In this document: positions 1-64,000 of the stretch, one piece after another | Position numbering within the stretch: position 1 is the first letter of the stretch | Layout: every line of letters begins with the position of its first letter | Assembly (NCBI GenBank): GCA_030390025.1 | Contig: CM059443.1 | Span: 67,208,001-67,272,000 of the forward strand | Length of the DNA: 64,000 nucleotides | Direction: 5' to 3' | Source: Squalus acanthias | Taxonomy: Eukaryota | Made by a program: the position numbers and the translations under genes | Notes under the pieces: generated by a model | Database searches by the model: none | Told to the model about the DNA's origin: nothing | The model's input: only the letters and a program-made list of their open reading frames with translations

Positions 1-261
1 ATTAGTAATATAAACATTGCAACTTAATTTTGTTCTGGTGGCTTGGAGATCCACTGTTTTGTGGATTTTAGGGGCGTCCATCGGATTTGGCAGCTTCTTT
101 TCTGCCCGACATTGGATTGAGATGGTGCTAGGTGGACCATAAGACCAGCGCCAGATCATCTGAAACAAGCACCAATATATAAAAGTGCCCTGTAACACTC
201 GGGTAGCTAGGTTATCTTAGAAGCTTGTTAAAAGCATATGTCATTTGTCACCAGAAAAAAG

Positions 262-478
262 TGACCAGAAAGGTCCCAGGTTCAATTCTCAATTGTCGCT
301 GAGTTAGCTGACCTCTCTCAGTTGGGCCAGTGGTACCAGCACTACAATAAGCCTCAGTGCCACTGGGCTATGGAGAGAAGTATCAGCCAGGACTGCTGCT
401 CCTGATAGTATCCAGCAACCCCTGTTGGAATGTATGCATGTGTGGCCTGAGGGTGGGGATAACATTGGGCTTAGGTGA
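262..478 (+). mobile_element. Decayed tRNA-headed SINE (family B), partial
   Basis: B-box-like GGTTCAATTC followed by GCTGAGTTAGCTGA...CAGCCAGG...CTCCTGAT. Reverse-complement relatives lie at about 10870-11170 and 16480-16770. Confidence 0.5.
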
Positions 479-1787
479 CAAGTGAAACTTTTACATTTGA
501 AATTTTGTCTTGCTTGTTTATTTTGTAATATGAGTGGGGATGATCAATCTCTTCTATTTTTTTTATATCTGAGAGAACATAAAAACAAAAATAACAGAGA
601 ATGTGTTAATTTAAAGGAGGGAAAACCTGGAAGGACTGTACCACTATTCGACTGGGATGGGGATTTCCAGAAAATAAGTCTTGAATTTAGAGATAGTAGC
701 AGTTTGTTAGTTATTGCCGAGATATGTGGTGAAAAAGGAAAGATGCAAGTTAGTCTAATATCTTCTTGTTTTGGGCTTTTGTTTCTGACTATATATGCCC
801 AACGCTAGCCTAATGAAGGAGTCTGTTTATTCAATCGTAGATAAGAGCTGAAATGATTATCTCTCAGAAAGGTATAATATTTGTATTAATTTTGTTTGTA
901 ATATTATATTTTGTACCTCTGGCTATGCAGGGAACATGAAATGAATTGTCAGGTAGATTATTTAATATGTGTGACTTTTGATCTGTTGGGAAAACACCAA
1001 CCCCTCCAACACACTATTCAACAACTGTAGTGTGGTAACTCAATGATAAGTCAACGTGCCTAGCCCCCATTAGTTGTGCTAACATCCATTGTCCATTGGG
1101 CTGCTGGCACTTGCTGACGAAGCTCACGCATGAAGGTAATAGACACTTGGGCAAGGTACTGAAGTGTGGCTGGAGTCTCTCCTTTGCAATTTGGATGTGT
1201 GGAATGTAAATCAGACCTTGTTTGGGACATTATTCAGCTCTAGCCACTGGAGGGCAGCAGCTTATCATACGTGTCGTTTGGTGTGCTCAGCAACACTTTT
1301 GTCTGATTGATGAGAATTGGCACTTGCATGAGTGTACAGAGGGGATGCATTTCACATTGGTGTGTCTGACTATTACTCTGTTACTATTTGGTAAAACTCC
1401 AGTTTTCATTACTGATCTCCAAAGGGACATTTCTTGCCATGTGTTCAGATTGTTACTCATCCTAGTTGTACACTCCAGTTTTCCCCTGGAAGGAAGAGAA
1501 AGATGGAACAAAGCATACATAGACTGCTGGCAGTCATTTAAATATATTTCTGCACCAGCACTTTTTTTTTTAATAAGATGAAAAGAGGAAAAATATATCA
1601 TGTTTCTACTGAGTCTTTCTGTCCTAATTCTTAATAGCTGTTGCATTTCCCACTATTTTCCCCTTGCACAGGGCCTCTTTGCTTTGCTCCTGTCCTGACC
1701 AGGCCTGCAGACTGACAATGCCCTCTAGTGACAACCCCTCACAATTATTTCCCCTCACACCTGGGCTCTGAGTTTTCATGACAGTTA

Positions 1788-2667
1788 GGGGGAAAAATTC
1801 GGTTGATTAGCGCCTCCCGTTACCGCCCTAAGAGGGCGCTAATGGGGCGCAAAGCAACTAGCGCCCGGGCGCGGCGATGTTTGCACCGCTCGCGAAATTG
1901 ACCAGACATTTTGCAGCAGCGCTAAACACTACCGCCACGATCTCCTGCGCCTGCAGATCGTGACGTCAGTCAAGCGTGCAACGCCCCGGTCCGGATATTG
2001 AGTGGCGCCCCCTGCCTTTCCGCCTGCCGCTAGCAACGACAGGTAGAAGGGAACGTTTTGCAGTCGGGAAGGGACTGGGGGAGCGCTATTTAAAGGTGGC
2101 AGCTTCCTGCCTTTTTTTGTTGGCGACATTTTTGCACCACGCATTCTGAGGGAGAGAGAGGGACTTCTGGAGAGATTCAACGCTGTGTGAAGGAGTTTTG
2201 GGTACTGAGCAGCACTTTGCAGGTTCATTTTGATTTGAACTTCCTTGTATCGATTTAGAAGAGATTATGGGGGCTGCACTCTGAGCTCTTTCCCTGGGAC
2301 TCTCCATTGTTCTTTCCAGCAGAATTGATGTACAGGTCTCTCCAGGCCGAGATTCAAGGCTGCAATGAGCAGGGTGTGGCTGGAGAGCAAGATCGACCCT
2401 CCCCTTTAAGAACTGGCCGGCGCCAGTGTGTCTGTGTTCCATTGCTAACTGATATCACATGAGCTTCGCCAGCGCTCTGAGGTAGCGCCTCGCTCCTCGG
2501 CGTTAGCGCCTTAAGAGAGGTGTGTAGCGCCTGATTTAGCGCTCAAATCACCTTCAGGGGCGATAGAAGCCAAGTTTGCAATCGGAGGTGATAATTAGCG
2601 CCAGGCGCTAAACTTTGCGCCCAGCCGATAATTGCGCCCCAAACGGGCGATACCGAATTTCTCCCCC
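1788..2667. mobile_element. PIF/Harbinger-type non-autonomous DNA transposon (MITE), 880 bp
   Basis: Terminal inverted repeats GGGGGAAAAATTCGGT ... ACCGAATTTCTCCCCC. TTA target-site duplication at 1785-1787 and 2668-2670. CpG-rich subterminal TAGCGCC/GGCGCTA repeats. Confidence 0.85.
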
Positions 2668-2670
2668 TTA

Positions 2671-2888
2671 GAATCTAGAATCTTACAGCACGGAAGGAGG
2701 TCATTCGGCCCATCGTGCCTGTGCTGGCTCTTTGAAAGAGCTGTCCAATTTAGTTCACTTACACAGCTTTTTCCCCATAACCATACAAATTAGTCCTCTT
2801 CAAGTACATGTCCAATTGCCTTTTGAAAGTTCCTATGGCTTCTGATTCCACCACCCTTTCAGGCAGTGTGTTCCAAATCTTAACAACC
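2671..2888 (-). mobile_element. CR1 LINE 3' fragment
   Basis: Reverse complement of the CR1 3' end (GGGCCGAATG...CTGTAAGATTCTAGATTC tail), matching other CR1 ends in the window. Confidence 0.8.
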
Positions 2889-4154
2889 GTAACAAGTTCT
2901 ACTCAGAGCCCTTGCCCCTGCAGCAGAGAAAGATTAAGTGAGGTTATATCCTAAAGTTTATATTCATTTTATTTTTGGGTGAATTACTTTTGTGCTTACA
3001 AGGGATGTTAATGCTTGGGAATGGCTCACTTTCCCATTTCGCCCATTGTCACTACCAAGCACACACATTAGATGTAGCACAGCCAGCCTCGAGATAAAGC
3101 TCCCTCAACTCCATCTTAACAATGTCCGGGAACCCCAACTTTTCCCCCACCCCCAACTAAACCAGCGTGATATTTCCGTTTGCCACAACAGCCATGCTAG
3201 TGACAAATTTATTGCCAAATGAGGGTCAGTTTGGTGTTGCGGGCTCAGCCACGAGGAATTGTGCGGAGATTGTCCACGCACATTTAATGTAGGGCCCTTC
3301 CAACCAGAAGAGGGAGAAAACCTTCATCTCATCAGTCTGGGCTGGATGTGGATCCAAGTCACAGAGGTGATAAATCTCCAAGTTATTGCACCTGTGATAT
3401 AACTGGGTTTAGAGGTTGTGCAGGTGCTCAAAACTCTCATTTGCAACATTAAGATTCTGGCCTGTATGGATCGTGCCCCCACTGTCAGGGGAAATATGCA
3501 CGCAGGGCAGGAAGGTACAAATCGCACTGCTGCCTGCACAAGTTGGCCCATCTGGAGCCGGAAGAATGGCAGTCAGCAGCATCAAGCGCTATTGCCAGTG
3601 CCTGCTTATGTTTGCTGCTACTGGCACGTTGCTTCCAGAGGTCCTGTGGGTCTCGTTACCTCTGGAATTCACTAGTGTTGCCTGGCTTACATTACAGCTC
3701 TGCCTTCAAAAGGTGGTCTGCTTCTGAAGACAGGGCTCTAATATAATTCGAGTCTTTGACTCACCTATTTTGTGCAAGTTAGTGTGCCCATGAGTCATCT
3801 TCACAACTTAAGTGGCACTGCTAGATGATGCTGTATCTTCTGGTGACCACTGATGAGTTGTTAGAAAAACTTAGGTAACTCTCACATCTCTGGATTTGAT
3901 AACTTATTTCAGTGGTTTTTTAAAAAACCAACAGGTTGTTTTTTTCATAAAAGATTGTCACTTTTAAGAAGTGGGGCCTGTACATGCAATGGAAATTGAC
4001 CTGCTTATTAGTGCTTTGATGTTAATGCTGCTTTAGTTTGGATTGTGGGAAAATGGTGGCCATGTGTTGCCTTCCCATGTGTACATTGCTAAAACTCCCT
4101 TCCTTAGTCCGAGGAAAGTTAAATATTCCTTCTGGAGACTTACCCGCAGCAATT

Positions 4155-4490
4155 TATTGCCTTCTCGTCGGCCTGCTCCTGGGCCTGGCTAAACAGCAAT
4201 TTACAGGGCTAAGATGAGCGGAGCCCATGGGGGTTACTCCAGTTGCCTGCTTCTCTTCTGTGGCACTGTCCATGGCCGGGTGGCCTTGGAGAGAGATGCT
4301 CGAGGCCTTCCACGACCGGTGGGCACCACGGGGCGTAGAGTGTCTCCTAGAGTCTGATAGATAATATGATTTAATCATTGAATTGTGTTTAGTTTTATCT
4401 GTTGCTTTATTAGAATTGGACGTTTGTTTATTTTATTAGTGGTGCCCTAGGGCACTTGTTACAATGATTTTATGTATTTTTTTGTTCGGC
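4155..4490 (+). mobile_element. Tx1/L1-clade LINE 3' end, decayed
   Basis: Translates LLVGLLLGLAK...ARVALER..LEAFHDRWAPRGVEC (with frameshifts), followed by a T-rich 3' UTR. Resembles the C-terminus of fish Tx1-type ORF2, from recall. Confidence 0.6.
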
Positions 4491-5247
4491 AACACTGAGG
4501 AAACGCAGTGTCACCCCTGTTGGTTTAATTAAAACAAGCCCAGCAATTTATTTGATCTTTACTTGGACTTGGACCTTATCAGCAACCACCAAAGAATGCC
4601 CCATCTACCACCTTGGGTTCCACTGGCACCTTTCAGCTTCCTGTACATCCACTGCTGCTGTTACCTACGATAGTTCTATAGCTGTCGTTCCAGTGCTCGA
4701 CCACAGCAATTTTGAAGTCCTTCTGTCCTCCCGACCTAGTTGCCCAACACCAACTATATACGAGGATCTTGGGCCTCGCTCTACATGGGCCTTCTCTCCC
4801 TCCGCGCTTGGATTTCAGCCCACGCTGCTTTGATTAGTTGCCGAATTGGAACAGCTTCTCCCTTGTCGCCTCTTGATCAAGCTGCTGCTCCGGGTTTCTG
4901 ACTGGGAGTCACTGCTTTCTGGTATCTGCTGTTCCTCTACTTACTTTTCTATCCTCTTGCCGCTTTCCTAGATCTGCTTACGACTGGGTATGCTCCAGCT
5001 ACCGACTCCACACACTCCCTACTTGTTGCCTCGAGGACCACTGCTCCAACCTCAAATGCTCCTCTCTAGCGCCAGTTTCCAATGAGTTGTTCTACTGTTT
5101 TCCATTTGCTCTATTGGATCCTGTGCTCGGTTTCTTGCTCCACTGACTCCTGGTTTCCTGGGCTCCATTCTTACTTGTCTGCTGGTTCCCGTGTTTAAAC
5201 TCCACTTGCTTCTGGTCCATACTCTGCTCCTCCAACATCTCCTGGAT

Positions 5248-5678
5248 CATAAAAATTTACAGAAGGAGGTCATTCGGCCTATCGTATCCAGCCTAATCCC
5301 ACTTTCCAGCTCTTGGTCCGTAGCCTTGTAGGTTACGGCACTTCAAGTGCATATCCAAGTACTTTTTAAATTTGATGAGGGTTTCTGCCTCTACCACCCT
5401 TTCAGGCAGTGAGTTCCAGACCTCCACCACCCTTTGGGTGAAAAAACTTCTCAACTCCCCTCTAATCCTTCTACCAATTACTTTAAATCTATGCCCCCTG
5501 GTTATTAACCTCTCTGCAATGGGAAATAGGTCCTTCCTATCCACTCTAGCTGGGCCCCTCATAATTTTAAACACCTCAATCAAGTCTCCCCTCAGCCTCC
5601 TCTGTTCCAACAAAAATAACCCCAGCCTATCCACTCTTTCCTCATAGCTAAAATTCTCCAGTCATGGCAACATCCTAA
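5248..5678 (-). mobile_element. CR1 LINE 3' fragment
   Basis: ORF 5293..5634 ([22 protein letters not shown]...FFTQRVVEVWNSLP) is the CR1 ORF2 C-terminus. Confidence 0.9.
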
Positions 5679-5874
5679 TTTGCCACTCCCTCTATAGCTC
5701 CTGAACCAGACTTCACTCCTCCACTGGATCCTGGCTAGGTCTTTGCCCGACATTGGCTCCAAGCTGAACAACCATCCTTTTGCTGGCATCCGTAGAACTG
5801 GACTTCATGCTACCCTCATCTCCCCCTTCAAGACAGACCCTCAGATATAGGACTGGTTTATAATGAACAAGGCG

Positions 5875-5881
5875 TGAGCCT

Positions 5882-5922
<41 letters not shown>

Positions 5923-6188
5923 GTGGGTTCAAGACCTACTCCAGAGACTTGAGCACATAATCCAGGCTCACACTTCAGTGCAGTACTGAGGGAGTGCTGC
6001 ACCGTCAGAGGTGCTGTCTTTTGAATAAGACATTAAACCGAGGCCTCATCTGCCCTTTCAGGTTTTTGATCAAACTTTAAGTCATCTCCTATTTCTCCCA
6101 TCATGGATTGGTGTCTTTTTCCCCTCTGTAAAATGCCTCTGGACGTTTTCTACATTAAAGTGCTATATAAATGCAACTTGTAGTTGTC
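5875..6188 (+). mobile_element. tRNA-derived Deu-domain SINE (SacSINE1-like) head joined to an L2-type 3' tail
   Basis: A/B-box head TGGCTCAGTGGG...GGTTCAAG, then CAGTACTGAGGGAGTGCTGCA...TTAAACCGAGGCC, ending GCTATATAAATGCAA. Confidence 0.75.
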
Positions 6189-6849
6189 GACAGTGGGCCA
6201 ATGGGTTCCATTGTTGGGCTATGGGAGCTGGTTTTAACAACGTAAATGTAAGGAGCTGGCACAGGATGCCATTCTTCAATGATCTAAACAAAACAAGCGG
6301 CAATATAAAGGCTCCTTATAGAGAAAGAGTCTAAGCAGCTGGAACATGGAGAAACAATTACACTCATTCCAATTTCTGGTGCGCTGGTAGCAAACATTTA
6401 CTGCTGTGTTAAATCGAACTCCAGAAACAAGAAATAGCTGTACCCCAACTACGATAAAATGCCATTTTCTGCTCAAAGGTAACTGAGTGATCAAATTACC
6501 AACCGTTCGAATACCAAACTCTAAAATGTTTGATGTGTGAGCTGGATCACAAGAACTATTTGTTTTCTGGATTACAGTTACAGGGTGTGCTTTAGGTAAT
6601 TAAAGGTTTGCATTCTTCATTGGTTGGGGCAATTAAGCGCAGGAGTACTAGAAAATGGGTAGATTTTGAATCCCAACAACAACTGTTGTTGGTGTTGAAT
6701 CCTAACAGGGAATGAATTGAGATTCTGAAGGGCTTTTAATGTTTTCAGCTATTCCTGAACTGTGTGTCACTAGGCAATTTTATAAACCAATATAAAGTTG
6801 ATGACTCCTGCAGACTCTACACTGGAGACCCATACTTTTGTGAGTCCTG

Positions 6850-7026
6850 CAAACAGAATCCATAATAGTTTTAAAAGGGGAGTGGGTAAAGATTTGCAAT
6901 AACATTTTCAAAGGGATATGGGGAAAAGGCAGGCGATTGGACCAAGTGTATCGCTCTTTCAGAAAGCCAGAATGGAGGCGATTGGCCAAATGGCGTCCTT
7001 CTGTGCTGTAAAATTCTATAATTCTG
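6850..7026 (+). mobile_element. CR1 LINE 3' fragment
   Basis: AAGGGATATGGGGAAAAGGCAGG...TTCTGTGCTGTAAAATTCTAT tail. Confidence 0.7.
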
Positions 7027-7246
7027 TATCCTTAATCTCTGCTTTCTTTGTCTGTCACCTTTTGCGTCCCTGTTTTCTTTTTCTTTCTCTCTTTTTTTCT
7101 TCATTGTCTTTGTTTCTTTTCTCCTTTGTTCTGTGTCTTTAGGGGGGCAATTTCTGAACATGTCGATGTAAATTACTTTCGAGAGTAGTTCAGCAGTAAA
7201 TGTCTTGGGTTATTGCCCAGCCAGCAACACGGCAAATTTTCATATA

Positions 7247-7660
7247 CAACAACAACTTGCATTTATATAGCGCCTTTAACATAGTAAAATGTCCCAAGAT
7301 GCTTCACAGGAGCGTTATCAAACAAAATTTGACACAGAGCCACATGAAGAGGTAGGTTTTAAGGAGCGTCTTAAAGGAGGAGAGATAGGTGGAGAGGCGG
7401 AGAGATTTAGGGAACAAATTCCAGAGTTTAGGGCCCAGGCAGTTGAAAGCACAGCTGCCAACAAGAGGCCAGAATTGGAGGAGCGCAGAGATCTCGGAGG
7501 GTTGTAGGGCTGCAGGAGGTTACAGAGTTAGGGAGGGGGCGAGGCCATGAAGGGATTTGAAAACAAGGATGAGAATTTTAAAGCTGAGGCGTTGCCGGAC
7601 CGGAAGCCAATGTAGGTCAGCGAGCACAGGGACTTAGTATGAGTTAGGATACGGCCAGCA
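7247..7660 (-). mobile_element. L2 LINE 3' fragment
   Basis: Reverse complement of the 3' end of the L2 at 35760-36210, including the (GTT)n tail. Confidence 0.85.
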
Positions 7661-10306
7661 TTTTATCTTACCATTTAATCAAAATTATGACGCCCAACTA
7701 GAAGTTAGTTAGAGTAATTAAAATCTAAAATCTCAACAGCAACAAAGAGCCACATTTTGAATCTTAATGAATGTGACATCATAATTTGGTGGTGGTAAAG
7801 ATTACAAAATGGATGCAAAAACGAAACTGAAATACCAATCATGTTTTATGGAGGTAGGCTGTTTTACTTAGTCAAAGAATTACTGAAATTCATGGATACT
7901 TTTTTGTCCACTAACCCACAGAAGGGCAAACATATAAACATATCCATAGACTTATATCTAAGGAAGTTAACAGTTTCCAAATTTCCACAAATGTAATAGG
8001 ATTATACAAACATACCAAACACCTCAGTAGATTACAATAAAAAAAACAGTTCAATCCCCAACACAGAACCCCTGAACTGTAAAAAACATATTTATGTTAC
8101 CTGAATTCAAGGAAAAAAGTCCTTCACTACAGTCTCAGCAATCTAGTAAGTGTAAAATGTAGTTTGTTCCCCAAAAGAATCTCCCCATAAAGGAAAAATA
8201 GTTTAAAAGCAAGGCTCATAACATTGTCCTGTCAATAGCAGTTTGAAAAGACATTAATTGACATCAATAAAGTCACAGGATTTTGAGCTGTATAAATTAT
8301 TTCTCAATCTGGTGTCTGCAGCAGTCCTGTGTTTCCTATGCATGTGGTATCCAAAATATTTAATGACACAATGTCCTTTGTGCCTCCTCACATCAATCAT
8401 TGTCAACCCTCTCTGCTGAAGTGATTCTTGAGACTATTGGCATCTCAGATAAGGGCAGCAATGGGGCACAGGAGGACATGAAATTCTTGGGTGAGAGGAC
8501 ACTCAAGGAACTGGGTCTTTCCTGTGCCATTGAGCTGCAGGAAGAGTCAGCACTCATTTTGAGCTTTCTCTGTGCTACAACAGACAAGCCAGAGGTTCTG
8601 CAACAAGACTAGGGGACAGAAAGGACAAATGCTGGCACTTCTACAGTCTATCAACATCCTAAATCAGGCAAGAAGGCAAGCACCTGCTTAATCAGGACAC
8701 TGACAATGTCAGTGCTAGTGTGGTGTGTCATTTGGTGAGACCCAGATTCACACTGATGTGGTCAAATTTAATAATTATGTAATTTGGCTGAACATGGTTG
8801 ATGGAATAGCTTGATTCTTCGATCATCACACCGGTGCTTAGCCAGCAATGATCCTCCATGTTAATTCAATATATTGCCTATCAGAGCTCTACTTAGAACC
8901 TTGAAAGCCTTCCTACAGGGCCATCCAGTTCAACTACGGCTGCGAAGGCCCCAGTCAGTTTACTAAGGATTTAGTCTTGGGCTCCCAGCTGTCAGTATTT
9001 TAGTAACACAGTTTTAGTATGATTTATGACTAAAATTATTATATTAATTGGCAGAATAATATTTTTCCTATGTTTTACTGTGGCACATATCACTGCTGCA
9101 GTGAATTGAATTATTGTTGTGTTGTGGACATTGCACAAACATACTTGTGATTTTTTTAAAGTGCTACATGATGCTTTACATATTCTGTCTGACAAAGATA
9201 ACCAGGCTGCTATGTATATAAATTTTAGAACGCAAGCTGATATTTCATTTACTTGAAGTATTTTTCCAGTTGTTGAAGTAAAAGTTTGTTTGGTTTTTTT
9301 GCACTTCAGTCTCCAGCATTTGCTTCCTCCCCTCACACAGCAGTTCTTCAATCTCCGCAGCAGTTCACATGTAAACTGTGCTTTTCCATGGGTTAGATGG
9401 TCACGCTTCTGGAGCGTTCAGTCACATGTGATGCTCTTTTATCCTATGGGTGCTACTATCATTCGTGTTTTCATATAGACGGTGTTTTGACTTGGGCCAG
9501 TTGCATAAGATTAATTATTTCTTCCATGCCAATGTTGTCTTTGGATCCATATCCAATAAAGCCATTCAGAATAATGTGGTACAAAAGGGTTTCATTACAC
9601 ATATTGCACTGCACACTAATGTGGATGCAACAGATCAGAATTCATGCACGATGACTCCATGTCATTCATACTGAGTGACATACTCTGAAAAATCTTAAAA
9701 GTAAACTTCAATCATCTGACTGATTTCTGATGGTGTAGAATAAGGGTTTGGTCCATGTGTGACTTAGAACTCCCACAGAATATGCCCAGTAACTACTCAA
9801 AGTGCAGCGTATAAATAATTGGCTAAATTGATATTTCTAGCCCACCGGCATAAAAGAATTAACGTCATATTAATGCAATGTTAGAAATTGCAAACCAGCT
9901 TTATTACCACCCAAAGGCAACTTAACCCTAGACTACAATTTGCTGCATGACAGTACGTGGCTGTATAAATTACAGGCAGAAAAGTCACCCGGGCTCCTTT
10001 ATTACAGAACAAGTGGAATGGCTCTGTGTGTGCTGGGTCCAGGTGCATTGGAATTTGTCTTATTTACAATGCAGGTGGATTTCAGAGCATTCAAGGCAAC
10101 ACAAAAACAACTTTGTATGTGCAATTGTTTAGAAGTCACAATTGCGACTTTCATTCCATGGCCATGGATCTTTTCCGCTAGCTGGAGAGGGTCTGCACGA
10201 GACTGCAGTGTGATGTCCTGTATGGGCAGGATGAGCGCTAAGACCACCTGAGGCTAGAAAACTGACGGCCTGTTTTGTCCTCCCAGCAACTGAAATTTTC
10301 TCACAC

Positions 10307-10850
10307 CTTGAGTATTGTGTGCAGTTTTGGTCGCCTTATCTGAGGAAGGATGTTCTTGCCATGGAGGGAGTGTAGCGAAGATTCACCAGACTGATACCTG
10401 GGATGGCAGGAATGACGTATGAAGAGAGATTGGGTCGATTAGGCTTATATTCGCTAGAGTTTAGAAGAATGAGAGGGGATCTCATTGAAACTTATAAAAT
10501 TCTAACAGGACTAGACAGACTAGATGCAGGAAGGCTGTTCCCGATGGCGGGGGAGTCCAGAACCAGGGGTCACAGTCTAAGGATAAGGACTGAGATGAGG
10601 AGGAATTTCTTCACCCAGAGAGTGGTGAACCTGTGGAATTCTCTGCCACAGAAGGCAGTTGAGGCCAATTCATTAAATATATTCAAGAAGGTGTTAGATA
10701 CATTTCTTAAGGCTAAGGGGATCAAGGGATATGGGGAGAAAGCAGGGACAGGGTACTGAATTTGGATGATCAGCCATGATCGCATTGAATGGCGGAGCAG
10801 GCTCAAGGGGCCGAATGGCCTACTCCTGCTCCTATCTTCTATGTTTCTAT
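10307..10850 (+). mobile_element. CR1 LINE 3' fragment
   Basis: ORF 10403..10759 (YEERLGRLGLYSLEFRRMRGDLIETYKIL...), ending in a TTCTATGTTTCTAT tail. Confidence 0.9.
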
Positions 10851-10869
10851 CCTTTTCTCTTCAAAGTAC

Positions 10870-11170
10870 TGATTTTAACTGGGGCACTCGCCCAAATGAC
10901 CATTCTTTATGGTGAGCTGAGATAGTAAATATCAGCAAGCCATTGAACTCAGTGGGGCCATCCCAGCAGAGTCCAGTCTTGTCCTCTTTCCTCACCACAC
11001 ATGAATACTTCCAGCAGAGGCCATTGGATGGTGAGTTTTCTTGCCCCTCTGAAGCTCAAGGGCACAGAAGCCCAATGTAACAGGATTACTGATTCAGAGA
11101 GCAGCTAACTCAGAGAGCAGCAATAGATTCTGGAATCTTCTTGGCCAGTCTGGATCAGCACTCCACCCCA
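10870..11170 (-). mobile_element. Decayed SINE (family B)
   Basis: Contains CAGCTAACTCAG, the reverse complement of the motif at about 300, plus other collinear blocks. Confidence 0.45.
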
Positions 11171-11244
11171 CTAAGATATTGGAGCTTCAATTTTTCTGTT
11201 CCTGTAACAACTTTTTTATTGAAAATTGTATGAAACTTGAATAA

Positions 11245-11362
11245 AAGAAAAAGAAACTTGCAGTGAGATAGCACCTTTCACAACCTCCGGACGTCCCAAA
11301 GGGCTTCACAGACAATGAAGTCCTTTTGAAATGCAGTCACTGTTGTAATATGAAAAATATGT
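11245..11362 (-). mobile_element. Deu-SINE 3' tail fragment
   Basis: AAAGAAACTTGCA...CACCTTTCACAACCTCCGGACGTCCCAAAG...GAAATGCAGTCACTGTTGTAAT. Confidence 0.7.
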
Positions 11363-12831
11363 TGCTATCGCGTTAATAACCTCCTGTATACAAGGTGTTG
11401 TCTGTATTAGCAGTATAATCTCCACAGGATCTTGAAGGGACCTCATGTAAAAACAGGGCTGCTGTGATTCACAACCATAGGAAGTGGGGTGGAACTTACA
11501 GAAGTAATGCCCATATTCTGAGCAATCAAACAGCATATACCTGCTTAACATAAACCTCCTCAAACATTGCTCCTCAAATACCCTCGATACTTTATCCATG
11601 CCCTCTAAATCTTAATTTAAACCTCTTCACATACTGCTCCTTAGATAAGCCAAATCCTCCATGCTCAGACCTATTGCACCTTACTCCAGTAAGGCGGATG
11701 TTTGCAGCAAGCCCAGTCAAAGCCATTTTCCAAAATGGAAAGATAAGTGGCGATTCTGTGGAGTATGCAAGCCAGCATTGAGTGGAAGCCTGTAGTCGTG
11801 TTGGAAAATGTGTTCTGCCCACATTTGAATGGACACATCCCATTCAGTGGCAAAAATTGGTGGCTTTGGAGACTGTGTGGAAAACAGTTTCTGCTCATGT
11901 AAACATAGGGTGGAATTTCTTTTCCCATCAAAAATTTTAATCTTCTAGCTGGTAGAATTAAGGTGAAAATTTACCAAAAGCTGGAAATTAAGTGCGAGAG
12001 TGGCAGAACTGTAAGTGTGCTGAAATGAGAGAGAAACTGAAAGTACCATGGCTGAGATATACGGAGTACAAAACTGTGAGAGAGACTGAGTGTGAGGTAA
12101 GATAGGAAATGTGCGTGTAAAGCAGAGTATCAGCAGGAACGCGTGTGACAGTGAGTATATCAGAGAATGAGAATAAAACAGACCGAAAGTGTACAAAGAG
12201 TTAGAGAGATGTGGAGGCAGTAAATCAGTGAGACAGAGTATGGGCGAGAGAAAGTGAGACTGAGTGAGTCAGTGAGACAATAAGAAACAGTGCGAGTGTG
12301 TGACACTGGAAGATGTTGAGTGTTCCAGAACTTCAGAAAGATGGAAATGCAGTAGTTCCAAGAAGCTCAGTTTCCTCTTTCATGCCAAACAACTCATTTT
12401 CCCATAACAACTTATAATTTGAGAAAGTCCAAGTCTTTCCCCATTTGTTTCCAGTTCATTTTGTTTCTCTCCTTTTCTTTCTTGTCCCTCACTTTTCCTC
12501 TCTTTCTCCAGTTACTCTTGTCCCCTTTCTTACTCCTTTTTGCCTCTTTCTTTCCCCCATTTGTGCTTCCCACAGTTTTGGAGCCAGTGCTTGGGGAAGG
12601 TGAGGGAGTCGCAGTGACCTCTCCATCAGCCAGGAGCAAGCAGCATTGGGACACTGGGCAGTGTTTCTTTGGGGACTGCCTCGCCCACCCTGGCTGGCAG
12701 ATTCTCCTCCAGTCCGAGTGTGAACAAGGCGGGCGGAGGGTGGGAGTGAATGAGAAAGTGGAAAGGTGACAGTGAGAAATACCAGAGGCTGCGTGAGGGA
12801 GCTTGCAAACAATCAGCAGACAAGAGAGGAA

Positions 12832-12946
12832 AAAAAGACAGACTTGCATTTCTACCGCGCCTTTCACCACCTCAGGACGTCCCGAAGCGCTTCACAGCCA
12901 AATGCAGTACTTTTTGAAGGGTGGTCACTGTTGTAATATGGGAAGC
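12832..12946 (-). mobile_element. Deu-SINE 3' tail fragment
   Basis: GACTTGCATTT...GCGCCTTTCACCACCTCAGGACGTCCCGAAGCGCTT, the same motif as in the other SINE tails. Confidence 0.7.
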
Positions 12947-13069
12947 AGAAAGTGAACGAATGTGTGGTAAATGTTAAAAAAAAACTGAGTAATTAAAATA
13001 AAAGTATGAGGTAACTTAATGTGTAAAACCCTAGAGTCAGAGAGTGGGCGGGCGCGCGGTGGGTGAGGG

Positions 13070-13238
13070 CGGGAGGTGAGCGTGCGCGCACACGCGGTGG
13101 GCGGGAGGCGAGCGTGCGCGCACACGCGGTAGGCGAGGGCGGGAGGCGAGCGTGCGCGCGGTAGGCGAGGGCGGTAGGCGAGCGTGTGCGCACACGTGGC
13201 GTGCGAGGGCCGGGAGTGGTGCGTGCGCGCACACACGC
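13070..13238 (+). repeat. Degenerate GC-rich tandem repeat (GGCGAGCGTGCGCGCACACGCGGT-like units) upstream of the TSS
   Basis: About five imperfect copies of GAGCGTGCGCGCACACGC are visible. Confidence 0.75.
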
Positions 13239-13527
13239 GAAGGAAGGGGGGGGGCGCGAAAGCTGCGAACCGGCGAGCGAGCGGGCAGGCTGACGTCACA
13301 GAGGGGCACTGTGGTGTAGCGGAAGCGGCGCGTTTGCGGGGCGGAAGTGACGGGCGGGGCGGCGGGCGGGCGCAGGCGCAGTGGGGAGACGGTGGGAGCG
13401 CGGCCCAGTCCCTTTGTTGCGGTAGCGCTGCCGGGGGAGGAGAGCCGGAGCCGGAGCCTGAGGCAGGGACACCACCCCCCCCCACCCCAACCCCCACCCC
13501 ATACACCGCACACAGCCGGCGCCAAGC

Positions 13528-13815
13528 ATGGACTCGGACGAGGGCTACATGTACGACGAGGATGAGTACAGCGAGGAGAGCGAGCCCGAGGATAACTTCG
13601 AGATCGGCGAGGTGGAGATGCAGGAGCCCGGCCTGGAGCCCGGGCAGGACGGTGACGGCGGCGGCGGCGGAGGCGGCGGCCTGGGAGGCCTGGGCGGGCT
13701 GGGCGGCCTGGGCGCCGAGCAGGAGGAGGAGGATTACCGCTACGAGGTGCTGAGCGCCGAGCAGATCGTCCAGCACATGGTGGAGTGCATCCGCGAGGTC
13801 AACGAGGTCATCGAG
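13528..13815 (+). CDS. ARIH1: ARIH1 coding exon 1 (acidic and Gly-rich N-terminus, start of UBA-like region)
   Basis: Kozak context gccaagcATGG. Translates [13 protein letters not shown]...VNEVIE. Donor GAG|GTAAAA at 13816. Confidence 0.95.
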
Positions 13816-16800
13816 GTAAAACCCGAGCCGGCCATGGCGCCGCAGGAAAGCCCGCTGAAAGCCCGAGCCCGCAGGCCTCGACTGGGCCAGCGCACAGGGA
13901 GCTCCCCTGTAGGGCAGGGAGTGGGAGTCTCGTGGGGGTGTGAGCTGGAAAATGTGGTGGGGAGGGGGAGGCAATGCAGGCCGAGAATGAGGGGGAGTCA
14001 ATGGGAGGGGAGTGAGTCGGGCTGTGGGGGCACAATGAGTGGCTGCTGTTTGTCCTCTCACACTGGCTGCTTTTCTTGGGCTTGGTATCACTGGCCAGCA
14101 CTGAGCAGGATTCTGGCATTCACTGGGGGTTTGAGCAGGATTCGGGGGTTCACAGGGGTTTGAGCAGGATCCTGGGGTTCACTGGGGGTTTGAGCAGGAT
14201 CCTGGGGTTCACTGGGGTTTTGAGCAGGATCCTGGGGTTTTGAGCAGGATTCTGGGGGTTTGAGCAGGATCCGGGGGTTTTGAGCAGGATCCTGGGGGTT
14301 TGAGCAGGATTCTGGGGGTTTGAGCAGGATCCGGGGGTTTTGAACAGGATTCTGGGGTTCACTGGGGTTTTGAACATGATCCTGGGGTTCACTGGGGGTT
14401 TTGAGCAGGATCCTGGGGGTTTGAGCAGGATCCGGGGGTTTTGAACAGGATTCTGGGGTTCACTGGGGTTTTGAGCAGGATTCTGGGGTACACTGGGAAT
14501 TTGAGCAAAAACTGGGAGGGCAGTCAAGAGTATTTTTTTTTACTGGTCAGTTTGTACATATCTGATCCTGGCTTTGCCCAATATACTGGCGTGAATTCTG
14601 TGCTCATTGTGGTGTTGGGGAAATGCAAAAGGGGTACCACCCCTTCTTGTTTGCAGGCATGTGGACAGAGTCTGTTGTATTTTTTCTTTGTTTAATATTT
14701 CTGGTTGGGGAAATTCCCTGAATTGGGGTAGTTTATAATTTATCATCTGAAATTTATAGTTTTTTTATGCCTGTGATTTTGATTGCAGTGCAATTCTACT
14801 GTACTGGTTGAATCTTTGGATGGCTTGGCTTGAGCTATTCATTTTGGTAACAACCACACTAACTGCTAGTTACTGATTTCCCTTGTCTTCTCGCCTATGG
14901 TTTTCACCCTTGTTGATGTCCTGCACTGCCCTTGCCACTTCACCTGTACTTCTCAATAGAAAAGAAAAGCAAATTGCCCAAGTAGACACAAGAGTATGAT
15001 GTTTGAGTTCCTCTTATAAATGTGGGTGCAACTATTGGGAAAGATGTGATCCCACCACAAGCCAGCATATGGCACTCGGCCTGCAACATTTTGAAATGGA
15101 TTGGAGCACAGACTATTGAGCTGGAGGTTTGAGTTTTTATGCAGGCGTTTGGCCGTAGTCTTGGAAGAGGTTTAGGTGAGGGACCACCTGGAATAGACAT
15201 TTCTGAGGAGGGTTTAATCTAAGTCTTTCCAAAATTGTTGCATGACAAATGAAGCTTGCTGCTCTCCACACTTAGCTTTTGAACTGCTTATATCTCTGAT
15301 CCTTTTAAGCCCGTTTTCCCTAACCTCACACCTCAACGGGCACGGCCACCGGTTCTGCCAAAAGGTCATCGACCTGAAACGTTAACTCTTTCTCTCTCCA
15401 CAGATGCTGCCTGACCTGCCGCGTATTTCCAGCATTTTCTGTTTTTAGTTCCCATTTTTATTTTATTTAATTCCAACAGTTTTCCACCTATATTAAGTGG
15501 TTATATCTGATGAATGGGGAAAATGAGGCAGTGCTCATTTTAAAAGAATATTTTTGCTTCACAAAGTGGAGAAGTCCTAGTTTTACTGTTTTAAGTTTGG
15601 AACTGTGCTAGATATTCCATGGACCATAGAGCCTACCACAAATGGGCTCATTAAGAATTAATTTTGTGACATGTCAAGTGTTGATCATAGTAAAAAAGGA
15701 ATCTGGGAGAGGAAAAAAAAGTAAGTCAGAGTAGGAATAAATGAGCAAAGTACTGAGTTTAGTCATATGCAGTAAAAGCTACTCTTTCTGGGACCCAAGC
15801 ACCAATCTCACCCAGTAAAAGAGTTGGGCTCCATGAAGATCCCATTCTGCAGTTCCCAACACTGAAATTCCACATCACAATAAACAGTCTGTATCAAGAC
15901 CAGCTGAAAACATGCTTTCTGTGAGGTTATGTTATCTTGTCTAGGAATAGCTGCCATGTTTGAATCTTGGGACCTCTGGTCTCAACATATTTCAATTATG
16001 GTGGCAGATTCTGATACCTTTGGCCTGTACCATGTTTACTGGGGTTGGTAAAGCTCAGTTTACTAGAGATCACAAATGGTTATCTGGTTATGAGAGTGGA
16101 TATTTTGTGAGCATTCTAATTACTCGAGGAGCACTCGCTGGCCAGGCTTCCAGTGTGCCCCCTCCATTACTGCCCTGTTGATAAATGGGTTCTTTTAGAT
16201 TCATGTTGTCTGGAGAGAACAGACCAGTTCCAGTACTCAATCTTTGATGACCTGGAGTAGTAGTTGTTGCTCACTCATGTGCTTGGTAACAGACCTTGGA
16301 TTAAATGCCAGCACTGAAAGGTCACCAACTTTCTGGGATTTGACATGTTGGTTCTGTTAATACCTCGTTTAGCAGAATATCTGTATTGGTGTTTGTCACT
16401 GGGTTTCAGTAGTGTGAAACTTTAATTTGCTGAATGTGCCCAGTGACAGCACTAGGTATTCTAGCCCTGCCAGCTCTTTGTTTCAAGTTAACAAGTGTGG
16501 GTAGGCTTTTCACTATAGAGAAAATGGGGTAAAAGTTGAGCCTGATCCAGTCTTTACCTGAGATCCATGTACATGGGGGTTATTGAACAATCAGGAGTGG
16601 GGACTTTGTTTAAATTCTCCCCTCCCCCCAGAATGTGGAGATTAATTGTTAGCATCACTATCGGTAGCCAGCCTGATGTCCGCTAACTCAGCACAGGTCA
16701 GCGTTTGAGCCTGGAATTTCCTTAGTTTGTTTGATTGGTTCCACACCATGCAGTCCAATTGCCCACTGTGTCTTGGGGTAGGGGAGGAGAATTTGTTCTT

Positions 16801-19800
16801 TATAAGTGCTCCATGGGGATTGAGCAGCTCTGGGTTGAATCCGGATGATTAGTGCTTTGTAGATGCTGGCCTGGAGGCAACCTTTAGAAGTGCAGCTGGG
16901 CAATGAGCGGTGGCAGGGGGGTATCCTTTAGGAACTAACATCTGGCTGTGACTGTAACCTGACATTCGTAGTGTTAAAGACCCGCCTCGTTCAGCGGAAG
17001 GATTTGGTGTTCCTTTAGAAAATGCAGTGATGCTGCTTTCTTCAGTAGAGATCCCAGTACATGGCTGAGCCCATGTCAGTTGGGGGGATGGGTAATGTAT
17101 TTTTGGTAGACAATTGCAGACTCACTAGAAATGAATCCAGTAGTCTCCAGGGTGATGGAAATAAAATTCCCTAAGTTATGTACAAAAGCAATTGCTGTTT
17201 TGAGCAGAGCATAATTGGCCTCCAGGGGTGGGTTCCCAAGATTTGCTGCCCAGGCTCCAATTCAATACAAGTCAATTTCTCTCCCTCCCTCCAATTTGCT
17301 CCCCGTTTCTGGAATATACTAGTATTCGCTGCTGGACTGTTCCATGCGAGCTGGTGGCACGTTGGTACCGTATCCAAATGGTCATTTTTGCACTCTCCGT
17401 GAGTGTCAACAGGGTATTTGGCTACGGCGGGAGAGGCACCATCTTGTGTGTATGCACACACTTTCCAGCCATCAGGCATGGGAACTTCAGTTGATTTCTT
17501 TTCTCTTTACTCTCTAGCCCAGCACAAACCTGAGTGGTCTGTACGCTCTGCCTTTCCCAATTGAACTGTCAGGGCAGCTGGACTTTTCTTTGAGTTTTGA
17601 TACTCTATGCGAGAGCACAGTGTTCAGTTTCATTCTCATAAACTCATAGCTTGATTTGATTTGCGTTACTGGTGGAAGAGAGCCTTTGTGCATGGCTCTG
17701 ATTTAATTTGAGGCGTGTATGGCTTAATTCAGCCTGTAGTCTTGTGGTTACACACTTTGCTGATGCAGTTTAACCCTGCCTCGAGTGGTGGTTGGGCCAA
17801 GTGACTTGTGGAGTAACCATGACTGGCTGAAGCTTTTATTTCCAACTGCCCGAGTGGGCTTGCAGAACCTTCTGAGTTCAGGCTAGTTCAGAAAACCGTC
17901 CCCATTTCCTTCAGAAGAGGAAGTTGATTTCTCAGAATTGCCCTAATACCAAACAGGAGGCTGGTCACTCTCACATTTTAGGCACCAGCCAGGAATGGCC
18001 TAGCTCGATGAGATGTTATACCAGGATTTCAACAGTGTGCTAGTGGGAGTATGGAGTGTTAGCAGTACAGTTCTAGGTTATGTAAATCTAAACTTGATGT
18101 GTTTGTGGGGAGCATTTTGGGCTGGTACAGTACTGGGGTTACAGGTTGGTCTTTGGGGATGGGAGCATTTTTAAGGGATGAACCGAGTATTGTAGAATTT
18201 GAATGTTTATTATATTTGATTATTTCCTCATGTATAATGTATGCCCTTTGATGTATATAAGTATCGAGACTCCTGTACACAGCAAGCTCAAGAGAAGCTC
18301 AACATTAACAATTTCTCAAAGATGACAGATTTCTGTCTATCATTAGAAGGATGGAACCTCAGATTTTCCATTCCAAATCAGCAGCTGATCAAGGTAAACC
18401 TTTCTGGCTGGAGCACTTTTGGATCGCCCTCAAATAGCGTTGGAGTTACAGAGACATGGGTTGCGAGCAGGGTGAATGGCTGAGTCCAGTACTGCTGCTG
18501 CGCTGCCCGGGAACAGTATGGATGATTATTCCTTTGTTTGAGTGAGGTGATGCTAAGCCTGCCTGTCACTTTGGGAATGTATTACTTTTGAGCTTGTCTC
18601 TATGGCGAGTGTGCAGCCAGACTACTGGCCGTGGTCCAATCCTCGGCTGCTCACCGTTTGCTATCTTGCCGCTGTCTCCCGGAGGTAGCCGTGGTGGTAG
18701 CAGCTTGTGTTGCCCAGCACAGACTGAAATTTGTGCCTGGGTGGGGCTGTTTTGCTCATGAATCGTGTTGTTGACGGCCACTGCTCACAGCACCGAAGGC
18801 TTCGTACAGTGTGTTGTGTGGTTTATTGTGAGTTCGACGTGTTTTGCCACAGCCACCAAACAATCATTAAAATGGTGGAAGCTCCCTGTTTAAATGTGCA
18901 TTTTAATGTCTGCAGAGTGACGTGTTGCTCATCCTCCAGCTCAGGCAGCCAGTGTACAGTCTGGAAATAGGTTTCAATCTTCAATTTGTTGTTGCAGGCT
19001 TCTATGGAGCAGGATCTGAATTAACCAGATTGGGTATGTGTGCAATAATGTGACAGAGCCACACTTGCTGGCTTCACAAATAAATGTTCTCGTTATATAT
19101 ATATATATATAATCTTTTTCATTAATATCTATACAGTGTATTCTAGCCGTTGGCATGACTTTGGTGCAATATTGTGCGAGGGATTTCTTAAACTACATCC
19201 CCTTGAGCTGTGAAAGATACCCAGTGATCTAAAGTATACGTCTGTCCTTCCAAATTGGGCTGTGTCTGGAGAGAGCCGTTGAGTGGTATAGCATGGTGGG
19301 AGCAGTCTGAGGGGCTGAGTGAAGAATATTGCACATAGGTTTCCTTAGCCCCCTATATATGATACCAATGCTCTTTTTAAAAAAAAAAGCCTAGTCAGAA
19401 TACTGTTGGGTTTCTTTATTGGGCATGGCTGAAGTGCTTTACCCCAAGTGACTATTGAGGCGATAATGTTATTAAAAAGGGAACTGGAGAAGTATGTGAA
19501 AGGGATGACTACAGAAAGATACAGGAAAAGGCAAGGAAATTTGGGCTTGAGTAGATAGCTCCAGTTGAAGTGCTGGAGGGCCGAATGGCTGTACTTCTGT
19601 GAGTGTGTGCGTGCTACTTCACACTAGGGAGCATTAATTGCTGTAATCTTGTCTGGTGAATTGGACCGTTCTGCAGCAGGGAAAAAGATCTCTAGGGACT
19701 TTGTCCCTTTAAGAGTTTCTTCCAGAGGTTTGTTGCTAAGGTTTACAGCATGCTCTGAACCCCTTGGCGAGATGTGTTTTTTTTTTAATGGTTCCTACCC

Positions 19801-22800
19801 ACTCATTTGTTCTCTGTGTAACGTATATTATATGGGCTGTATGGTACTTGTGGCTGAGTTTGGTTCCAACTACCCGTTCAGTCATTTAAAAAAGAAATTG
19901 CTGTTGCAAAAAACAAGCTTTAGTGGGGTGGGGGTATCTGCGTAAGAACTTGACGTTTAGCTCCACATACGGCATAGTCTCCTAGTAGCTCGATGGTCCC
20001 TGGAGCCCTTTCCAGCAGCTTGGAGATGCGACATTAGCTTTCATTCTGTGGCCAGCTTACTGATGTGCTCTTGGTTTGTATATCAGGTGTCAAGCACTTG
20101 GTTCAATGGCAGCACACTTGCCTCTGAATCAGGCCCCTCTCCAGAGCTCGAGCACATAATCTTGGCTGACACTGTGCTGCATTGCTGGAAGCGCCGTCTT
20201 TCAGATGTGAAATTAAATGGAGGCCATGTCTGTTGAGGTGAAGATCCCACCGCACTGTTTGAAGAAGAGCAGGGAGCTCTCTTGCTGTCCTGGCCAACGT
20301 TCCTCCTTCAACAAACTCCACCAAAACAGATTAACTGCACGTTTTTCTCAGTCTTTTCTTTTTGTGGGCAAATTGGCTGCTGCCTTTGCCTAAAATGATG
20401 AGTAATTCAGTACTGGGCAATAAATGCTGGCCTTGCCAGCGACGCCCACATCCCATGAATGAATAATTAAAAAATAAATCATTAGCCATGAAGGGTTTGG
20501 TTCACGTGGGCGGTCCCGGGCACGGACACCTGAGTTTGGCTTCTTCAGCCAGTAAAGCAGTGCCCCGTCTGATGATGGCGGAGCAAGCCTCTGGCTGAAA
20601 GGAGTACGGGAAAGCTTCCTCCATTCATGTGACGAACTCATGATCATTTTTTACTATTAAATGAGGAATATCTCCTCTTTCCTGAAGAACTGAATCTCCT
20701 CTTTCCTGAAGTATTTTTCATGGTCATGTGATGTACCCTCCTCTACTTCCCACTCGGTGTCCCTGTTCATTGCAGATCTGTGCAGTGTTCAGGGAGGTTA
20801 GTTAAAAGAAAGAAAGACTTGTATTTTTCTATAGCGCCTTTCATGACCTCAGGATGTCCCAAAGCGCTTTACAGCAAACTGGGCAATGCAATGTGGAATT
20901 CACAGAGTGAAGGGTTGGAGCATGATTTTCGGGACTTTCCCATTCTTTTTAAATATAACTTTACAAGCTGTGTCCCACCCTTGCCCCATGGTTCTCTCTT
21001 GGATATGCTGCATCTGAAGTGTTTAAATTCCTCATTCTACATGTTTGCTGCCACCACCTTGCAGAAAAAGCTACAGTGCGATTCCATAATGTCATCTGAA
21101 ATACAGATTGGGTGGGAACAGTTCACACGGCACATGTGGTGCCCTTCCCTTGGAGGAACAGTGTCTCCTCACACCCCAGGGTAAATGAGGAATGTATGTT
21201 AGTCTTGTGTTTCCATGGTCCGATCGCTGCGTTAGTGGAGTTTTTTTATTTACGATGTTGCACTCCCAGTTTTGTCAACTCCAGATTGTATGTGTGAGGG
21301 TTGAGTCACACTGTTAATAAGTTCCTGTGAGGTAGGACATATGGTAATGCTATCAAGTGCATAAATTAAAATAAAAAGCTTTGTAGGTATAAATATTCAC
21401 GTACCTATAAACAGGGTTGTCTCCTCTGTTGGCAGATTTTCGAGGGGGGGGCGGTCTGAAGACCATTGAATGTTAGTTTTTTAATAATTCCGTGTCATTT
21501 GGTCTTGATAGCACACTAGTGTTTTGTTACACAGCAACCTGAGACTCTGGTGGCCTCAGCTGCATTATAATGCACAATTGTGTCTGATGGATTCCTATAC
21601 TTGTGCTGCTAGGTAGGGTGGGATTGTCGATGTTTAATCATTGCTAGGTGATGCTAGCAGTCCCAGTGTTTAGAGTGGCTACATGTCTGGTAGCGATGAT
21701 GGCAGTACTGAATGAGAATAGCTCAGTGTTTTGCATACAGCAATTCACTTTAAAGTGCAGTGGCTGTTTTACAGCAGCCATTTTGTGCATAAACCATATT
21801 AGTGGTGTTTATTGAGGGAGCAGTGTTGACCAGGACACTGGGGGAATTTCCTGTCTCCTTTGATTCGTGCAATTGAATCTTTAACCCGCATGTATTGATT
21901 GGAACAGGCAGACTGGGCCGTAGTTTAACATCACCTCTGATAATACAGCACAGCCTCAGTACTGCAATAATGTCAGCCTAGATTGTGTGTTCACTTGAAG
22001 TGGCCTGAACCCACAGCCTTCTGACTCCGAGGTGGAAATGGTACCAAAGAGCCAAGGTGGCACTGGTGAGTGCTATGAGGTGTTGAAATTAAGAGTTTCA
22101 CGCAGGAAATGCATCATGCAATATTAAAGTGTATCGGCTGAAGTGATTTCTTCCTGCTGTAGAGCTTTAGTATCAATATGACAATTCTGGATGTCGTTCA
22201 TATGTAGACTGTATGTCCCTTAGTATAAAATTTAGTAACTGAAACCCAAAGCAGACTAACAGCACTTTCTGCCTCCATTTAAAGGCCTCAATCACAGGAA
22301 ATGTGCTTCAGAGTAAATACATTGTGTAATTTGATCCTGTCTTTCACCCCCAGAATCCAGCCACTATCACGAGGATACTTCTCAGCCACTTCAACTGGGA
22401 TAAGGAGAAACTAATGGAAAGGTAAGTCTTGTCTGCAGTGGGGAAGGCCTCTGTACAGTGTAAGGATATCAGCTGTGGGGGTAAGGGGGGGATGGAATGT
22501 ACATACTATTTTACATTCTGGAGTTAACAGTAGGTCTTTCCATCTAGAAACAGCTGTCCTTGATAACTGGGTTGTCCCACTGGAAAACAGCTAACACAAT
22601 GCATTTCTACAAGAAAGGGATCAAAGTTAGGTCCGGATGCCCACAGATCCATTGTGCAAAGTCATGGAAACCACACTTGGCTGCAGCAGCCTGCTCTCTG
22701 CTCAGCGAGTTGGCCTCCGAGTAGATTGGTGCAGTTTGTGATGTTCTCGGGCTCCTCGAAGGAGAGCTCATGATGCCCAGAATGAAGCTTAATAACAGTC

Positions 22801-25800
22801 CTCGACATTGTAGCGCCTTCAACAGGAGTGAGCTGTTCTAAAATCATCAACGGTGCTTTTACATGGAGCTCTTCTGTAGTTTAGTTGGTAGGAGGCTGGT
22901 GTCTGTGAGCCAATTCCCTGTGTTTACATTGCTAAATCCTGATGGCAGTCCCACAAACAGGCAGTCGGGATTACAAATACAATATTGCTGTAACCAGCTG
23001 ACTGACCTATTTTGGCACGTCTGGTGATCTGTTGGCCTGGGTATCTAACCTCCAAGAATTTACCAACAGTGGGTCCAGAATAAATGGATGATTGCCTCAT
23101 TATTAATTGTAAAACATTTTGCCCAATTTCTGTCTTCAGTTACTGATTACAAATGCACAGCAGAGGTTTGCACATTTCAACTTTGTTTTTCAGGAGAGGT
23201 CAGAGATTCAATAGTGAATTTAAGTTGAAAATGCAGAAGGGCCAATTTCAGTTATTATTTGACAACCAAGTATGCCGATTGCAAAGGGAAGTGTGGGTAC
23301 TGAACACAGCACTGCTGGCACAGGGATCCGATGATGTGTTGTGCTGAAGACGGCCTAAAGAAAGCTTTGAATCCACTTGCAAGTCCGTGCTATTTAGTGC
23401 TACTTGTGCTTCCTTATCCCATTTCCCACTTGCCCAACAGTGGTTTCCAGTGTGGGACTTATTTTTTTTATTCGTTCCTGGGATGTGGGCGTTGCTGGCA
23501 AGGCCAGCATTTATTGCCTATCCCTAATTGCCCTTGAGAAGGTGGTGGTAAACCGCCTCCTTGAACCGCTGTAGTACTTGTGGTTTCCCACTGTCCCATC
23601 GTTTGAGCAATGATTGCTTTGCCAACTAAGCTTTGTCTCTGTCCTGGTTTGACATTGCTGACTCTAGCCAGTCTGATTAGATGGAATTGTGACCCGTCTC
23701 TCCATTTTGTTCCATTATTGCAAACAAACAGATTATGCATTGAAACAGGAAAACTGGCGCGCAATTACTCACCCCAATAGGAATAGTATTTCAAATTGAA
23801 AATTTTCAAAAATGTTTTTTTTTATAAAAAAGAGAAAAAATGTACTGGTTTCCCACTGACACAGCGCTGGTGTGTAAACCCCCACTGACACAGCGCTGGT
23901 GTGTAAACCCCCACTGACACAGCGCTGGTGTGTAAACCCCCACTGACACAGCGCTGGTGTGTAAACCCCCACTGACACAGCGCTGGTGTGTAAACCCCCA
24001 CTGACACCGCGCTGGTGTGTAAACCCCCACTGACACCGCGCTGGTGTGTAAACCCCCACTGACACCGCGCTGGTGTGTAAACCCCCACTGACACCGCGCT
24101 GGTGTGTAAACCCCCACTGACACCGCGCTGGTGTGTAAACCCCCACTGACACCGCGCTGGTGTGTAAACCCCCACTGACACCGCGCTGGTGTGTAAACCC
24201 CCACTGACACCGCGCTGGTGTGTAAGCTCAATTCAACATTTACAGGAGGATTCATTGACAGCCTAATTGTGCATATTTGAACAGTAAGTTAACCACGTTT
24301 TAGTTCTGATACAAACATCGGGTGGAGGCACTAAATCTGAACGGGGATACAGGTTATTACACCTCCTCTGGGGATACTTTTGGGTTTGGTCTCTTTTTCT
24401 GTACAAATAATTTCTTTAAAATTATGTTGTTTCTACTTGTGGGGGGAGTCCAAAACTAGGGCCTCAAATATGAGAGTCGCTAATAAATCCAGTAAGAAAT
24501 TCAGGAGAAACTTCTTTACTCAGAGGGTGGCAAGAATGTGGAGCATGCCACTGCATGGAGTGATTATGGCAAATAGGGGCCGTAAATAGCACTAAAAAAT
24601 CCACTGAAGAATTCAGGAGAATTTACCCAGAGAGTGGTGAGAATGTGGAACTTGCAGCCACAAAGGTGTAGTTGAGGCAAATAGCGTTGATGCCTTTAAG
24701 GGGAAGCTAGGTAAGCACATGAGGGAGAAAGGAATAGGGGATATGCTGATAGGGTGAGCTGGGAGGAGGCACGTGTGGAGCATAAACACCAGCTGGGCCA
24801 AAGGGTCTGTTTCTGTGCTGTAAAATTCTATGCATTAGAGCCCCTCCCAGTCCTTGTGACCGTTGTTTCTTGTGTTGCATCTTTTGATTATTTTTTACTC
24901 AAGCTCTCTGCTGGAGCATTTTGCACCTTTTGGCCATGGTACAGGTGAACAAATGACCCGCAAGGACTGCTTTCTCCAGAAGTGTTGGGGACATTCTAGT
25001 TCCTTTGTTGTCCAAGTTTGCTAGCAGGTAGGTTAGGTGCTCTTGAGTCTCCCGGGAGGGTGCTGGAGGAGAAGTGAGTTTCATTGTGATTGGAGCATGG
25101 CCATAAGCCCATCTTCATAACTGTGGACTCTTGACAAGTGGGCCTGCTTCACACACAGCAATCTATTCTTGAGTTCTATCTGCATGGTTCTGAAGTTCTA
25201 ATTTGAGTTTTTGAGTTTGGCTTTGTTATTGGTTGTTTGAGGCTATTTTCTGCTGGGGGGGCGGTGGGGGGGGGGTTCTGGGTCCATCCTTGTTATCTTG
25301 TGTGTGGCTGCATGACTTGTTTTCTTATCGGACAGTGCTAGATGATTGGGTGTGTTTCCATATGCAGGAATTGAAGGTTTGGGTGCTTGCCATTGTAGTT
25401 GAGTCTATTAGTCACCAACTGCATAGAGGATCTGTTGTCATTCTGTTTGGAGGTCATGAGTCCTTCTTCATTCTGTGCGCTGTTGATACTTTTGGGTAGT
25501 TGTCACTATGTGGTGGGCCTCAGCTACCTTGTGGAGGAGGTCCCGTGGAGCCTTGGTTGCTGGACTGTGGAAGGGAGCTATAATCCGGATATTGAAATTT
25601 GAAGGGTTGATCTAGGGGAGGATGATGCTGCTGAGGGTGGACTCTGCGGCTCTTCTAACCTGTCCACTGAGTTCCAGCTTGGAGAGGCGGAGGGGGCTTC
25701 TTGAGGTACACTACATGTCACTGCACTGCAGCTCCGAGTCGTTTCTGAGTCCCCTGCGCTTCCCTGACTGGCAGCTCTGTTGTTTACGTCAATGTTCAGT

Positions 25801-28800
25801 GTACGGTGGGATTTTAAAGGCTGAGTGCTCCTTGTTTTAAGTAGGGGGTCCGTACCAGGTGTGAGAGGCAGCATTTCCGTCCCTGTCCTGTCAGGTTTTG
25901 GTGGGGTGAGGTAGGAAAGAGTAGAGAGCAGCTGGGAACCTGCAGGTCCTCCCCAGACTAACGGGGCAGCAATGGTTAATCGCCAGAGTGGTGAGTGCTC
26001 TCCTCTGTGTTGGGGGCTGGCACAGATCCTTCAATGTCCCGAGGTTGCTGGATCTGGCGGCTGTGGGGCCGGGGTGTAGAGCTCCGGAGTCCCTGTGTAA
26101 TTTTACAGGAGAGGGAGTCTGATCTTTTTTGTACTTGCCTACTCAGCACGATGAGGTGAAATTGCCTTGCTTCGCCTTCACTCTGCTGGCTCTGTGGGTG
26201 GGGATTTAGTTCAGACACTGGAGCTGCTAGCTGGACCATCACCACAAGACCATTAGACGACTGCACATGCTGGTGGTTGCCCATCTCACAGACTAAACTG
26301 GATGAATTCTAGACTACTGGTAGAGCTGACACATCGCAAAAAACGGCCTCAAATAGAAGTGCTTTAGCAAAATAAGCACAATAGTCGAGTGACTCTTCAG
26401 CTCACTCCGGGAGGCTGGTATGGGGTGCACAGCTTTTGCTTTGCTGCAACCATCAAGCTTTTTAATGAGATTATGCCGCAGCAGATGGCGGCGTCTCGGT
26501 TGGTAGACACGGAACCATCGTGGCTCCATCTGCCTCAGTGGCGCCCATTCAATCAGGATCCCCTACTTTCATACCATAGTGAAAGATGTTCATGGTCTGA
26601 ATTTTTCCACGGAATTTCAATGACAGTGGATCATGAAGTGTAACTGGATTTTGTCATGTAAATAGTGGAAAAAAAATTCATTCATTGTGGTAGAATCACT
26701 AATGGTTCAGTTCTACCACCACCAGTATATGTGTTAAATTCAGATTTGTTAGATGGAGTGGCACTCCTGTTCTTCCTAGGTTGCTGTATTTCGTTGTGGG
26801 TTGGCTGAGCTGATCAGGTGCCTCTGGCTGCTCACCTGCAGCTCCGTTAGTTCCATTCGAGAAGCAACCTGCAGTGCAGTGATGAGCTCGCTTTTGTGTT
26901 TATGCAAACATACAGGGGCCGGAAAAGACCATCAGTGTTCATCCATATCCGTTGGTGCAAACTTGGAGCGCCACCTTCCCTGGGGAGATCATTTTATTAA
27001 ATTTATGTTTCTATACATTAATGTTAACTCCTGGGAGAAGGAAGCAAAGCAAAGGAAGGAAACGCCTATTTCAGGAAAAGTTGCAAGAGACTATTCTGTT
27101 ACTAGATTAACTTAACTAACAACCTCCAATCTGCTAATGTCATTAGGAACAGAAGTCTCAGACACGACAGACTTACCAACCCCACTTTATCTCTCCTACC
27201 CTTCAGTAGCCCTGTCTGCCAAACATGTATCCACCACTCTCTTGAAATCTGTGTGTAGCTATAACGGGAGCTTTGAGTTGTTCTCCTGGGGCAATGATTT
27301 GAATGGACAAATGTTGTATGGGTTGTGAATCGGGCACACTGATCTCCGCCCAAATGCCTGATGTACGCTCCCACCATGCAAACCCCTGCTTCAAAAGCAC
27401 TAAATCATGAATTTCCCCATAGTTTATAACTTCAGTTTATCTGAAAGAAAATGGGATCAGTTGCGTTTGGAGTTAGAATTAGTATGTTGGTGGTGGGAAT
27501 TAACCGATTTCAAAAATGTAAATCATTATGTACATTTTTGAAGAGGAATAATTTGGAGTGAACTTAACTAAATGCTTGCCCATAATTTAACAAAATTAAA
27601 CTTGTGAATAATTTGACTAGCACAATTTTTCTGCAGCCCCTCCGTTGTTTCAGTGCCACCGTCTTCGAGATTCTCTTCACTTTCCAAGCCATTGCCCATT
27701 CCAATGTCACAGCCTCCCAGGCTTGTTCTCCCCTTCCTCCTCTCATTAAAGATTGCAAAAAGATGCATTGCCCATAATGATGAATGTGGCCGTGGAGAAT
27801 CCCAGCATACATGAGATGTGAGTGACTAGAAATTTGTCTGGGGTGTGTGCTGCTAAAAAGCAAATTTAAGAAGAGGCAGGATATTACTTTATTAAACTAG
27901 TCAATCTCCTGTGGAGTTGCGCTCGGGGAGTCAAGATCAATGTAGTCTTCATGTGAAGTCGGGTTAGAAGACGGGATAATGAGGACCGGGCAAGTGGATG
28001 TAATTTAGTCGCTATTTTACCAAGTCATATATTTTGTGCTTATTTTTACATATTCCCATGATAAATTCCTGCGTGGGAACTGTTGATGTAAAGTTGTCAC
28101 GATGTAATTACACTCACTTGCCAGTGGTGGGGCTGTGGTGCCTCAGCCAAGGAGTGTGTGTAATTACAGTGTGACAGGTTTACATACGCTTTCCATTATA
28201 AATGTGGACACAGGAATTTATAATGGAAAAAGTTGACAGTTAAGTGCTTGCAAATGGAAGATTTTCCATATATATGCTTCTTTCCATTAAGGCACCTGTT
28301 TGAAAACTGTTGCCAAATGAAGCAGATAAAAACTGAACACAAAACTCTTTTGATTCGTTTAAGTAATGGCACGCATTGCTTCTTGCAGATACTTCGACGG
28401 GAACCTGGAGAAACTTTTTGCAGAGTGTCATGTAGTAAACCCTTATAAAAAATCTCGAACACGTCAGATGAACACACGATCATCCTCACAGGACATGGTT
28501 TGTGCGATCTGCTACCTGAATTATCCTAACTCGGTGAGTCCGTCAGACTGAAGAGCGCAAGGTGCAACTTTCTGAAATAACCTGAGTTCAGCCCGCTGTA
28601 TACTGTGTCTTATAAGTAATAAGATTTTTCAACTGTGCACTGGGCTTAATGAAATCTCTCTGTTAGTACAGCAATAATTGTTCAAGTTACTGAGACTGGA
28701 TCACTGGAACAGCTTAACACAGTGTATAAAACCCTGGCAAAAATTCTCAAGCAATGAGCAAGCTCAACAGATCAGTGAGTCACCTCTAAAATTACATCTT

Positions 28801-31800
28801 GCTCCTTGCTGGTCAATGCTACTGTGACCTTGCCCATTTAGTGGAACCCAAGGATGTGTAGCTCCGATTGCTGCTCACTGTAGGACAAAGGACAAGCGAG
28901 TCTACTGGTCCCCATTGTGTAGGATACTTTAAGGCCTAATATCAGACCATCGCTATATAAGCTGTAGATATATTTTTGCTGTGCTTGGAGACAACATACA
29001 ACTTTTCAACAACAAAAAAATTCCAATTTCTGCAGCTTTCAAACTTATTGAGCCCTGTTTCTGGTACAGGCGCTGTGTAAAGAACTGGGAAGGAGTTCTT
29101 TCATAATGACAATTTCTAAAGACATTGCCCCAGATTCTGTTTAATAACAAGGTTTTGTCCTGATGAAGCGCCCCGGTGGAGCATGCCACTCATTGAAATT
29201 GCTCAGTGGATCAAAATTCTTTAATTTGCTGCGCTTGGAGAGATCACATGCTCTTTTTAGAGGTGGTGTATTAACGGTACTGGTCAGTAATCCCAACAAG
29301 ACAGAACTGTGCCAAGTGATCAATTTAATATCAAAATATGAATTATTGAAAGGAATATTCCAATAGCACAGAACTGACCCTGTGCAAAGTAGATTGAGGG
29401 AGCCCCAGTTTTGTTGCCATTACAGTCTGTTCACAAGCTAGAGACCGACGATGGATTCTGGTACTTGTCCAAGCCAACAACATTGTGAAAGATCTTGGAC
29501 TGCACCAATGCAGTTTCTATTTGGCAAGCACCAGCAAGTGAAATATTTTGAGTCCCAGTGTCCCACTGCACTTATTACCTGAGCCATTCCACGAGAATGA
29601 TACTGGCTGTCCTGGTGAGCACAATAATCGAACAGAATTACACACAAACTGTTTGGTCACCAGGAACTACTTTTTGAACAAGCGGGGGTTGTGTGCCTGT
29701 GAGGTTTGGCTAAGGTGTTACTGCTAAGCCATGTGGCTCCATCTTACCAATTACTAGATCCAAATGTGTTGGAAGTGCGTGCGTGTCTGAGAGTCCGTCT
29801 CTTACCACATTTTAACCATCAGATAGACTCTGTTCATCAAGCACTGGTTTCATTTTGAAAATGGGGCCATGTTTGTGCTTTAGTGGGTTTTAGTTTCACC
29901 TCAGCAGCTTCAAGACTTGTGGTGGGAATTTTTTTCTGGTCACTTCCCATAATTTTCTTGGTTCCTTGTTGATGGTTACAGTATCCAATAACACTCCACA
30001 CAGACACTAATCTGGTGCTCAAATCAAAAAACCTGATCTGGTCACACTCCCTGTTACTATTATGAGTGAACTTGAGGCTGTGGCTATATATGGCTTGTAA
30101 GCAGTCATGTAATTGTGATCTCAAAGTAACCAGCACTGAAGTCTTTTAAACTACCTCTCAGTAGACACTAGGTTTAAAATGTTAGAATTTTGTGTGCAAT
30201 GCTAAATTTACACAATGACCGAAATGCCCAAACAAAACTGGTTCAAGATGTGTAATTAAAATGGGCGTTTGAGCACAGAAAATGTGATGCAAAAATAGAA
30301 CATTTTATAAATGGCACCCTTGTTTAGTTATATCTTGCCCCTCTGAAATTCAGATTGCCATTCTGCATTTCCACAATTTTCTCAGTCTATACCTGGAGGC
30401 GAGGTGGATTCTCGAGCATTGATTGTAGTTCTACTTTTGCAGCACATTGTGCATGTCCATTTTTAACTTTTTTTCATTCTGGGAATATGGGTGGCATCTT
30501 TGGCAAGGCTGGCATTTATTGCCCATCCCTAATTGCCCTTGAGAAGGTGGTGGTGGTGGTGGTGGGCCCTCTTCTTGAACCGCTGCAGTCTGTGTGCTCC
30601 TACGGTGCTGTTAGGTCGGGAGTTCCAGGAGTTTGACTCAGCTTTCATCTGACTGTCACTAATTCAGCATTTCTCGCTCGCTTCCTGCTGGGATTCAGAA
30701 TTGTGTGTTGGTGGTATACTGTGAGGTGTTAGGCCAGTGGTGACTGCAGTAACACTTCACACCTCATCCTAAACTAAGATAGTTGTAACGAGGGATAAGT
30801 TCTGTGTACTGTTACTGTAGAGGTGTGAAATAATCAGCATTTCAGGAACATAATGTTAAAGAATCTAGAATAAATTAATTTATAGTCAGAAGTCGCTTAT
30901 CCAAAGTTAACTGACCTGGCTGGACTGCTGAGCATGGCCTGTATGAATAATTCATTTGTTGTATTGTCTATCAGTTTCCACACTGAACTGGTATCAGTTA
31001 ACACAGTGCAGCACTGGAGTTAACATTGGATCAGTTATCTGAATGATTCACTTATCCAAATAGGTGTATCTTCTGAATGTATTTGGTTAAATGGTATCTG
31101 ATTACACTTCCTAAAACTTACCATTCTGAAGTTGTGATCTGGCTACAAGTCTAGTCCAGCCATCTCCGTGTTGAGATTCAGTCTTCCCATCCCCTGGTGC
31201 CCTGCACAGTGGGCCTCGGCCCTTCCCCTGGTGTCCAGCACCGTGGGGCCTCGGCCCTTCCCCTGGTGTCCAGCACCGTGGGGCCTCGGCCCTTCCCCTG
31301 GTGTCCAGCACCGTGGGGCCTCGGCCCTTCCCCTGGTGTCCAGCACCGTGGGGCCTCGGCCCTTCCCCTGGTGTCCAGCACCGTGGGGCCTCGGCCCTTC
31401 CCCTGGTGTCCAGCACCGTGGGGCCGCGGCCCTTCCCCTGGTGTCCAGCACCGTGGGGCCGCGGCCCTTCCCCTGGTGTCCAGCACCGTGGGGCCTCGGC
31501 CCTTCCCCTGGTGTCCAGCACCGTGGGGCCTCGGCCCTTCCCTGCGGTTTGTTAATAAAACAAATTAACAGGTAACCTAAGCTCTGAGAAAAACAAAGCC
31601 TAGTCGATGACCCTGGTCTGTAGTGCTGGTAAAAACCACCCTAGAAAATTGCTGATTTGCAGCACAGCAACAGTTGCTGTGAAAACGCAACACACTAAAT
31701 TTGTGTAGTGAGATCTCTAACACATTCGCGTATAATTTATGAGGATGAATTTTAAAAACGTGCTACCTTTGAATTAGCTAGTGTAGGTGATCCGGTATGT

Positions 31801-34800
31801 CCAAAGCATGGTCCCTGCACTAGTAGTTCCTTTTTTGTTTGAAGTATTTTTTCAGACCTTCTCTCACCTCCATACCCCCGGCCAGTTTTCTCTCCTCCAT
31901 TGCTGAAGGTCTGGCTCTTGCTGGGGTAGGTCTGATGGGCACAAGCCACCCTCCCTGCCTTTCCCAAGTGATTATGCTTTATTTTTGAGCTTGGGTGTTT
32001 ATCATTGGGCAGGCCCTTGCACTATGGAGGGCATCCTTATAGTTCCTTTTCTAAAAAATAAATGTATGAGTGTACAATGAAGGTAGATTTCCAACAACAC
32101 GGGTTAGATACTTCTATATTAGATTGGGTATAATGTGTGTACAACTTGTGTAGAGTTTTATACATTTATAAACATTTTAGTCTTAATCACTTGCTTTTAT
32201 AATTGTATAATATGTACAAATTGAGAATAGTGGTCTTGTAGCATAAAGCAATGACAAGGTGGAAACCAGTCTCGTATTCTCTTATTAGAAAGAAGAAAGT
32301 GGGGGGTCTGGAAGCGCCACTAGGATCACTAACTCAGTATCAGATGGCCAGGTAGGGTGGAGATTATAAAGTTCTGTATAGTGAATGGGGTGGCACCTTG
32401 TATTGAAAATACTGCATTTTGCGATAACTATCGATATTGTGGCTAATGCTGATGGGAATTAATTCTGGCTCCTGGGGTTTCCTGCTGGCGATCTGAATTC
32501 CAAATGTCGCCTTCCCCAATTGCCTGTGTACTGCACTGTGTGTGTATCAACTGATCACTTCATTGAATCAGCGTTAGAATATCGATATGTCATTCTAAAT
32601 GGATCAGTAATTGGTGAAGTTTCCATAAATGTGCCACCCCTAGTATAGTGTAGTAGTTGGTTTGAGTTTGGTGTGTAGTCTATCAAAAACCCACCCATCC
32701 ACTCACTGAATCCCCCTCAAACACACAAACTGGGCATTCAGCTGAACAAATGGGGCATAGCAAATGCAGCATAATTCCCCCCTGAGCTGGAAAAGTAGGG
32801 GCAAGAGTGAGGTTGGAATCTGTGCCTTCTCTCGCATTGCTCCTCCACATTCAGCTTTAACACAATTGCTGGCTGTGGGATGGAATGAACTGTTCCTATT
32901 CCTGAGAGGAGGCTTTGAGTTGCTGTGAGGCAGTGCATCGACTGGTTCAGGCAAAGCCTGATTAAACTTGAACCTGTAGCTATTGCTGTGAGCTGGCCAT
33001 CTTAACAGTGTTATGGGGTGTGATTTGCATAAAGCTTTTCAGTTTTAAAAACTAAACTGTTTGTCCCAGTGAACCAATTAGAAACCTGAAGTTGGCCGTA
33101 AATAATGCCCATGTGATCGACTACAACATGCCTAAACTCTTACAGCTTCAGCTTGTATTCCATGGTGAAGGTTCTGGTTACAAGAAGGTCCAGTAAGTGC
33201 TGTTTGAATACAGGGAAACAATTCAATTTAAATATTTTATTTTCTTGCACTATCTAAGCCAGTTTCAGGCTTAGTTCGGTACATTCAGGTTATTCCATTC
33301 AGATTGGTCGTCTCTACAATGATATGTTTGCAGTACCTTTGCTTCACCCGGTCAGTATCTGAGCCAACATTAATCCCTCAACCACAAACAGTAACTGGTC
33401 ATTTATGGGACCTTGCTGTGTGCAAATGGGCTGCTGTGTTTGTTTACATAACAGTGACTACATTTCAAAAGTACTTCATTCCAGTCAAGCACGTTGAAAT
33501 GTCCTGAAGGCATAAAGAGCACGATATAAATCTCAGTTTTTATGTGTAAGGAAAATATTAAAACAGGTGACCCTTTATTTTCAGTCATGACTTGTTATCG
33601 TACGCATACCATTGCTGTGAAACTCTGAAGGATTGGCACCACCTGCCCCTTTAAGATACTTTTGGTAACTTTCTCATTTCCATGTCATATCAGAGCACAG
33701 CCACCCTCTAACATGGCTGTCTTCAGTTCTTGTGACCAAAGGGGGCCAACAGTACAAGATTGAAGATTGAGAGCCATTTCTCCAACTGAACTGGCTCTCG
33801 TGGCTAATCTATATAGGAGTCAAACTGCTAGTTACCTTCTAGTTACACAAACGACTATAACAAAATTGTAGAAACAAACAGTGGCAAAAGCCAGAAGTAC
33901 GGTAACTCCCAGGTGTCTCGTCGGTCAGATGCACAGTAGGAGAGGGTAAGAAATAGGGTATGTGGAAGACTGATCCAAAACTGATCACTACACCTAAAAG
34001 ATGAACAATTGACCTTTCTTCTTCTGCTGTACTCCATGTACTATATACTACAGAATATAGCTCTCCCAAAGTTAGTGCTCATCAGGAGGATGGAGGACCT
34101 TTCGACTTGGGTCCGGGCCAGAGGTAAGCAGCAGTTAATTGAACTGTATATTGGTTTTTAACAGCAACGTTTAGACAATGTTTGGAATTACTATACAGAC
34201 ATGTGCCTTTACCAGACCAGGTAGCAACTAGTGGAATGGCTTTTGACCATATCTTGGCAAGGGAGGGGGAAAGTGCTGCTCTTGCTGAAAGGTTGCAGTA
34301 CACGTTGGGTTGGCTGCAGGATAGCGATACTTTGAGGGGCCCTGAAAGCTTCTTTGTCCACAGCTGAGAAGCTCCTGACATCCACATCGTGTTCAGACTA
34401 GTGCAATGTGGTACAAGGATATTACTGTCAGCTGAGCCAAATTAAACTGGGTAGAAAAGTTGACTAATACGTAGTCTGATTGTTACCAGTTGCAAGGTTT
34501 ATTGGTGCTATTGTGCAGGTATCCGTTCAGCTGCCTCTGCCACGTCCCTTCCTTCCCCTAGCCCACCGGGCCAAACTTCCTCTGAGGTTCCCCCCCTGCC
34601 CTGAACTCACATCTTTCTCCAGTTTCTCTCTGATCTCTCCGCGCTGATCTTGTCCATGAGACCCACCTCCTGCTCCCTCGACCCTATTCCCACCAAACTG
34701 CTGACCACCCAACTTCCTTTTCTGGCTCCCATGTTAGCTGACATTGTTAACGGTTCTCTCTCCTCAGGCACTGTCCCCCTCTCCCTCAAATCTGCCGTCA

Positions 34801-37800
34801 TCACCCCTCTCCTCAAAAAACCAACCCTTGACCCCTCCGTCCTTGCAAACTACCGCCTCATCTCCAATCTCCCTTTCCTCTCAAGTCCTTGAACGCGTTG
34901 TCGCCTCCCAAATCCGTGCCCATCTTTCCCGCAATTCCATGTTTGAATCCCTCCAATCAGGTTTCCGCCCTTGCCGAAACGGCTCTCATCAAAGTCACAA
35001 AAGACATCCTTTGTGACTGTGACAAAGTTAAACTATCCCTCCTCGTTGTTCTTGACTTGTCTGCAGCCTTTGACACGGTTGACCACTCCATCCTTTTCCA
35101 ACGTCGTCCAGCTGGGTGGGACTGCACTCGCCTGGTTCCATTCTTATCTATCTAATCGTAGCCAGAGAATCACCTGCAACGGCTTCTCTTCCTGCTCCTG
35201 CATCGTTACCTCTGGTGTCCCCCAAGGATCTATCCTTGGCCCCCTCCTATTTCTCATCTACATGTTGCCCCTTGGCGATATCATCCAAAAACACAGCGTC
35301 AGTTTCCACATGTACGCTGACGACACCCAGCTCTACCTCACCACCTCTTCTCTCAATTGTCAGACTGCTTGTCCGACATACAGTTCTGGATGAGCAGAAA
35401 TTTTCTCCATTAAATATTGGGAAGACCGAAGCCATTGTTTTCGGTCCCCGCCACAAACTCCGTTCCCTAGCCACTGACTCCATCCCTCTCCCTAACATCT
35501 GTCTGGGGCTGAATCACACTGTTCGCAACCTTGGTGTCATATTTGACCCTGAAATGAACTTCCGACCACATATACACAGCATAACAAAGACCGCCTATTT
35601 CCACCTCCGTAACATCGTCCGTCTCCACCCTTGCCTCAGCTCATCCGCTGCTGAAACCCGCATCCATGCCTTTGTTACCTCTAGACTTGACTATTCCAAC
35701 GCACTCCTGGCTGGCCTCCCACATTCTACCCTACGTAAACTTGAGGTCATCCAAAACTCAGCTGCCCGTGTCCTAACTCGCACCAAGTCCCGTTCGCCCA
35801 TCACCCCATGTGCTCGCTGACCTACATTGGCTCCCGGTTAAGCAACACCTCGATTTCAAAATTCTCATCCTTGTTTTCAAATCCTTCCATGGCCTCGCCC
35901 CTCCCTATCTCTGTAATCTCCTCCAGCCCTACAGCCCCCGAGATATCATCGCTCCTCTAATTCTGGCCGTGCCTTCTGCTGCCTAGGCCCTAAACTCTGG
36001 AATTCCCTGCCTAAACCCCTCTGCCTCGCTACCTTTCCACCTTTAAGACGCTCCTTAAAACCTACCTCTTTGACCAAGCTTTTGGTCACCTGCCCTAATT
36101 TATCCTTATGTGGATCGGTGTGAAATGTTTTGTCTTATAATGCTCTTGTGAAGCACTTTGGGACGTTTCACTGCGTTAAAGGCGCTATATAACTACAAGT
36201 TGTTGTTGTATCTCTGTTAAACTGAGGGTGCTACACCTTTGTTACAGACAGATAATGTGCCAGATATATTCTAAACCTATCAAACAAGGTAATAGAGAAA
36301 AACAAGGTGTTATTAAAGGTACAATTGGATACCATGATGTCCCAGAGGAGTAAGGAATGATGGCCTAAGCAGGATTTATTTTTCATGACTTTCCTTATGT
36401 TGTTGTAAATCTGTAACTGAGGACCACAGTTGCTCTGTCATAAGAAGCCAACATAATGATCTTCGCACAACACCACCTGCTGTACCTGTATCATCAGAGA
36501 CTTGGACCCAGATTGTTCCTAAAGATTTTCTGCAACTTTTCCCCCTTTCCCCAAAAACAAATGACTCAAACGTTCAGCAGCAGTTGAATCTGTTGACATT
36601 TTAAGCATAGCCTCTTTTAGGTGAGATGTACATAATCCATTACCAGCATTCATTAACGCGCAGCACATTACTGCTGTTCAAGCATTCCTCACAGCTGGTT
36701 TCTACAAGGATCATTATTGTCCCTGATGAGGTCTTTGGGAGCATGAAATAGGAAAACCTTCCACCTCCCAGCACCATCATCCATCACTTTGATGAACACA
36801 AAATGGATATTATAAAAGGCAATGCAACTTGCCGAAGTGATGACTTTTAAATGTTAGACAAACAGAGCATAAAAGTTCTTGGTTCAATTAAAGATAACAT
36901 TTCAAGGAACTTTTTAAGAGTGATTGACCTGGAATGCCCATTTGATGTGCGTAAGGCCTATGATGCAATGCTGCTGAAGTGTAATGGAAAAGTGTGTCCC
37001 ATCTGATGCTGATCTACATTGTTGTGGTGCAGTAATTTATGTTGCAACGTTGCCCTGCCTTCCCGCACAAGAAGGAACTTTGTACAAACACTCCTCTGAT
37101 CTAGAGTATAGGTATTTGCTGAGATGCTATTTTGGGTCTTTGGTCTTAATAATTTAATGTAGGAAGTTTTGAAAGAGACCTCCTTCAGGGTTCAGCATGC
37201 AGACATTTATCTCCATGTGCTCCACCAGACTGCAGGATATTGATATTCCTCGAAACACAAGACTTGTGCCTTAAAGAGCGATGTCCATCATACAAGCTGC
37301 ACAGCGTTCTCTTGTGTTCTACTTATTTCGCATTCCACCAAAAATGTAGGACGCCAACAACTAATAACAGACCCGAAGTCTAAAAAAATGCATCAGAACA
37401 ATGAGGTTCACAATGGAAATACAATCCAAGCCATGTTTTCCTATACCCGTCCCATGATGCCTCTGGGATTGGTTGTCTGCAGCCAATATTTCCATTGTTT
37501 CCTGCATTTTGGAGTTATTTCTGCTTCACCAGGGTCTCTACCAAACTCAGAGTAACCAAAGTAGTTGACCTCAGAAATCAATGCACATTTGTCTGATAGA
37601 CTGAGGTTCTGAGCGCATGCCCTTCAATCACTGCCAGTCCATTTTCATAAGCTTTCCCTTGTTGAACCTGTCACAAAGTGAGTGGTTAATCCATTTGCGA
37701 ACATAGGAATGGGAGGAGGCCATTAAGCCCCTCGAGCCTGTTTCGCTATTCAATTAGATCATGGCTGATCTGTACCTCAACTCCATTTCTCTGCCTTTGT

Positions 37801-40800
37801 TTGGGTAAGGGTATCAAGGGATATGGAACAAAAACCTATTGATCTCAGTCTTGAACATCGAAATTGGCCCCCAGCATCCCCAGCCTTTTTGGGGGAGGGG
37901 TGGGGGCGGATGAGTTCCAGATTTCCACTACCCTTTATGTGGAAAAAATTGCTTCCTGATTTCACTCCTGAATGGCCTAGCTCTAATCTTAAGATTATGC
38001 CCCCTTGTTCTAGACTCCCCCACCATAGGAAATAGAGATTCAATAGAGATTCGATAGAGAAACTATCATTTTAAACACCTTAATTAGATTATCCCTCACC
38101 CCTCAGACTTCTAACCTCAAGGAATACAAGCCAACTTTATGCCATCTAACCCTTTATTAGTCTGGTGAATCTGCTCTGTACCCACTCCAGCACCAATATA
38201 TCTTTCCTGAGGTTCGGGCTCAAAATGGAATGCAGTGCTTCAGATGGGGTCTGACCATCACTTCCTCACTTTTGAATTCCAACCCCCTTGAGACGAAGAC
38301 CATTATTGCGTTAGTCCTTTTGTACCTGTGCACTAACTTTTAGTGATTTGTGTATATAGACACCTACAGCACTTTGCTCCTCCCAAGTTTCTAGTCTCTC
38401 ACCATGGAGAAAATATTCCAATTTGACTTCCTTGGATCCAAAGTGGATGACCTCACACTTCCTTCACATTGAACTGCCTCTGCTGTAGCTTTGCCTACTC
38501 ACTTAGTCTACCTGTGTCTCCTTGTAATTTAGATGCTCATCTTACTGTGCAATATTAGCTGATGTAGCGCTGATGAATTATATTTGACCATGGGCCTATT
38601 TAACAGTGCGAGGATGCAACAGTTCTTCTGCCACTGCAGCAATCAAAGCGCCTCAAGTGTACGGAGGCTTGATGCTGGCGAGCATGCTGCACTGCCTGGC
38701 GGCCATGTTTGATGCTGGCGAATATTCCAGTTTCATTGTTTAAAACAACGCCAAAGACGAGGCTGAAGCGTTTGCAACCACCTTCAGCCAGAAGTGCCGA
38801 GTGGATGATCCATATCGGCCTCCTCCTGTGCTCCGCAGAAGTCAGTTTTCACTCAATTCGATTCACTCACTCCGCGTGATATCGAGAAAGGGCTGAGCGC
38901 ACTGGCTACAGCAAAGGTTCTGGGCCCCGACAACATCCTGGCTGTCGTGCTGAAGACTTGCATTCCAGAACTGGCCACGCCTCTAGCCAAGCTGTTCCAG
39001 TACAGCTACAACATTGGCATCTCATGGCACACAGGGTCGACAATATGTAAATGATCTGATCTGGGTGCTACCTGTGACGACTTCAGGGCCATCCTGGTTA
39101 CCAAGTTGAAATGATCTGTGGGCAAATATAGATGTATTGAGAGCCCAAGGGACACGTCTCTATTGTAACAGTTTGTGGGGCAAATGGAGATGCTAAGCCT
39201 ATACCTGCTGGAACACAACAATACATCAGACTCCTGCAGCTTCAACTTGTAGTGCAATGTATGAATTCACATCAAAGTGGACTTGGCAGAGAACTGAACT
39301 ACAATAGACCTGGCTGGCAAGGAGGGCACTGGTTATTTTGGGAAAACATTCCCAAGGAATGGAAGTACCAAGATGCATTCAAAAGGTTGTCTGAATTCTA
39401 GGTGCTTGGATGTTCGACCAGGTTGACATCAGAATTAACAATTCTAAAACTCGTGTGTTCTGAGGCGATGCGTGTTTTCCCAGTCATCGAGCTTTTTATC
39501 GAACCTTTTTCCTGTGCCAACCAAACATAGTGCAAACAGAATTAAAATGTTATCTGCTGTCAGTGACCAACTCCCAGCCTAGGGAGCAGTAATCTACAAG
39601 GACATTGAAACTTTTAAATTCACTGGTGTGGAAATCAGCTTGTTGAAATCCATATAGCTACATCCCCACATCTATGGATCTTTCTTGTCTTTCACATCAT
39701 CTTCTAACAGGAAAATTTCCATAAAAGACTGGCTCCAAATACCTTGTCCACGCTGTCAAAGATGCTACAGCTGTCGCTACATCTCCGCAGTAACAAATCC
39801 CCCATCTCTTGAAGGAGATGCTAAACCGAGGCCCTGTCATGTGCTCCAATGGAAGTAAAGGATCTACTGCATTATTTGAAGAGGAGCAGGGAGTTTTTCC
39901 AGTAGCCTGGCTAATATTCCTCCCTTGATCAACACCACCAAAAACAGTGATCTGGCCATTCATTCATTTGTTGTTTGTGGGCCCTTGCTGCGCCCAAATG
40001 GACTGCCACGTTTGCCTGGATAACAATAGTGACCACTTCAAAAGTAATCCATTGGTTGTACAGTGTTTTGGGAAGTCCCATGTACGTGCTAAGGTGCTAT
40101 ATAAATGCAAGTCCTTTCTATTTTCTTAGTGAGTTGCCTTCACCTGTGTAGGTTTGGGAACAAGTTCTCCTCTTCAAAGCTCAAGTCTCAGTGAGATTCA
40201 AACTTGGTGATTGGTGCAATTTCTCTAAACTACCAAAATTCAGTGTCACTGATGTCTTTGACATGAAAATGGTATTTCTAATTGCAGCCCCTTGAAGTTC
40301 AGAGGATTGTTTCACCAATAATCCTTATACTCAATTCTGCAGAGGCAAAGCAGACGAAAGACTGTTTCCTGAATTGTAGCTGAAGATAATTAAAGAATTT
40401 CATCTAAACCATGAAGCCGTCTGTTCACCCAGCTAAATTTTCGGAATGACTTTGGAAGAACGTTACCACTCGCTAAAATGACGGTAATACTTTTTTAAGG
40501 ATGCATAATGCAACTGAAATGAACAGAAAGAGACATCTGAGTTACTGTTGTGATTATTGTGAACACAAGGCCTGGAGAATTTGTCCTGTGACACTGAAAG
40601 GCAAGCACCAGAGCCTTCCAGCAACCGAATGCACACTAGCAGCTTTCATTCGGCCACTCATAGTTGACTCTGTGTTTGAACTCCTGTATACAAGGGAATA
40701 GAATCCCTGATAATTCCACCTGAATAGCACAGCCAACAAGCTGTTTATAAAGCATTGCTGGTACATTCTCTGCAGTCTATATGGATTAATGCAGAATGCC

Positions 40801-43800
40801 AAGGAGCTTTGAGCTGTTCTTACACTCTGGAATACACATGGCCTGGCTCTACAACAGTGACTTGTGGTGTTCCAGCCATGATCTTGTATGTAGAGAGCTA
40901 AAAGGGACCATCTCTTCAGCTACTGCTTAGTCATGGAAAGGGACTCTGTCACTCCTAACTACTCAATATCTAAAGTGGCACAAAGAAAGGATGTTATCAG
41001 CATTTTGTTCCTTCTTAAAACTGGCTGAGTTGGAAAACATCAGAGCTTGCAGGTTCTCCTCACCACCTCTTGTATGAGTACACCGCATTTCTTGGTTGAT
41101 GTGCAAAACTGCACCCAAAATAATATTTCAAACTGTTCCCCCCCCCCCGCCCCACCCCCCAACAACATCACAAAAATCTGAAACTGAACACAGTGGATGT
41201 GAACAATTTACCTCTCCCACTATGTAACTAGAATAAAAGAAGGCTTAGGGAATGGATTTAGAAGTTTGTAACCTGGCAAGACAGATGGCCATCACAGCGT
41301 CAGTAGCCCCTGTGTTCTCCACTTTCAAACCATTTGCATCAAGTAGCATTTATAGAGCAGCTACATGGATTCATTCGAACACACTGACCAAGCGTTTCTA
41401 TTTTGATTTGCCTACAGGAGATTATACAGTTTGCAGGCATTTGCCAGCTTCTCCTCTTGATCTTCAGGCCCGTTCCCAACTCCACCCTTCTAAAAAAGGC
41501 TTTACTTTTTGAGTGGGACTTGTGGTGTTGTAGATAATGACCAACTGAAGGGTTCCTCACCAGTAGGTCCCCGTTCAGTATTTTGTATTCTTTACTTGTG
41601 TTAATTGTGTAATGCAACTCTGTGTACAAATGCACAACATTATTCAAACGTTGCTGTTTGTCATCCAGCTATTCTTAAAAGGTTAATGTTTTTGTTCCCC
41701 TTTTTAACAACTTTTTTGAGGGGACATTTTGGGTGTTGGTTTCTTTACTTCAACTTGTGGCTTTGGCCTGAAAGAGCTCGGTGGTTCTGTGGAGCACTCT
41801 TGTAATGGCTGTAGGGAAGGAAAATTGTATGCTTGAGACTGATCAAGTTTCTTAAAGTGGCTCGTTAGCTAGCTTTACCTATAATGGACCTGTATGTATG
41901 AAATTCATCTTGTTCAAAAGTGGGTTACGTAGCCTGGAGAGGTGAGTAATATATCTTTACTGAGAGTCAAGGTGGCATCTTTCTCCTGTCTCTCTTTTCA
42001 ACAAGGGCTTTCCAAGATACTGTTTATCCACTGTTAGCAGATGTTTCATTAAGAATATGCACACACTGTTGAAAAAATTCAAGAATCTTTTGATTAAAAT
42101 TGTGTGTTGCGCAGGCGAAGCTGAGTGATGTCCCAAGCCACCAATATCCATTTCCACTTCACAAGCTTTACAATTAATATTAGTATGGGTAATCTCATTG
42201 CGTGCATCCACATTGGCATACTCGGTTCTTTTAAGAAGGTGGTCTTCTGCTATTTCTTACAGGGTTGTCTTTGCTACCGTATCTTTTATTTTCTTCATAA
42301 GCAGGAAAGAGTTGTATTCTATGTGAGTAACCATGTTGTGGAGCAGTGCAAATACAGTAGGAAGTGCCTGCACATTTGAAATACTGAATTAGTCTGAGTG
42401 GCAGTAATTTGGAATTATGATAAATGGATTAGGATTGTTTCTCGGCAGTAATCTGGTCATTGTGCTTCTAGTTCAATAATCACCTTGACTGTCCTCTCTA
42501 ATTCATTCGACAGGTGTAACATTATCTGTTTGCTGCATTGATCCAGTTAACCCTTTATTTGCTACTTGGGATTGTATTTATTAATAATTATGTTGGGTAA
42601 CTGGTTTAGGATTGACTAAACATTTGAGAATCCAAGATAAAATTGCATTTTAGTCAATCTTAAACCAGTTATCCAACATAAAGTGTAGCAGTCAGGTGGA
42701 GCATGATTGACTGAATTTAATGCAGATGGTCACTAAATTAGCCTGGTGTTCAGGATAACTATGAGCTGCTACTTAATACTCTTCCCAAAAAGCATTGCTT
42801 TTCCAAATGTCATCTTTCCACATTACAAGATAATTATATTTGATTTTGATATGTGTGGCACTGACCTAATAATACATTGTGGAGTCCACGGTGTGAGATG
42901 CCAATATGCAATAGCTTGCATTCACCAAGTTGCTATTTTCCAGATCTAGCAATGCCAACATCAGTTGACAAATGTGAGAAGTCGTCCAACAGCTTTATTT
43001 GAAATTACAAGCTTGTGATTTCAAATAAAGCTGTTGGACTATAACCTGGTGTTGTGCGACTTCTCACATTTGTCCACCCCAGTCCAACACCGGCATCTCC
43101 ACATCATGGCTAACATCAGTTGAAGACACGTAGTGCCACTGGCCCAAAATTCCCTCAAAGTTAGCGTTGATAAGGCACAAGTGGATGAACTCCACTGAAT
43201 ATCCTTCTGGAGAAAGTGATTAATCAACAGGTTCAATCCCAGATTGGAAAAATGCCAAAACTTTTTTCCAGTAACCCAGTGCCCATGGGAAGTCTAGGAT
43301 TGTAGACTTGGGGTAAAGTGAACCACCAAAGCCAGAATACAGACTCAAAATATCACAAATTATCAGATGTATTGGACAAACAAGTGAGGCAAACTGACTT
43401 TTGTTACTGTCACGGACACCAACATGGAAACTAACTACCTCCTCCCACTCTGCCTCCATATCCCTCTCTTTTCTTCTCCCTCATGAATGTATCAATGCTC
43501 TCTGCTTCAACCACTCCATGTGACATCGAGGTCAACATTCTCTCCACTCTGTGTAAAAATAATTCCTCCTAGTTTCTTTATTTGATCTGTTAGTGGCGAT
43601 CTTATATTTGTGGCACTAACCCACAAAGGGAAACAGTTTCTCCACACACAGCCCTTTATCAGGTCTCTTCTTAGTCTTCTGTTTTCCAGAGAAAAGAGCC
43701 CACGCATTCTCAATTTTTACTGATAGTTATGTGAGGGTGATGTACTGATAAGATCTAGGAAATGGTGCTTTGAGATCAGGAGGGCTATGTATTTTATTTC

Positions 43801-46800
43801 TGCTGCTTCATTCCTAGGAGGATGGTATTGACACCCATCCTCAACCTTTGGAATCTGAACAAAATCCTCAAGATGCAAACATTCAAAATGGAAGTAGAAA
43901 AGTCTTCAAGCCCAGATGGTATCTGTCCCGGAATGCTGATGGAGATATCCGAGGCACTAACCATAATTTTCAAAGATCTTTGCAACCAAAGGACTGGGTG
44001 GGGAATCTTACACAACTGTTCAAGAAATGGGAAAGGTATAAGCTAGGAAGTTGTTGGTCAGTTAGTCTTGCCTCGGCTGTAGATAAACTGCTAGAGTCCT
44101 TAATACAGGATGAGATTCGAGAGCGCCAGAGAAAGGAATGAGCTAGCAGGGGCAGGTACTGCTTGATTAATTTATTAGAATTTTATAAAGAAATTTCATT
44201 GTGTAGATGAGAGTTTATAATGGATCTTTTATATATTGATATTCAGATGGTTTTTGATAGGAGCCCCGTTATTAAAATGAACACGCATGATATTAAATAG
44301 GATCGAGCCACATGGTTAGACATGATTTGGGACAGGAAGCAAAAGTAGGGTGAATGGATGATTTTTGATTTGGTGGGATGTCGGTAGTGGTTGTGCCAGA
44401 TACTGTTCTGGGACCGTTTGTTTCCATTTATATAAATAACTGGGACAGAGCCATTATATGGGAGTTTGCTGATACAGATTAAGAGCTTGGCGAACTGAAG
44501 CAGAATGCAAGTGATTTCAGGAGCAATAAAAAGGTTAAGGAGTGGGCAGATCGGTGCAGTTCACAGCAGAGAAATGTGAAACAGTGAAAGGAAGCACGCT
44601 CTAAACGGGAAGACTCTTCAGAGTGGAGGAACAGAGATCTACGGATGAGGATGCATTGTTCTTTAAAGGTGTTAAATGATCATTAAAAGACAAATGGGAT
44701 CTTGATGTTTGAACATTCAACATAAAAACAAAGATAAATTTGAGCAGATCATTAAGTTTCAGACTTGAGTCAAACAGATACAATCTTTTATTTTACACTA
44801 TCGGGACAGCTACAATTGTAAAATGTAACATGGCAAACTAGGATGCCATGAGAACACAACGTAAGCAATAGTGTATTGAGGAAGTTTATCTGTTGAGTTT
44901 ACTGTGTGCAGTTCTGGACACCCCATTCCATGGAAAGGGGACAGCAAAGATTCACTAGAATTATACATAGAATGATGGATTATAGTTATGATGAGAGAAC
45001 ATAAGAAATAGGAGCAGGAGTCAGCCATTCGGCCCCTCGAGCCTGCTCTTGCCATTCAGTAAGATCACGGCTGATCTTCGGCCTCATCTCCACTTTCCTG
45101 CACTATCCCCATATCCCTTGATTCCCTTAATATCCAAAAATCTATTGATGTCTGTCTTGAATATACTCAACAACTGAGCCTGCACAGCCCTCTGGGGTAG
45201 AGAATTCCACAGATTTCTCCAGAGAGGTTATAGTTGTGAAGAAAATTATGATTTTTTTCGCTGGAACGGGAGGTTAAGGATCATCTAATAGAGGTTTTCA
45301 GGATTATGAAAAATTTTGCAACAGTAAATAATATTTCTACTGGTTAGCGAATCAGTAATGAGGGGGCATAGGTTGGGGATTATCACTCAAACGCAAAGGG
45401 CAACTGGAAGAAATGTTCTTCTAACCCTTTGAAAACATGGACAACTTCACATGGCTATTGAGGCAGAGACTAGAACATCATTTAAGTACTTGAAAAGGAA
45501 GGATATAAAAGGATAATGGGAAAGGGAATAGGATCGGGTAGACTACCAGTTGAAGAGCTAGCAGTTTGTGGGCTGAATGGCCTCCTTCCATTTTGTCATT
45601 TGTGATTACCGATCATTGAGGTGGTGTCCTACACAGGAGCCATCAGTCTCAGAGGCACAGTTTCTTTCCAGCTGTCAGGGAGTGACAATGTAAAGCTTTT
45701 ATTATTTCCAGTACTGTTCGTTTAATAGAAGGTGCGGTTTTTCAGCATTGCCGCTGCTTTTGGTTAAGTACTTGTAGGTGATGAGTGCTCACTTCAAATT
45801 CCAGACACAGCCCAATGGCTGACTCATTCGATGGCAGACGGAGTCAACCTATACAACAGTGCCTCCGACCGTGTGAAGAGTTTACTGACCTTATCTTCAT
45901 CATGGTGTGGAGAAATTACCAATCCCACTTGTCTGGGGCATTGGAGGCCGATTTCAGATTCCAAGGAGGAGTTCTAATCCGAGAGGTCAATGCCCACAAT
46001 CTTAAGGATTTGCTCAGACTGATGCAGCCTCTGCACTGGTAACTCTAAGTTTAAAGTTGGCTTTGCTGCAGGATCGGGAACCTTGGACCAGTCATAAAGG
46101 AACAGCCAGCACTCAAAGTTCAGAGAAGAGTGGGCTGGAAAACATTTCATTTTGAAGTTGCTGTTGTATCCTCTTAATTCAGGAGTGAATTTCCAACCCA
46201 GAGGCAGCCCGTGTAACTCTCTGCATTACTAAAGGCACCACCAAAACCCAGCTATAACTGTTTCTGCTGGCTCCTTGTGTCTGGGTCAGTTGGATTTCAA
46301 CAAAAAGATCTTTTAAAAAGAATCAAGGCACTCATTACCTGAAGACGGGAGCAAAAACCAACTGCTTAACTGTAGACAGCTGCACCCAGTACACGGCTAG
46401 TTAGAAGTCTAGTACTAAGCCAATTATGAGTTGGGGGAGTTTTATTAACTGAGTCAATAGATGGCATGCTTATTTTAAAGTAACTCATCTTGAAGAACAA
46501 AGAATGGGTAGAGAGGATGCAAGTGCACCTTGTGCGGGGAGAGGGTGGGTCAGATGATTCCGCTGCTCCAGGTGGAAGTGGGTATGCTGAATATCAGTCA
46601 ATGCGATCCTAGGAGTGTTGAGAGTAAAGGGATTGCAATATCGAACCTTTTCCAGAATAGTGAGGGGATCATGATTGGCACAAAACAAAACTATTCCTTC
46701 AAAAGGAGTTAACTTTGTCTCTCCTAAACCCTTTCCCGGTATTTGGGTGGATTTTTCAAGTGTCCCATCACAGCAGTGATGCCCAAGCTTTGTCTTCATG

Positions 46801-49800
46801 GAGCTGTGTCGGTGTGTACCGTGGAGTCTCGGGGCCGTGTCGGTGCGTACCGTGGAGTCTCGGGGCCGTGTCGGTGTGTACCGTGGCGTCTCGGAGCGGT
46901 GTCGGTGTGTACCATGGAGCCTCCTATATATAATAATATAAATATCCATTCCCATTAATTTGTCTAGATTTCCAGGTCCGGACACTAACCGATCTTGGTG
47001 TTCTGCTTTAGGATTTATTTACCAGTGAGACATTGTTAATGGATTCAAACAGGGCAAAGCAACAAATGAGAAATAACTGCAAATAGACTGAGCAGCCCGT
47101 GGTTTGAGGGCTGCACAACACATGGGCCATGCATTGGGCCCCTAGGTTAGAGTTTTGCTGTATTTCAGTAAAGTGGTTGCACGTGTCTTAATGTTGTTGA
47201 AATGTTCTCAGATGCTGTTTGTGTCTGATGATGACACTGGCAATCTTCTTTTAATTTCTTGTTGTTTGCAGTACTTCACAGGCTTGGAGTGTGGACACAA
47301 ATTCTGTATGCAGTGCTGGAATGAATACTTAACTACAAAGATCATAGAGGAAGGTATGGGGCAGGTATGTATCCGTTCCGCTGCATTTGTTCCATTTCCA
47401 CTGTTCAGGAACTGATATATTTTTGTGGGTGTGACTGCATTGGGTGAACTCATTTGTTTTGCACCTCTTTGCAGACTATATCCTGCCCAGCTCATGGCTG
47501 TGATATCCTAGTTGATGACAACACAGTTATGTAAGTATTGTTTTAATAGCTGAAAATTGTTTCTATATGCGCAAGCAGTTGAGGATAAGGCAGAGTCGCT
47601 AAAGATTCTAGTTCTGGGGTGAATGACTAGGACTGCGGTGGAATGTAATGGTGTGAAATTTTTGTGCTGCATCCACTTGAACTGTGAGAAACACCAAACA
47701 CTAGTTCCAGGTATTGTCCGTCCAAATTTAGATTGTGCCTGGGAGAGTATTTTGTTGTGCGCTAGGGTGCAATACTGGTGCTTGCAGTCCTTGTCACTGG
47801 AGCTGGTAGTGGCAGGAGCAATTGGAGATGGTGAATTAAGAGAATCTTAATATTAAACTGTAGTGACTTAAGTATGATGTTTTTGCCATAGCGCATTAGT
47901 ACCAACATACTCAATAAAACCAGAGTAACAACAAAAGCAGTTGCAATGGTCACATAAAAAACTTCAAAACCAGTGAGAATACAGTTAGCGATTCTTGTAA
48001 TTGGAGGTCACAGTAAGTGCTTTCTGTGTGGGGGCGGGGTTGGTGGTTGGGAAGAGCGAGGATGGTTATTCTTCGTTAAAATGTAGAGACTGGTGACTGC
48101 AGCCTGCCTTAATATGCTCCTGTAATTTGTTTTTAATATTCCTTTACCTCAATGGTTGCATGCTGTCTTAAACACCTCCACTCACCTAAACATTACTTAA
48201 CTTCACTAGTAATCTTATGGTAATATATGAAATTTTGTGTTAAGAAAGAGCTTGCATTTATATAGCGTCTTTCACGATCTCAGGACGTCCCAAAGCGCTT
48301 TACAGCTAATGAAGTGTAGTCACAGTTGTAATGTAGGAAACACAACAGACAATTTTTGCGCACAGCTAGGTCCCACAAACAGCAATGTGATAATGGCCAG
48401 ATAATCTGTTTGTGATAATTGGTTGTGGGATAAATATTGGCCAGAACACCAGGGAGAATTCCCCTGCTCCTCTTCAAAATAGTGCCATGGGTTCTTTTAC
48501 ATCCACCTGAGAGGACAGAAGGGGCCTCAGTTTAACATCTCATCCGAAAACAGCCCCTCCGACAGTGCGGCGCTCCCTCAGTACTGCCCCTCCGACAGTG
48601 CGGCGCTCCCTCAGTACTGCCCTGCAGAGTTAGTGTGGAGTTTGTGCTGGAAGGTATTGCAACTGTCAAGTCCATCCCTCACACTGTGATTTGACCAGTC
48701 TTGCACTTCATATAAATGCTAACTTGGTTCTTTCACATTTGCCGCAGCCCACCATCTGCTCTAGTTACCGCAATATTGTAGCGCGAAAGATGTGGATTTG
48801 ATCCCACTTCCAGATTTGAGCACAGTCTAAGCTGGCACTTCAGGGCAGCACTGAGAATTTTGAGTTTTCAGTAGTGCAGTCCCTTGGGATGAAATGGGAA
48901 AGTGAGTCTGTCTGTTGGTGTGGGTATTAAAATTCCCTTTTTGAAGAGAAGGTGTTCTCCCAGTGGCAGTTACTTACCACCAAAAGGAACAGATTAGGGA
49001 GTCATCGGTGTTTGTAAGATCTTGCTGTGCCCAGAAACGGCTGCTACATTTAGCTCCATAATAAAAGGAATTCATTGAATGTGAGGTATTTTGAGGTGTT
49101 TGAGAGCCATGGTGAGCTGCTATATAAATGCTATTGGTCTTTGTAATATAGCACAGACATTCGTACAGTCACTCTTGACTGGGTGGACCCTTGTAACTTG
49201 TTTATGTCCAATGGGTTTATTCCATTTATCCATTAGGAGAAAAACCTTTCAATCAGTGGCGCTCGTTAACCATAGCTATTGGAGGTTTAGAGGGGTTCTC
49301 TATCATTTATTGGGTATTTATTTGAAACTGTTCTTGTGGGTTTGCAGAGTATAAAAAGTTAATGGGCCGTGTATTGGGAAATGACTTCCATACGGTACCA
49401 TCTGGGTCATAGCACCAAGTGCATCTGCAATACAGATCTTAATGACCACAGTTAAGGAGTGTCGCTCATAAACAAGCAAACTGTCTCTTGCTGACTGCTA
49501 GAAATCATCTTTCACAGATGGAACCCTGGTTTTGTTGGTTTATTTTTCTGTGGGGACTATTGTGTCGGTGGGGATGTATGGTTTAGGATGAACTGAGAGC
49601 CATTTTTGTACAATATCTGTCAATGTTACAAGGAGTGAAGTTTTGCTGACACTGCAGGGTTATGTGAAGATCACATTTTACTAGTTATTCAATAGCAGCT
49701 TTGATCCAAGCAAGACTGAGATTAATTTATTTTGCTGTGAGTTTGACAAACTATACTGCATGCTTTGTTCCTCACTCACGCCTGCCACTTCCCACCATCT

Positions 49801-52800
49801 CAGATTTACTTTGCATTCCGGTCCCCTTGTTTCTTCAATAATTCCTGCAGTTTCTGAAAATGGTTTCCTCGTATTCGAAAGTGACCTGGCATTTCCAGCT
49901 AGGAAGGGAGCTTACTGTAAATAGCTGCTTACAGTAAATGCCACTGATTTTGATGCGCAACCAACCCATGAGAGTCTGCAGAAACCAAAAACACTAATCC
50001 CCAAGCATTGCATTTGACTTTGGTGCTGAGGAAAACATTTAACACCCTTTATAAAGCTTGACTAACAGGGAAGATGGTGTTCGTTTCAAAGAGGACTCGA
50101 TAACCTGGGTGATGTTGGAGCGTTAACACCGAGTTGTTTTTCTCAGCATCACCTCTGGTAATGGGTGAGTTTAAGGGCTAATCCCTTCATGCGATGAATG
50201 CTCATTCTTGGCTTTTCTTTTGTTCTTGTATAGCATTTACAGCACAGAAACAGGCCATTCGGCCCAACTGGTCTATGCCGGTGTTTATGCTCCACACAAG
50301 CCTCCTCCCACCCGATCAGCATAACCTATTCCTTTCTCCCTTGTGTGTTTATCTAGTGTTCCTGCACACACATGCTGGCTGTGCTGTTTTTTTCCTCATC
50401 ATAACCATCGTCTAACTTAAATGGATATAATTCCTGTTGCTCCCATTTCTTTTACAAAGTGAGGATGGGCAGCCACTTAGTTCCGATTGATTTGTGATTT
50501 CAGTGTACTTGATTTGTATACAAGCTGACAACCATTTCATTTCAGCATGTTCTGTTTACATAAGGTTCATGTTAATGACAGCCATGCAGCCTTTTCATTT
50601 GCCCTGATGTGTGTCGTGTTGTTGTCATGGAGCCGTGTTTCAGTTCCAGTGACAAATCTACAAATTGGGTTTGTTTTTGGAGAACTGTAATCATAGAATG
50701 GTTACAGCACGGAAGAAGGCCAATCGAGCCCATGCCGAATCTCAGCTAGTCCCACTCCCCCGCCCTTTCCCCGTAGCCCTGCAAATTTTTTTCTTTCAGA
50801 TACTTATCCAACTCCCTTTTGAAAGATAAGATTGAATCTGCCTCCACCACCCTTTCAGGCAGTGCATTCCAGATCTTAACCACTCGCAGCGTAAAAAAGT
50901 TTTTTCTTGCGTCGCCTTTGGTTCTTTTGCCAATCACCTTAAATCTGTGTCCTCTGGTTCTCGACCCTTCTACCAATGGGAACAGTTTCTCTCTATCTGC
51001 TCTATCCAGTCCCCTCATGATTTTGAACACCTCTATCAAATCTCCTCTCAATCTTCTCTGCTCCAAGGAGAACAACCCCAGCTTCTCCAGTCTATCAACG
51101 TAACTGAAGTCCCTCATCCCTGGAATCATTCTCGTGAATCTTCTCTGCACCCTCTCTAAGGCCTTCACATCTTTCCTAAAGTGTGGTGCCCAGAATTGAA
51201 CACAGTACTCCAGTTGGGACCGAATCAGTGTTTTATACAGGTTCATCATAATTTCCACACTTTTGTACTCTATACCTCTATTTATGAAGCCCAGGATCCC
51301 GTAAGCCTTTTTAACTGTTTTCTCAACCTGCCCGGCGACCTTCAATGATTTGTGCACACATACCCCCAGGTCTCTGTTTATGCACCCCCTTTAGGATTGT
51401 ACCCTTTAGTTTATATTTCCTCTCCTCATTCTTTCTACCAAAGTGTATCACTTAACACTTTTCTGCGTTAAATTTCATTTGCCAAGTGTCCGCCCTACCC
51501 ACCAGCCTGTCTATGTCCTCTTGAAGTCTATCACTATCCTCCTCACTGTTCACGATACTTCCAAGTTTTGTGTCACCTGCAAATTTTGAAATTGTGCCCT
51601 GTACACCCAAGTCCAAGTCATTAATATATATCAAGAAAAGCAGTGGTCCTAGAACCGACCCCTGGGGAACACCACTGTGTACCTTCCTCCAGTCGAAAAA
51701 CAACCGTTCACCGCTACTCTCTGTTTCTTGTCACTTAGCCAATTTTTTATCCATGCTGCCACTGTCCCTTTTATCCCATGGGCTTCAACTTTGCTGGCGA
51801 GCCTATTACGTGGCATTTTGTCGAACGCCTTTTGGAAATTCATGTACACTACGTAAATCGCATTACCCTCAACAACCCTCTCTGTTACCTCATCAAAAAA
51901 CTTGATCAATTTGGTTAAACACGATTTGCCTTTAACAAATCAGTGCTGGCTTTCCTTAATTAATCCACACCTATCCAAGTTAATTTTATCCCTGATTACT
52001 GTTTCTAAAAGCTTCTCCACTACCGAGGTTAAACTGACTGGCCTGTAGTTGCTGTATTTATCTTTACACCCTTTTTTGAATAATAGTGTAACATTTGCAA
52101 TTCTCCTGTCCTCTGGCACCACCCCCGTATCTATGGAGGATTGGAATATTATGGCCAGTACCTCCGTGATTTCCGTCCTCAATTCCCTCAGCATCCTAGG
52201 AGCATCCCATCCGCTTCTGGTGACTTATCAACTTAAGTACAGCCAGCCTTTATAATACCTCTTCTTCATCAATTTTTATCCTATCAAGTGTCTCCACTAC
52301 CACCTCCTTCACTGTCTATGGCAGCATCCTCTTCCTTGGTGAAGACAGATGCAAAGTACTCATTTAGTACCTCAGCCATACCCTCTGCCTCCATGCATAG
52401 GTCTCCTTTTTGGTCCCTAATCGGCCCCACCCCTCCTCTTACTATCCTTTTACTATTTATATACCTATAGGAGACTTTTGGATTATCTTTTATGTTGGCT
52501 GTCATTCTATTCTCATACCCTCTCTTTGCCCCTCTTATTTTCTTTTTCACTTCTCCTTTGATCTTTCTGTATATAGCCTGATTCTCAGATGTATTTGCAA
52601 CCTGACATCTGTCATACGCACTCTTTTTCTGCTTCATCATATTGGCTATCTGTTTCGTCATCCAGGGAGCTCTGACTTTAGTTGCTCTACCTTTTCCCCC
52701 CGTGGGAATGTACCTTGACTGTACCCGAACTATTTCCTCTTTAAAGGCAGCCCATTGTTCCACTACAGTTTTGCCTGCCAATCTTGGATTCCAGTTTACC

Positions 52801-55800
52801 CGGGCCAGATCCGTTCTCATCCTACTGAAATTGGCCTTCTCCCAGTTAAACATTCTTACTCTAGATTGCTCCCTGTCCTTTTCCATATCTAATCTAAACC
52901 TTATGATACTATTATCACTGTTCCCTAAATGTTCACCTACTGACACTTGCTCCACTTGACCTACCTCATTCCCCAGAACCAGATCCAGCAATGCCTCCTC
53001 CCTCGTCGGGCTGGAAACATACTGATCAAGAAAGTTCTCCTGAACACACTTCAGAAATTCTTTCCCTTCTCTGCCCTTTGCACTATTACAATCCCAGTCT
53101 ATATTAGGATAGTTGAAGTTCCCCATTATTACTACTCTATAGTTCTTGCACAGCTCTGTAATTTCTCTGCAAATTTGATCCTCCATATCTTTCCCACTAT
53201 TTGGTGGGCTATAGAATACACCTATTAATGTAATGGCACCTCTATTATTACTTAACTCTAGCCATATCGATTCTGTCCTTGACCCCTCCAGGACATCCTC
53301 CCTCTCCAGCACTGTAACATTCTCCTTAACCAATACTGGCACACCACCTCCTATCTTTCCTGAACACCTTATAACCAGGAATATTTAATACCCAATCCTG
53401 CCCTTTTTTGAGCCAGGTCTCCGTTTTTGCCACAATATCTAGCAGCTCACTTACCTTGTTTACTACGCTTCATGCGTTCACATACATACACTGTAAACCC
53501 ATCTTAGACCATCCTGTATTCTCTCTTAGTTGGACCCCACCTAATACCTTACTATTTCTTACTTTAGTGCTCTCTGCCCCTCCCATTCCTTTGAGCACTT
53601 TATTTCCCCTTTCTAATGCATTTTGGCAGAAGGAACAGGGAGAGGCAATATACACTTGATGGCACAGTTTTAAAGAGTGTGCAGGGACAGAGAGACCTGG
53701 GAGTTAATGTACATAGGTCCCTGAAGGTGGCAGGACATATTGAGAGAGTAGTTAACAAAGCATATGGGATCTTGGGCTTCATAAATAGAGGTATTGAGTA
53801 CAAAAGTAGAGAAGTTATGCTGAACCTTTATAAAGCACTGGTTAGGCCACAACTGGAGTATTGCGTCCAGTTCTGGTCACCACACTTTAGGAAGGATGTG
53901 AAGGCCCTTGAGAGGGTGCAGAGGAGATTTACCAGAATGGTTCCGGGGATGGGGGATCTTAGCTACAAGGACAGGTTGGAGAAGCTGGATTTGTTTTCAT
54001 TAGAGCAAAGGAGGTTGAGGGGTGATTTGGTAGCGGTTTACAAGATTATGACGGGTTTGGATAGGCTAGATGAGGAAAGGCTGTTCGCACTAGTTGATGA
54101 TACAAGAACTAGGGGACATAGATTTAAGGTTTTGGGCAAGAGATACAGGGGGGATATGAGGAAAAGCTTTTTTACGCTGCGAGTGGAGATGACCTGGAAC
54201 TCGCTGCCAACGGAAGTGGTGGAAGCGGAGACACTCAATGTTTTCAAGGGGAGACTGGATAGGCACTTGAGAGAAATAAACTTGCAGGGCTACAGGGATA
54301 GAGCGGGGGAATGGGACTGACTGGATTGCTCTACAGAGAGCCGGCACGGACTTGATGGGCCGAATGGCGGCCTTCCGTGCCTCTATGACTAATGTTACAT
54401 CCTGGTGCCCACCCCCCTGCCAAATTAGTTTAAACCCTCCCCAACAGCACTAGCAAACCTCCCTGCGAGGATATTGTTGAAGTCCAACCCGTCCGGCCTG
54501 TACAGGTCCCACCTCCTCCAGAACTGGTCCCAATGCCCCAGGAATCTGAAGCCCTCCATCCTGCACCATTTCTCCAACCACGCATTCATCTGCTCGATCC
54601 TCCTATTTCTATATTCACTTGCGTGTGACACTGGGAGTAATCTGGAGATTACTACCTTTTGAGGTCCTGCTTTTTAGTCTCTTTTCTAGCTCCCTAAAAT
54701 CTGCCTGCAGGACCTCATCCCTCTTTCTACCTATGTCATTGGTACCAATATGGACCATGATCTCTGGCTGTTCACCCTCCCCCCTCAGAATGATATTTTA
54801 GCAATGAGTGAACACAGATCCTTTTTGTGTGTTTTGTTCAGGCTGAAGGTGGGATTCCATTTGTTTCGATAATGACAAACCCAGCAACACATTCCGTTGC
54901 TTGCGTCCTAGTTTGCTATTGGCCTCACTTTATAACCAAACTGGCATATAACCTCACTTACTATATCACGTAAAAATTAATGCTTGGGGCAGACGGTGTT
55001 GCCGGACACCCGCATGGGAAGTTCGATAGAAGTGAGGAAGGTATTTGGCCTAACTTAAGATTCATCCAGAAAAAGCCTACAGCTCCCCACCACAACATCT
55101 AACTGCATCATATATCACGCAATCGGGAAGACGGTTCAGTTGTGCGTTTATCAGTAACCGCACAGCAAACAATTTTGTGCGTTCAGAAGATCTAAAAACT
55201 CCCCCCCCCCCCCCCCCCCCCCCCAATTACCACTGAGCGAGGAGATCAGCACATGGTAGGGTGTAGCTGAGTTGGGTTGCTTCCTCCTTGTGGAATGGCC
55301 ACTTTCCTCTTCTATTCCTATATGTTGTCAGTCTAATGGAAATATGTTTCGGTTTATTTTCCCCAGGCGTTTGATCACAGATTCCAAAGTCAAGTTGAAG
55401 TACCAGCATTTAATAACAAACAGTTTTGTAGAGGTAAGGCTTTCCCTCTTTAGAACAAATACTGTGTGTGGAAGTGCAATAGGTAGAAATAAAAATGGAA
55501 CTGTGTTGTAAAGGTGTGCATTGCATACATTGGCTGCTAAACTGGCGTCATAGTAATTCAAAATAGTTCTTTTAAATCTGTTTAATTTGGGTTTTAAAAT
55601 TGCTTTGCGAGGTGACAGTAGCTGGAGCCTTGCCGTACGGAGTGGGGTTGGTTGTTAGGTGTGCACCAGAATTCGAGCAACACTGGGGTGTCATTAGATA
55701 ATGACTGGGTCTGACTGGAACCTGTCCCTTTTGTGCCACCTTCTCATCACCGTGCCTTTTGTTTAAACTGAGCGAGACACCAACAGTTGTGCTTTTCCAT

Positions 55801-58800
55801 CACAGTGCAATCGACTGTTAAAATGGTGCCCTGCCCCTGACTGTCACCATGTTATTAAAGTCCAGTACCCTGATGCAAAGCCAGTTCGCTGTAAATGTGG
55901 GCGGCAGTTCTGGTAAGTGTGCAGAGCACAACAGATTTCTACCTAAATGTCACTCTTAGTTATTGGGTGTCTTTAAGTATCTGAATTGAAGTCTGAGTCA
56001 CACAAATATTAAGTAAGATTTTTTTAATTTACAGCTTCAACTGTGCTGAGAATTGGCACGATCCTGTTAAATGCAAGGTGAGAGAGAGACTCTGGCATGT
56101 ACTTCATCGATAAATTCACAGTACTAGTTTCACATTAGTGATGAGACTGTGTTCCTGTATAAGCTCAATTTATTTTAAAGTTCTCAGTAAATTAAGTATA
56201 ACTTTAATGCCTTTCCCTTATATACTAAGACTGCAATATACCTGGGGAACCATTGAAGCAGACAGGATAAATGGGTTTAGGAGACAATTAGATGTCATTT
56301 CTAGAGACAGAAGGGATTCGGCGGTGTGGGGAGGGGTGGGTGGGGTTGATCTCTGAAAAGGGGATGTATTTGTGAAACCTAATGGCCTTGTTCTATTCAT
56401 CCTCCCTCTCATTTGTACTAACTATATCCTAAGATTAGATTGAGAAAAGTGATGGTGACTAAATTAATTTTCCACAACTGGGTTAGGGGGAAAAAAAAGC
56501 GAGATTTTGAAGGTATGGAGTCCATGATTGGAAGTGGTCATGTCTGGACTGTGGAAGGAACGGGTTTGACGGGCTGAATGGCTTTCTTGTTCCAAGGTTG
56601 CTTGCTTGATTACTTATGGAGCTTTCCATAATGCAGCATCTGGACTATACCTCACTTGGTGGGTTTTCTGTCTTCATGGCTTTTGGGGAGGTAGGGTTCA
56701 ATTGGTTCGAGAATCTTGGATGCTTGACCATAAAAGATCTGAGGAGAGGGGCCTCTGAGATTTGTTTATTGAGATGTAGTAAATAATTGTTAATTCATTA
56801 AGAATTTGTGCTATAAATTGACCGGTTAATAATAAGGAGCAATGGTGCATCAAAAGGAATGATCAGCCCTGTATACACTGTACTGCTTGATTTAATAAAG
56901 GATAAACCAAGCTCCACCCACAAGGTACCCGTGTAAATAGAACAACAACAACCATGCTCCTTTATAAAGTGGCTCTGGTCTTTTTCCATGGGTACCCGTC
57001 CTGAAAATCCTTATTTTGAGCAGTTGGAAGTGCACCTTTTAGGAATGTTAATGACATTGCTTGTTGGGAGCATTTCCAGCTTCATGACTAAGTTCCAAGA
57101 TTGGAGAATCCTGGCCTCACTGCAGACGTTTTATTTTTGTTAACACAGTGCAGCTTGCTGAACGACCGTAGTGTGAGGTGTTCCTAGTAAGACCACAATC
57201 TCGACAGACCCTTGCGAGTTACAAATGTCTAGTCCTGTTGATGTAAAGTTCTCCGTTGTAATGACATCAACCTCGTGAGATACATCAAAAGACGAAATGT
57301 GAAAATGAAGCCTTTGTGTGTGTGTGTGTGTGTGGTATAAGATCCAAATGGAGATTTGTAAACCATTATTTCAGAGCACTGGCAGAGCCCAGGGAGCAAG
57401 TCACTTTCTCAGGCAAGATGATGCAGGGACTGGTGTGCGGGAGTGTAATAAATGCCTGAAACACAACGTGTGGTTTACAGTTGCCAATGTTTTGGGATGT
57501 ACTAATCTCCATATTGGCTCAGGCATTTCCAACATGATGATCTGTACTTGCTGTGTATGTCGATGCGCTGGCTGAGCTGTACCAATAACTGCTGTATATA
57601 ACCTGTGTAATGGTGTTGTCTTCCTTGTAGTGGTTGAAGAAGTGGATTAAAAAGTGCGATGATGACAGTGAAACCTCCAATTGGATTGCAGCAAACACTA
57701 AGGTAGACCAGCGACCTCCAGGGACTACCAGTGAAAAGTGGTGCTTTGAGCAGCACCTTGTTCGGTTGGATGACTGATACACCAGACTATTTAAAGATCA
57801 GCCTGTGAAGAATTGCAGAGAAGCCCTCTCTTATTGCTTGCTATTGTGTTCATCCCCAAGAGATTGTCATTATCAGAAGCTGCACATTCCAGAAGCAGTT
57901 CCATCAGGTTTTTTTCAGGCTTCTGCCCACAGAGTTATTTTGTCTCCCTTCCATAGAAATTCCTTCTCTCCCAGCTTTTGAACAATGTTTGCATCTGTCT
58001 TTAGGATAAAGTTAACCTTAAAATGGGGAGCAAGTAAAAGTAAGGACAAAAGGCAAACTGATGGTCTCCATCTCTGTGCTGCCTGTGTTCTCTCTGCCTG
58101 GCACCTGTACAATGTTCTTCCATCTGGTCCAAGTGACCATTGTTCAGGTGTGAGCATCGGTAGGTTATTTGCTGTGTGCGTGTTTGGAAGGAGGCAATGG
58201 AGAGTGTACTAACCAAGCTTGGTCCTCTCCACATCCAGCGCCCACATTCCTGTGACTTCTGATATGATGGGCACAATGTTCCCTTTGTTGGGTGTGCAGC
58301 CCATTCAAAATACTGTGTATTCGCAGTTTTTCCCCATTTAAAAGCCGGTGAGCTGGCTGCGTGAGAGCTCCAGAGCGCTGCTTGCTGGGCAGCTTAAAGG
58401 GATCGCTGGATGGGCAGCACTCCACAGGATAAAGGTGGAAACCTTCATAGATTAAACAGCAAACTAAATGCACATTTCCATGGTCCTCAAGTTGCTGTTG
58501 GGCATTCAGTCACCTGCAAATGAGCCGGCCTTGAGCAATGGAAGGAGCAACGGTTACCAGAGTATGGGAGAGGGGTGTACAGAGGCTGCGGGGGCTCCAT
58601 TTAAGCGCTGTTCTCCAGGGTCCCCTACTTAAAAGTGCCGCAACAACTGAACAGTAAAGCTCCAACATAAATTTATTTTAATGGTAAGTGATTCTCATTT
58701 CCGCAGTAAAGAATGGCATTACACAGCTCACAGCAATAACTTGGTGTTGTATTTTTATTCACTATAGTCTGACGTGAGTAGTACTCACCAAGCACCATAG

Positions 58801-61800
58801 TTGCTGTGGCAAATCAATGATCACTTAAAGTAAAATTACATAGAATTAAATAGAAATGACAACATGGAAACAGGCCATTCAGCCCAACCACTCCATGTAG
58901 TGCTTATCCTCCATATGAGCAATGATACTAATCCTAATGCCCACCCTGTTCTCATATGCCTTCATTCCGCTTTACTTCAACCACCGATCTAACCTTAAAT
59001 GTTGATACGATCTCTGCTTCAATTGCTAACTCTGGTCGGGCAAGCCACAGCCACATAGCCCTCTGTAAAAATGTTTCTCCTGCTCTCTGTCCTAAATCTC
59101 TTACATTTAATCTCATATGCATGTCCCCTTTTTTTTTTAGAACCCTCGAACACCGAATCACTGGAAGCAGTCTGTTTCTGCATCTACTCTGTCCCCATCA
59201 CTTCATAATGTTGAACACCTCTATCAAATTACCCCTTGAGCTCCTTTGTTCTAATGAAAACAGCCGCAATTTTTCTTTGTATTTCTTGATACTAGGCAGC
59301 ATATGAGTGAATCTGCGCTGTCTCCTCTGTTGCCTCAATATCCTTCCTATAGTGTCGATTCCAAAACTGCACACAATATTCCAACTGTGATCTTTCTAAA
59401 GTTTTATATAGATTAACCATTATATCTCAACTTTTATATTCTATACCTCTTGCCAAAAAACAATATTCCATCAGCTTTCTTTATGGCTTATCCACTTGAG
59501 GTGCTGCTTTTAATGTCTTGTGAACCTGAGCGCCCCCCCCCCCCCCCCCCCAAATCCCTCCACTTCCACATCTTCCAGTCTCTCACCATTCAAAGTTTAA
59601 TTATGACCTTCACTGTTTTTACCAAAATGTACCACCTCACTGACAATGAATTCCATTTAATACTTTTTTTCCCTATTCCACATGTTCTCAATATCCCCTT
59701 GCAGCTTCATTTGGTCTTCAGAATTATTTATTATGCCTCCTATTTTCATATTGTCTGCAAATTTTGGACACCGCTCCCTCCAGCCTTATATCCAAATCAT
59801 TGTACACAGTGAACAGAAGTGTTCCCAGAGCAGGACTCCTGTACCCACTTCCACTATCCACTTCCAGCCATTCTGAGCAACACCCTTAACTCCTACTCTG
59901 TTTCCCTCCTTCTAACCAGTTTTTAATTCAATTTGCTACCCTCTCCTTAATTCTATGCCCCTTAATCTTCTCCAATAGCCTCCTGTGTGGTACCTTGTTA
60001 AAGGCTTTCTGAAAGTCCATGTACACCACATCCACTGTGACGTAAGAAAACTACTAGGCACTTGGTCTAAGCGTTAAACAAAGCTTTAATCAACTGTTTT
60101 ACAATATGGAGGTCTAGTTGTGTCCTTCACTAGTTCCGGTTAAGAATGTCCTGCACAAGCTCGGCCCGTGCCCGAGTATTTATACTCTCCCTGGACTGCG
60201 CCACCTGCAGGCCACTCAGTATTATTTCATAAGTCATGAATGACCAGATTCATGTCACACTGTATTTGCCCAAAACAATTAAACTTGGCTGTAGTTCCTT
60301 GTTTCTTCAGTGTTGTGTCATTACTATGGCTATCGGTGCAGACAGTGTCCTCCACACAAATTGTTGGTTAGGAGGCAAAAGTCTCGAGTAACATGTTGTG
60401 AAATACTCATCTACTCACTCAGGGAGACTTGAGGGAAACAAGTTGACCACAATCTGTCCCAAAACAGACCAAGTACACCGACAGTGTTCTGGAATAGACA
60501 TGCCATTTCCACCCAGCAAGTTTAGTTTGCTAATGAAACATGGGGTACAAAGGGCTCTTAAAGTAAAATATTACCTGGAACATAACTTAAGTGCGTCTAA
60601 TCGCTGTTTACTGTCCTTTAACCCTCGGATTGATTTCTCAATATGGCTTGCTAATTCATTGGGCTTGGTAGGTAGTTGATTAGTATCGAGCGATACCATA
60701 TTAGAACTCAAGTGTAGTCATCTGTTGCTTATCTGTAGTTGGATCTTTACTGTTCACTAACAATGTCTCAACAGGAATGCCCGAAATGCCATGTGACCAT
60801 TGAGAAGGACGGTGGATGCAATCACATGGTTTGTCGCAATCAGAATTGTAAAGCAGAATTCTGTTGGGTTTGCCTTGGTCCCTGGGAGCCACACGGATCT
60901 GCCTGGTTAGTCTGTCAGTCGCTGCGCTCTTGTAAAAAGCAGAGGTTTAGCATTATCCAATATTTGAATTGTTTTGGGCACTGGGTTGCATGATTTGGTA
61001 GGATGCTGTTGTACCTCAGTGACCCAAGTTTGAATCCAGGCAAGATACTTGATTGAAGGTCTCTGCTCCAGAAGAGATGTTCTGTCCTGCTTTCAGTACC
61101 TGGGCACAATTTCGCGTCCACTGAGATGGCATTCCTACTCCAAATCAATGGAACAGGGCTAGGCTGAATATTATAGTAAGGAACTCTGACTAAATACACA
61201 ATATTGAGAGGTCGCACAACACCAGGTTATAGTCCAACAGTTTTATTTGAAATCACAAGCTTTCGGAGCTATCGATTTGCTCCTTCCTCAGGTGAAGTAA
61301 ATTAGATACAGAATCTCCAAAGCATATATAGATGGAAAACAAAGCATGTGTACTTTACAATTGCAGACCAATAAATTAAATCATCCTGACTATCTGCCGA
61401 GGTGTGATAAAGTTAATTAAGTCAGCCAGGAAGGTACCACATCAAAGACATAGCAAGATACAACTGAGATTCTGTATCTAATTTACTTCACCTGAGGAAG
61501 GAGCAAATCGATAGCTCCGAAAGCTTGTGATTTCAAATAAAACTGTTGGACTATAACCTGGTGTTGTGCGACCTCTCAATTTTGTCCACCCCAGTCCAAC
61601 ACCGGCATCTCCGCATCATAAATACACAATAGCCAGTGGGAGAATTAACCTCTTAGCCTGCCCAATATAATTGATATGGGGAAGAAGCGTTTGATAAAGT
61701 GCCACATAATAGGTTTGCCAGCAAAGTTGAAGCCCATGGAATAAAAGGGACAGTGGCAGCATGGATACGAAATTGGCTAAGTGACCGGAAACAGAGAGTA

Positions 61801-63093
61801 GTGGTGAACGGTTGTTTTTCGGACTGGAGGATGGTATACAGTGCTGTTCCCCAGGGGTCGGTTCTAAGAACACTGCTTTTCTTGATGTATATTAATGACT
61901 TGGACTTGGGTGTGCAGAGCACAATTTCAAAATTTGCAGATGACACAAAACTTGGGAGTATAGTGAACAGTGAGGAGGATAGTGATAGACTTCAAGAGGA
62001 CATAGACAGGCTAGTGGAATTGGCGGACACGTAGCAGATGAAATTTAATGCAGAAAAGTGCGAAGTGATACATTTTGGTCGGAAGAACGAGGAGAGGTAA
62101 TATAAACTGAAGGGTACAATTCTAATGGGGGTGCAGGAACATACTCCTGGGGATATATGCGCACAAATTGTTAAAGGTGGCAGGGCAGGTTGAGAAAGCA
62201 GTTAAAAAAGCATACGGGATCCTGGGCTTCATAAATAGAGGCAGAGAGTACAAAAGCAAGGAAGTTATGATGAACCTGTATAAAACACTGGTCCGGCCTC
62301 AACTGGAGTATTGCCCAATTCTGGGCACCGCACTTTAGGAAGGATGTGAAGGCCTTAGAGAGGGTGCAGAAAAGATTTACAAGAATGGTTGCAGGGGTGA
62401 GGGACTTCAGTTACATGGATAGACGAGAGAAGCTGGGGTTGTTCTCCTTAGAGCAGAGAAGGTTGAGAGGAAATTTGATAGAGGTGTTCAAAATCTGGAG
62501 GGGTCTAGACAGAGTAGATAGAGAGAAAATGTTCCCATTGGCGGAAGGGTTGAGAGCCAGAGGACACAGATTTAAGGTGATTGGCAGAAGAGCCAAAGGC
62601 GACCGGAGAGAAACTTTTTTACTCAGCGAGTGGTTATGATCTGGAATTCACTGCCAGAAAGGGTGGTGGAGGCAGACTCAATCGTGGCTTTCAAAATGGA
62701 ATTGGATAAGTACCTGATGGAAAAAAATATGCAGTGCTACGGGGAAAGGGCGGGGGAGTGGGACTAGCTGAAGTGCTCTTGCAGAGAGCCAGCACGGGCT
62801 CGACGGGCCGAATGGCCACCTGTGCTGTAACCATTCTATGATTCTAAGAAGTAACTAATCAATGGATTCAAGTAGTCAAGTCAGCAGGAAGGTTCAGTAA
62901 CTTTTCAATCTGTACATGGTGATAGGAGAAAGTTCTTAACTGGCGTAGAAAGCAATGAGAAATTTATACATGGTCTGTATTTTTTTCTGTTATTAAAGCT
63001 GAAATTAAACTAAGTTACCCCCTCTCTGTTTTTAGGTATAACTGCAATCGTTACAATGAAGATGACGCAAAGGCAGCAAGGGATGCCCAGGAG
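13528..63093 (+). CDS. ARIH1: E3 ubiquitin-protein ligase ARIH1 (HHARI, RBR family); spliced CDS, coding exons 1-11, 3'-partial
   Basis: Eleven GT-AG exons join in frame (288+68+145+93+56+67+107+43+72+131+58 = 1128 nt, 376 aa). They give MDSDEGY...[68 protein letters not shown]...RING1, IBR, RING2 ([20 protein letters not shown]). This is recognisably the vertebrate ARIH1 sequence. The Ariadne-domain exons lie beyond the window. Confidence 0.97.
14100..14508 (+). repeat. G-rich compound minisatellite (about 20-bp and 30/31-bp units)
   Basis: TTGAGCAGGAT(T/C)C(T/G)GGGG(G)TT recurs, with or without a CACTGGGG(G)TT extension. Confidence 0.9.
15351..15450 (+). mobile_element. Penelope-like element terminal fragment with a degenerate minimal hammerhead motif
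   Basis: GGTT CTGCCAA A AGGTC ATC GACCT GAAA CG TT AACT, followed by CTCTCCACAGATGCTGCCTGACCTG...TATTTCCAGCATTTTCTG, which I recall as a common elasmobranch repeat end. Confidence 0.6.
16480..16770 (-). mobile_element. Decayed SINE (family B)
   Basis: ATCAGGAG...GCTAACTCAGCACAG...GAGCCTGG is the reverse complement of 270-410. Confidence 0.45.
20095..20392 (+). mobile_element. Deu-domain SINE, decayed
   Basis: GCACACTTGCCTCTGA...GAGCACATAATC...GAAGAAGAGCAGGGAG...GTCCTGGCCAA...AAATTGGCTGC. Confidence 0.75.
20414..20478 (+). mobile_element. 3' end of a second non-LTR retrotransposon family
   Basis: GGGCAATAAATGCTGGCCTTGCCAGCGACGCCCACATCCCATGAATGAATAA plus an A-rich tail. Reverse-complement copies at about 23462-23572, 30470-30640 and 63812-63905. 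Confidence 0.6.
22354..22421 (+). CDS. ARIH1: ARIH1 coding exon 2
   Basis: Acceptor ctttcacccccag; encodes [22 protein letters not shown](R); donor AG|GTAAGT; 68 nt. Confidence 0.96.
23852..24225 (+). repeat. 29-bp minisatellite, 13 copies
   Basis: Unit CCCCCACTGACAC(A/C)GCGCTGGTGTGTAAA; five A-variant copies followed by eight C-variant copies. Confidence 0.95.
24430..24832 (+). mobile_element. CR1 3' fragment(s) with internal duplication
   Basis: AATTCAGGAGAA...CAGAG(G/A)GTGG...AGAATGTGGA occurs twice; ends CTGTGCTGTAAAATTCTATG. Confidence 0.7.
24840..26280 (-). mobile_element. Probable highly decayed L1/Tx1-like element (endonuclease remnants)
   Basis: Minus-strand fragments ILYAVGD*, NSRID and GHAPITMKL occur in the order expected for the APE motifs GDFN, SRID and SDH. 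Many stops and frameshifts. Confidence 0.35.
28389..28533 (+). CDS. ARIH1: ARIH1 coding exon 3 (start of RING1)
   Basis: Acceptor ttcttgcag; encodes [48 protein letters not shown]; donor TCG|GTGAGT; 145 nt. Confidence 0.96.
31186..31544 (+). repeat. 35-bp GC-rich minisatellite (9 full copies plus degenerate ends)
   Basis: Unit CCCTTCCCCTGGTGTCCAGCACCGTGGGGCC(T/G)CGG. Confidence 0.95.
34527..36209 (+). mobile_element. L2 LINE, 5'-truncated, frameshifted reverse transcriptase
   Basis: Fragments [60 protein letters not shown] and [10 protein letters not shown]; 3' tail GGCGCTATAT...(GTT)n. Confidence 0.93.
37700..38525 (-). mobile_element. CR1 LINE fragment, decayed
   Basis: Begins with the reversed tail GAACATAGGAA...GGCCATT...GATCATGGCTGATCT, then reversed ORF2 C-terminal sequence. 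Confidence 0.75.
38750..39022 (+). mobile_element. Non-LTR retrotransposon ORF2 internal fragment (CR1/L2 group)
   Basis: Translates [21 protein letters not shown]...[35 protein letters not shown], containing the GPD motif found upstream of the RT domain. Confidence 0.75.
39815..40126 (+). mobile_element. Deu-domain SINE body and tail
   Basis: TAAACCGAGGCCC...GAAGAGGAGCAGGGAG...GTTTGTGGG...GGTGCTATATAAATGCAAGTCCTTTC. Confidence 0.8.
42969..43111. mobile_element. Collapsed fold-back Penelope-like mini-element (143 bp), same family as 61204-61618
   Basis: TSD AACATCAGTTGA at 42957-42968 and 43112-43123. Hairpin 42984-43039 is centred on AAGCTT. Shares the tail TTTGTCCACCCCAGTCCAACACCGGCATCTCC with the 61-kb copy. 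Confidence 0.8.
43870..45600 (+). mobile_element. Old decayed CR1 with a younger antisense CR1 tail inserted at about 44995-45215
   Basis: [21 protein letters not shown] and [20 protein letters not shown] are RT-upstream motifs, and the decayed 3' end is present. The reversed tail AGAACATAAGAAATAGGAGCAGGAG starts near 44995. Confidence 0.7.
46806..46923 (+). repeat. 31-bp minisatellite, about 4 copies
   Basis: Unit GTGTCGGTGTGTACCGTGGAGTCTCGGGGCC. Confidence 0.85.
47272..47364 (+). CDS. ARIH1: ARIH1 coding exon 4 (RING1)
   Basis: Acceptor gttgtttgcag; encodes [31 protein letters not shown]; donor CAG|GTATGT; 93 nt. Confidence 0.96.
47475..47530 (+). CDS. ARIH1: ARIH1 coding exon 5 (end of RING1)
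   Basis: Acceptor ctctttgcag; encodes [18 protein letters not shown](M); donor AT|GTAAGT; 56 nt. Confidence 0.96.
48243..48622 (-). mobile_element. Deu-domain SINE with a 33-bp internal tandem duplication
   Basis: Reversed tail AAGAAAGAGCTTGCATTTATATAGCG and Deu domain. GCCCCTCCGACAGTGCGGCGCTCCCTCAGTACT occurs twice (48553-48618). Confidence 0.85.
50689..54795 (-). mobile_element. CR1 LINE, near-complete ORF2 (APE + RT, frameshifted) plus ORF1 esterase C-terminus, interrupted by a nested CR1
   Basis: Minus-strand ORFs: 54425..54631 ([23 protein letters not shown]-type ORF1), 52284..53342 (APE), 51452..52194 (RT: [24 protein letters not shown]) and 50746..51357 (C-terminus). Confidence 0.93.
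53619..54388 (+). mobile_element. 5'-truncated CR1 nested antisense in the larger CR1
   Basis: ORF 53616..54320 is a CR1 ORF2 C-terminus. Flanked by CTAATG at 53613-53618 and 54389-54394 (TSD). Confidence 0.9.
55201..55224 (+). repeat. Poly-C tract (24 nt)
   Basis: Uninterrupted C run about 140 nt upstream of the exon 6 acceptor. Confidence 0.9.
55367..55433 (+). CDS. ARIH1: ARIH1 coding exon 6
   Basis: Acceptor ttttccccag; encodes [22 protein letters not shown]; donor GAG|GTAAGG; 67 nt. Confidence 0.96.
55806..55912 (+). CDS. ARIH1: ARIH1 coding exon 7 (IBR)
   Basis: Acceptor cttttccatcacag; encodes [35 protein letters not shown](C); donor TG|GTAAGT; 107 nt. Confidence 0.96.
56035..56077 (+). 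CDS. ARIH1: ARIH1 coding exon 8 (IBR)
   Basis: Acceptor tttttaatttacag; encodes [14 protein letters not shown]; donor AAG|GTGAGA; 43 nt. Confidence 0.96.
57631..57702 (+). CDS. ARIH1: ARIH1 coding exon 9
   Basis: Acceptor cttccttgtag; encodes [24 protein letters not shown]; donor AAG|GTAGAC; 72 nt. Confidence 0.96.
58840..60037 (-). mobile_element. CR1 LINE fragment, decayed
   Basis: Reversed tail CATAGAA...GGCCATTCAGCCC through the reversed KAF-KVPH RT motif near 60000. Confidence 0.75.
60038..60257 (-). mobile_element. Solo LTR (220 bp)
   Basis: TG...CA termini (TGACGT / ATGTCA). 5-bp TSD CACTG at 60033-60037 and 60258-60262. The minus strand has TATAAA followed by ATTAAA. Confidence 0.75.
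60775..60905 (+). CDS. ARIH1: ARIH1 coding exon 10 (RING2/Rcat; catalytic Cys codon at 60817-60819)
   Basis: Acceptor tctcaacag; encodes [43 protein letters not shown](W); donor TG|GTTAGT; 131 nt. GGCNH is the RBR catalytic motif (human C357, residue 328 here). Confidence 0.97.
61245..61302 (-). ncRNA. Minimal type-I hammerhead ribozyme motif (antisense copy)
   Basis: Exact reverse complement of 61481-61538. Confidence 0.7.
61481..61538 (+). ncRNA. Minimal type-I hammerhead ribozyme motif (sense to ARIH1)
   Basis: Stem I TCAC (61488-91) / GTGA (61527-30); core CTGAGGA (61492-98); stem II GGAGC/GCTCC; GAAA (61519-22); palindromic AAGCTT in place of stem III; predicted cut after CUU at 61526. 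Confidence 0.7.
61683..62846 (+). mobile_element. CR1 LINE 3' 1.15 kb (RT to tail)
   Basis: [21 protein letters not shown] and [12 protein letters not shown] motifs; tail CCATTCTATGATTCT. Closely similar to the reverse complement of 50689-51835. Confidence 0.92.
63036..63093 (+). CDS. ARIH1: ARIH1 coding exon 11
   Basis: Acceptor ctctctgtttttag; encodes [19 protein letters not shown]; donor GAG|GTAAAA; 58 nt. Confidence 0.95.
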
Positions 63094-63519
63094 GTAAAAG
63101 AAGCATGGGGGGTGTGGACAAGCCTATAGAACCCTAGACTGCAGTTGTGGGGAAATATTTCTTGTCGAGTCTTATTCCTTCCAGATTTGAGCTGTGTTAA
63201 AGGCTGTCTTCAAGATCCTTCCAAATTGGATTAGAGCAGACAGCTCTGGTTGAGGAACTAGCACAGTCATGGTGGTCTGAATACCCTTGTGTGCTATCAT
63301 TTCTTTGATTCCTGCAAGTTGATGTTGAGGGCCATGTCCTAGATCCATTTTGATGTGTGTTTGGTGCTGATAGCATCGCTGGGGAGGTCAGCATGAAGCG
63401 GTGAGGGGGCTATCAGCACATCAGTGGAGTTTGCGAGCTACACGTACTCTTGCTCTTGTGGAGATCAATGTGTCACCTATTGAGAATTTCCCATTGTAGT
63501 CATTTCAGTATTGCAGTGG

Positions 63520-63972
63520 CTTCAGGATGCCCAAAGTGCTTTACAACCAATGGGTTACTTTTTTGAAGTGCAGTTGTTATGTAGGCAAACACGGCATCCA
63601 ATATGTGCGTAGCCAGGTGCCACAAATAGCAAATTACCACTTGCTCTGTTTTTGATGGTGTAAGTTGAGGGATGAATGTTGGCTAGGAGATTGAGCTCCT
63701 CTTCAAATAGTGCAATAGCACTTTTTACGTCCACCTGATCAGGCAGACGTTTAATATTTCATCCAAAGGCACCTCTGGCTGTTTACCACTTAGTTTAGGT
63801 TTTCAAAAATTAATTCTCGTGATATGGGCGTCGCTGGCACGGCCGACATTTATTGCCCATCCTTAGTTGCCATCAAGACGGTTGTAGTGGGTCCTCTTAA
63901 ACCACTCAAGTATTGGGCTTGAACCCATGACTTTCTGACTCGGGTGACCAGGTTACAGGCTGAGCCAAACTG
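63520..63972 (-). mobile_element. Decayed Deu-SINE interrupted by a LINE tail fragment (about 63812-63905)
   Basis: Reversed tail and Deu domain at 63520-63775; reversed tRNA head GGGCTTGAACCCATGACTTTCTGACTC...CTGAGCCA at 63915-63968. Confidence 0.65.
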
Positions 63973-64000
63973 CAGTGTGTTTACACTGTTTTATTTAATA

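What the first reader, a model, noticed from the sequence alone, without database searches (positions are those of the whole stretch)
61191..61631. TSD-flanked fold-back mini-element carrying two inverted hammerhead ribozymes in ARIH1 intron 10
Seen: a 415-bp insertion with a 13-bp TSD and no ORF, made of two perfect 115-bp inverted arms. Each arm reads (on one strand) ATTT-ACT-TCAC-CTGAGGA-A-GGAGC-AAATCGATA-GCTCC-GAAA-GC-TT-GTGA-TTTC-AAAT. That gives the hammerhead core (CUGANGA / GAAA / UH), a 5-bp stem II, a stem I with an internal loop, and the palindrome AAGCUU in place of stem III. Established: Penelope-like retroelements carry minimal hammerheads with a palindromic loop 3 that are proposed to cleave as dimers, and they often insert with an inverted partial terminal repeat. 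Inference: this is a young, non-coding, ribozyme-bearing retroposon (perfect arms, intact TSD) mobilised in trans. It sits about 300 nt downstream of the exon encoding the catalytic cysteine. The motif class is known; this family and its intronic context may be undescribed.
Basis: partly seen in the sequence, partly recalled or inferred. Interest (0 to 1): 0.85.

Follow-up and report, generated by a model that had tools for sequence, protein, structure and literature searches.

The report
Truncated Penelope retrotransposon end, silenced ribozymes
This is a recent, broken-off end of a Penelope-type jumping gene, inserted back-to-back in an intron of a cartilaginous fish's ARIH1 gene; its two small ribozyme motifs are real but should cancel each other out, so it is mostly an ordinary example of a known kind.

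Summary
In detail: a 13-bp TSD, two 114-bp perfect inverted arms and a minimal hammerhead (HHR) in each arm (published descriptor: 2 hits in the window, 0 in 300 shuffles), in ARIH1 intron 10 of a cartilaginous fish. TSD + tail-less inverted repeat + direct repeat with a 30-40-nt tail is the textbook Penelope-like element (PLE) insertion. The second copy shares the 3' end and nearly the same left junction but has a different apex, so the fold-back is probably made at each insertion and is not a mini-element family. The two HHRs lie on opposite strands and cannot form a dimer in one transcript; any read-through RNA buries each in a 114-bp duplex (74.8 kcal/mol penalty). Most likely a young, doubly 5'-truncated, dead PLE terminus; if anything a dsRNA source. 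No RT/GIY-YIG partner was found, and no fish genome or repeat library was available. One lead: copy 2 folds back exactly at the HHR palindrome, and loop II holds a second palindrome, hinting that RNA dimerisation may shape the inversions.

The parts
60775..60905 (+). ARIH1 coding exon 10 (contains the catalytic Cys); host context
   Evidence: 43 of 43 identical to PDB ARIH1 344-386, and the 2m9y entry has Ser at this Cys; exon order
61191..61203 (+). Left target-site duplication (13 nt; 12 nt if the shared T is element-derived)
61204..61317 (-). Inverted, tail-less copy of the PLE terminal repeat (left arm, 114 nt)
   Evidence: 114 of 114 identical to the right arm; junction microhomology 5 of 6 with the target end
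61253..61295 (-). Minimal type-I hammerhead, left copy (C3 at 61291, H17 at 61257)
   Evidence: descriptor hit; coordinates
61318..61465 (-). 148-nt spacer, probably the upstream continuation of the left (inverted) repeat; orientation inferred
   Evidence: TATA-type box at 61330-61323 and Inr-type motif at 61300-61294, minus strand only, box at -32; 23 of 5000 shuffled spacers give this; motif chosen after seeing the sequence
61466..61579 (+). Direct copy of the terminal repeat (right arm, 5'-truncated)
61488..61530 (+). Minimal type-I hammerhead, right copy; predicted cut after 61526; palindrome AAGCTT 61521-26; second palindrome ATCGAT 61507-12 in the 9-nt loop II
   Evidence: matches the published consensus
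61580..61619 (+). One-sided PLE 'tail' (39-40 nt), ending at a probable ORF start codon (inferred from copy 2, which continues ATGGCT)
   Evidence: tail definition
61619..61631 (+). Right target-site duplication
42969..43111 (+). Second, independent copy in ARIH1 intron 3: inverted part 42969-43011 (18-nt deletion, 1 substitution), apex on AAGCTT 43009-43014, direct part with 35-39-nt tail; lacks the 5' half of the HHR
   Evidence: 94 of 99 identical to 61521-61619
42957..42968 (+). Left TSD of copy 2 (12 nt perfect; 14 of 15 if extended to 42954)
43112..43123 (+). Right TSD of copy 2

Best explanation
A young, doubly 5'-truncated insertion of the terminal repeat (pLTR) of an endonuclease-bearing Penelope-like retrotransposon. 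Inferred mechanism: the RT/GIY-YIG protein nicks both target strands 12-13 nt apart. The right-hand end primes reverse transcription at the outer start site (giving tail + arm). The left-hand end primes 35-40 nt further in, helped by 4-5 nt of microhomology (giving the tail-less inverted arm, here running on through the 148-nt spacer). Both cDNAs stop early and are joined head to head, and repair leaves the TSD. Both arms copy the same 114 nt, so two template copies or two passes are needed. The HHR is a passenger of the pLTR. At this locus it should be inactive, because it has no stem III as a monomer and any read-through RNA, including ARIH1 pre-mRNA, zips it into a 114-bp duplex. The likeliest residual effects are a long intronic dsRNA (editing or siRNA substrate) and possibly a weak antisense promoter. 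Shown: anatomy, motif match, second copy, host gene, predicted folding. Inferred: enzyme, order of events, spacer orientation, inactivity in vivo.
For: Anatomy matches the published PLE pattern: an inverted 5'-truncated copy at the 5' end and a 30-40-bp tail at one end only, and an inverted pLTR 37 bp shorter, a 31-bp tail and 8-10-bp TSDs in Adineta. In vitro, an anole PLE nicks and extends both strands from two RT start sites separated by the tail. The motif fits the PLE min-HHR consensus: the turtle row has the same GAAA-G-C-U-U and the lamprey row the same stem I; 0 hits in 300 shuffles. Two independent copies share the 3' end (CATCAT), have left junctions 5 nt apart (tails 40 and 35 nt to CATCAT) and each has a 12-nt perfect TSD core, but their apices differ. 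Within each copy both arms carry that copy's own variants. Folding: the HHR conformation costs 74.8 kcal/mol in the whole element on either strand, and CUGAGGA is paired to the left arm at all 5 of 5 nascent-transcript lengths tried. Left-junction microhomology is 5 of 6 and 4 of 6; 474 and 2564 of 63994 window hexamers match as well.
Against: No RT or GIY-YIG sequence was linked to this repeat. A crude motif scan of 1044 frames of 35 aa or more in the window found none, and three protein searches with translated repeat frames found no relative. Only 2 copies were seen, so a fixed fold-back subfamily cannot be excluded. No covariation could be tested, because only one HHR sequence is in hand. 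No microhomology is visible at the apex of copy 1. Spacer orientation rests on a post-hoc promoter motif, and the one PLE promoter mapped experimentally is TATA-less. The anole study found priming without homology, whereas the left junctions here suggest some. Arm identity can also be kept up by gene conversion, so youth is not proven by it alone.
Confidence: 0.75

Rival explanations
1. Same insertion mechanism, but the template was a short non-autonomous PLE derivative (retrozyme-like monomer or SINE-like pLTR RNA) mobilised in trans rather than a full-length PLE RNA.
For: No coding sequence in either copy. pLTR sequences suffice for mobilisation in trans. Retrozymes derive from pLTRs and occur in a chondrichthyan genome.
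Against: No tandem repeat and no canonical stem III, which define retrozymes. Copy 2 ends in ATGGCT in a strong start context, as expected if an ORF follows the tail (inference). Most PLE insertions are simply 5'-truncated.
Confidence: 0.15
2. One reading: a discrete fold-back mini-element with two HHRs that moves as a unit.
For: Perfect arms, intact TSD, two complete HHR motifs. Copy 2 could be a deletion product of such a unit, collapsed between the two AAGCTT sites.
Against: A read-through RNA of the unit is a 114-bp hairpin with both motifs masked. The left junctions of the two copies differ by 5 nt and each shows microhomology to its own target, so the left end looks newly made each time. 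The pattern is already explained by PLE insertion.
Confidence: 0.06
3. A DNA transposon (MITE or Foldback-type) with long terminal inverted repeats and a chance or captured HHR.
For: Long inverted repeats, a TSD and no ORF.
Against: The right repeat is not terminal (39-40-nt tail). The left end is variable. The complete PLE min-HHR consensus is matched, with 0 chance hits in 300 shuffles.
Confidence: 0.02
4. A functional intronic ribozyme that regulates ARIH1 by cleaving intron 10, like the conserved amniote intronic HHRs.
For: Sense-strand HHR 590 nt downstream of the catalytic exon. The isolated right arm folds stem II with probability 0.95. Conserved intronic HHRs exist in amniotes.
Against: Masked by the antisense arm, which is transcribed first. 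Tested min-HHR monomers were inactive, or needed the PLE protein. The insertion looks young rather than conserved.
Confidence: 0.03

Closest known systems
Endonuclease-bearing Penelope-like elements (Penelope/Poseidon, Neptune clades): inverted-pLTR insertions with tail
   Same: Inverted tail-less repeat at the 5' end, direct repeat with a 30-40-nt tail, TSD, min-HHR in the repeat, palindrome at the inverted junction in copy 2.
   Different: No ORF is retained, so the clade cannot be assigned. The TSD (12-13 nt) is slightly longer than the 8-10 nt in the Adineta passages. No chondrichthyan is among the 56 rows of the 2014 motif table.
Minimal hammerheads of metazoan PLEs (Cervera and de la Pena 2014, PMC4209133)
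   Same: U-rich flank, 4-bp stem I, CUGANGAH, G-C closing stem II, GAAAN-NUH with palindromic 15.2-16.2, AU-rich 3' flank. Opposite-strand pairs 100-700 bp apart were already noted.
   Different: Stem II is 5 bp. Loop II holds a 6-nt palindrome; by eye, 0 of 56 published rows have one wholly within loop II (not computed).
Poseidon of Anolis carolinensis (PAc; PMC11167929)
   Same: Two RT start sites separated by the tail, both strands nicked and extended, uncleaved RNA used as template (copy 2 extends past the HHR cut site), AT-rich target.
   Different: In PAc the start sites lie 111-118 nt into the ORF and the HHR overlaps the start codon. Here the 3' end appears to fall at the start codon, about 90 nt downstream of the HHR.
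Non-LTR retrozymes (PMC7229834; bioRxiv 10.64898/2026.07.22.740005)
   Same: Non-coding, type-I HHR, pLTR-related, present in a chondrichthyan.
   Different: Retrozymes are head-to-tail tandem repeats that yield circles. This is head-to-head, with one sense HHR per strand.
LINE-1 twin-priming 5' inversions (recalled)
   Same: Both target strands prime and the two cDNAs join at an internal apex.
   Different: In twin priming the two segments normally come from different parts of one RNA (recalled). Here they overlap over all 114 nt, and there is no poly(A) tail.

Membership tests
EN+ Penelope-like elements | ORF with telomerase-like RT and GIY-YIG endonuclease | not testable with these tools
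   The insertion has no ORF. No partner was found in the window or through translated repeat frames. No fish genome or repeat library was available.
EN+ Penelope-like elements | Inverted 5'-truncated terminal repeat adjacent to the direct copy | tested here: met
   Both copies; definition
EN+ Penelope-like elements | 30-40-bp tail at one end only | tested here: met
   39-40 nt in copy 1, 35-39 nt in copy 2
EN+ Penelope-like elements | HHR motif within the terminal repeat | tested here: met
   Descriptor: 2 hits, 0 in 300 shuffles
EN+ Penelope-like elements | Target-site duplication, AT-rich target | tested here: met
   13 of 13 nt; 12 of 12 nt (14 of 15) in copy 2
EN+ Penelope-like elements | Promoter within the pLTR | tested here: inconclusive
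   TATA+Inr motif on the minus strand, 23 of 5000 shuffles, post hoc; no transcript data
Minimal type-I hammerhead ribozyme | Core C3-A9, G12-A15.1, U16.1, H17 with stems I and II | tested here: met
Minimal type-I hammerhead ribozyme | Palindromic 15.2-16.2 allowing an intermolecular stem III | tested here: met
   AGCU; a double-hammerhead pairing is topologically valid, -21.7 kcal/mol against -24.2 for two monomers and -33.3 for the loop-II duplex
Minimal type-I hammerhead ribozyme | Covariation of stems across copies | not testable with these tools
   Only one HHR sequence in hand; the genome-contig scans gave 0 loci
Minimal type-I hammerhead ribozyme | Self-cleavage | not testable with these tools
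   Needs an experiment; predicted blocked in the native context
Rfam hammerhead families | Covariance-model match | tested here: not met
   No hammerhead family among 8 and 2 matches up to E=10
Non-LTR retrozyme | Head-to-tail tandem units, each with a sense HHR | tested here: not met
   Head-to-head; one HHR per strand; definition
MITE / Foldback DNA transposon | Inverted repeats at both termini with constant ends | tested here: not met
   One-sided tail; left ends differ by 5 nt between copies

The most novel reading that the evidence does not exclude
In this PLE family the hammerhead doubles as an RNA dimerisation signal for two-template, two-ended priming. It carries two 6-nt palindromes: AAGCUU (stem III swap) and AUCGAU, set in a 9-nt loop as AA-hexamer-A, the layout of retroviral dimer-initiation loops (recalled). 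They are the only two 6-nt palindromes in the 114-nt arm, and two units are predicted to dimerise 9 kcal/mol below two monomers. A paired RNA dimer held by the predicted dimeric RT-endonuclease would explain why both arms copy the same sequence, and why copy 2 folds back exactly at AAGCTT. That would give the PLE ribozyme, whose role is still unclear, a structural rather than catalytic job. Rivals for the apex: annealing of two cDNA ends, or later hairpin-driven deletion between the two palindromes.
Probability: 0.1. Interest if true: 0.7.

Novelty: new member of a known kind. Interest (0 to 1): 0.22.

Why it matters
As a single locus it matters little: PLE ends with minimal hammerheads occur by the thousand in fish and amphibian genomes, and this one is probably inert. 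Its value is as a clean fossil of the PLE insertion reaction. Two independent copies show a 12-13-nt stagger, two priming sites 35-40 nt apart and overlapping arms, which matches the in vitro two-start-site result in a lineage absent from the 2014 motif table. It also points to a cheap genome-wide test of an open question, what the PLE hammerhead is for: count where the inversion apices fall. Inverted PLE copies gave siRNAs in flies, so intronic fold-backs like this could feed silencing of their own family.

Tried and rejected
Rfam at E up to 10 on 1001 and 91 bases: no hammerhead family; MIR821 (119.6 bits, cut-off 249) only reflects the long hairpin. Two exact-pattern scans of bacterial and archaeal genome contigs for stray copies: 0 loci each. 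Searches for predicted proteins containing translated repeat frames, to reach the ORF or more copies: a 33-aa frame gave 1 hit at E=5e-4, a tandem-repeat translation judged chance; a 45-aa antisense frame gave 0 of 3 candidates among longer proteins and no candidate among similar-length ones. These are weak negatives. A crude motif scan for PLE RT or GIY-YIG in 1044 window frames found none; no Pfam scan was run. blastn found no other copy of the spacer in the window. The first microhomology count for copy 2 used an offset wrong by one base and was replaced. A third loose hammerhead-like hit at 20569-20600 fails the published descriptor. A snap-back self-priming origin for copy 1 was considered; by inspection no pairing is seen at the apex. 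An assembly artefact is unlikely given TSDs on two independent copies. Literature: searches listed no paper on this shark family, on ARIH1 intronic hammerheads, or on apices at the HHR palindrome; 'inversion junction' had 0 occurrences in all 11 papers listed. Only open-access text was searched. Unchecked: Repbase, Dfam, any fish genome or RNA-seq, the viral and metagenome contig collections, the supplements of the 2026 preprint (its species and family tables may include this family), and the supplements of the anole paper.

Full report
OBSERVATION. The 13-mer TAAATACACAATA occurs at 61191-61203 and 61619-61631 and nowhere else in the window. Between the two lie 415 nt: a left arm 61204-61317, a 148-nt spacer, a right arm 61466-61579 that is the exact reverse complement of the left (114 of 114), and a 39-40-nt stretch present only on the right. 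Each arm holds, on opposite strands, CUGAGGA-A, a 5-bp stem II with a 9-nt loop, GAAAGCUU and a 4-bp stem I. I coded the published minimal-hammerhead descriptor. It hits the window twice, at these two places, and never in 300 dinucleotide-preserving shuffles. Rfam has no matching hammerhead model up to E=10.

HOST. The upstream exon is 43 of 43 identical to solved ARIH1 and includes the Cys that is Ser in one entry. Exon 1 is 95% identical to the Callorhinchus milii protein, against at most 59% for other full-coverage hits among 59 proteins, so the host is most likely a cartilaginous fish. Mapping that protein gave ten exons, and a targeted search found the missing fifth at about 47472. This makes 60775-60905 coding exon 10 and places the element in intron 10, if there is no upstream non-coding exon.

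SECOND COPY. blastn found a relative at 43009-43107, 94 of 99 identical, in intron 3. It is also a fold-back with its own TSD (12 nt perfect, 14 of 15 extended). Its inverted part starts 5 nt from where copy 1's does, has an 18-nt deletion and one substitution, and turns round exactly on the hammerhead palindrome AAGCTT. Both copies end at CATCAT; copy 2 continues GGCT, giving an ATG in strong context that I read as the start of the lost ORF (inference). In each copy both arms share that copy's private variants. The target end resembles the element just beyond each left junction, 5 of 6 and 4 of 6; 474 and 2564 of 63994 window hexamers do as well. This is suggestive only, with two cases.

WHAT IT IS. 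Craig et al. (PMC8557442, passages) describe PLE insertions as highly 5'-truncated, often with an inverted truncated copy at the 5' end and a 30-40-bp tail at one end. Arkhipova et al. (PMC3846280, passages) give a case with an inverted repeat 37 bp shorter than the direct one, a 31-bp tail and a 9-bp TSD, and note palindromes at inverted junctions. Frangieh et al. (PMC11167929, parts 1-2 of 4: abstract, main text, start of methods) show that a PLE protein nicks and extends both strands from two start sites separated by the tail, uses uncleaved RNA, and that its hammerhead cleaves only with protein. Cervera and de la Pena (PMC4209133: abstract, results, discussion and the supplementary PDF) define the motif, report opposite-strand pairs 100-700 bp apart as probable truncated PLEs, and found a tested monomer inactive and multimers weak. 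Their 56 rows include no cartilaginous fish, but the turtle row has the same GAAA-G-C-U-U and the lamprey row the same stem I. Every testable feature fits. The defining ORF could not be tested: none lies in the window, and searches for stray copies or translated repeat fragments failed. From recall, and tested by no call, elasmobranch genomes carry high-copy PLEs with similar ends.

SPACER. On the minus strand a TATA-type box (61330-61323) sits 32 nt before an Inr-type A at 61298, just ahead of the left hammerhead. Five such motifs occur in the whole window, and 23 of 5000 shuffled spacers give one. I therefore take the spacer as the continuation of the inverted copy, which would be 262 nt long with a promoter facing exon 10. 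The motif was chosen after looking, and the D. virilis promoter is TATA-less (PMC2377424, passages), so this stays tentative.

HOW IT WORKS NOW. A transcript through the element in either direction contains one sense hammerhead and its perfect antisense. Forcing the ribozyme fold costs 74.8 kcal/mol, and stem II has a probability of about 1e-22. In ARIH1 pre-mRNA the antisense arm is made first, and the core is paired to it at 5 of 5 lengths tested. The two motifs therefore cannot be a cis dimer. Isolated, the right arm forms stem II (0.95) and partly stem I (0.31), but stem III would need a 2-nt loop. A double hammerhead between two RNAs is allowed but is predicted at -21.7 kcal/mol, against -24.2 for two monomers and -33.3 for a duplex through the loop-II palindrome (tertiary contacts not modelled). 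An antisense transcript from the putative promoter would escape masking but is predicted to misfold (stem II 0.10). The likelier consequence is a 114-bp dsRNA; siRNAs matched the inverted regions of Penelope copies in flies (PMC3681739, passages). Zero differences over 127 paired positions bound arm and TSD divergence below 2.3%, consistent with a recent insertion.

ALTERNATIVES. A non-autonomous template remains possible. The 2026 preprint (10.64898/2026.07.22.740005, parts 1-3 of 5 and passages, supplements not seen) derives retrozymes from pLTRs and finds them in one chondrichthyan. Retrozymes are tandem, though (PMC7229834, passages), and this is not. A fixed mini-element, a DNA transposon and a domesticated intronic ribozyme (PMC6155905, passages) fit worse, for the reasons given under the rivals.

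NOVELTY AND VERDICT. A new member of a known kind, possibly already in repeat libraries I could not search. The lead worth keeping is that the only two 6-nt palindromes in the arm both lie in the hammerhead and one marks the apex of copy 2. If apices cluster there across the genome, the ribozyme may act as a dimer interface during two-ended priming (probability about 0.1). One apex of two is thin evidence, and later deletion between the two palindromes explains it equally well.

Noticed in passing
window 42969-43111: Second fold-back copy of the same family in ARIH1 intron 3, with its own TSD and its apex on the hammerhead palindrome.
   Followed up: yes
window 61505-61513: Loop II is AA + 6-nt palindrome + A, the layout of retroviral dimer-initiation loops (recalled); predicted to drive an extended RNA dimer.
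   Followed up: partly
window 61273-61295 and 61580-61594, + strand: Pyrimidine tract + CAG acceptor-like sites in the left arm (followed at once by GTGAAG) and in the tail, the latter outside the hairpin; could be a cryptic ARIH1 splice site or the end of a PLE 5'-UTR intron. Seen by eye only.
   Followed up: no
window 61370 and 61536 (+), 61247 (-): AATAAA hexamers in the spacer loop and just 3' of each hammerhead; possible cryptic polyadenylation signals.
   Followed up: no
window 61455-61479: A 7-bp inverted repeat with a 10-nt loop spans the apex of copy 1; it may relate to how the two cDNAs were joined.
   Followed up: partly
window 43009-43073 and 61198-61262: Copy 2 and the left arm of copy 1 are 65-nt inverted repeats flanking exons 4-10, which could favour back-splicing, though local hairpins should win.
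   Followed up: no
window 61682-62771 and 50742-51833: About 1.1 kb of LINE-like sequence (CR1-type label recalled) directly downstream, 88-90% identical to an inverted copy 10 kb upstream, bracketing exons 6-10.
   Followed up: no
window 42588-42681: Unrelated 33-bp inverted repeat (94%) with a 28-nt loop, about 290 nt upstream of copy 2.
   Followed up: no
window about 13000-14540, 23770-24290, 31110-31640: GC-rich region around ARIH1 exon 1 and several minisatellite arrays that give long spurious ORFs.
   Followed up: no
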